Part shown: one piece after another, positions 1 to 32,000 of the stretch
Layout: each line of letters begins with the position of its first letter
Numbering within the stretch: the stretch's first letter is position 1
Made by a program: the position numbers and the translations under genes
The notes under the pieces: model-generated
Databases searched by the model: none
What the model saw: the letters and a program-made list of their open reading frames with translations, nothing else
Told to the model about the DNA's origin: nothing
NCBI GenBank assembly: GCA_965230905.1
Contig: OZ246396.1
Coordinates: 960,001-992,000, forward strand
Source of the DNA: Candidatus Saccharimonadota bacterium
Lineage (GTDB): Bacteria; Patescibacteriota; Gracilibacteria; UBA1369; 2-02-FULL-48-14
Reading direction: 5' to 3'
DNA: 32,000 nt

Positions 1-84
1 AGCGTACGCTCACCAATTGTATGGACAAGTTTACAAAATTTGTTAAATTCACTAAGCTTCAGTCTTAGTATTTACCAACCAGGT

Positions 85-453
85 ATGAAACTTCCAGAAT
101 TCACCTTGCCGATTCTTTTAACAGCTGCTTGCGGGCCGACTCTCAGAGACGAACAAGTTACTAAGGAAGTCCATACTGCCATGGATGAGATTCATGCGAC
201 TCCTACTATTCTTTGTCAAGATGCCGTGGATCGAGTTCATGCCCGCTTGATGGAAGCAGGATTCAAGCCGAATGAGGATCGTTTGAGCAGTGGCGACTAC
301 ACCGTGATTACAGCGATTGGAACGGCTGTTTCCTCTTCGCCGCCCTCTATGGGTGTGCGTTTTTCAGATTACCTCACTGTTACAGCCGAGGATAAGCAAG
401 GGCTGCTTGTTATGGAGACGGCTTCCTGTTCTAAGTATCCGGGCAGGGAATAA
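85..453 (+). CDS. small putative lipoprotein (hypothetical)
   Basis: The track ORF 40..453 begins at a TTG. The first ATG, at 85, gives MKLPEFTLPILLTAAC..., a short hydrophobic N-terminus ending in a lipobox-like L-T-A-A-C. No family recognised. Confidence 0.5.
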   Translation: MKLPEFTLPILLTAACGPTLRDEQVTKEVHTAMDEIHATPTILCQDAVDRVHARLMEAGFKPNEDRLSSGDYTVITAIGTAVSSSPPSMGVRFSDYLTVTAEDKQGLLVMETASCSKYPGRE

Positions 454-464
454 TTATTTTCCTC

Positions 465-493
465 TTGCCATCCTCAGTTTGGGTCGCTAAAAT
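465..493 (+). promoter_or_regulatory. sigma70-like promoter candidate for rplY
   Basis: TTGCCA (465-470), 17-nt spacer, TAAAAT (488-493), about 20 nt upstream of the ATG at 514. Confidence 0.35.
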
Positions 494-513
494 CCCTCCG
501 CATCTTAAAAATT

Positions 514-1170
514 ATGGATAAAGTATCTTTCACCGCACAAGCTCGAGACAAATCTGTTAAAGCGAAGACTATTCGCAAGATGAATTTGATTCCTGCCGAA
601 TACTACGGCCATGGAGTTGAAAACATCAGCTTACAGATGGATTACCAAAGCTTCCGAAAATTATATAAGAAATCTGGTTCAAACACCGTGATTGATCTTG
701 AAATTGAAGGAAAAGGTGTTAAAAACGTGTTGATTCACCGTGTGGACACCCACACCGTTACCGATCTCTACACTCACGTGGAATTTATCAACGTGCGTAT
801 GGATGAAGAAGTGAGCACCACCATCCCAGTTCGCTTGGAAGGTACCGCTCCTGCCGTTAAGGATTTGGGTGGAATTTTGATTCAAAACTTGGATGGTATC
901 GAAGTGACTTGTTTGCCTCGAGACCTGGTTGCTGAAATTGTGGTGAACGTAGAAACTTTGGTGGACTTCAATAGCTCTATCACGGTGGCTGACCTCAAGA
1001 TTCCTAAGGGTATTACTGTGGCCAACGAGCCAGAAGCTTCTGTTGCTTACGTGACTCAACCTCAGGAAGAAGAAGTGGCAACTACTGAAACCGCTGTGGT
1101 GGACGTAGCATCTGTGGAAGTACCTGGAGAGAAGAAGGAAGGCGAAGAAGGTGAGGCGAAGGCAGATTAA
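514..1170 (+). CDS. rplY: 50S ribosomal protein L25 / general stress protein Ctc (long form)
   Basis: 218 aa. The N-terminus (RDKSVKAKTIRKMNLIPAEYYGHG) and the two-domain layout are typical of the L25/Ctc family. It has an acidic, Lys-rich C-terminal tail. Confidence 0.9.
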   Translation: MDKVSFTAQARDKSVKAKTIRKMNLIPAEYYGHGVENISLQMDYQSFRKLYKKSGSNTVIDLEIEGKGVKNVLIHRVDTHTVTDLYTHVEFINVRMDEEVSTTIPVRLEGTAPAVKDLGGILIQNLDGIEVTCLPRDLVAEIVVNVETLVDFNSSITVADLKIPKGITVANEPEASVAYVTQPQEEEVATTETAVVDVASVEVPGEKKEGEEGEAKAD

Positions 1171-1183
1171 TTTGAAATTTAAA

Positions 1184-1212
1184 GAGAGCCTCGTAACTGG
1201 GGCTCTTTTTTG
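1184..1212 (+). terminator. Rho-independent terminator after rplY
   Basis: Stem AGAGCC (1185-1190) pairs with GGCTCT (1201-1206) around a 10-nt loop, followed by a T-run at 1206-1211. Confidence 0.6.
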
Positions 1213-1263
1213 TACTCAGCGAGTGAGCTTGTCAAAATATTAAAAAATGTTACCATAGCTCCT

Positions 1264-2130
1264 ATGGACAGATCACATATTGGGCCATTCTCAGTAGGAA
1301 GTAGCAAAGAATTCTTGGTTGGTACTCCTACCCAAGAATATCCTGAAGGATATGGACTTCATCTAGAACTTGAATCTGGCGCTGATATCCGTAAGTTGAT
1401 TAGGCGTTACAAAAGTCTACTGAGTCAACTAACAGAAGAAGTGGGGGTGCTTAAGATTACTGCCGCTTCAGGTGATTTTAATATGAGAGAGGCTCTGAAA
1501 GGTGTGCCTTTGAAGACTAAAACTAGACGCTCTTTGCCCTTGCACGTTGATCTTGTTGGTTCAGTGGATCCAGAAGAACAACAGAAATATTTGTATTCAA
1601 CAGCTTTTTTCCCAGAGTACTGGTCCGATGGAGTGCAGGTTTTTTGGCAAAACGCTACTCCACGAGGACGAAATGCTTCTACTGTTTGGGTTCCTTCCAG
1701 TGTGGGTGCAGACGCTACTTTAGAGGTGCTCACTACGCCTAGCTCTGGATTGGTGGAGTCAGGTTTAGTAAAAGAGGAAGAGCTTGAACTGTGGAATAAA
1801 ATGAGGGAACTTATATTAAAAGCTATTGGACTGGTAGGCCCTAGCCCAGCGGCTCAGGTGATGGTTTTGAAAGATTTTTTCAATCTCCTTTTTACCCTGA
1901 AGTTGGATTCACGTAGAGCTACGATGTTGAATATATATGATAGGGTTATTGAACATGTGCTGGATCAGGTGAAGCCGTGGAGTCTGGAGATGGACTGGTC
2001 TACTGAGGAAGCGACTCAAGGTCTAGTTTGCTATTCGGATGCTGGTAAAAAAGGGCTTGAGAAAAAATTGCTCCATACCCGCAGAAATAGAGGAAAGCCA
2101 ATGGGAAGAGCTACTGTAAAAGGTCGCTGA
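1264..2130 (+). CDS. hypothetical protein, possibly a divergent TauD/TfdA-like Fe(II)/2-oxoglutarate dioxygenase
   Basis: The track start at 1210 lies inside the rplY terminator, so I use the first ATG at 1264. The protein has an H-x-D triad (LPLHVD) and a C-terminal LLHTRRNRGKPMGRATVKG. That tail resembles the TauD C-terminus as I recall it (H...[11 protein letters not shown]). The functional call is weak. Confidence 0.5.
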   Translation: MDRSHIGPFSVGSSKEFLVGTPTQEYPEGYGLHLELESGADIRKLIRRYKSLLSQLTEEVGVLKITAASGDFNMREALKGVPLKTKTRRSLPLHVDLVGSVDPEEQQKYLYSTAFFPEYWSDGVQVFWQNATPRGRNASTVWVPSSVGADATLEVLTTPSSGLVESGLVKEEELELWNKMRELILKAIGLVGPSPAAQVMVLKDFFNLLFTLKLDSRRATMLNIYDRVIEHVLDQVKPWSLEMDWSTEEATQGLVCYSDAGKKGLEKKLLHTRRNRGKPMGRATVKGR

Positions 2131-2350
2131 GCAGTCGCTGCATGGTTTGAATTTCCCCGGTGCGGGCGGTTTCAGAATCTTCCAGTTTTAAGTTGAAGCT
2201 GCTGCCGATGGCGAGTGCGGGTGGTAGGAGAATTTTTGGAAAACGGACTTGTTCCAGTGCGGCGCCTTTGCGGATTTCAAGCACGGCCAGCTCCCCTTCA
2301 TCGAAAAGGTAGGTGGCGGTGAATTGATGTTGAAAAGGATTCCAAAGCAT
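2111..2350 (-). CDS. DUF3006-like small protein
   Basis: 79 aa. The pattern FDEGELAVLE...FPKILLPPALAIGSSFNLKLEDSE matches the DUF3006 pattern (RFEGDxAVLE...P..LLPEGAKEGD). It overlaps the convergent upstream gene by 20 nt. Confidence 0.5.
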   Translation of the reverse strand: MLWNPFQHQFTATYLFDEGELAVLEIRKGAALEQVRFPKILLPPALAIGSSFNLKLEDSETARTGEIQTMQRLLSDLLQ

Positions 2351-2410
2351 GCGGGCGGCGTAGTAAATGGCGAAGGACTCAGTCTAGCAAAACGCGCGTG
2401 CAATGTGCAT

Positions 2411-2450
2411 ACAAAAAGGTGCCAACGGCGGAGTTCGCGTTGACACCTTT
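2411..2450 (-). terminator. Rho-independent terminator after hppA
   Basis: Arms 2415-2427 and 2438-2450 pair. The single mismatch (C2422/A2443 on the plus strand) becomes a G-U pair only on the minus strand. The minus-strand U-run corresponds to plus AAAAA at 2413-2417. Confidence 0.6.
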
Positions 2451-2469
2451 GAACTAAGTAGCGAAAGAA

Positions 2470-4527
2470 TTACAAAAGTGAATTCACAGCAATCACTGGC
2501 GCAATGATGAGCGCAATGGTGTTGATCACTTTGATCAGGGCATTGAGAGCAGGTCCGGCGGTGTCTTTGTAAGGATCGCCCACGGTGTCTCCCACCACGG
2601 CAGCCTTATGAGCATCGGAACCTTTTCCTCCGCTGTTTCCGTCTTCTACGTATTTTTTAGCGTTGTCCCAAGCGCCTCCGGCGTTGCTCATGTTAATAGC
2701 CATGAGAAGTCCGGTCACAATCACTCCAGCCAAAAGTCCTCCGAGAGCCAGAGGGCCTAGGATGAACCCAACGAGCACGGGAGCGGAGATTGCCAAGATA
2801 CCTGGGAAAATCATTTCCTTGAGGGCGGCCTTGGTTACGATGTCCACACAAGTGTTGTATTCAGGACGAGCTTTTCCTTCCATGATTCCTTTGATTTCAC
2901 GGAATTGACGGCGAACTTCTTCCACCACGCTGAAGGCCGCTTTTCCAACGGCTTGCATGAGGAAGGCAGAGAACAAGAATGGCAGAGCTCCTCCGATGAA
3001 GAGTCCGATCATTACACGGTAATCGGTGAGGTCGAAGATGAATTCAGTTCCGCTGTTTTTGAAGAGTTCTTCTCCGTAGGCCTGGAAGAGCACGAGCGCA
3101 GCGAGTGCGGCAGAAGCGATGGCGTAACCCTTGGTCACGGCCTTGGTTGTGTTTCCTACTGCATCGAGTGCATCGGTGTGAACACGAACTTCTTTTGGAA
3201 GCTCAGCCATTTCAGCAATTCCTCCGGCGTTGTCGGTGATAGGTCCATAGGAGTCCATGGCAATAACCATACCTGTAGTTGAAAGCATAGCCACGGCTGC
3301 GATTGCGATTCCGTAGATACCACTATCGAGGGTAGAAGTGTCTCCGAGCCAGTAAGCGGTGAACATAGCCACCACAATGAGGATGGTCATAGGGAAGGTG
3401 GAGAACATACCTTGAGCCAAACCTGCAATGAGGTTGGTTCCGGCTCCGGTCTCAGCTGCCTTAGCGATCATCTTCACAGGAGCGTAGTCCTTAGAAGTGT
3501 AGTACTCGGTTGCGATGTTAATGAGAAGTGTGAGTACGAGACCAACGATTCCTGCAAAGAAGAAGTTGATGTCGTTGAGCATGTGGTCCGTAATGAAGTA
3601 GAACCCAACGGCTGCGATGATCCCAGTTACAAAAGTTCCACGGTAGAGCGCGCCCATGATGTTCTTTTTGTCTTCGCCCAAACGAACGAAGTAAATTCCA
3701 ATAATGGTTGCGAGTACGGCCACGGCTCCAAGTGCAAGCGGATATTCCACACCAACTGCACCAATCTTAGTGGTGAGGGTAGAAGAAGCCAAAATCATAG
3801 CGGCGATCAAGGTTACGGCATAAGTTTCAAATAAATCGGCTCCCATTCCGGCGCAGTCTCCTACGTTGTCTCCCACGTTGTCGGCAATGGTTGCAGGGTT
3901 ACGTGGATCGTCTTCTGGAATTCCTTTTTCAATTTTTCCTACGAGGTCGGCTCCCACGTCGGCAGCCTTGGTGAAAATTCCTCCACCCACACGGGCGAAG
4001 AGAGAAATCAAAGAGGCTCCAAATCCAAATCCAATCAAAAGTCCCGGTGCTTCGTCCACGCCCATTCCAAAGTAAGTGGTGAAGAGCCAGTAGAATCCGG
4101 CCACTCCGAGCAGCGCGAGGCTCACTACAGAAAGTCCGGTCACGGCGCCTCCACGGAACGCTACCAAGAATGCAGGTGCGAGACCTTCTTTAGCGGCAGC
4201 AGCGGTGCGCACGTTGGCACGAACCGAAACTCCCATTCCGATGTATCCGGCCAAAGCGGAGAAAACCGCTCCAACCAAGAAGCCCATAGCTACCAGGAAT
4301 CCGTTTTCAGGAAGCCCGAAGCCCATGGCCAAAAAGATCAAGATCGTAAAAACCGCCAAGGTTTTGTACTGGCGGTTGAGGTAAGCCATGGCGCCTTCTC
4401 GAATAGATTCGGCGATTTGCTGCATTTTTACGTTTCCATCGTTTTTGGATAGAACGCTAATAATGAGGCCAATGGCCCAACCCAAGGCGAGTACGCTGGC
4501 CAGGATCGCGAGTATGGGGATACTCAT
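2470..4527 (-). CDS. hppA: membrane-bound H+-translocating pyrophosphatase, K+-independent type
   Basis: 685 aa and polytopic. It carries the diagnostic motifs [27 protein letters not shown] and [17 protein letters not shown]. The motif [13 protein letters not shown] has Lys rather than Ala, which marks the K+-independent subfamily. Confidence 0.95.
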
Positions 4528-4602
4528 AAGAAAGATAGGTTAAGAATGACTGGCGGAATTTTACACAGTCTTGATATAGTAAGTCCAATCTAATTTACAC
4601 CT

Positions 4603-5112
4603 ATGGATTTCCAGAAATCGCTCAAACAAGCTTGGGACATTTTGCTTCTTAAGGAGCCAGCCATGCACAGCGTGGCGAAAGATCCTGAGGCTTTGAGCCC
4701 TGCGTTGCTTATTTTGGGTTTGGCGAGCATCTGTGCCGCTTTGGGTGGCATGTTCTTCCCATCTGTTATGGGCTTGGTGATTTATCGATCTGATTTTAGC
4801 GATGTGGTGGTGGAAGTAGTTCTCTCTATTGTTCTGGGAATTGGAAGTCTCTATATGATAGGTTATGTTGCTGAGCAGGGATTCCATTCAAAACTTGATA
4901 TGAATGGTTATGTGCGTGTAATGGGGCACGGCACCTTGGTATATGTTTTGAGTATTCTACTAGTCTTGACCCCTGTTTCTTTGATTTGGGAACTGGTGAT
5001 TATGTGCACGGTACTTCATAAATTGGGAAAACTGGAGGCCGGCCCTATAGTTTTATTGATTTTGATCGAAATCTTGATGGTTGGGAGCATTGTCCTGCTA
5101 ATGCCAATATGA
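4603..5112 (+). CDS. Yip1-domain-like integral membrane protein
   Basis: 169 aa with about 5 hydrophobic segments. The short soluble N-terminus (SLKQAWDILLLKEPAMHSV) followed by TM helices is typical of bacterial YIP1-family proteins. Assigned by pattern only. Confidence 0.55.
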   Translation: MDFQKSLKQAWDILLLKEPAMHSVAKDPEALSPALLILGLASICAALGGMFFPSVMGLVIYRSDFSDVVVEVVLSIVLGIGSLYMIGYVAEQGFHSKLDMNGYVRVMGHGTLVYVLSILLVLTPVSLIWELVIMCTVLHKLGKLEAGPIVLLILIEILMVGSIVLLMPI

Positions 5113-5140
5113 TCCTAACCTGTTCAGCAGGCTGAATTTG

Positions 5141-5149
5141 TGTTATAAT
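5141..5149 (+). promoter_or_regulatory. extended -10 promoter candidate (TGtTATAAT)
   Basis: TG at 5141-5142 and a consensus TATAAT at 5144-5149, then AGAGGA (5151-5156) and the ATG at 5169. A weak hairpin TTCAGC/GCTGAA (5122-5135) lies just upstream. Confidence 0.4.
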
Positions 5150-5168
5150 AAGAGGAATTCTTTTAATT

Positions 5169-6269
5169 ATGGCTGAAGACGGCAAAAATCCCAATACGCC
5201 AGGAATGCCCGAAGAACCTGTAAAACAGGTGGATACTGGTTTTGAGGAGAGTTTGGAAACCGACTCCGATTCTCGAACGGTGCTGGAGGAAATTGAGCAA
5301 CCCGGTAGTTTGGAAGTGGAGGACATGCCCGAGAGCAATGAACTCCAGGAGCGTCGCCGTAAGGTTAAAAACCGCCTTCAGGAACTTTCTAATATAGGTG
5401 GGGAAATGCCTAGCAGTGATGAGGATGTTTTTGACGAGGAGGAATCCGGGCTTATGGACCTTTTACGTGAAGCTAATCTGTCGCCTCGGCATCTCAAATT
5501 CTGTTGCAGTGGAATTTTAGTGGTTTTGCTTTTGGTGGGATTCGTTTTTGGAGGAAAGGCTGCTCTCAATTGGTGGCAAGAACGTCCTGACGAAGAAACG
5601 CCGGTGGAAGAACCCGATGAACCGGTGGAAACTCCAGCCGACGACGACTATTCCTTCTTGGATCCTTCAGTTTTGGGAGGCATTTTAGTGGGTGAGGACT
5701 CTGGTGAGGAAGATCCCGCTACGGGTGTTGGAGAGGATTTGGGAGACAACAGCGACAGCGGAGACAGTTTCAGTGATCAGATCAATGACTTTGCTAAGAT
5801 TTTTGAAAGCCTTCAGGTGGATGTGAATGAACTCCTCAACCAGAGCAACAATCGTTTGAGCACGCTGCGGGACTATGAAGGCGAATTGAATTATCATTTG
5901 TTCCTAGCCGTCCAGAATCTGGAAACCTTGCAGGCGGAAAGCAATGGTTTGGCGGAAAAATTTGCCGCCGTGGAGGAAGATAAAGAGCGTTTGGAACTCA
6001 ACTTTTTCGAGAGACTTCAGGATTTGGATGCGCCCGCTGTGAATGGGGCACTGAATGCTTTTGTGGAAGCGGGGCAGGACATCGTTCGGCTGCGGGCTGA
6101 ATTCAATGCTCGCCAAAAGCTCATCAGTTACTATGAACAAGCCGTGGTGGCTTTGGAACTCCGCATCGCCGATATTGGCTTCAATGAAGAGGCCTTGGTG
6201 AAAGGCGTGCGCGTGGTGGATTTGGAAGGATCAACACTTGATCTTATCATTCAAGGAGAAGACCTGTAG
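5169..6269 (+). CDS. acidic single-pass membrane protein (hypothetical)
   Basis: 366 aa with a D/E/S-rich low-complexity N-terminus and one TM segment (CCSGILVVLLLVGFVFGG). The C-terminal part is acidic and then helical. No family recognised. Confidence 0.7.
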   Translation: MAEDGKNPNTPGMPEEPVKQVDTGFEESLETDSDSRTVLEEIEQPGSLEVEDMPESNELQERRRKVKNRLQELSNIGGEMPSSDEDVFDEEESGLMDLLREANLSPRHLKFCCSGILVVLLLVGFVFGGKAALNWWQERPDEETPVEEPDEPVETPADDDYSFLDPSVLGGILVGEDSGEEDPATGVGEDLGDNSDSGDSFSDQINDFAKIFESLQVDVNELLNQSNNRLSTLRDYEGELNYHLFLAVQNLETLQAESNGLAEKFAAVEEDKERLELNFFERLQDLDAPAVNGALNAFVEAGQDIVRLRAEFNARQKLISYYEQAVVALELRIADIGFNEEALVKGVRVVDLEGSTLDLIIQGEDL

Positions 6270-6270
6270 A

Positions 6271-8406
6271 GTGATCGGTATGGTTTATACCGTTTTAAGA
6301 AACGAAGTTTTAAAGCTCCGGCCCGATCTCGACATCCAGCTCCTCGACGAAACCTTTCAGTTCGCCGAGAAAGCTCACGAAGGTCAGACGCGGTATTCCG
6401 GCGAGCCTTATATTGTACATCCGGTTGAAGTTGCGCGGATTTTGCTGACGCTCAACCCGGATATGGCGGCCATGCAGGCGGCGCTTTTACACGACGTAAC
6501 GGAGGACACGCCTGTGCCGCTTTCTGAAATCGAGGCGAGGTTTGGTGCGGAGGTGGCGAGTTTGGTGGAGGGCATGGAAAAGCTGGCGGTGGTGAAGATG
6601 CGAACGGATGATCCTCAGGAGGAAAAGTGGAAGAAAATGTTTTTGGCCATGGCCAAAGATGTGCGGATTGTGTTTATAAAATTGTCGGATCGGCTGCACA
6701 ACATGCGCACGCTTTATCATGTGCCGGAGCACAAGCGCATTCGGATTGCGCGGGAGACGCTGGGGGTGCACGCGGCTATTGCGTCGCGGCTGGGTATCTA
6801 CCAAATCAAGAGCGACTTGGAGGATTTGTGTTTTCAGTATTTGTACCCCGAGGACTACAAGGAATTTTCCGACATGCTCGCCTCGTACCGCGAGCGCAGT
6901 CAAGATTATATGGAGTTTGCGACCTCGCAGGTGGAGCAGCTTTTGGTGCGTGAGGGCGTGAAAGTGGTGGAAGTGCAGGGCCGCATGAAGCATCTGTGGA
7001 GCATTTATCAAAAACTCCAAAAAAAGGACGTACGTAACCTGGATGAAATTTATGATTTGTTCGCGGTGCGGGTGATTTTGCCGGATGCGTTTAATGGGGA
7101 AAAGGAGGATTTTTCGCAGCTCTATTCGGTGCTGGGACTTTTGCATGGGGAGTATTTGCCGATGCAGGAACGCTTTAAGGATTATGTGGCCGTGCCCAAG
7201 CCCAACGGTTACCGCAGCTTGCACACCACGGTGCTGGGGCTGGGGGGCGAATTGTATGACGAACCGACGGAAGTGCAGATCCGCACACTTGGTATGCACC
7301 GCGAGGCGGAGATTGGTATCGCGTCGCACTGGACTTACAAACAGGCTAAGCAGGCCAAGAAGCCGGGCAATGCCAAGGTCCAAAAAGCTTTAAAGGAGGC
7401 GCTGCAAAAAATACATGAGCTTTTGGAAAAAATGCCTGAGCTGGAGGCGGATCTTAAAAAATGGTTGGAGCAGTTTCAGTTTATGGATGTGCCAGAACGG
7501 AAGCGAGTGGAAGCTTTACTTTTGGAAAATGGAATTGAGAAAAAGTATTTGGATGCTATTCGCCAGGGGCGAAGTTTGCAGTCGCTTTCTTTGCAGCCAA
7601 ACATTGATGAACAGTTGGCGTGGCTGCGTGGCTTGGCGAATCCAAGTTCCAAATCTGAAATCAACCTGTATCCGGACAAAATTTTTGTTCTTACGCCGAA
7701 GGAGAAAGTGATCGAGCTGCCCATGGGTGCGAATCCCATTGATTTTGCCTTTGCCGTGCACACCGAGGTGGGTAATAAAATGGTGAACGCCAAGGTGAAT
7801 GGAAAAATTGTGCCCTTTGATTATGAACTGCAAAATGGGGAAGTGGTGGACATTGTGACCCGCAGCAACGCCAAGCCCAATCGGTACTGGCTCTCCATTG
7901 CTAAGACCTCTTCGGCGCGCAGCAAGATTAAAAACTGGTTCAATAAACAGGATAAAGACGGCAACGTGGCCGCGGGTCGTGAAATGGTGAATAAGGAACT
8001 GCATGCTTTGGGCAAAGCCTTACTCGACGACAAGTTCATTCTTTTAAAGGACTATGCGGGGAAGACGCGCAGCATGCCTGAACGCGAGCAACTTTTGGAA
8101 AATGTGGGTCTGGGGAACGTGACTCCTTTTCACTTGGTGAAAATTTTGTTCCCGGACGAAACGGCGCAGGAAAAGAAAAAAGGCGAAATCATTATTCCAG
8201 CCGAATACACGGAAGAAGTGCTGGTTACCGGTGAAGCCGATTTACCGGTGGTGCTCAGCGCGTGCTGCAAACCTCGACCGCCGCACGCCATTGTTGGGTA
8301 CGTGACGCGAGGTCAGCACATCCGCATCCACAAAAAATCGTGCCGAGAACTCCATGGTTTGGAGGAGGCACGATTGATGGATTCACATTGGAAAACGAAG
8401 CGTTAA
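6271..8406 (+). CDS. rel: bifunctional (p)ppGpp synthetase/hydrolase, Rel/SpoT homologue (no ACT/RRM domain)
   Basis: HD hydrolase motifs (HPVEVARIL...LLHDVTEDT), synthetase motifs (GYRSLHTTV, EVQIRT, HWTYK), a TGS domain (IFVLTPKEKVIELPMGANPIDFAFAVHTEVG) and a Cys-rich zinc-finger domain (LSACCKPRPPHAIVGYVTRGQHIRIHKKSC). The start is GTG 6271 or ATG 6280. The track start at 6238 overlaps the upstream gene. Confidence 0.9.
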   Translation: MIGMVYTVLRNEVLKLRPDLDIQLLDETFQFAEKAHEGQTRYSGEPYIVHPVEVARILLTLNPDMAAMQAALLHDVTEDTPVPLSEIEARFGAEVASLVEGMEKLAVVKMRTDDPQEEKWKKMFLAMAKDVRIVFIKLSDRLHNMRTLYHVPEHKRIRIARETLGVHAAIASRLGIYQIKSDLEDLCFQYLYPEDYKEFSDMLASYRERSQDYMEFATSQVEQLLVREGVKVVEVQGRMKHLWSIYQKLQKKDVRNLDEIYDLFAVRVILPDAFNGEKEDFSQLYSVLGLLHGEYLPMQERFKDYVAVPKPNGYRSLHTTVLGLGGELYDEPTEVQIRTLGMHREAEIGIASHWTYKQAKQAKKPGNAKVQKALKEALQKIHELLEKMPELEADLKKWLEQFQFMDVPERKRVEALLLENGIEKKYLDAIRQGRSLQSLSLQPNIDEQLAWLRGLANPSSKSEINLYPDKIFVLTPKEKVIELPMGANPIDFAFAVHTEVGNKMVNAKVNGKIVPFDYELQNGEVVDIVTRSNAKPNRYWLSIAKTSSARSKIKNWFNKQDKDGNVAAGREMVNKELHALGKALLDDKFILLKDYAGKTRSMPEREQLLENVGLGNVTPFHLVKILFPDETAQEKKKGEIIIPAEYTEEVLVTGEADLPVVLSACCKPRPPHAIVGYVTRGQHIRIHKKSCRELHGLEEARLMDSHWKTKR

Positions 8407-9002
8407 CGCTTCTCGCTAACTAGTTTGTAAGCCCACATTCCAAGTACGGCGCCCACTAGAGGTCCTACGAGGTAAGCAGGTGAGAAGGAATTTATTCCAA
8501 AAGCCACGGCTGGATTTAAAATTCCGTTTCCAAAGTGGGAGGCAACGGAAATTCCCAGCATCAAAGAAACTGCTACTGCCACTCCGCTCACATCTTTGGG
8601 TACGCGTCCATAAATCACTGCGGCTACTCCAAAGGCAAAAAGGAAAGCTCCAATGGCTTCGCCTATGTAGGTCATTGGGTTATTGTCCAAAGGTGTATTC
8701 AAGTTGAAGTCGACGAGCTGAGTGGCTACTAAACAAGCGGCTCCCGCTGCTAAAAATTGTGCCACCCAATAAATCACCGCGTCTTTCACGGAAATTTTAC
8801 GGATGGAGAGAGCGCCTAGGGTGATGGCTGGGTTGAAATGTGCTCCGGAGAGGTGTCCAACGGTGTATACAAAAATACCCACAGTGCTCACTGCCAATAG
8901 CAAGGTTGGTACAGTGCTGTTTCCTGAAATGGAGAGAGAAACCACCAGTACTAAAAAGAATGTGCCGACGAACTCGGCGAGATACTTAGAAATTTTTTTC
9001 AT
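8403..9002 (-). CDS. MIP-family channel (aquaporin/glycerol-facilitator-like), compact 199 aa
   Basis: Two NPA boxes (SGAHFNPAITLG and GILNPAVAFG) and six hydrophobic segments. Confidence 0.85.
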   Translation of the reverse strand: MKKISKYLAEFVGTFFLVLVVSLSISGNSTVPTLLLAVSTVGIFVYTVGHLSGAHFNPAITLGALSIRKISVKDAVIYWVAQFLAAGAACLVATQLVDFNLNTPLDNNPMTYIGEAIGAFLFAFGVAAVIYGRVPKDVSGVAVAVSLMLGISVASHFGNGILNPAVAFGINSFSPAYLVGPLVGAVLGMWAYKLVSEKR

Positions 9003-9022
9003 GGGCGTGGGTTAGGATGGGT

Positions 9023-9754
9023 TTAGTATATGGAGGAGACCTGAACCTGTAAAGTTTTCAACGGGCGGTCGAGGTGCAAGCTAAAGAAACTCGGGATCCA
9101 TTCGCGCAGAGTTTCGGCTTCGTGGGCTTGGAGTTGGACCTTGCTGCACTGTTCGGCGCTGGCATGGCGGAAAAATTCGAAGGCTTTGCGGTACTTGAGT
9201 TCCAGGGGTCGGTGGTGTGTCTTGCGGCAGCCGGTGCAAGAAAGCGTGCCGGCTTCTTGGTCCCAGTGGGCGATGTCTTCCAGCGCTTCGTGGCAGAGAT
9301 TGCACTGTTTGAAGCTGGGCAAAAATCCCAGTAGGTGGGCGAGTTTGATGAGCGCGGCTTCGGGCAAAAAAGGATTGGGGTTGGCGTTGAGATTTTGCAG
9401 CGTTTCCAGGAGCAGCGCGTAGATTTCGGGCTGAGGGTCTTTGGATTGTAGGGCGTGCTCCAAAATTTCCAAAAAAATGGCGAGGCGGAAAACCAGGCTT
9501 ACGTTTTCTTTCAAATGGGTGAAGCTGTTTTTGACCTGCACATTTTGGAGGTAGAGGTGGTGCGTGCTTTGGTAGGTGGTGCCTTCAATCAAATTCATCA
9601 ATTCGAGGTGGGCGCGGCGGCGGGAATTGGGAATGTTGGCGCCTTTTATTACGAGGTCCAGACGTTCGCCGGTGCACGAAAGCACCGTGAGCATGAGGTC
9701 TTTCTCCCCATATTCACGTTTGCGTAAAAGGATTCCGGTCAGGTTCTGAATCAT
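9023..9754 (-). CDS. recO: DNA repair protein RecO
   Basis: 243 aa with an OB-fold-like N-terminus (GILLRKREYGEKDLMLTVL) and a C-terminal zinc-finger pair (CNLCHE...CTGCRK). Confidence 0.85.
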   Translation of the reverse strand: MIQNLTGILLRKREYGEKDLMLTVLSCTGERLDLVIKGANIPNSRRRAHLELMNLIEGTTYQSTHHLYLQNVQVKNSFTHLKENVSLVFRLAIFLEILEHALQSKDPQPEIYALLLETLQNLNANPNPFLPEAALIKLAHLLGFLPSFKQCNLCHEALEDIAHWDQEAGTLSCTGCRKTHHRPLELKYRKAFEFFRHASAEQCSKVQLQAHEAETLREWIPSFFSLHLDRPLKTLQVQVSSIY

Positions 9755-10666
9755 TTATTCAAGCACGAGCGTGCGTTTTAAATAAAAGTGCGTGGCGACA
9801 TAACTGGAGAGTACGCCGACTCCCACGCTCACCGCCATTTCGCCGAGGAAAAGCCAGAGCGGACTCCAGTAAAATTGAAAGCTGAGGTAGTTGGAAAGGG
9901 AAGTACCTTCCAAAAAGAACATGAGCAAAAAGAAGCTGAAGAACACGGCGATGAAGCTGTAAAAAGCGCCTTCAAACAGAAAGGGCAGTTGGATCATGCT
10001 GTAGCGGGCGCCCACCAATTGCATGATTTGGATTTCGGTTTTGCGGGTGAAAATGCTGAGGTGAATGGCGTTCATGATCATGAGCAGTGAGCCGAGAATG
10101 AAGGTCACCACCACGCCCACGATGAGCTTTTGGGTGAAGTCGGTCACGCTGAGCAAACGCGCCGCGATGACTTGGTTTTCGCCGGAGCTTTCCACGTCCA
10201 GCAGCAGGTCGGCGTAGGGCGATTCTTCCAAATGCGTTAGCACCACCTCATGCTCGTCCGGTGAATTCGTTACGATGCGGAGGTTGGCGGGGAGAGGATT
10301 TTCGATTCCGTAGACGGTGAATGGATCCGATTTATCGGGGTAGAGGCTTATGAATTCTTCGAGTGCCTGGTCGCTGCTGGTGTACTCGACTTCCTTCACC
10401 ACGCTCAGTGCTTCAACTTCTTTCACTAAATTGTTCACTTCGTAGAGGGAGCTGGCGTCGTTCACGTAAATGATCAGATCGATTTTTTCCGCCAGGTCAT
10501 TGAGGGTGGATTGGGTCAGGGTGTTTAGCACCATGATCACGTTGAAGATGAACAAAATCAGGCCCATCATCACGGTGGTGGCGGTGCTGAGCAGCATGTT
10601 TCGCCCCACGTTTTGCAGGGAAATGCGGCTGAGGCGGTTTATATTGTAAGCAAGTCGGGGTCGCAT
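9755..10666 (-). CDS. ftsX: cell-division permease-like protein FtsX
   Basis: 303 aa. N-terminus RISLQNVGRNMLLSTATTVMMGL, a periplasmic-type loop domain, then three C-terminal TM segments. Its stop codon abuts the recO ATG. Confidence 0.85.
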   Translation of the reverse strand: MRPRLAYNINRLSRISLQNVGRNMLLSTATTVMMGLILFIFNVIMVLNTLTQSTLNDLAEKIDLIIYVNDASSLYEVNNLVKEVEALSVVKEVEYTSSDQALEEFISLYPDKSDPFTVYGIENPLPANLRIVTNSPDEHEVVLTHLEESPYADLLLDVESSGENQVIAARLLSVTDFTQKLIVGVVVTFILGSLLMIMNAIHLSIFTRKTEIQIMQLVGARYSMIQLPFLFEGAFYSFIAVFFSFFLLMFFLEGTSLSNYLSFQFYWSPLWLFLGEMAVSVGVGVLSSYVATHFYLKRTLVLE

Positions 10667-11121
10667 GGCGTTGCGGCGGGTGATTGGGCGAGCGCGCCCT
10701 TAATAAGTGAACTTTTGAAGGTTTCAGGTTGAAAAGGGGCGAGCCGCACCATTTCAACGTTCAGTTTTTCTTTGATGAAATAATTTTCGAGGCCGTAGGT
10801 GAACACATACTGGTCGTAGCCCAGGGCGAGCACGGCGGGCGCGTATTTTTTGATGACGCGGTACTTGTCGTCCGTGAAGCCGAGTACGGCGCGGTCCACG
10901 TGTTTGCAGTTCTGCACGTCACGGAGGCGTTTGCGTTCGTTGTACATGGGCGCGGCCCCTTTTACTTTTTTTACCGTTTCATCACGGGCAATCACCACAA
11001 TCAGTTGGTCGCCCAGTGCGCGCGCCTGCTCCAGGTAATTGTCGTGTCCGGCATGAAAAAAATCAAAGGTCCCAAAGGCCATAATGATTTTCGGCTTGTC
11101 GCTATTAGAAGAGCTTTGCAT
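10639..11121 (-). CDS. cytidylyltransferase-fold FAD synthetase, archaeal RibL-like (FMN adenylyltransferase)
   Basis: Nucleotidyltransferase motif GTFDFFHAGH, plus LIVVIARDETVKKVKG, which is very close to the RibL motif as I recall it. The track start at 11133 is a TTG, so I prefer ATG 11121. It overlaps the ftsX start by 28 nt. Confidence 0.7.
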   Translation of the reverse strand: MQSSSNSDKPKIIMAFGTFDFFHAGHDNYLEQARALGDQLIVVIARDETVKKVKGAAPMYNERKRLRDVQNCKHVDRAVLGFTDDKYRVIKKYAPAVLALGYDQYVFTYGLENYFIKEKLNVEMVRLAPFQPETFKSSLIKGALAQSPAATPCDPDLLTI

Positions 11122-11419
11122 CGGAGAGTCCAAAATTAAAATAAAGGGCGCCTAGAAATACCAGAAAAGAAAAACTGCTGCAAACCATGACGGGCACTTT
11201 TAGGTTGCCGGTTACGATTTCCAGCGCGAGCGAAAAGCGAGCGCATCCATACACGAGCGCCGCAAACAAAAAGGGGAGGTCTAGGGCGTTGAAGAGCAGT
11301 GAGTCCACGCGGTCCACCACTCCATTGGCGAGCAGTAGCGATGCACTGATGTGCAAACCTCCCAAAACCACAAAAAAGAACAAAGAAACGTGAGCTAGGT
11401 TTTGCAAGGTTTTTTGCAT
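11105..11419 (-). CDS. small integral membrane protein (hypothetical)
   Basis: 104 aa with three hydrophobic segments. It is the first gene of a five-gene minus-strand operon running from 11419 down to 8403. Confidence 0.55.
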   Translation of the reverse strand: MQKTLQNLAHVSLFFFVVLGGLHISASLLLANGVVDRVDSLLFNALDLPFLFAALVYGCARFSLALEIVTGNLKVPVMVCSSFSFLVFLGALYFNFGLSDAKLF

Positions 11420-11425
11420 GAATTG

Positions 11426-11454
11426 AGTATAGCTAGGCGATTGGGAAAGTTCAA
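11426..11454 (-). promoter_or_regulatory. sigma70-like promoter, near-leaderless
   Basis: On the minus strand: TTGAAC (11449-11454), 17-nt spacer, TATACT (11426-11431). Only 6 nt separate the -10 box from the ATG at 11419. Confidence 0.4.
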
Positions 11455-11466
11455 TCTGGAAGGGGA

Positions 11467-11487
11467 GTGTACGAAAAAGTCGTACAC
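11467..11487. promoter_or_regulatory. perfect 8-bp inverted repeat GTGTACGA-N5-TCGTACAC
   Basis: It sits between the two divergent promoter candidates in the 212-bp intergenic region. This makes it a candidate operator or small hairpin. Confidence 0.4.
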
Positions 11488-11580
11488 CTCAATCAAGACC
11501 TTAGTGAGTTGGAGACAAAACGTCACCAACTGAAATTAACAGCTTCTGACGGTAAAAAACTCGACGGAATATTTTCGCCC

Positions 11581-11609
11581 TTGCCTCCGAATACTATTCA
11601 CTATATAGT
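11581..11609 (+). promoter_or_regulatory. sigma70-like promoter candidate for the padR operon
   Basis: TTGCCT (11581-11586), 17-nt spacer, TATAGT (11604-11609). The -10 box is embedded in the perfect 10-bp palindrome ACTATATAGT. Confidence 0.45.
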
Positions 11610-11631
11610 AAGTCCACTTTTATCTAAAACC

Positions 11632-11970
11632 ATGCAATTTTCCAAAGAAATTTTGAAAGGGAGCATTGAAGTCATCGTACTTCAAGCCCTTCATGAACTG
11701 GGTGAGGCTTATGGATATCAACTTGTCACCGCCATTCAAGAAATGAGCGGAGGCACTTTTGAATTTCAAGAAAGCACTCTCTATCCCTTACTCTATCGTC
11801 TTGAGGAAAAAAGTTTTTTAAAAAGCCATCGTCAAAAGGCTCCCAGTGGCAAAGAAAGACGTTACTATTCCTTGACCGCTAAGGGCACGAAAGTACTTTC
11901 CGAGAAACGTTTTGAAATTGGTCAGTTTGTACTCGGGATGAACAAGCTTTTAAACCTTGGCCATGAATAA
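11632..11970 (+). CDS. PadR-family transcriptional regulator
   Basis: The winged-helix core VLQALHELGEAYGYQLVTAIQEMSGGTFEFQESTLYPLLYRLEEKSFLKS...RRYYSLTAKG is canonical PadR. The track start at 11467 is a non-ATG codon inside the palindrome, and ATG 11632 gives a typical 112-aa PadR. Confidence 0.85.
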   Translation: MQFSKEILKGSIEVIVLQALHELGEAYGYQLVTAIQEMSGGTFEFQESTLYPLLYRLEEKSFLKSHRQKAPSGKERRYYSLTAKGTKVLSEKRFEIGQFVLGMNKLLNLGHE

Positions 11971-13417
11971 GAAAGTGTATTTTGATTTCCTTAAGCAGAA
12001 GCTTCCTAAAGATAAATATCGGACTCGATTTTTGGAGGAATTGGAAGAGCATTTTGAAGATGCTTTGTACGCTGAGACCTTTAAGGAAAATGCTGCAGAG
12101 GAACGAGCCTTGGAGAGGCTTGGTGACCCTGATCAAACTTTATTCTATTACAAAAAACTTATGAGCAAACATTCATCCGTTTATACATACTTGGAAGCTC
12201 TATTTTTTGGAGTGCTTTCCACCCCGTTCTATCTGTCCCTTTTCGTCGCCAATTCAGTTACCGAAAGCACGGAAGTACTTTTCCTTAAGGTGCTCGCCTT
12301 TTTCTTGAGTGCTTCCGGCTTATGGGCTCTGTTTTATGTTTTCTATCACTTCATTTTTTCAAAACTCAAACCGCTCAATGAGCTCTTGAGCCCTAGGGGA
12401 AAACTCGCCTCTTTTATAGCATGCATGGCTCCCGCCTACCTGGGTGCACTTGCCTTAACTTTTAATTTTTACTTCACCGACTACCAAGATCACTACTTCC
12501 CATTTGTGATACTTGCTTACTTGGTGATTGGGCTTACTGCAGCTTGGAAGTCCTATGTTTATACTTTTAAAAAGCCATGGTCCGTCAGCAACGAAAAAAC
12601 CAACTACTTGTTAACGCTACTTTTGTTCGCTCTTTTGATCTTCACTGAGGTGGGAGAGGTGATCGCCTACTTCATGAAGGTCATTTGGGTGATCATTTTT
12701 TATGGTTTCAACGCTAATGTGATATGGGCCATTTGGTCCTCCGGGCTTGCTGTTTTGGCCTTGGGGATTTTCAGTTTGGTCTCTCTTCTTAGGTGGGGCA
12801 AAGCTCGCAAGGCGGCGTTTCCTCTGGTGAAGGTTCTCATTTTGATGAGTTCTATTTATGCTCTTTTTATCCCGACCTCTGGATTAGCGGTTGTCGAAGA
12901 ACTCGAATGGAATAAGCCTCATGTAGAACTGGTGCAGACTTTTGAAAAAGAACAGACGGGGCCGTTCTATCTTTGGTCACAAAAATTCAGACGAGACGAT
13001 GGTCCGATCATTGATTACTCTATTTCCTATCGTGGCGACGGTTTCTTTGTTCACATTCAAAATATTGCCGACTATGAGGTGAAGGTCAGTTCTTTGGATG
13101 AGTTCTCTGTGAAGAAATTGAGTTCGGATCCAACGGAAGTTTACCCCCCAAGCAACTCCATTTTGCATGAAGATTTGACCTGCGTGCTCAGTGACTTGGC
13201 TGCGGAGAGTCACGAAGGTATCGCCGAGCCGCCAATCTTGGGCGGTGAAACCGACTGTAAAGAGCTCTACTACGGCGATGAACTTATTTTCAGCAATCCA
13301 AGCGGACAGTGGTTCATGCTCCAAAATGCGGTGTTTTCTCCGGGCCAAGAGTGGCTTTTACTGGAATTCAACGATGTAATGGAAGACCCGACTTCGCTCT
13401 ATCTGGTTGAGCTATAA
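11963..13417 (+). CDS. polytopic membrane protein with an N-terminal DUF1700/'permease-prefix'-like helical module; PadR partner
   Basis: Its ATG overlaps the padR stop codon (ATGAATAA). The N-terminus FLEELEEHFEDAL...EERALERLGDPDQ matches the helical module often encoded after PadR genes. About 8 TM segments follow, then a roughly 170-aa soluble C-terminal domain. Confidence 0.75.
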   Translation: MNKKVYFDFLKQKLPKDKYRTRFLEELEEHFEDALYAETFKENAAEERALERLGDPDQTLFYYKKLMSKHSSVYTYLEALFFGVLSTPFYLSLFVANSVTESTEVLFLKVLAFFLSASGLWALFYVFYHFIFSKLKPLNELLSPRGKLASFIACMAPAYLGALALTFNFYFTDYQDHYFPFVILAYLVIGLTAAWKSYVYTFKKPWSVSNEKTNYLLTLLLFALLIFTEVGEVIAYFMKVIWVIIFYGFNANVIWAIWSSGLAVLALGIFSLVSLLRWGKARKAAFPLVKVLILMSSIYALFIPTSGLAVVEELEWNKPHVELVQTFEKEQTGPFYLWSQKFRRDDGPIIDYSISYRGDGFFVHIQNIADYEVKVSSLDEFSVKKLSSDPTEVYPPSNSILHEDLTCVLSDLAAESHEGIAEPPILGGETDCKELYYGDELIFSNPSGQWFMLQNAVFSPGQEWLLLEFNDVMEDPTSLYLVEL

Positions 13418-13429
13418 ACTGAGTCAAAA

Positions 13430-13458
13430 TTGACATTTTTCAAAAAACTGTCAATATT
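13430..13458 (+). promoter_or_regulatory. promoter candidate overlapping GTCAA/TTGAC repeats
   Basis: TTGACA (13430-13435), 17-nt spacer, AATATT (13453-13458). The half-sites GTCAA (13423), TTGAC (13430) and TGTCAA (13449) form an inverted repeat. Confidence 0.4.
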
Positions 13459-13480
13459 CTCGCTCATTTAATCTTTTCAT

Positions 13481-14434
13481 ATGGGGTACGAAGGGCCAGA
13501 AAGACGGATAGACCCTAGAAGTCGATTGTCATCAGGAAAACAAGTGGCACGCGCTTTAAGTCGTTTTCGAGGCGATGAACCTGAAGATTTGGAGACAGCT
13601 TGTTTTCGCGAAGGAGACTCTATGCGCTTGGCCATACGTCGACTGTTTAATCAAATTGAAGAGGAAGGACTCCCTGAAGCTGACCGAAGGAGCATCGAGT
13701 CTCTGTTGGAAAATCCAGAAAGAGGTTATAAGTCTTGGGTTACTTTTCTTGGAAAGAACGGCTTTGCTCCAGAAAACCTTCGTGAAGTAGATGTCCCTGT
13801 GCCCACTCAAGCAGAAGCCTTGGCGCTCATTCTGAGAAAACTCACTCCGTCTCAAATGGAGGAACTCAAAAGTCCTTTGGTTTTTTCAAAAACTCAATTT
13901 GTGATGGAACCCATTGTTTCTTCAGATCCAATATTGTCAGAAGCTAAAATTGGTACTACGACGCTTTTTGTTAATGATTGGTCTCGCTCCGCTCTTCAAA
14001 GGGCCGATGCCAGAGATAATGTTTCAGGTGTGAATGCCGGAAAAATCCTTGGATGGAGAGTGGGGATTGTAGAAGCTGCTAGAGCTCCTAACGTGCTTCC
14101 GGGCGAAGATTTGGAAACTTCACTTGAGCAGAGAATGGTCTGGCACAATGAAATTTATGGTGCAAAAGGAGTCATTCGACCCAGCCTTAAAACTGCAGCC
14201 TTATTGTCTGCGCAGGCAAAACAAGCTGGTCAGCCTATTGATGACTTGTGGAATGAATCTTTGCCGCAAGCTGAAAGAACGTGGTCTCTTTTGGGAGAAC
14301 CTGTCCATGAGGGCCTGGTTGCTGGCTCCTCTTGGTTTCAGCTTGAGGAGAGGGTGGAGTTGTGTGGGCGCAATGCAAGTGCTCAGCTTGCTAGTGCCCG
14401 TCTTCGTTCGTTGGTGATGTTTGAGCCTGATTAG
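13481..14434 (+). CDS. hypothetical soluble protein
   Basis: 317-aa ORF starting at an ATG, with no overlapping alternative. No TM segment and no motif I recognise. Confidence 0.7.
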   Translation: MGYEGPERRIDPRSRLSSGKQVARALSRFRGDEPEDLETACFREGDSMRLAIRRLFNQIEEEGLPEADRRSIESLLENPERGYKSWVTFLGKNGFAPENLREVDVPVPTQAEALALILRKLTPSQMEELKSPLVFSKTQFVMEPIVSSDPILSEAKIGTTTLFVNDWSRSALQRADARDNVSGVNAGKILGWRVGIVEAARAPNVLPGEDLETSLEQRMVWHNEIYGAKGVIRPSLKTAALLSAQAKQAGQPIDDLWNESLPQAERTWSLLGEPVHEGLVAGSSWFQLEERVELCGRNASAQLASARLRSLVMFEPD

Positions 14435-14475
14435 TGAGTTGGAGTAAAGTTTTTGTTTCGTGTTATATTTTTCAC

Positions 14476-15363
14476 ATGAAACAAAAAGAAGAAAAGCGTG
14501 GAGAAATCTTTCTTCTGGTTTGCCTACTTATTCAATCGTTTTTTCCGCTTTTTGCGAATGAAGGCGCTAAACTTTTTTCGCCTCTGCTTTATTTGACCTA
14601 TATGATTGGAATTTCGATCCCTTTCTTGTTGGCTATTAATCTGTGGAGAGGAGAGTTCAAGCAGCTCTTCAATCGTGAAGTTTTTTGGCAACTGATGGGA
14701 GTTTCACTTTTTGTGATTGTGATGCCCAGTTTGCTTATTTTCTGGGCGACTAAAGATTCCAGTGGCATCAACACCACTCTGCTCACTCAATCCGAGATTA
14801 TTTATGCCACCATTTTGTGCGCTTTCTTGGGGGAGAGAATCAGCCGATTTCGTCTCCTGGGAGTTTTATTTATTTTGATTGGAGGGGTGCTGGTTTTGTA
14901 TCAGGGTGCTTTTGTGCTCAATCGGGCCGATTTAGTCCTGTTTTTAGCGCCAGCTTTTTATCCGTTGGGAAATGTGCTGGCTAAGAAGGCTCTCAAAAGG
15001 GTGGGTTGGTCTACTATTCTGCTATTCCGCGCACTTATTGGTGAAGCGATTCTTATTGCACTTTGTTTGAGTTTGGGTGAGTCTTTTTCAATTCCTCCCA
15101 GGGAGATTTGGTTCTCTTTGCTCTTTATGGGAATAGGAGTTTGCTGCGTCGCCAAGATCTTTTGGTATCTTGGGCTTCAGCGGATGGAAGTGGGAAAAGC
15201 AACGGCCATCATAATGACTTACCCGGCGCCGGCACTTTTATTTGCGGTGCTTTTCTTTGAGGAAATCCCTACAGTTTACCAACTCTTCGGATTTTTTGTG
15301 ATATGCATCGGAATTTATTTCATCTTGAAGAGCCAGAGCTGGCAGTATAAAGTTTCCGCATGA
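14476..15363 (+). CDS. EamA/DMT-family transporter
   Basis: About 10 TM segments in two halves, as is typical of EamA repeats. The first ATG is at 14476, while the track start at 14434 is a non-ATG codon. The stop overlaps the gatC start (ATGA). Confidence 0.8.
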   Translation: MKQKEEKRGEIFLLVCLLIQSFFPLFANEGAKLFSPLLYLTYMIGISIPFLLAINLWRGEFKQLFNREVFWQLMGVSLFVIVMPSLLIFWATKDSSGINTTLLTQSEIIYATILCAFLGERISRFRLLGVLFILIGGVLVLYQGAFVLNRADLVLFLAPAFYPLGNVLAKKALKRVGWSTILLFRALIGEAILIALCLSLGESFSIPPREIWFSLLFMGIGVCCVAKIFWYLGLQRMEVGKATAIIMTYPAPALLFAVLFFEEIPTVYQLFGFFVICIGIYFILKSQSWQYKVSA

Positions 15364-15650
15364 AGCTCACGAAAGAACAAGTTGAGAAAATTGCGCAGCT
15401 GGCAAGGCTGCAATTGACCGAGGAGGAAATGGAACGTTACGCGGGGCAGCTCACGGAGATTTTGAACTATGTGGACGTGCTGAAAGAACTCGATACCACG
15501 GGCGTGCCGGAGACTTCTCAGGTTACGGGGCTTACCAATGTGACTCGCAAAGATGAGTCGCGCGGGGTTTTAGCTACCTCGGATGAACTTTTGGACTGCA
15601 GCCCGCTCGAAAAAACCGACCATCAAATTAGAATTAAACGAATCATGTAA
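15360..15650 (+). CDS. gatC: Asp/Glu-tRNA(Asn/Gln) amidotransferase subunit C
   Basis: 96 aa. VEKIAQLARLQLTEEEMERYAGQLTEILNYVDVL is the canonical GatC pattern. The gene overlaps gatA through TAATG. Confidence 0.9.
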   Translation: MKLTKEQVEKIAQLARLQLTEEEMERYAGQLTEILNYVDVLKELDTTGVPETSQVTGLTNVTRKDESRGVLATSDELLDCSPLEKTDHQIRIKRIM

Positions 15651-17110
15651 TGGATTTAAATTGGCTTTCTATCGCCGAGGCACACAAGGGTCTGCAAGAA
15701 AAAAAGTTTTCTGCAGAGGACTTGCTCGATGCGTGCTTGGCTCAGGTTGAAAAAGGGAAATATTTGAACAATTTTGTGACGGTGGATGCGGAGTTTGCGC
15801 GTGCACAAGCAAAGGCGGTGGATGCAAAAATCGCTCTTGGGGAGAAGATTGGCATTTTGGAAGGAATTCCTGCTGGTATCAAAGATTTGCTCTGTACCAA
15901 GGGTATGCGCACCACCGCTTCCTCGCACATGCTCGAGAACTTCAAACCGCCTTATGAGTCCACGGCTACGGCTCGCCTCAAGGAGGCTGGGTATGTGCTT
16001 TTTGGAAAAACCAATCTGGACGAATTCGCGTGTGGGGCTTCTACGGAAACCTCTTATTTTGGAACGAGTTTGAATCCTTGGAATAAAGACTGTGTGGCGG
16101 GGGGCAGCTCCGGGGGCAGCGCGTCATCGGTGGCGGCTGGTCAGAGTTTCTTCTCGCTTGGAACGGATACCGGAGGTTCGATTCGTCAGCCTTCTTCGCT
16201 CTGCGGATGTGTGGGGCTCAAGGTGACCTACGGCCGTGTGAGCCGTTTTGGAGTGATCGCCTTGGCGTCCAGCTGGGATACCGTGGGAACTTTTTCTCGA
16301 ACCGTTGAGGATGCAGCGATTCTTATGAACGTGATTGCGGGTGCGGATCCGTATGATTCCACTACGCCTGATGTTGAGGTTCCTGATTACACCGCTGATT
16401 TGAACAAAGGCGTGAAGGGGCTGCGCATTGGAGTGCCCAAGGAATATTTTGGAGAAGGGGTGGATGAAGAGGTTCGTCAGGTGGTTATGGCCGCGATTAA
16501 GGAATACGAAAAAATGGGCGCGATTGTGAAGGAAGTGAGCCTACCGATGACCAAGTACGGAGTGGCGGTTTACTACGTGACCATGCCCACTGAGCTTTCC
16601 ACTAATCTGGCGCGTTTCGACGGGATTCGTTTTGGTCACAGCTCCGGGCCGGTTGAGAATTTGACCGAACACTACAAGGCCAGTCGTGGAGAAGGTTTTG
16701 GCGCTGAGATCAAACGTCGAATCATGGTGGGAACCTTTGTGTCCTCCGCCGGTTATGCCGACGCTTACTACAAACAAGCTCAACGCGCCCGCACTTTGAT
16801 TATCAAAGATTTTGAGGCGGCATTTGGGGAGGTGGATGTTTTGATGGCGCCGGTTTCCCCTACGCCCGCCTTTAAGGTAGGCGAAAAAGCTAGCAATCCT
16901 TTGGCCATGTATTTGGCGGATGCTCTGGCGATTCCTCCTTCTGCTGCGGGCGTTCCTGCGATTTCTTTGCCTTGTGGATTCACTGCGGGTGGGCTGCCGG
17001 TTGGTCTTCAGATTATTGGCCCCATGTGGAGTGAAGCACTGATTTTGCAAGCTGCTGCGGCGTTTGAAAAAACGAGTGGCTTATTGGAGAAGAGGCCGGT
17101 GATTGGGTAA
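15650..17110 (+). CDS. gatA: Asp/Glu-tRNA(Asn/Gln) amidotransferase subunit A
   Basis: 486 aa with the amidase signature GGSSGGSA...GTDTGGSIRQP. Confidence 0.95.
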   Translation: MDLNWLSIAEAHKGLQEKKFSAEDLLDACLAQVEKGKYLNNFVTVDAEFARAQAKAVDAKIALGEKIGILEGIPAGIKDLLCTKGMRTTASSHMLENFKPPYESTATARLKEAGYVLFGKTNLDEFACGASTETSYFGTSLNPWNKDCVAGGSSGGSASSVAAGQSFFSLGTDTGGSIRQPSSLCGCVGLKVTYGRVSRFGVIALASSWDTVGTFSRTVEDAAILMNVIAGADPYDSTTPDVEVPDYTADLNKGVKGLRIGVPKEYFGEGVDEEVRQVVMAAIKEYEKMGAIVKEVSLPMTKYGVAVYYVTMPTELSTNLARFDGIRFGHSSGPVENLTEHYKASRGEGFGAEIKRRIMVGTFVSSAGYADAYYKQAQRARTLIIKDFEAAFGEVDVLMAPVSPTPAFKVGEKASNPLAMYLADALAIPPSAAGVPAISLPCGFTAGGLPVGLQIIGPMWSEALILQAAAAFEKTSGLLEKRPVIG

Positions 17111-17144
17111 GTGATTGTCATCCAATGCTGACGACAGTAAATGT

Positions 17145-17172
17145 TTGACCGGAGGTTTTTGGCGAGTATATT
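17145..17172 (+). promoter_or_regulatory. sigma70-like promoter candidate for the coiled-coil ORF pair
   Basis: TTGACC (17145-17150), 16-nt spacer, TATATT (17167-17172), then AAGTCC (17176-17181) and the ATG at 17199. Confidence 0.4.
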
Positions 17173-17198
17173 TGGAAGTCCTTTAAACTTTTCACGCT

Positions 17199-17402
17199 AT
17201 GAAAAAGAAAGAAATTGATTTACAGAAAATTCAACAAACTAAGGAAGAGCTTAAGGAAGTTAATAAGCTGCTAGATGATTATTTTAAAAAAGAAATGAAG
17301 AGAAAGAGAGAAGAAAAACTCAAAGATTTTTCTCCTGCAGAAAGATCTGCCTACACTTCAGGATTCTTGGATGGAACTATTGAAGCAAATGGATCATACT
17401 AA
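17199..17402 (+). CDS. small K/E-rich helical protein (hypothetical)
   Basis: 67-aa ORF starting at an ATG, in an AT-richer stretch, with a charged helical composition. It overlaps the next ORF by 32 nt in a different frame. Confidence 0.45.
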   Translation: MKKKEIDLQKIQQTKEELKEVNKLLDDYFKKEMKRKREEKLKDFSPAERSAYTSGFLDGTIEANGSY

Positions 17403-17781
17403 TTTTACTCACCAATTTATGACTACTGATTTAAAGACAGAACGAATACTCGATGAGCTCCATAAGGGCTTTAAACGAATCGATAAGAAGATAGGCACTC
17501 TTGATAGAAAAATAGGCAAGCTTGATGGGAAAGTGACTAGTTTGGATGAAAAAGTCTCTAGCCTTGACGAGAAGGTCTCTAGCCTGGATTTGAAACTCAA
17601 TACACTCGATGGCAAACTTTCTTCAGTCATTGTTGAGGTTACTTCTAATGGTCGGAAGTTAGATCAACTGGTAACTCAAAAGGAATTTGGTGAATTTAAA
17701 GATCAAACACTCACGCATTTTGATGGACTTTCTAAACAAATCGAAGACCTTCAGGAAGACAGGCTCCTTCTCAAAGCCTAG
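17371..17781 (+). CDS. coiled-coil protein with 7 tandem heptads (hypothetical)
   Basis: 136 aa. The run [49 protein letters not shown] is a heptad series. Start alternatives are ATG 17371, 17389 or 17419. No TM segment. Confidence 0.6.
17479..17625 (+). repeat. 7 x 21-bp imperfect in-frame tandem repeat
   Basis: Each unit encodes (L/I)-D-x-K-(I/V/L)-x-x. The two central units, LDEKVSS at 17542-17583, encode identical peptides. Confidence 0.85.
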
Positions 17782-18533
17782 TTCTCCTCTTCCTCCGCAC
17801 GTCCGGTGTGTGCAAATTCCCAGGCCATCATGAAGATGGCGCGTTGAGTGTTGGCGATTTCGGGGCTTTCGATAACCATGCCCACTATTTCTTTTTTGCC
17901 AAAGGAGACGATGGAAACCTTGTCGTCGTAGATGTTGATTTCGTTGGAGAAGGCGTAGGGGCCGGCTTTCACCAGGCGGATTTCGCGGTGCTTTTTTTCG
18001 TTATCGGCGGCGATGCGTTTGCCCAGTTCATCGAGGGGTGCGATTCCGCGGAGGTAGATGCGGTGCTTCACGCGCTCGTTCACATAGTCCTTATCGTAAG
18101 TTGGCCAGTGTTCGCGGATGGATTTGGAATCCGCGTAATTCAGGATTTCGGTTTTGGCGGTCAGGGTGTCGGCGTAGATTTTTTTCACGCCGGTGATGCC
18201 TTCGTAGTAACGGATGCGTGGGATGTAGGTGCTGCCGTGGAGGCGGCGGAGGTCGGGGAGCACTTCTTTGAAGTCGAGGTATTTTTGGCGGATGTCTTGG
18301 CGGATCAGGTCAGGTTCGGTTGCGGTGAAATAGGTCACGCGATCTTTCGTCACGCTGCTCATGTATTTGCGTTCCATGAGTTTTTCCAAAACATCATAAG
18401 TGGTTACGCGGTTGAGCTTGGAGCGCAGGGCGATGTCGGAGGCGGGGGAAGGGCCGAGCTCGAGCGCAGCCAAATAGACTTTAGATTCTTTAGGCGTGAA
18501 GCCGATGTTGGTTAGAACATTTTGTAGGCTCAT
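17778..18533 (-). CDS. TrmB-family helix-turn-helix transcriptional regulator
   Basis: N-terminal w[54 protein letters not shown], followed by a TrmB-like C-terminal domain. Confidence 0.8.
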
Positions 18534-18788
18534 TGTAAATTCTTTTTAGTGTGTAGGAATTTTCGACAGCCCGCTGAATGCTTCAGCATAGCCCCGGACT
18601 TTTTCTAGGTCAACGTGGATTGTTAAGCTTCACCAACAGTCAAAAAAGCGCTTGTAAGTCACACTTGCGGGACGTCGCGCTGCGCGTTAAAAAGGGAATG
18701 ACCCTTAACCCCTTGCCCCATGACGCCCGTAGCTTCTCTTCAAACAGTTTCTGCAGAGGAACTCCTGCGTGGAGTTCGCCGTGAACAC

Positions 18789-20153
18789 ATGTACGCCAAG
18801 TATCCTCGCAGCAATGTGACCAAAGAAATGGTCATGAAAATGGCAGAAGAACATGGCGTTCAATTTGTGGATATGCAATTCACGGATATGGATGGGATTT
18901 TGAAGGCCGTGACTTTGCCCGTGCACAAACTCGAAGATGGAATCGACAACAATGTGTGGTTCGACGGATCTTCCATTGCTGGATTCACCACGATCACGGA
19001 ATCGGACATGATTTTGAAACCCGACCTCGATACTTTTGTGGTTTTGCCTTGGACCATGGGCAGCGAAGACGTTACCGCGCGCTTGATTTGCGATGTGCTC
19101 AACCCGGATGGAACTCCATTTGAAGGTGACCCACGATACATTTTGCGCAAACAAATGGCGGAGGCGAAGAAGCTGGGACTCGAGGCGTTTATGGGACCTG
19201 AACTCGAATTCTTTCTATTCAAGTTGGATGCGAACGGGCAACCCACCACGGAGCCACACGACGGAGCCGGGTACTTTGATCAATACACCGATGAAGCACT
19301 CGGGCTCCGCCGCGATATGGCGTTTGCGCTCGACATGATGGGAATTGAAATCGAACGCATGCACCACGAGGTAGCTGCGGGGCAAAGCGAAATCAATTTT
19401 AAATACACCGACGCGCTTCACACGGCTGACAATGCGATTTCTTACAAACTTGCCCTCAAGGCCGTGGCGAAGAAGCACGGACTCCACGCTACTTTTATGC
19501 CAAAACCCGTATTCGGAATCAATGGAAGCGGAATGCACGTGCACCAATCGCTGTCTTCCACAACAGATGGTGTGAACCAATTTTATGATCAAAAAGGAAC
19601 TTATGGACTTTCTACTTTGGCACAGAGCTATATCGCGGGACAACTCATGCACATACGTGCCATGAACGCTGTGATGAACCCAACGGTGAACTCTTACAAG
19701 CGACTCGTGGTGGGTTACGAAGCGCCGGTGAACGCCGCGTGGGGACAACGAAACCGAAGCGCTTTGATCCGCATTCCTCGCATCAGTCCTGCGGTGGCCG
19801 CCAAGGGGGCGCGCATTGAACTCCGCTGCCCAGATCCTTCTGCCAATCCTTACTTGGCCTTTGCCGTGATGATGGCGGCCGGTTTGGACGGAATTAAGAA
19901 AGGCCTGGTAGCGCCTGCCCCTGTGGAAGAAAACATTTGGGAACTTAGCCCCAAACAGATGAAGAAAATGGGAATCCGCACGGTGGCCGGAAATCTGAAA
20001 GAAGCCATCGATGAACTCGAAAAAGATGAAGTGATCCGAGGCGCGCTCGGTGAAGCGACTTTCCAAAAGTTCTACGACGCCAAACTCAGCGAATGGGAAT
20101 CATTCCGCACCAGCGTTTCTAAGTGGGAGACCGATCGATATCTGGGTTGCTAG
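18789..20153 (+). CDS. glnA: glutamine synthetase type I
   Basis: Motifs FDGSSIAGF, GSGMHVHQS and NPYLAFA. The start is moved to ATG 18789 because MYAKYPRSNVTKEMV...VQFVDMQFTD aligns with the Bacillus GlnA N-terminus (MAKYTREDIEKLV...IRLQFTD, as I recall it). The track start is 18720. Confidence 0.9.
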   Translation: MYAKYPRSNVTKEMVMKMAEEHGVQFVDMQFTDMDGILKAVTLPVHKLEDGIDNNVWFDGSSIAGFTTITESDMILKPDLDTFVVLPWTMGSEDVTARLICDVLNPDGTPFEGDPRYILRKQMAEAKKLGLEAFMGPELEFFLFKLDANGQPTTEPHDGAGYFDQYTDEALGLRRDMAFALDMMGIEIERMHHEVAAGQSEINFKYTDALHTADNAISYKLALKAVAKKHGLHATFMPKPVFGINGSGMHVHQSLSSTTDGVNQFYDQKGTYGLSTLAQSYIAGQLMHIRAMNAVMNPTVNSYKRLVVGYEAPVNAAWGQRNRSALIRIPRISPAVAAKGARIELRCPDPSANPYLAFAVMMAAGLDGIKKGLVAPAPVEENIWELSPKQMKKMGIRTVAGNLKEAIDELEKDEVIRGALGEATFQKFYDAKLSEWESFRTSVSKWETDRYLGC

Positions 20154-21121
20154 TTTCGCAATAAAATTCTTTCAATCGCCAATAAATACTGGTCTTCTTC
20201 CCTTGGTTTCAGGGGAATGAGGCCAGTTTTTAGTCGAGTGTCGAGTTCGAGGAAGCCGGCTAGGGTGCGGCGCAGGGTGTCGTAAGTGAAGTTTTTGGTG
20301 AAGCGGACGCTGCTGCTTATCACAAAAGGATGCACGCCCATTTTGCGGGCCATCATGGCGGGTGGCAGGTTTTGTTCGCTGAGGGCTTTCATCTCCAAAA
20401 TGAGGCGAAATTGGCGCACGATCATGGAAAAAATAAAAGCAGGGTCTTCGCCTTGTTCCTGCAGCTGCTCCAGCGTTGAGAGCGCTCCTGGGTAATTTTT
20501 TTGTGCAAGCTGGTCCGTGAGGGTGAAGATGGATTTTTGAACGTTGCCGGTCACGAGTTCATCAATCATTTCCCGCGTTATGATTTGGCCGCGTGCGTAG
20601 AGGCAGAGTTTTTGAACTTCTTGGTCGAGGGCAAAGAGGTCATCGCCGATTACGCTGGCTAGATAAGTGGCCGGTTCAGACTGAAGTTTGCCTTGGTTTT
20701 GTTCGGCGCGGCGTTGAATCCAGGTGGTCAACTGCACTCCCTTGGGTTTGAGGAAAAGGCGGTTGGTGGCCAGGGTGCTCAGTTTTTTAAAGATGCTGGT
20801 GCGTTTGTCGGGTTCTTTGAGCTCGGCCATAACGAGGATGGTGGAGTCGGGCAGTTTTTCCAGGGCGGGAAGGAGTTCATTGGCTTCGTCCGCCTTTTTT
20901 CCGCTGAGAAAATTCCGTAAAATCACCAGGCGCATGTCGGACAAAAACGGCAGCGTAGAAATTGAGCTAATAATTTGTTCAAGTGAGGCGGTTTCGCCGT
21001 CGAGTTCTTCTAAATCACTGTCGCCGTGTTTATCCACAAAAGCGGCTTTCCAGCGCTTTACTTCTTGGAGAAGGGAAAAACTGTCTTCACCGGCCATGAG
21101 GAAAAGGTTTTGGCTGCTCAT
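20150..21121 (-). CDS. holA: DNA polymerase III delta subunit
   Basis: 323 aa. The N-terminus LFLMAGEDSFSLLQEVKRWK and the length and helical C-terminus fit HolA. Confidence 0.75.
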   Translation of the reverse strand: MSSQNLFLMAGEDSFSLLQEVKRWKAAFVDKHGDSDLEELDGETASLEQIISSISTLPFLSDMRLVILRNFLSGKKADEANELLPALEKLPDSTILVMAELKEPDKRTSIFKKLSTLATNRLFLKPKGVQLTTWIQRRAEQNQGKLQSEPATYLASVIGDDLFALDQEVQKLCLYARGQIITREMIDELVTGNVQKSIFTLTDQLAQKNYPGALSTLEQLQEQGEDPAFIFSMIVRQFRLILEMKALSEQNLPPAMMARKMGVHPFVISSSVRFTKNFTYDTLRRTLAGFLELDTRLKTGLIPLKPREEDQYLLAIERILLRN

Positions 21122-21137
21122 GAACGCATCTTAAAGT

Positions 21138-22031
21138 TTATTTGTCGCAAAAGAAAGCGACGCCGGAGGCATTTTCGCCGGTCCATTCCTTCAGCTCACT
21201 CGATCTCTTCAACTCACTCCAAAGATCCGTCAAAAATTTCTGTGGTGTGGAGGCACGGGGTAGCTTGCTTGCGTACCAGTCTTCGAGACGCACATTTTCC
21301 AAACCGTCGGTTCCAGCCACCAAACGATCTCCTCTACTGAGCTGTAATTCTGCCATATAGGGGCTTACAAACGCTTCTGAGGGGTCAGTCTCTCTACCAG
21401 AATGTAGACCGGTGAGCGTTCGTGCGTCTACAGCGCTCCTTTTTGAATTTTCTATTAAGGAAAAAATGCGCCTGCGTTCTTCGCTTAATCTGGCCAAGAC
21501 TTCCCGATGTCCATCTGGTCCTTTTAGATCACGGCCTTCGTGATACCACCAGGTTCTAAACTCTTCGGCGCCTTTGGTCTCCGGCACCAGAGCGGGATGT
21601 GGGAAAAAATCTCCATTCAAACGAGTGTCTGGGTCGCCCACTCGGTGGGCTTGAACGGTGAGATCGTCGATGAGCATGCAGAGACCCGTTGCGCGGCCGG
21701 GGTGCGATGAGTAGTGTTTGTTTATAGATTCACGGATGTGATGTTGCATCTCACGCACATCTACCGTGCCGGTTTCCTTGAGTTGCTCCTGAGCGTATTC
21801 ACTGCCATATTTAACGACGTATTTTGCCATTTCACCTCCACCTATGGGGAAGTGCACGCCATCTGAAGAACAGATGACGAGTTTGCCATCGTGTACACCG
21901 GCCCAGAGTGCATCCAGTTGACTGGGGCGACTTCCTTGAATATAAAGCAGTGCAGCTTTTCCGCCCTTCAGTTCAATGGGGTTGCTGACTGCATCGTGGT
22001 CGCCGGGTAAATAGTGGTATTCTTTATCCAT
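21138..22031 (-). CDS. divergent PP2C/SpoIIE-like phosphatase-fold protein (tentative)
   Basis: 297 aa with four PP2C-like motifs in order. SSDGVHFPIGGGEMA resembles xDGMGGhxxGexA. ATGLCMLI...AHRVGDPDTRL resembles GTTL...ahvGDSRxyl. GDRLVAGTDGLENV resembles gDxlLLCSDGL. ENASGVAFF resembles DNiTvvv. An insert of about 70 aa lies between them. Confidence 0.5.
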   Translation of the reverse strand: MDKEYHYLPGDHDAVSNPIELKGGKAALLYIQGSRPSQLDALWAGVHDGKLVICSSDGVHFPIGGGEMAKYVVKYGSEYAQEQLKETGTVDVREMQHHIRESINKHYSSHPGRATGLCMLIDDLTVQAHRVGDPDTRLNGDFFPHPALVPETKGAEEFRTWWYHEGRDLKGPDGHREVLARLSEERRRIFSLIENSKRSAVDARTLTGLHSGRETDPSEAFVSPYMAELQLSRGDRLVAGTDGLENVRLEDWYASKLPRASTPQKFLTDLWSELKRSSELKEWTGENASGVAFFCDK

Positions 22032-22043
22032 AAAAAGAGCCTC

Positions 22044-22072
22044 ATCATATCAGATAAGGCTCTTCAGTTCAA
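22044..22072 (-). promoter_or_regulatory. sigma70-like promoter candidate, near-leaderless, for the 21138..22031 gene
   Basis: On the minus strand: TTGAAC (22067-22072), 17-nt spacer, TATGAT (22044-22049). The ATG lies 12 nt after the -10 box. The region overlaps a hairpin AAGAGCC/GGCTCTT (22035-22064). Confidence 0.35.
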
Positions 22073-22076
22073 TGGC

Positions 22077-22363
22077 TTAGGAACTCTAAGTTTCCCTTTC
22101 CCTGTTTCATCCTATGGGTGGATTTCTTCAACGGGAGCGAAAGAAGTCGGATGCATGATCCTCCTTCTTTCTTCCTTATAGTTTATGTTTCAAAAATCCA
22201 CCCATAGAACCACGGAAAGGGACCGTGAATTCCTAAACAGACTGAAGACCCTTGTTGAAGCTCAGCGTAAACTGTTAGGAAGGAGTTTTCTGAATCATGC
22301 ATGAAGAAAACTCCGCTCCCAGCTGAGCTGAGACAACGGAGTCTTTGTTAGTCTGTTTAGGAA
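22077..22363. repeat. two tandem nested long-range inverted-repeat sets (rod-like hairpins)
   Basis: Hairpin 1 pairs 22077-22086 with 22227-22236 (9/10), 22093-22101 with 22214-22222 (9/9), 22112-22125 with 22194-22207 (14/14), 22139-22146 with 22164-22171 (8/8) and 22149-22152 with 22158-22161. Hairpin 2 pairs 22230-22243 with 22350-22363 (14/14), 22259-22266 with 22322-22329 (8/8) and 22282-22291 with 22305-22314 (10/10). Both apices contain ATGCATGA. Confidence 0.8.
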
Positions 22364-22374
22364 TTTAGAGCTCT

Positions 22375-25300
22375 CTAGTTCACACCTTTTTCCGTGTTTA
22401 TATTCACGTAGTCAGAGAGGGCAGGTGGCGTATTCAAGATGATACGGCTGTCGTACTTGATCACAATTCCTCCTCCATCAATGGTGGGGGGACCTACGTA
22501 CTTGGCACGTTCGATCAAGGTTTGGATGTTTCCGTAGAAGGAACCTTCCACCGTGAGCTGTTCGTCCACGGCGCTGCGTTCATCGCCGTCGAATTTTTGA
22601 TCGGTGTAGTACACTCCAACCAGTTTTTGCGCGCTATCGTCGATGTAGATGTCTCCATCCTGAACCACGAAGGCGATGGAAGGGAGGTTTTTGTAGTCGG
22701 AAATGTTTTGGGTTTTGGCGTAGCTGATATCACCCGTGAGAACCAAGTCTCCGCCTTTCACAATCACGGTCCAAGCGCCGGCTGGAACCTCGAGTTTACC
22801 GAGGGTCATTTTTCCATCGTTGCTTTGAGAAGCATCGAAGTAAAGAATGTTGCTATCACGGTTGTTGCTGTTGGTGAGAGCGGCTGTGAGTTCAGACCAA
22901 GACGTGTAGGTGCTGTCACCAGGCGCTTGAGAAGTATCCGCATTGCGGGTGGCCTGGCTCAAGTGGTCACTGGTGGTGCTTTCCACACTGGTTTTTGCCC
23001 AGAGGTCGGTCACTTTAGCCACGATTTCACACACGTAGGAACTGAGGTTTCCAATCAGATTGTCTTCATCATCGTCACAGAATGAAACGGTGGAAGTGGA
23101 GTAACTGCTCATGTACTCATCCGCTGTGTCGTTTTGGTTGTTGTCGCCTTCTTGCAAGATGATGAGCGAGTCCACGTTGCGGTAGTCGCTGCTGGTGGCG
23201 TCGTCTTCATCCACGAATATGCAGGCGATGTCGGAACCGCCCTGAAGGGCCACTTCCAAGTACACGTCTCCGGCGTTTTGTGTCATGAGGTAAGAACAAA
23301 GCACTACGAGTTTTGCGCTATCGGTGAGCACAGCCGATTCAAAAGCTTCCACGCTAGCGGTGTTTTCAAATTCTTCCGTGAGACATTCGTCTGCATTATC
23401 ACCACAGTTGAGGCCAGAGTTGATGACTCCCACGTAACGGATACGAATCGTGGCATCATCGCCGTAGTCGTCTTGTACCGTTCCTGCGTTTTCAATCACT
23501 ACTTCACCGTCTTTTTCAGGCAAGAAATTGGGATTGTAACAAACGCCTTCGCTTTCTAGATCGTCGTCTTTGTCGTATTCACATTCTTCGATGAGAACGG
23601 ATTCTTGGTTGAGGCCGACAGGATATTTGACGTAAGCGACGAAGCTCTCATAGTTGTTTTTGAATGCATCGGATCCCACATAGTTGGCGATGCTTTGTGA
23701 ATCTTCTTCACGACACTTGGCTGGGGTTTCACACCCGAATCCCATGTTCGTGATGAGATTGTACTCATCATAGGCTCCGTTGAATTTACTTTTCACGAGT
23801 TCTTCGTAAGTGGTCGCAAGGCGAACGTTTCCTCCTGAATCACTTCCATCTCCTTTAGTTCCTTCAAGTTCAAGTTCAGAGCCCCACATGGCGTCGGTGA
23901 ACGTGATGGCTTCTTCTTCGCCGGCAGGGTTGTATTCTAGGGTGTAGAACGCGCGGTCTTCATCGTGAGAGAAGAAGACGCCTTCGTCGGTGTAAGAATT
24001 CTTTTCGGATGCGAAGTTGAAGGTGTAGATGAATTTTTCAAAAGTTCCTACTTCCACTTCTTCGGTGTCGAGTTCTTCACAGACTTTACCCGCTTCACTC
24101 ACCGTGATTTCGGAATCTTCACACACTTCGTTGAAGGTGATGTCGATACAATTTCGGGTTTCACCGTCTTCAAAGGCAACGATGATTTCCTCACAACCTT
24201 CGTAGGTGACGCCATCGTATTCCCATTCGCCGTCGTATTTTTCGTCGTCGCTATCTCTGGCTTCGTAACAGATTTCGATTTCACGTTCATCTTCTCCGTT
24301 GCTATCCAAACAGAGTTCAACCTCGGGAACGTCTTCACAGTTGTAAGTTTGAATTTCTTCAGGGAATTCGATTTCTGTACAAAAGGGAACTTCTGGGGTG
24401 GGTTGAGTGATGCTGAATTGGTCGCTACAAATGAGGGCGTCGTTTTGGATGTAAGCACGAACGATGTCGTCGGCTTGGCCGCCGGTGTAGGTGAAGGTCA
24501 CGGTGCTGGAAACTCCAGAAACCGCGATTTCCAAACGTCCATCGCTGTAACCAGAGTTGGATCCGTCTGAGTAGTGCAGTTGTCCAGATCCGCTCTTAGT
24601 TATGATGAGCGTACCCGTCCATGTTGAATCGCTGCCTTGTACCACTACGCTTCCGTTGATGGTTCCGGCGTCCACGTCATCTGCTTCCATTTCCACACTA
24701 TCGGGGCTGAGTTCAAGGTCTTCACAAATCAGACCAGGTGCGGGTTGAGTGATGGTGAAGACATCGCTACATAGCGTTTCATCTCCACTGATGTAAGAAC
24801 TCACCACGTCTCCGGCGTGTCCGTTTCGGTAGAACACCGTTACGTTCATAGTGCTTCCGCTCACAGGGATTTCAAGGTGTCCGTCTCCGGCGGTGGAAGG
24901 GCTTCCGTCGCTGTAGAACAAGGCACCGGTTCCGGTGTGTTCCACAATCAAGGTTCCTGTCCATGTGGCGTCTTCACCTTGTACGGTGATGATCACGGGA
25001 ATGTTTCCGGCATCCACGTCGGTAGCCGCCATGGTGTAGGAATCAGGGCTCATTTGAAGGTCCACACAAACGGGAGCTTCTTCTTCTGGAGGAGGAGGGA
25101 GGATTTCTTCGTCGTTACATGCAGGCCTATCGCCGAGCACAAATACAGAAAGTTCATTGCCGGCTTCATAATTTTCCCAGCAAATGGTTCCGGTATAAGA
25201 AGTGAATCCGGTGAAAGCCAAGTTGGAAGGGTTGCCGGTGCTGCTTCCGGCGGTTTCGTTCATGGTCATGGTCAAGTTACCCGTGTTTGCGGTGCGGGTG

Positions 25301-27354
25301 GAATCGGTGAATCCGTTTGCGATCAAACGGGCGGTGTAGGCAGCGTCAGATGTATTTAAGCTGTAATCCCAGCACACGGTGGTTTCACCATAAAGCGTTT
25401 CAAGGTCGGCGTCATCGGTGAGATCGATGCTAGTCGTGCTTCCATCGTCGTTGGTGATATAAGGAGTTCCCAAGGCAAAGTCTTCACAAACCGGAGCGAC
25501 GTCTTCACAGGTTTCGCTGTCCAAGGAGTCGATACAGGTAGGGTCGGTGGTGTCCATTACTTGAATGGCATCACCATCTTCACCGGTGTAATAAACCACC
25601 ATAGGAGGAGAGCTGACGAGTACACTTCCGGTTCCAACCGTAGGTCCACCTGGGGTGAAGGCAAAGGTTCCGGCGGGGTTTGTGCTGGTGACAATCCAAG
25701 GTCCAGTGCTGGGTGCGCCGCTGCTCATGAAGCTTTCCCAACGGATTTCCACATCTTCCACGCTCATTTCTTCACAGGTGAGTGTTTCGTTGCTTGGGAT
25801 GATGATTTCTAACTCTTCACAAGTCAGCTCCACTGCATAGCTGAAATAGTCGCTACAGAGTCCGGCTACGTCGTCTTCAGCTTCCACCCATACGCTGGCA
25901 CCTTCGTCGCTTTGGTAAGAAGCCACGGTCCAGTCGGTGGTGGTGTAAGGTTGAGTGTTTCCATCAAAAGTGGAATCGGTATCGGTGGAGTTGTAGGTCA
26001 CGGAGTAAGGCCAGTCTTCACCGGTGCTTGCTTCCGCTTCAATTTCCACGGGCATATCCACGTCTCCACTGCTGATGAAAGCAAAGCTTGAAGGATCGGT
26101 GATGTTGAGGTCGCTGCAGTAAGGGAATTCCACTTCCACTTCACAGATTCCGGTTCCTTGGTAATCCACTCCGTCGTAGTCGCTCACGTAAGCCGTGATG
26201 CGGTCTCCGGGCAGGGAGTTTCGGTATTCAATTTCGGTGTCGTTGCTGGCAACGGGTCCGGCGTTTCCATTGGAAAGGTTCAACGCGCCTCGGTAACGAA
26301 TGTCTCCCGTGGCAGCGCTTCCGTCGTATTGGAAGGCTTCGTAAGTGACTTCAATATCATTAGTAATATCGTCTCCGTTGCTGTTGGTAGCGGTGAGAGT
26401 AAACTCAGTGTCACTAAAGATATCGCTCACGGTTAAGCTGCTGGGGTCGATGGAAAGCGTGGCACAAGTGGGACCAGCTCCTTCACAGGGCGTCCAAATG
26501 GTTCGTAGACGTCCGTTGAGACCGTACCAAAAAATATAATCGTCGTCTGGATCCACTCCCACGTCGTCGGTTCCATCTTTATCGGTATCTACTTCAATGG
26601 GATAGACGTTCTCATAAGCTCCAATATCCCCACGGTCATCTGGGTCTACGCTGAAATATTCTACTTTTGCCCAACTTTCCGTGGTAGCGGTTTGAATGGG
26701 TTTTGAGTAATCTTCTGGTTCAAAAATAATTCCTTCTGATTCAAATTCCCCCGCATCGAGCCAAGGATAGTTTTCGATTTCATCGGGAGTGTCTGTATTG
26801 TAACGCCACACAATTCCACGAGGGCTTCCAGATACCCAGTCTAGGGTTTCAAATGTGATTTCGGTTCCGTTCTTAGCAGTAGAAGTGGCGAGTAGGTCAC
26901 CATCAGAAACGGTGCTTTTATCAAAACTACAATCGAGGTAGGTTCCTGCTCCGTCCGTACATACCATGCCCTTAGTATCGATGTTGGTCCAAAAATCCTC
27001 AGTGGCAGGAGTTCCTCCTGGATAATCTGAGTCCAATACAATCGCAAAAGCATAGATAGGAGCTCTAAACTCCTGATCGGCGGTGTTTTCTGAGTCGTTG
27101 TAGTAGTAGTAAAGGTGTTCCACTCCAGCACAATAATTGATGGTCAACTCTTCTTCGTCGTGTTCAGAATGAATTTCTGGTACATCTACGTTGTCCTCAT
27201 TGCTGTACTCAGCCGAGCTCCAAGCTCCCAGAATCGGGGTACCTGCTGAGTCTTTTACGGGTCCTCCGCCAAAGCCCACTGCATCAACCAGTGGTGAACT
27301 GAGTCCCAGGGCGAGACCTAAGGTGAGTAGAAGAAGGTAGCTTTTTTTAAACAT
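22375..27354 (-). CDS. giant secreted, highly acidic, Cys-bracketed multi-module surface protein (unknown family)
   Basis: The ORF is open to 27381. I prefer ATG 27354, which gives MFKKSYLLLLTLGLALGLSSPLVDA|VG, a classical Sec signal peptide, and clears the upstream mini-ORF stop. The protein is D/E-rich. It has a Ca-binding-like motif DTDKDGTDD and six tandem modules of about 100-140 aa, each opening with C-x-[DE]-L... and closing with ...[IL]C[SE]D.... No C-terminal anchor motif is visible. Confidence 0.85.
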   Translation of the reverse strand: MFKKSYLLLLTLGLALGLSSPLVDAVGFGGGPVKDSAGTPILGAWSSAEYSNEDNVDVPEIHSEHDEEELTINYCAGVEHLYYYYNDSENTADQEFRAPIYAFAIVLDSDYPGGTPATEDFWTNIDTKGMVCTDGAGTYLDCSFDKSTVSDGDLLATSTAKNGTEITFETLDWVSGSPRGIVWRYNTDTPDEIENYPWLDAGEFESEGIIFEPEDYSKPIQTATTESWAKVEYFSVDPDDRGDIGAYENVYPIEVDTDKDGTDDVGVDPDDDYIFWYGLNGRLRTIWTPCEGAGPTCATLSIDPSSLTVSDIFSDTEFTLTATNSNGDDITNDIEVTYEAFQYDGSAATGDIRYRGALNLSNGNAGPVASNDTEIEYRNSLPGDRITAYVSDYDGVDYQGTGICEVEVEFPYCSDLNITDPSSFAFISSGDVDMPVEIEAEASTGEDWPYSVTYNSTDTDSTFDGNTQPYTTTDWTVASYQSDEGASVWVEAEDDVAGLCSDYFSYAVELTCEELEIIIPSNETLTCEEMSVEDVEIRWESFMSSGAPSTGPWIVTSTNPAGTFAFTPGGPTVGTGSVLVSSPPMVVYYTGEDGDAIQVMDTTDPTCIDSLDSETCEDVAPVCEDFALGTPYITNDDGSTTSIDLTDDADLETLYGETTVCWDYSLNTSDAAYTARLIANGFTDSTRTANTGNLTMTMNETAGSSTGNPSNLAFTGFTSYTGTICWENYEAGNELSVFVLGDRPACNDEEILPPPPEEEAPVCVDLQMSPDSYTMAATDVDAGNIPVIITVQGEDATWTGTLIVEHTGTGALFYSDGSPSTAGDGHLEIPVSGSTMNVTVFYRNGHAGDVVSSYISGDETLCSDVFTITQPAPGLICEDLELSPDSVEMEADDVDAGTINGSVVVQGSDSTWTGTLIITKSGSGQLHYSDGSNSGYSDGRLEIAVSGVSSTVTFTYTGGQADDIVRAYIQNDALICSDQFSITQPTPEVPFCTEIEFPEEIQTYNCEDVPEVELCLDSNGEDEREIEICYEARDSDDEKYDGEWEYDGVTYEGCEEIIVAFEDGETRNCIDITFNEVCEDSEITVSEAGKVCEELDTEEVEVGTFEKFIYTFNFASEKNSYTDEGVFFSHDEDRAFYTLEYNPAGEEEAITFTDAMWGSELELEGTKGDGSDSGGNVRLATTYEELVKSKFNGAYDEYNLITNMGFGCETPAKCREEDSQSIANYVGSDAFKNNYESFVAYVKYPVGLNQESVLIEECEYDKDDDLESEGVCYNPNFLPEKDGEVVIENAGTVQDDYGDDATIRIRYVGVINSGLNCGDNADECLTEEFENTASVEAFESAVLTDSAKLVVLCSYLMTQNAGDVYLEVALQGGSDIACIFVDEDDATSSDYRNVDSLIILQEGDNNQNDTADEYMSSYSTSTVSFCDDDEDNLIGNLSSYVCEIVAKVTDLWAKTSVESTTSDHLSQATRNADTSQAPGDSTYTSWSELTAALTNSNNRDSNILYFDASQSNDGKMTLGKLEVPAGAWTVIVKGGDLVLTGDISYAKTQNISDYKNLPSIAFVVQDGDIYIDDSAQKLVGVYYTDQKFDGDERSAVDEQLTVEGSFYGNIQTLIERAKYVGPPTIDGGGIVIKYDSRIILNTPPALSDYVNINTEKGVN
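24385..25068 (-). repeat. tandem duplication of a 342-bp (114-aa) coding module
   Basis: Module aa 772-885 (CVDLQMSPDS...TWTGTLIVEH...YSDGS...LCSDVFTITQPAP) aligns with aa 886-999 (CEDLELSPDS...TWTGTLIITK...YSDGS...ICSDQFSITQPTP). Roughly half the positions are identical by eye, with no gaps needed. Confidence 0.85.
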
Positions 27355-27358
27355 AGAT

Positions 27359-27496
27359 TTAGAATTCATTGGTTGAGTCATTTGGGCTTTCCGCTTGTTC
27401 CACTACGGAATCAATCGTTGGTTCTTTCTCAGTTTTTTGAGAGCAACCAGGAATCAGGAGGAAGCTGAGTAAAAGTAAAATGGAGATTTGTTTCAT
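27359..27496 (-). CDS. 45-codon lipoprotein-like mini-ORF (not in the supplied ORF track)
   Basis: Hand translation gives MKQISILLLLSFLLIPGCSQKTEKEPTIDSVVEQAESPNDSTNEF*. This is a signal peptide plus a lipobox-like L-I-P-G-C. Its ATG lies 9 nt after the stop of the upstream giant ORF, and its stop lies 4 nt before ATG 27354 of the downstream giant ORF. Confidence 0.4.
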   Translation of the reverse strand: MKQISILLLLSFLLIPGCSQKTEKEPTIDSVVEQAESPNDSTNEF

Positions 27497-27505
27497 ATGT
27501 ATGTT

Positions 27506-30500
27506 TTAGAATTCAGTATTTTGTTCAGTTTCAGATCCGCTGCCTTCCGTTTGTTGACCAATGAAGTCACTTGGCTTTTCACCAGGTTGCAGCGCGTGCT
27601 GAGTGTCTTCATCTTCTTGTGCAGGCAAATTGATATCGGCCAATGGCTTGATTGGAATCAAGCTTGGTTCGATGCGGAACTGCATAGCACGCACTTGTTC
27701 TTGTGAGCTCATTCCTTGGCCGATGGTTTCTCGTGTGGAAGCGCTCTTTACCTCTCTAGTAGTAGGAGCAAGCCATTTCAGCTCCGGAGTGAGTCCACAT
27801 ACCAGGTTTAAACATTTTTCGTAGAGCCCAGTGCTCACCTCCCATTCCAGGGTAACTGGTACTCCATGGATCATAGTGACTACTCCAGTGCTACCTGTTT
27901 CCATGTCGGCGTTGTTGAGCAGCCGAGCTACGTCTCGAGCGAATTCGGCAGCCAACTCGGGAAAGAGGGCACCGTTTCCGGAACGCACCATGGCACGGAT
28001 CTTAGCCCCGTCGTCGAGGCCATAAATTTCGAGTGCGTGGCTTGCCAAGAGAGCTCCACCCATCGTTAGCATGGCTTGATCAAAAGTTACGGTCGCTTCA
28101 TTCAAATGAGTTTCCGGCCACTTCATGCTTAAGATTGCTTTGGCCATTTCTTTTACCGCTGTAATATTAGCTGAGTCGTTTTGACCGGCTTCGTCGAAGC
28201 CCATGGCGGCCAAGGTCTTTTTTGGATTTGCCACGTCCCACTCAATAGGGGCCACAATGGATCCGTGTACTTCCGCATCGTAATAACCTTGCAAAAGCTG
28301 AGGCCCGTTTTCATTGATGCTGATGAAGAACATGGTTCCTTCTTCAAAGGTTCCATTCTCGAGTCTATCCTTATTATCTTCCAAATATTTAATTAGGAGA
28401 CCGCTGAAATCTTTTGAAATTTCCTGCAGACGTTTTTTATTCCAAGCCAAAGGCATATGATCTCTATCGGGCCGGCTTCTCTCCATGGCGAACTGACGGG
28501 CGTAGTAAATTTCTTCAATGCTGGGGTCTGTTACGCCCTTTTCTTGATAGATTTCAATCACTCTATCGTTGATCTTCTTATTGTCTCCTGTGCTAGCTAA
28601 AAGATCGTAGTTATATCCTTCTGTATCGCTATCGCCATTTAGTAATAGTTCAGCTACGGCTTGAGCTTTTTCTTTATCCAAACCGTCGAATAGTTTAACT
28701 TCACGAACTCCGGCACGAGCTTGCACGTCACTGATACGAACTTCCCGAACGTTTTGATTCATGCCTTCTTTGCTGAGGTCGCCCAGCTCCATGACTCCAC
28801 TGTCCAGGCGGCTTTGAGCTTCCGGACCGGTCATGATCATCTTTTCAGCACCAGGTGCGGCTGCGTTGTCTACCAGGGTGGTGTTGCCCTTGTAGTCGTA
28901 TTGAGTCCAGGTGAGGTAGTTTCCGCTGTTGGCAATGATTTCTCCCGCATCAGCGTCTGGTTTGCTGGTGATCAAAATGATGACCTCGTCATCGCTTCCT
29001 TGAGCGGCGGGCATGGCTAAGATTCGAATCACCAGGTTATCGGCGCTGTCCAAATTGAGCGCCAAGCCATTGGGCCCGTCTTGAATGGTTTCAATGCCGG
29101 AGCGTGCGTCGGTGTAAAGACGTACGTTTCCATGGATTTCTTTGAAATCGATGCTCGTGAACAGATCTCCAGGCGTGAGGATGGCGTCGTCGGCGATTCC
29201 ACGAGCCATGGCGTCTCTAGCTGCTTGAGCTTCTGCGTCGGCTTTGGTGAAGGCTGCCTCTCGGGTTGTATCCTCTCCATTCCAGAGCACTTCATCGCTC
29301 ACGGTTATTTTCACCCAATCGGCTTCGGGTGCTTTATAATTTTCAATTCCCACGGGAAGACCGGTGCGCATGGACTTGGCCACTTGATCGGGTGTTTCCA
29401 GCGGAGGTACGTATAAAGTGATTGCGCGGTATCCAATTCCAATGGTGATGTAAGGCCCCACGGCAAAACCTCCTGCTTCCAGGCCCACGGCTGCGGTGAG
29501 TCCAAAGCTCACAATTTTGATTTGGTGGAGCACAAAGTCCAGGGCATCTTGAGATTCTTCTCGGCCCACAAAAGTTTGGGTCACCGCCACTTCAATGCGG
29601 CCGTTGATGTAGCGTTCGTACTGTCTTATGAGCATCTTTTTAAGGACCGGGTCTACATTGAGTGAATTGATATCTGCTATGGCTTCCTGCTCAGTTACTT
29701 TCATGCTTTCGCTATGAGCTTTCTTAAAGTCACGGATCTTTTTTTGCAGTCGTGCACTGTGGTTGATGTCTACGCTTGCTTCCACGAAAGCTAGATTTCC
29801 GTTTTCGCGAAGTCCCACACCTCCTCCTCCTCCCAGGGCCCAGGTTCCGTCTTTATTCATGTCGTGACTCGCGTGAAATCCAAAGTTAGGTCCGAGGTAG
29901 CCCTCTTCGCTGAGTCCAAAGTTGAGTTTGGCGTAGGCTTCCAAATGGGTGCGGCCTTCTTTCCCAAGATCGATGCGGTATACAACTCCCGCGCTGGTGC
30001 GCAGTACTGGCTCAAGCGTGTTTGCGCTGATGGTCCATTCCAAAGAAAGGTTCCCAGGAATTTTGTCGTGCAGTATTGGAATACCGAATCCTGCCGCGAG
30101 CGCTCCGTTCACGTCCATACCATTTTCTCCAGGGGAGCCAAACAGTATTCCGCTGAACATCAGGTAAGCTCTTTGTTCGAGTTCGGCGGTGAGTTCTGCT
30201 TTTTGTTCGGCGGTGAGATTTCCACCGACAGCGGCTTGGTCAGTCAGGGCTGCGGCTACTTCGCTAGCAGCCTCGTGAGCATCTGCTTGGGTTTTTGCGG
30301 TCTCTACCTTTTGGTAAACTCCCATCTCAGCAGAGGCAAAGTACATCGCTCCAAAACGAACGGCGATGATTTGATCTTCCGTGAGTTTGAAGTTCCCATC
30401 TTTCAGTTGAGCCATGGTCACTTCGGGAGCGGTCAAGGTATGGGTGAATCCATACGCTTGGTGCTCTGCATTCACCATTTCACGGCCCAAGTTCAAGTAG

Positions 30501-32000
30501 TTGTTGAGCAGGGCGAGGTAGGCACCTAAATCAGGAGACGCCAGCATTTTATCAAAGGCGCGAGAGTGAGAAATCACTTCACGTTCTCCATAGTATTTAT
30601 ATCCTTTCACCGCATGAGAGGTGCTGGCGGGGGTCATCCAAGAATCGGCCGTTATAATGGGGCGATCCGCTGGGGCGAGGGCCCACCAAATATTTTCCAA
30701 GGCATTTCCAGAAACGGGAGGGCCGTAGCTGTCTCGGTCAAAGATTTGATCGCTGACGCGAGCCATGTCCTTTTTGGGTCCCTCGTATTTTTTTGCTTCG
30801 CGCATGCGGCGGTACTCGTCGGGTGAGCTCTCGGTTTCTTCGGCTTCGTCCAGTTTTTCGAGCAGGGTTTTAGCCGCTGCTTTAAATTCATGTATATAAG
30901 GAAGGCTGTCGTTGAGTTCGCTTTCGGGCTTTCCATAAACGGCCAGGGCCATTTCATTGAAGCTCATTGTGAAACGGCCTCCATGGCTGAAGATATCTCC
31001 GTGGAGTTTTTTCCACATGTTGCGGTTGTCGATGAGGCCCACTTGCTTGCGGTGAATAGCAGCCATCATACGAATGGCATCGTAAATATCCTGACCATTT
31101 TCAAGGTACTTGATCTTTGCGATGGCTTCGTAAGAATTTTCTCCGCGGAAATGCTCCGGCACGTCCACGTCTTTTCCTTTTAGTTCATTCAGCGGGGTTG
31201 TGGTGACCAAGGCGATGCTGTCTGAAGCGCCCTCGGGAAGAGGCAGGGGCTCGTCTACATCTGTTCGATATTCGTCGGCTTCATCGGTATAGTGGAGGAT
31301 ACCTTCTCGTGCATCACTGGCCCTTTGCGCTTCTATTCGAGCGTATTCCTCTGGGTTGTTTTCTTTCAACCACTCGTCGGTTGCTACAAAGTTAGGGTTG
31401 GTGGCTTCTCGAGGCGTTGAGGCAGCGGCAGCCACGGCAGCCACCGTAGCGGCTTCATCTTTAGGTGCACTGATCGTGTACCCCTGCAAAATTTCTACAT
31501 AAGCCCCTTTACCTCCCGGTTTACTATAGGTTTTTCCATCGCTGTGAAGGAAGGCGGGGGTTACGGTTCCATTGGTTTTCGTCACCGTAACAAAATCACG
31601 GTTGGTGGCTTGTAAAATGGTACCTAAGGTCAGTTTTCTTTCAGCAAATTTATTGATGGCCTTTGTTTTAGGATCGCGGAAATCTACGGTGAAAGTCTCT
31701 CCAGCGGGCAAATGGCTGTCTACCCCTTGAAGTGCTTTCCCTTCTGCGTCACGCACAAAGAGCAGGGCATAGGTCTTTAAAGCTTCGGTGTCTTCCACCT
31801 TGTGAGCAGCCATTAACTCTAATTTTTGTTCGGCTTCGTAGCGTGCTCGGGAGAGTTCTCTTATTTCGCTTGGACTGACGATGAAATCTTCGTAGGCGGC
31901 GTCGAACTGAGTCCAGGCTATTGCGATCTCCTCTGGGGAAAGCATGTCTGGCAAACGCTCAATCGCTGCCACCTGTTCGAGGGCATGATCTAGGTTGTCC
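27506..32000 (-). CDS. giant protein of unknown family, 5' end outside the window
   Basis: The track start at 31972 is a GTG, but the frame stays open to position 32000 (upstream codons read ...DNLDHALEQ). The protein is therefore >=1497 aa and probably N-terminally truncated by the window. I recognise no catalytic or family motif. It has a central Gly/aromatic-rich stretch of alternating hydrophobicity and an acidic, disordered C-terminal tail. Confidence 0.85.
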   Translation of the reverse strand, partial: DNLDHALEQVAAIERLPDMLSPEEIAIAWTQFDAAYEDFIVSPSEIRELSRARYEAEQKLELMAAHKVEDTEALKTYALLFVRDAEGKALQGVDSHLPAGETFTVDFRDPKTKAINKFAERKLTLGTILQATNRDFVTVTKTNGTVTPAFLHSDGKTYSKPGGKGAYVEILQGYTISAPKDEAATVAAVAAAASTPREATNPNFVATDEWLKENNPEEYARIEAQRASDAREGILHYTDEADEYRTDVDEPLPLPEGASDSIALVTTTPLNELKGKDVDVPEHFRGENSYEAIAKIKYLENGQDIYDAIRMMAAIHRKQVGLIDNRNMWKKLHGDIFSHGGRFTMSFNEMALAVYGKPESELNDSLPYIHEFKAAAKTLLEKLDEAEETESSPDEYRRMREAKKYEGPKKDMARVSDQIFDRDSYGPPVSGNALENIWWALAPADRPIITADSWMTPASTSHAVKGYKYYGEREVISHSRAFDKMLASPDLGAYLALLNNYLNLGREMVNAEHQAYGFTHTLTAPEVTMAQLKDGNFKLTEDQIIAVRFGAMYFASAEMGVYQKVETAKTQADAHEAASEVAAALTDQAAVGGNLTAEQKAELTAELEQRAYLMFSGILFGSPGENGMDVNGALAAGFGIPILHDKIPGNLSLEWTISANTLEPVLRTSAGVVYRIDLGKEGRTHLEAYAKLNFGLSEEGYLGPNFGFHASHDMNKDGTWALGGGGGVGLRENGNLAFVEASVDINHSARLQKKIRDFKKAHSESMKVTEQEAIADINSLNVDPVLKKMLIRQYERYINGRIEVAVTQTFVGREESQDALDFVLHQIKIVSFGLTAAVGLEAGGFAVGPYITIGIGYRAITLYVPPLETPDQVAKSMRTGLPVGIENYKAPEADWVKITVSDEVLWNGEDTTREAAFTKADAEAQAARDAMARGIADDAILTPGDLFTSIDFKEIHGNVRLYTDARSGIETIQDGPNGLALNLDSADNLVIRILAMPAAQGSDDEVIILITSKPDADAGEIIANSGNYLTWTQYDYKGNTTLVDNAAAPGAEKMIMTGPEAQSRLDSGVMELGDLSKEGMNQNVREVRISDVQARAGVREVKLFDGLDKEKAQAVAELLLNGDSDTEGYNYDLLASTGDNKKINDRVIEIYQEKGVTDPSIEEIYYARQFAMERSRPDRDHMPLAWNKKRLQEISKDFSGLLIKYLEDNKDRLENGTFEEGTMFFISINENGPQLLQGYYDAEVHGSIVAPIEWDVANPKKTLAAMGFDEAGQNDSANITAVKEMAKAILSMKWPETHLNEATVTFDQAMLTMGGALLASHALEIYGLDDGAKIRAMVRSGNGALFPELAAEFARDVARLLNNADMETGSTGVVTMIHGVPVTLEWEVSTGLYEKCLNLVCGLTPELKWLAPTTREVKSASTRETIGQGMSSQEQVRAMQFRIEPSLIPIKPLADINLPAQEDEDTQHALQPGEKPSDFIGQQTEGSGSETEQNTEF

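What the first reader, a model, noticed from the sequence alone, without database searches (positions are those of the whole stretch)
22375..32000. Two giant ORFs bridged by a lipoprotein-like mini-ORF: candidate uncharacterised envelope or host-contact system
Seen in sequence: three co-directional minus-strand ORFs with almost no spacing. First is a >=1497-codon ORF that is still open at the window edge. Nine nt later comes a 45-codon ORF encoding a signal peptide with a Cys lipobox. Four nt after its stop comes a roughly 1660-aa protein with a classical Sec signal peptide. Together they take up about 30% of an otherwise housekeeping, highly compact window. In roughly 3,200 codons I find no motif of a known enzyme, transporter, secretion-system component, RHS/YD or toxin family, pilin, S-layer (SLH) domain, or sortase/LPXTG anchor. 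Inference: this looks like a dedicated surface apparatus made of a large exported adhesin-like protein, a small membrane-tethered lipoprotein and a very large partner. In a small-genome, possibly episymbiotic bacterium it could mediate cell-cell or host attachment. The functional reading is speculative. The operon architecture and the lack of recognisable domains are the observations.
Basis: partly seen in the sequence, partly recalled or inferred. Interest (0 to 1): 0.8.

Follow-up and report, generated by a model that had tools for sequence, protein, structure and literature searches.

The report
Giant-protein pair with tiny lipoprotein
A group of tiny-genome Peribacteria keeps two unrelated ~1,660-residue proteins of unknown family with a 45-residue lipoprotein gene between them, and parts of the locus vary in step between genomes, which suggests (not proven) a cell-surface structure whose pieces dock together.

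Summary
On the minus strand lie ORF-A (27506 to beyond 32000), a 45-codon lipoprotein ORF (27359-27496) and ORF-B (22375-27354/27381), tightly packed. The source contig (a 1.30-Mb Peribacteria MAG) shows ORF-A is 1,669 aa and has no signal peptide.

Neither giant matches Pfam, NCBIfam, PHROGs, PADLOC or PDB sequences. An exhaustive scan of 1.84 billion proteins found only 22 ORF-A relatives.

All 24 distinct related loci have both giants. 23 of them have the mini-lipoprotein.

- **ORF-B:** Sec-exported, very acidic, 38 Cys, with tandem beta-sandwich modules.
- **Tail resemblance:** the C-terminal tails of ORF-A and the mini-lipoprotein resemble each other within a locus (p about 5e-5).
- **Link to ORF-B:** tail type tracks one of three types of the ORF-B N-terminal domain.
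- **Hypervariable block:** ORF-A, the mini-ORF and the ORF-B N-domain vary strongly (20-40% identity where neighbouring holA is 80-86%). The rest of ORF-B is conserved.

Best reading (inference, confidence about 0.4): ORF-B is a surface fibre docked by its N-domain on tail peptides of a lipid-anchored peptide and of ORF-A. How ORF-A sits relative to the membrane, and what it does, remain unknown.

The parts
27506..32000 (-). ORF-A, giant protein without a signal peptide. The window holds residues 173-1669 plus the stop. The full 1,669-aa gene is L001:4840-9849.
   Evidence: The family has only 22 representatives among 1.84e9 proteins. There are no Pfam, NCBIfam, PHROGs, PADLOC or PDB matches. 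The AF2 model is poor (pLDDT 54.5) and has no PDB fold match below E 0.04.
29759..30121 (-). ORF-A residues 799-919: Gly-rich region with an alternating pattern, modelled as eight long beta-strands at low confidence.
   Evidence: The alignment of 25 homologues keeps the G-rich alternating pattern. AF2 places strands at 341-448 of the model with pLDDT 30-40. Weak Foldseek matches to membrane beta-barrels have probability 0.35 or less; this is a lead only.
29411..29536 (-). ORF-A residues 994-1035: the only hydrophobic stretch and the best-conserved motif of the closer (alpha-subfamily) homologues (..GGFAVGPYITIGIG..TLYVPPLETP).
   Evidence: The maximum Kyte-Doolittle 19-residue mean is 1.63. 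Invariant columns G1015-P1042. Alignment.
27509..27568 (-). ORF-A C-terminal tail (..DFIGQQTEGSGSETEQNTEF*). It is disordered and acidic, and it ends in Phe.
   Evidence: The tail resembles the tail of the mini-lipoprotein of the same locus. A terminal Phe occurs only in loci with ORF-B N-domain type I.
27359..27496 (-). Mini-lipoprotein gene: 45 aa, comprising a signal peptide of 17 aa, the lipobox Cys18 (27443-27445), and a mature peptide of 28 aa ending ..DSTNEF*.
   Evidence: An equivalent ORF of 43-64 aa sits between the giants in 23 of 24 loci, always with [GAS]-Cys. The start lies 2-28 nt after the ORF-A stop. The stop abuts or overlaps the ORF-B start.
22375..27354 (-). ORF-B, an exported giant protein: 1,659 aa from ATG 27354, with an alternative ATG at 27381 giving 1,668 aa.
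   Evidence: It is identical to NCBI hypothetical protein AAB383_00420. It has 38 Cys, 321 D+E against 66 K+R, and no hydrophobic segment other than the signal peptide.
27280..27354 (-). ORF-B Sec (type I) signal peptide MFKKSYLLLLTLGLALGLSSPLVDA|V.
   Evidence: Read from the sequence. All homologues have an equivalent n-h-c region.
26455..27192 (-). ORF-B N-terminal domain (residues about 55-300). It is hypervariable and falls into three types; the window copy is type I. Residues V78 (27121-27123), R97 (27064-27066) and W287 (26494-26496) co-vary with Phe-ending tails.
24355..26502 (-). ORF-B residues about 285-1000: about six Cys-bracketed modules of 105-140 aa. The last two are 55% identical to each other. 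The part that was modelled (from residue 469) folds as beta-sandwiches.
   Evidence: Segment BLAST. The AF2 model of residues 469-1668 has pLDDT 70-90 over these modules. Foldseek matches to strings of Ig/MG/DUF11-like domains reach E 1e-13 to 1e-21 but TM-scores are only about 0.1.
22378..24087 (-). ORF-B conserved C-terminal region (residues 1090-1659). It is beta-rich, with a nearly invariant end ..LNTPPxLSEYVDINTEKGVN*.
   Evidence: Invariant columns. Identity between related loci is 62-76%, and 96% over the last 100 aa. No fold assignment was possible.
21138..22031 (-). Downstream 297-aa ORF. It is present after ORF-B in only some loci and shows weak sub-threshold PP2C/SpoIIE similarity. 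Whether it belongs to the system is doubtful.
   Evidence: E 0.045-0.073, below the cut-offs. It is present in L004, L011, L019, L024 and L029, and absent in L003, L005, L030 and L031.

Best explanation
This is a three-gene envelope module specific to one lineage of Peribacteria.

**Proposed parts**
- **ORF-B** is exported by Sec and folds outside the cell. It forms an acidic, disulfide-stabilised fibre made of an N-terminal head domain, about six Ig-like beta-sandwich modules and a conserved C-terminal region. It has no membrane or wall anchor of its own.
- **The mini-ORF** yields a lipid-anchored peptide of about 28 residues whose free C-terminal tail is a docking peptide.
- **ORF-A**, a 1,669-aa protein without a signal peptide, carries a similar tail at its own C-terminus.

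**Proposed mechanism (inferred)**
- The N-terminal domain of ORF-B binds these tails.
- The lipopeptide thereby tethers the fibre to the membrane.
- ORF-A competes for, or joins, the same site.
- The specificity of this pairing differs between lineages: there are three N-domain types with matching tail types.
- In the window's type, a terminal Phe with its carboxylate may be read by Arg97 and Trp287.

**Shown here**
- The genes and their export signals.
- Conservation of the triad.
- The resemblance of the two tails.
- The co-variation and the mosaic structure of the locus.

**Inferred, not shown**
- Physical docking.
- Surface location of the assembly.
- Any role of ORF-A outside the cytoplasm.
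- Any role in attachment to a host.
For: **1. The triad is real and conserved.**
- A giant of 1,390-1,744 aa lies directly upstream of every ORF-B homologue in the 19 loci with full flanks, and all of them belong to one family. The five further loci fetched with short flanks also have an upstream giant running in from the flank.
- The mini-lipoprotein is present in 23 of 24 loci.
- In the loci whose flanks were fetched and hold enough sequence, the triad sits between tpiA/Wzy_C and holA.

**2. Tight spacing suggests translational coupling.**
- The gap from the ORF-A stop to the mini start is 2-28 nt.
- The mini stop abuts or overlaps the ORF-B start.

**3. ORF-B is exported and has no anchor.**
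- It has a type I signal peptide and no other hydrophobic segment.
- Its 38 Cys follow the mostly even counts seen across the family.
- D+E is 321 against K+R 66.
- The AF2 model has pLDDT 70.6 and shows tandem beta-sandwiches.
- Foldseek matches strings of Ig/MG-like domains of alpha-2-macroglobulin, integrin legs, S-layer proteins SbsC and EA1, PrgB and DUF11.

**4. The tails resemble each other.**
- The last 15 aa of ORF-A and of the mini-lipoprotein of the same locus score 15.8, against 12.6 +/- 0.66 for permuted pairings over 23 loci (p about 5e-5).
- The signal survives order-shuffling of the tail: 16.8 against 13.5 +/- 0.74 (p < 3e-4).
- Matching residues often use different synonymous codons.
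- The signal peptides of the mini-ORF and ORF-B show no such same-locus similarity (p = 0.93).

**5. The tails are linked to the ORF-B N-domain.**
- ORF-A ends in Phe in 7 of 7 type I loci and in 0 of 16 others.
- The mini-lipoprotein ends in Phe in 6 of 7 type I loci and in 0 of 16 others.
- The type I loci span both deep ORF-A subfamilies.
- Three ORF-B columns (V78, R97, W287) segregate perfectly with the Phe-tail set. Only 0.29% of equally dispersed sets of four loci reach three such columns.
- Five loci not used to form the rule fit it: two type I, two type II and one type III.

**6. The variable block behaves as a unit.**
- In the pair L006/L025 the body of ORF-A is about 50% identical.
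- The ORF-A tail, the mini-ORF and the ORF-B N-domain are replaced together (N-domain 20-24% identical).
- Similarity returns about 300 residues into ORF-B.

**7. The lipoprotein modification enzyme exists in the clade.** Lgt is reported in at least four copies in Ca. Peribacter riflensis (PMC4736985).
Against: - **ORF-A export:** ORF-A has no export signal in any homologue. It is Cys-poor (0.07-0.5%) whereas ORF-B is Cys-rich. Its tail may therefore be cytoplasmic and never meet ORF-B outside the cell.
- **Linkage:** the ORF-A 3' end, the mini-ORF and the ORF-B 5' end are about 1 kb of contiguous DNA. A recombining cassette alone could produce the tail/N-domain association.
- **Uneven tail resemblance:** it is clear in types I and II but weak in type III (within-type p = 0.10, 0.012 and 0.06). 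The tails are low-complexity.
- **Post hoc classes:** the Phe/Arg/Trp reading was chosen after looking at the data. The samples are small and phylogenetically structured.
- **Polarity:** conserved ends are usually the cell-proximal ones. Here the conserved end is the ORF-B C-terminus, not the N-domain proposed to dock on the membrane anchor.
- **Missing model and data:** the ORF-B N-domain was not modelled. No expression or localisation data exist.
Confidence: 0.4

Rival explanations
1. S-layer-like coat. ORF-B is the main lattice-forming envelope protein of these cells, held on the membrane by the lipopeptide. This would be analogous to two-component S-layers with a canopy protein and a separate anchor. 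ORF-A would be an accessory or unrelated protein.
For: - ORF-B is single-copy and syntenic in the loci examined, beside housekeeping genes where flanks were available.
- It is acidic and Thr/Ser-rich, and built from many beta-sandwich domains.
- S-layer proteins SbsC and EA1 are among the Foldseek matches.
- Its C-terminal region is very conserved, as expected for a self-assembling part.
- From my own knowledge: CPR cells imaged by cryo-EM have surface layers.
Against: - There is no SLH or other known S-layer anchoring domain.
- Its 38 Cys are atypical for S-layer proteins.
- The Foldseek TM-scores are about 0.1, so the match says only 'string of beta-sandwiches'.
- This reading does not explain why ORF-A carries the same tail, or why ORF-A is hypervariable.
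- Abundance could not be tested.
Confidence: 0.2
2. Effector-release module. ORF-A is a signal-less giant effector, possibly pore-forming through its central Gly-rich beta region and hydrophobic segment. It would be released by the mini-lipoprotein, in the way colicins are released by their lysis lipoproteins of about 28 residues. ORF-B would be a targeting or receptor-binding partner.
For: - ORF-A lacks a signal peptide, is acidic and Cys-poor, and has a conserved central hydrophobic hairpin and long helices.
- The mini-lipoprotein has a 45-aa precursor and a 28-aa mature form, the same sizes as colicin lysis proteins (my own knowledge).
- ORF-A is hypervariable: 20-27% identity where holA is 80-86%. 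That is expected for a molecule in an arms race.
- The cassette-like variation recalls polymorphic toxin loci.
Against: - The mini-ORF does not match Pfam Lysis_col or anything else.
- There is no toxin, Rhs, LXG or RTX domain, and no immunity-like gene.
- These cells have no outer membrane, which is the target of colicin lysis proteins.
- The beta-barrel-like matches are not significant (E > 1, probability 0.35 or less, low pLDDT).
- This reading does not explain the tail resemblance.
Confidence: 0.12
3. No complex. ORF-A is a fast-evolving cytoplasmic or membrane-associated protein that merely neighbours an exported surface protein. The tail resemblance and co-variation would come from linkage, short-tract gene conversion and low-complexity sequence.
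For: - ORF-A has no export signal and is Cys-poor.
- The co-varying elements are contiguous DNA.
- The tails are low-complexity, and a control region of ORF-A (positions -45 to -31) also scores weakly above chance (p = 0.03).
Against: - The order-shuffle control excludes composition alone.
- Synonymous differences at matching residues argue against recent conversion.
- The gene order is fixed and tightly coupled in all 24 loci, across holA divergence down to about 48%.
- Tail type follows ORF-B N-domain type across both ORF-A subfamilies.
Confidence: 0.2
4. Mobile or phage-derived module (a tail-fibre-like receptor-binding protein) or an anti-phage defence system.
For: The locus has a mosaic, hypervariable head region. 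Foldseek against BFVD gives matches to tail proteins carrying Ig-like domains.
Against: - No relative was found in 2.9 million viral contigs.
- There are no PHROGs or PADLOC matches.
- The chromosomal position between tpiA and holA is fixed, with no integrase or phage genes nearby.
- The BFVD matches have TM-scores of about 0.1 and are generic tandem beta-sandwiches.
Confidence: 0.03

Closest known systems
Large exported, often Cys-rich proteins of Candidatus Peribacteria (Anantharaman et al. 2016, PeerJ 4:e1607, PMC4736985)
   Same: The clade is the same. Both are very large proteins with signal peptides and predicted extracellular location, with no functional prediction. Both vary between strains and were suggested to act in attachment.
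   Different: That paper describes a 14-gene cluster with 7.2% Cys and other giants in Ca. P. riflensis. ORF-B has 2.3% Cys. In the riflensis gene table tpiA and holA lie 350 kb apart, with no such triad beside them. The mini-lipoprotein, ORF-A, the tail resemblance and the cassette structure do not appear in that paper's abstract or in the passages my term searches returned. I did not read the paper in full.
Two-component S-layers with a separate membrane anchor (e.g. Sulfolobales SlaA/SlaB); recalled from my own knowledge
   Same: A large exported multi-beta-sandwich protein without an anchor of its own is encoded next to a separate membrane-anchoring product.
   Different: There is no sequence or specific fold relationship. 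The anchor here would be a 28-residue lipopeptide rather than a coiled-coil transmembrane protein. ORF-B is Cys-rich. Lattice formation was not tested.
Colicin operons with lysis (bacteriocin release) lipoproteins; recalled from my own knowledge
   Same: A large protein without a signal peptide is followed by a gene for a lipoprotein precursor of about 45-50 aa with a mature part of about 28 aa.
   Different: No match to Pfam Lysis_col. There is no immunity gene. The organism has no outer membrane. The mini-lipoprotein tail co-varies with ORF-A and with ORF-B, a feature I do not know of in colicin systems.
Polymorphic toxin/immunity cassettes (CDI CdiA-CT/CdiI, Rhs, LXG); recalled from my own knowledge
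   Same: The end of a giant protein and the small gene that follows vary together as a cassette, out of step with the rest of the locus.
   Different: No toxin, Rhs/YD, LXG or haemagglutinin-repeat domains are present. Apart from the fast-diverging body of ORF-A, the part of ORF-A that changes together with the cassette is a disordered tail of a few dozen residues (the alignment breaks down over roughly the last 50 aa), not a folded toxin domain. The cassette extends into the N-domain of the next giant gene.
Gram-positive giant Ig-repeat adhesins (LPXTG-anchored; e.g. PrgB Ig-like domains among the Foldseek matches)
   Same: Both are Sec-exported and built from strings of Ig-like beta-sandwich modules with a distinct N-terminal head domain.
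   Different: ORF-B has no LPXTG motif, no C-terminal hydrophobic segment and no charged tail. No Pfam repeat family is matched. The disulfide-bracketed modules are a further difference.

Membership tests
Bacterial lipoproteins (signal peptidase II substrates): mini-ORF | N-terminal basic region, hydrophobic core, and lipobox [LVI][ASTVI][GAS]-Cys | tested here: met
   The window copy reads MKQISILLLLSFLL-IPG-C. In 23 loci position -1 is always G, A or S and is followed by Cys. Position -2 in the window copy is Pro, which is unusual.
Bacterial lipoproteins (signal peptidase II substrates): mini-ORF | Lgt and LspA present in the genome, and lipid modification shown | not tested
   Only 32 kb plus flanks of this genome were read. 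PMC4736985 reports Lgt in at least four copies in Ca. P. riflensis. Modification itself needs experiment.
Sec-exported proteins (signal peptidase I): ORF-B | N-terminal n-h-c signal peptide with small residues at -3 and -1 | tested here: met
   MFKKSYLLLLTLGLALGLSSPLVDA|V. Equivalent peptides occur in all homologues. This is judged by rule; no predictor was run.
Sec/Tat-exported proteins: ORF-A | N-terminal signal peptide or signal anchor | tested here: not met
   The N-terminus MAILCFNHGFQNPFENSRR is not hydrophobic. The frame cannot be extended upstream. The motif MA[IL]xC..G(F)..PF is conserved instead.
Sortase-anchored (LPXTG) surface proteins | C-terminal LPXTG-like motif followed by a hydrophobic segment and a basic tail | tested here: not met
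   ORF-B ends ..LNTPPALSDYVNINTEKGVN. It has no hydrophobic segment beyond the signal peptide.
S-layer proteins with SLH or other known anchoring domains | SLH, CWB2 or similar domain detectable by profile | tested here: not met
   No Pfam or NCBIfam match for the whole protein or for segments.
Ig-like / DUF11 / Big repeat surface proteins | Tandem beta-sandwich repeats that match the family profiles | tested here: inconclusive
   No Pfam repeat profile is matched. The AF2 model shows tandem beta-sandwiches, and Foldseek gives E 1e-13 to 1e-21 to such strings with TM-scores of about 0.1. The fold class is shared; family membership is not shown.
Colicin lysis / bacteriocin release lipoproteins (Pfam Lysis_col) | Sequence match to the family profile | tested here: not met
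   A Pfam scan of the mini-ORF at E <= 1 returned only a chance match to Sperm_Ag_HE2.
Polymorphic toxins (CDI, Rhs/YD, LXG, RTX/T1SS adhesins) | Characteristic repeats or N-terminal domains, a C-terminal toxin domain and a cognate immunity protein | tested here: not met
   No such domains were found in Pfam, NCBIfam or PADLOC. TIGR04393 T5SS/PEP-CTERM repeat scored E 0.0043 with 17 bits, below its cut-off of 23.
Phage tail fibre / receptor-binding proteins | Homologues on viral contigs, or phage structural genes nearby | tested here: not met
   None among viral contigs. No PHROGs match. The neighbours are housekeeping genes.

The most novel reading that the evidence does not exclude
The triad is a new kind of envelope-spanning contact device of an episymbiotic bacterium.

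- ORF-A, a signal-less giant with a Gly-rich beta-hairpin region and a conserved hydrophobic hairpin, leaves the cell by a non-Sec route or spans the membrane.
- It is coupled by a short C-terminal 'address' peptide to the head domain of the exported fibre ORF-B.
- A lipopeptide carrying the same address holds the fibre on the cell or regulates the hand-over.
- The exchangeable head/address cassettes, of three types, set partner or host specificity.
Probability: 0.12. Interest if true: 0.85.

Novelty: new variant of a known kind. Interest (0 to 1): 0.6.

Why it matters
Peribacteria have no cultured member and no known host. What they display on their surface is the main clue to how they live.

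- **A dedicated locus.** It takes about 10 kb of a 1.3-Mb genome. It is fixed in position in this subclade.
- **A signature of selection.** Part of it is exchanged or diversified far faster than the neighbouring housekeeping genes. Molecules that face a partner, a host or a phage typically behave this way.
- **A testable rule.** A C-terminal peptide motif is shared by a 28-residue lipopeptide and a 1,669-residue protein, and it is matched to the head domain of an exported fibre. Structure prediction of complexes or peptide-binding assays could test this without culturing the organism.
- **If confirmed:** this would be a simple way of tethering an anchorless surface protein through a lipopeptide. 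I do not know of a described precedent. It would also mark a candidate specificity determinant for CPR-host pairing.
- **If not confirmed:** the locus remains a well-delimited pair of orphan giant-protein families.

Tried and rejected
**Domain and fold searches that found nothing useful**
- Pfam on the whole proteins and on five segments.
- NCBIfam. The only result was a sub-threshold T5SS/PEP-CTERM repeat.
- PHROGs and PADLOC.
- Profile searches of both families against PDB sequences.
- Foldseek of the ORF-A model against PDB. There was no match below E 0.04, and the model is too poor (pLDDT 54.5) to trust.
- Foldseek of the ORF-B model against PDB and BFVD. It returned only generic strings of beta-sandwiches with TM-scores of about 0.1.

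**Searches limited by the tools**
A third word-indexed search added only two homologues.
- The viral-contig scan found no relatives. The metagenome scan added only one new usable locus.

**Explanations tested and rejected for the tail resemblance**
- Amino-acid composition alone: rejected by order-shuffling.
- Duplication or homogenisation of the whole gene junction: rejected, because the signal peptides of the mini-ORF and ORF-B are no more alike within loci than between them (p = 0.93).
- A shared nucleotide element such as a ribosome-binding site, or recent gene conversion: disfavoured, because matching residues use different synonymous codons and nothing is shared beyond the stop codon.

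**Other dead ends**
- Self-BLAST of ORF-A found no internal repeats, and ORF-A versus ORF-B found no similarity.
- The promoter and terminator scans did not differ from shuffled controls.
- Literature searches found no functional work on these genes.
- The idea that locus L005/L013, which lacks the mini-ORF, fused the lipobox onto ORF-B is weak. Its Cys sits in an atypical FTLC context ahead of a good type I cleavage site.

Full report
**1. Checking the observation**

- ORF-A occupies 27506 to beyond 32000. It has 1,497 codons in the window and is still open at the edge.
- Nine nucleotides after its stop, a 45-codon ORF begins at 27496 and ends at 27359. It encodes MKQISILLLLSFLLIPGC followed by a polar, acidic 27-residue tail.
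- ORF-B ends at 22375. Its first in-frame ATG (27381) overlaps the mini-ORF by 23 nt. The ATG 4 nt after the mini-ORF stop (27354) gives the 1,659-aa protein that the NCBI record calls.
- The rest of the window is housekeeping: H+-pyrophosphatase, RelA/SpoT, GatA, GlnA, a TrmB-like regulator and holA.
- Neither giant, whole or in segments, matches Pfam, NCBIfam, PHROGs or PADLOC. Family profiles match nothing in the PDB.

**2. Source and full extent**

- ORF-B is identical to hypothetical protein AAB383_00420 of a Patescibacteria MAG (GCA_038078855.1, contig of 1.30 Mb).
- That contig (locus L001) supplies the missing start of ORF-A. The protein is 1,669 aa and begins MAILCFNHGFQNPFENSRR.
- It has no signal peptide, and the frame opens only seven codons upstream of the ATG.
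- Upstream lie tpiA and a Wzy_C gene, transcribed divergently. Downstream lie a 297-aa ORF (weak, sub-threshold PP2C similarity) and holA.
- The unit is therefore ORF-A, the mini-ORF and ORF-B.

**3. Distribution**

- A scan of one genome per GTDB species found 21 loci. Nearly all are labelled Candidatus Peribacteria, Peregrinibacteria or Gracilibacteria.
- Contig look-ups and a metagenome scan added more.
- After removing duplicates I count 24 distinct loci.
- An exhaustive HMMER scan of 1.84 billion representative proteins with 1,200 residues of ORF-A found only 22 proteins. All are 1,363-1,721 aa or fragments.
- No relative of ORF-B was found in 2.9 million viral contigs.
- In Ca. Peribacter riflensis, the described member of the class, tpiA and holA lie 350 kb apart with no such genes beside them. 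The triad therefore belongs to a subclade.

**4. Conservation of the triad**

- In each of the 19 loci with full flanks, an ORF of 1,390-1,744 aa lies directly upstream of the ORF-B homologue, on the same strand. The five further loci, fetched with short flanks, also show an upstream giant running in from the flank.
- BLAST chains and an HMM connect the 19 into one very divergent family with two deep subfamilies.
- Between the giants, 23 of 24 loci have an ORF of 43-64 codons. Each has a basic N-terminus, a hydrophobic core, G, A or S at position -1, a Cys, and then a polar tail.
- The exception is L005/L013, where the gap is 11 nt.
- The mini start lies 2-28 nt after the ORF-A stop. The mini stop abuts or overlaps the ORF-B start.
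- This spacing suggests translational coupling. That is an inference.

**5. ORF-B**

- It has a type I signal peptide and no other hydrophobic segment.
- It has 38 Cys. Family members have 28-44, mostly even numbers.
- It has 321 Asp+Glu against 66 Lys+Arg.
- Residues 285-1000 form about six Cys-bracketed modules of 105-140 aa. The last two are 55% identical.
- AlphaFold2 on residues 469-1668 with 17 sequences gave a mean pLDDT of 70.6, with confident beta-sandwiches over the modules.
- Foldseek matched strings of Ig/MG/DUF11-like domains: alpha-2-macroglobulins, complement, integrin legs, S-layer proteins SbsC and EA1, and PrgB. E-values reach 1e-13 to 1e-21, but TM-scores are about 0.1.
- That result gives a fold class, not a family.
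- The C-terminal 570 residues are the most conserved part and end in a nearly invariant ..LNTPPxLSEYVDINTEKGVN. I could not assign their fold.
- There is no LPXTG, SLH or transmembrane anchor.

**6. ORF-A**

- No homologue has a signal peptide. Most begin with a conserved MA[IL]xC..G(F)..PF.
- Cys content is 0.07-0.5%, against 0.73% for the other genes of the window and 2.1-2.65% for the ORF-B family.
- The only hydrophobic stretch is residues 994-1035 (Kyte-Doolittle maximum 1.63). It is Gly-rich, interrupted by a charged residue, and the best-conserved motif among the closer (alpha-subfamily) homologues; in the beta subfamily only the alternating pattern survives.
- Before it lies a Gly-rich region with an alternating pattern (residues 799-919). 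AlphaFold2 draws it as eight long strands, at pLDDT 30-40.
- The model as a whole is poor (pLDDT 54.5) and has no PDB match below E 0.04. The faint matches to membrane beta-barrels are not evidence.
- I cannot say whether ORF-A is cytoplasmic, membrane-embedded or released.

**7. New observation: the tails resemble each other**

The last residues of ORF-A and of the mini-lipoprotein of the same locus are alike. Examples follow.

| Locus | ORF-A tail | Mini-lipoprotein tail |
|---|---|---|
| Window | ..EQNTEF | ..DSTNEF |
| L003 | PQGGQNSPR | PGGQESPMQ |
| L012 | GDTDF | PDTNF |
| L024 | SATLN | TTLNPE |
| L028 | DDASDF | DAAKSF |

- Over 23 loci the mean local alignment score of same-locus pairs is 15.8, against 12.6 +/- 0.66 for permuted pairings (p about 5e-5).
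- Shuffling residue order within the tails removes the excess: 16.8 against 13.5 +/- 0.74 over 18 loci (p < 3e-4). Composition alone is therefore not the cause.
- Matching residues often use different synonymous codons, and nothing is shared past the stop codon. This argues against recent gene conversion or a common nucleotide signal.
- The signal peptides of the mini-ORF and ORF-B are no more alike within loci than between them (p = 0.93). A homogenised duplicated junction is therefore not the explanation.
- Within types the signal is weaker (p = 0.10, 0.012 and 0.06).

**8. New observation: a mosaic locus**

- The ORF-B N-terminal domain (residues about 55-300) falls into three types. Types I and II are 36-52% identical to each other. 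Type III is 18-31% identical to either.
- These types cut across the relationships shown by the ORF-B C-domain, by ORF-A and by holA.

| Pair | holA | ORF-A | ORF-B N-domain | Rest of ORF-B |
|---|---|---|---|---|
| L024 / L019 | 86% | 12-27% | 26-32% | mostly 62-90% |
| Window genome / L004 | 80% | about 27% | 34-44% | mostly 52-96% |
| L006 / L025 | 57% | about 50% | 20-24% | mostly 54-76% |

- The 'rest of ORF-B' ranges leave out isolated low 100-residue windows (19-44%).
- DNA identity rises sharply about 900-1,000 nt into ORF-B in the three pairs examined.
- The locus therefore has a conserved chassis (the ORF-B modules and C-domain) and a hypervariable part (ORF-A, the mini-ORF and the ORF-B N-domain).
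- Divergence this far beyond that of the neighbouring housekeeping gene means allelic replacement or strong diversifying selection.
- From general knowledge, that pattern is typical of molecules exposed to partners, hosts or phages.

**9. Tail type follows the ORF-B N-domain type**

- ORF-A ends in Phe in all seven type I loci and in none of the 16 others.
- The mini-lipoprotein ends in Phe in six of the seven type I loci (in L020 the Phe is at -3) and in none of the others.
- The type I loci include both ORF-A subfamilies.
- Three ORF-B columns (V78, R97 and W287 in the window protein) segregate perfectly with the Phe-tail set. Only 0.29% of 1,399 equally dispersed sets of four loci show three or more such columns.
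- Five loci not used to form the rule fit it: two type I, two type II and one type III.
- In L006/L025, the ORF-A tail, the mini-ORF and the N-domain changed together while the body of ORF-A did not.
- The caveat matters. These three elements are contiguous DNA, so a recombining cassette would link them without any physical interaction. The classes were also defined after looking at the data.
- Linkage does not explain why the two tails resemble each other.

**10. Most likely mechanism**

I propose that ORF-B is an exported, disulfide-stabilised fibre of Ig-like modules. Its N-terminal head binds a short C-terminal peptide. That peptide is offered by a 28-residue lipid-anchored product, which would tether the anchorless fibre to the membrane, and also by ORF-A.

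- **Shown:** the genes, their signals, their conservation, the tail resemblance, the co-variation and the mosaic.
- **Inferred:** binding, surface location of the assembly, the reading of Phe by Arg97 and Trp287, and any role in attachment.
- **Main difficulty:** ORF-A has no export signal, and its Cys poverty sets it apart from the exported proteins of this clade.

I put this model at about 0.4. The rivals are:
- an S-layer-like coat anchored by the lipopeptide (0.2);
- no complex at all, with linkage and low-complexity effects explaining the patterns (0.2);
- a colicin-like arrangement in which the mini-lipoprotein releases a signal-less effector ORF-A (0.12);
- a phage or defence origin (0.03).

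**11. Comparison with what is known**

- Large exported, often Cys-rich proteins were reported in Peribacteria in 2016, without a function and with a suggestion of attachment (PMC4736985). The general kind is therefore known.
- This triad, its lipopeptide, the tail resemblance and the head/tail cassettes are not mentioned in the passages I read. Nothing came up in the other literature I could search.
- Membership of the LPXTG, SLH, RTX, Rhs/CDI/LXG, colicin-lysis and phage tail-fibre families was tested and not met.
- The Ig-like repeat fold class is shared, but no repeat family is matched.

**12. Verdict**

- The finding is a new variant of a known kind: a lineage-specific giant surface-protein locus of a CPR bacterium.
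- Two features are, as far as I could find, undescribed. They give a concrete, testable docking hypothesis.
- Interest is 0.6.

Noticed in passing
window 21138-22031 (-): A 297-aa ORF lies between ORF-B and holA. It shows weak, sub-threshold similarity to PP2C/SpoIIE phosphatases (E 0.045-0.073) and contains a ..LVAGTDGLENV.. motif. It is present after ORF-B in only some loci (L004, L011, L019, L024, L029) and absent in others.
   Followed up: partly
L001:4840-4885 (ORF-A N-terminus, outside the window); homologues: The extreme N-terminus of ORF-A carries a conserved motif, MA[IL]xC[FRI]xxG(F)xxPF, in most homologues of both subfamilies. It is not a signal peptide. Its meaning (secretion tag, modification site or interaction motif) is unknown.
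   Followed up: partly
L005:9983-10100 (same locus as L013 and L033): This is the only locus without the mini-lipoprotein ORF; the gap is 11 nt. Its ORF-B signal peptide, MKKILQILSIIISSFTLCVALASA|TDED, has a Cys in the hydrophobic core. That could be the remnant of a fusion of the lipoprotein signal to ORF-B, but the lipobox is atypical (Leu at -1).
   Followed up: partly
window about 27060-27125 (ORF-B residues 78-97) and homologues: Just after the first conserved Cys, types II and III of the ORF-B N-domain carry a His-rich motif (e.g. HEHTHYHTSTDT, WHAHGYENTT) followed by an N-x-S/T sequon. The window's type I copy has mostly lost the His residues (EHLYYYYNDSENT). This may be a metal site that differs between types.
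   Followed up: no
L009 (CAYHTX010000108.1): A 4.7-kb contig carries an ORF-B homologue (53% identity) but sits in a MAG labelled 'uncultured Gammaproteobacteria'. It is probably a mis-binned Peribacteria contig.
   Followed up: no
PMC4736985, supplementary gene table: In Ca. Peribacter riflensis, tpiA (gene 42) and holA (gene 343) are 350 kb apart and have other neighbours. The gene order around the triad is therefore specific to a subclade, and the type species may lack the triad.
   Followed up: partly
window 18720-20153 (+) versus L001:17202-18566: The glutamine synthetase ORF from the first ATG is 477 aa, but the public record aa. This is a start-codon discrepancy in an otherwise ordinary housekeeping gene.
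   Followed up: no
window 11957-13417 (+) and 13481-14434 (+): Two further ORFs, of 486 and 317 aa, have no Pfam match at E <= 1e-5. In the public record the first carries only a faint HAAS hit. I did not examine them.
   Followed up: no
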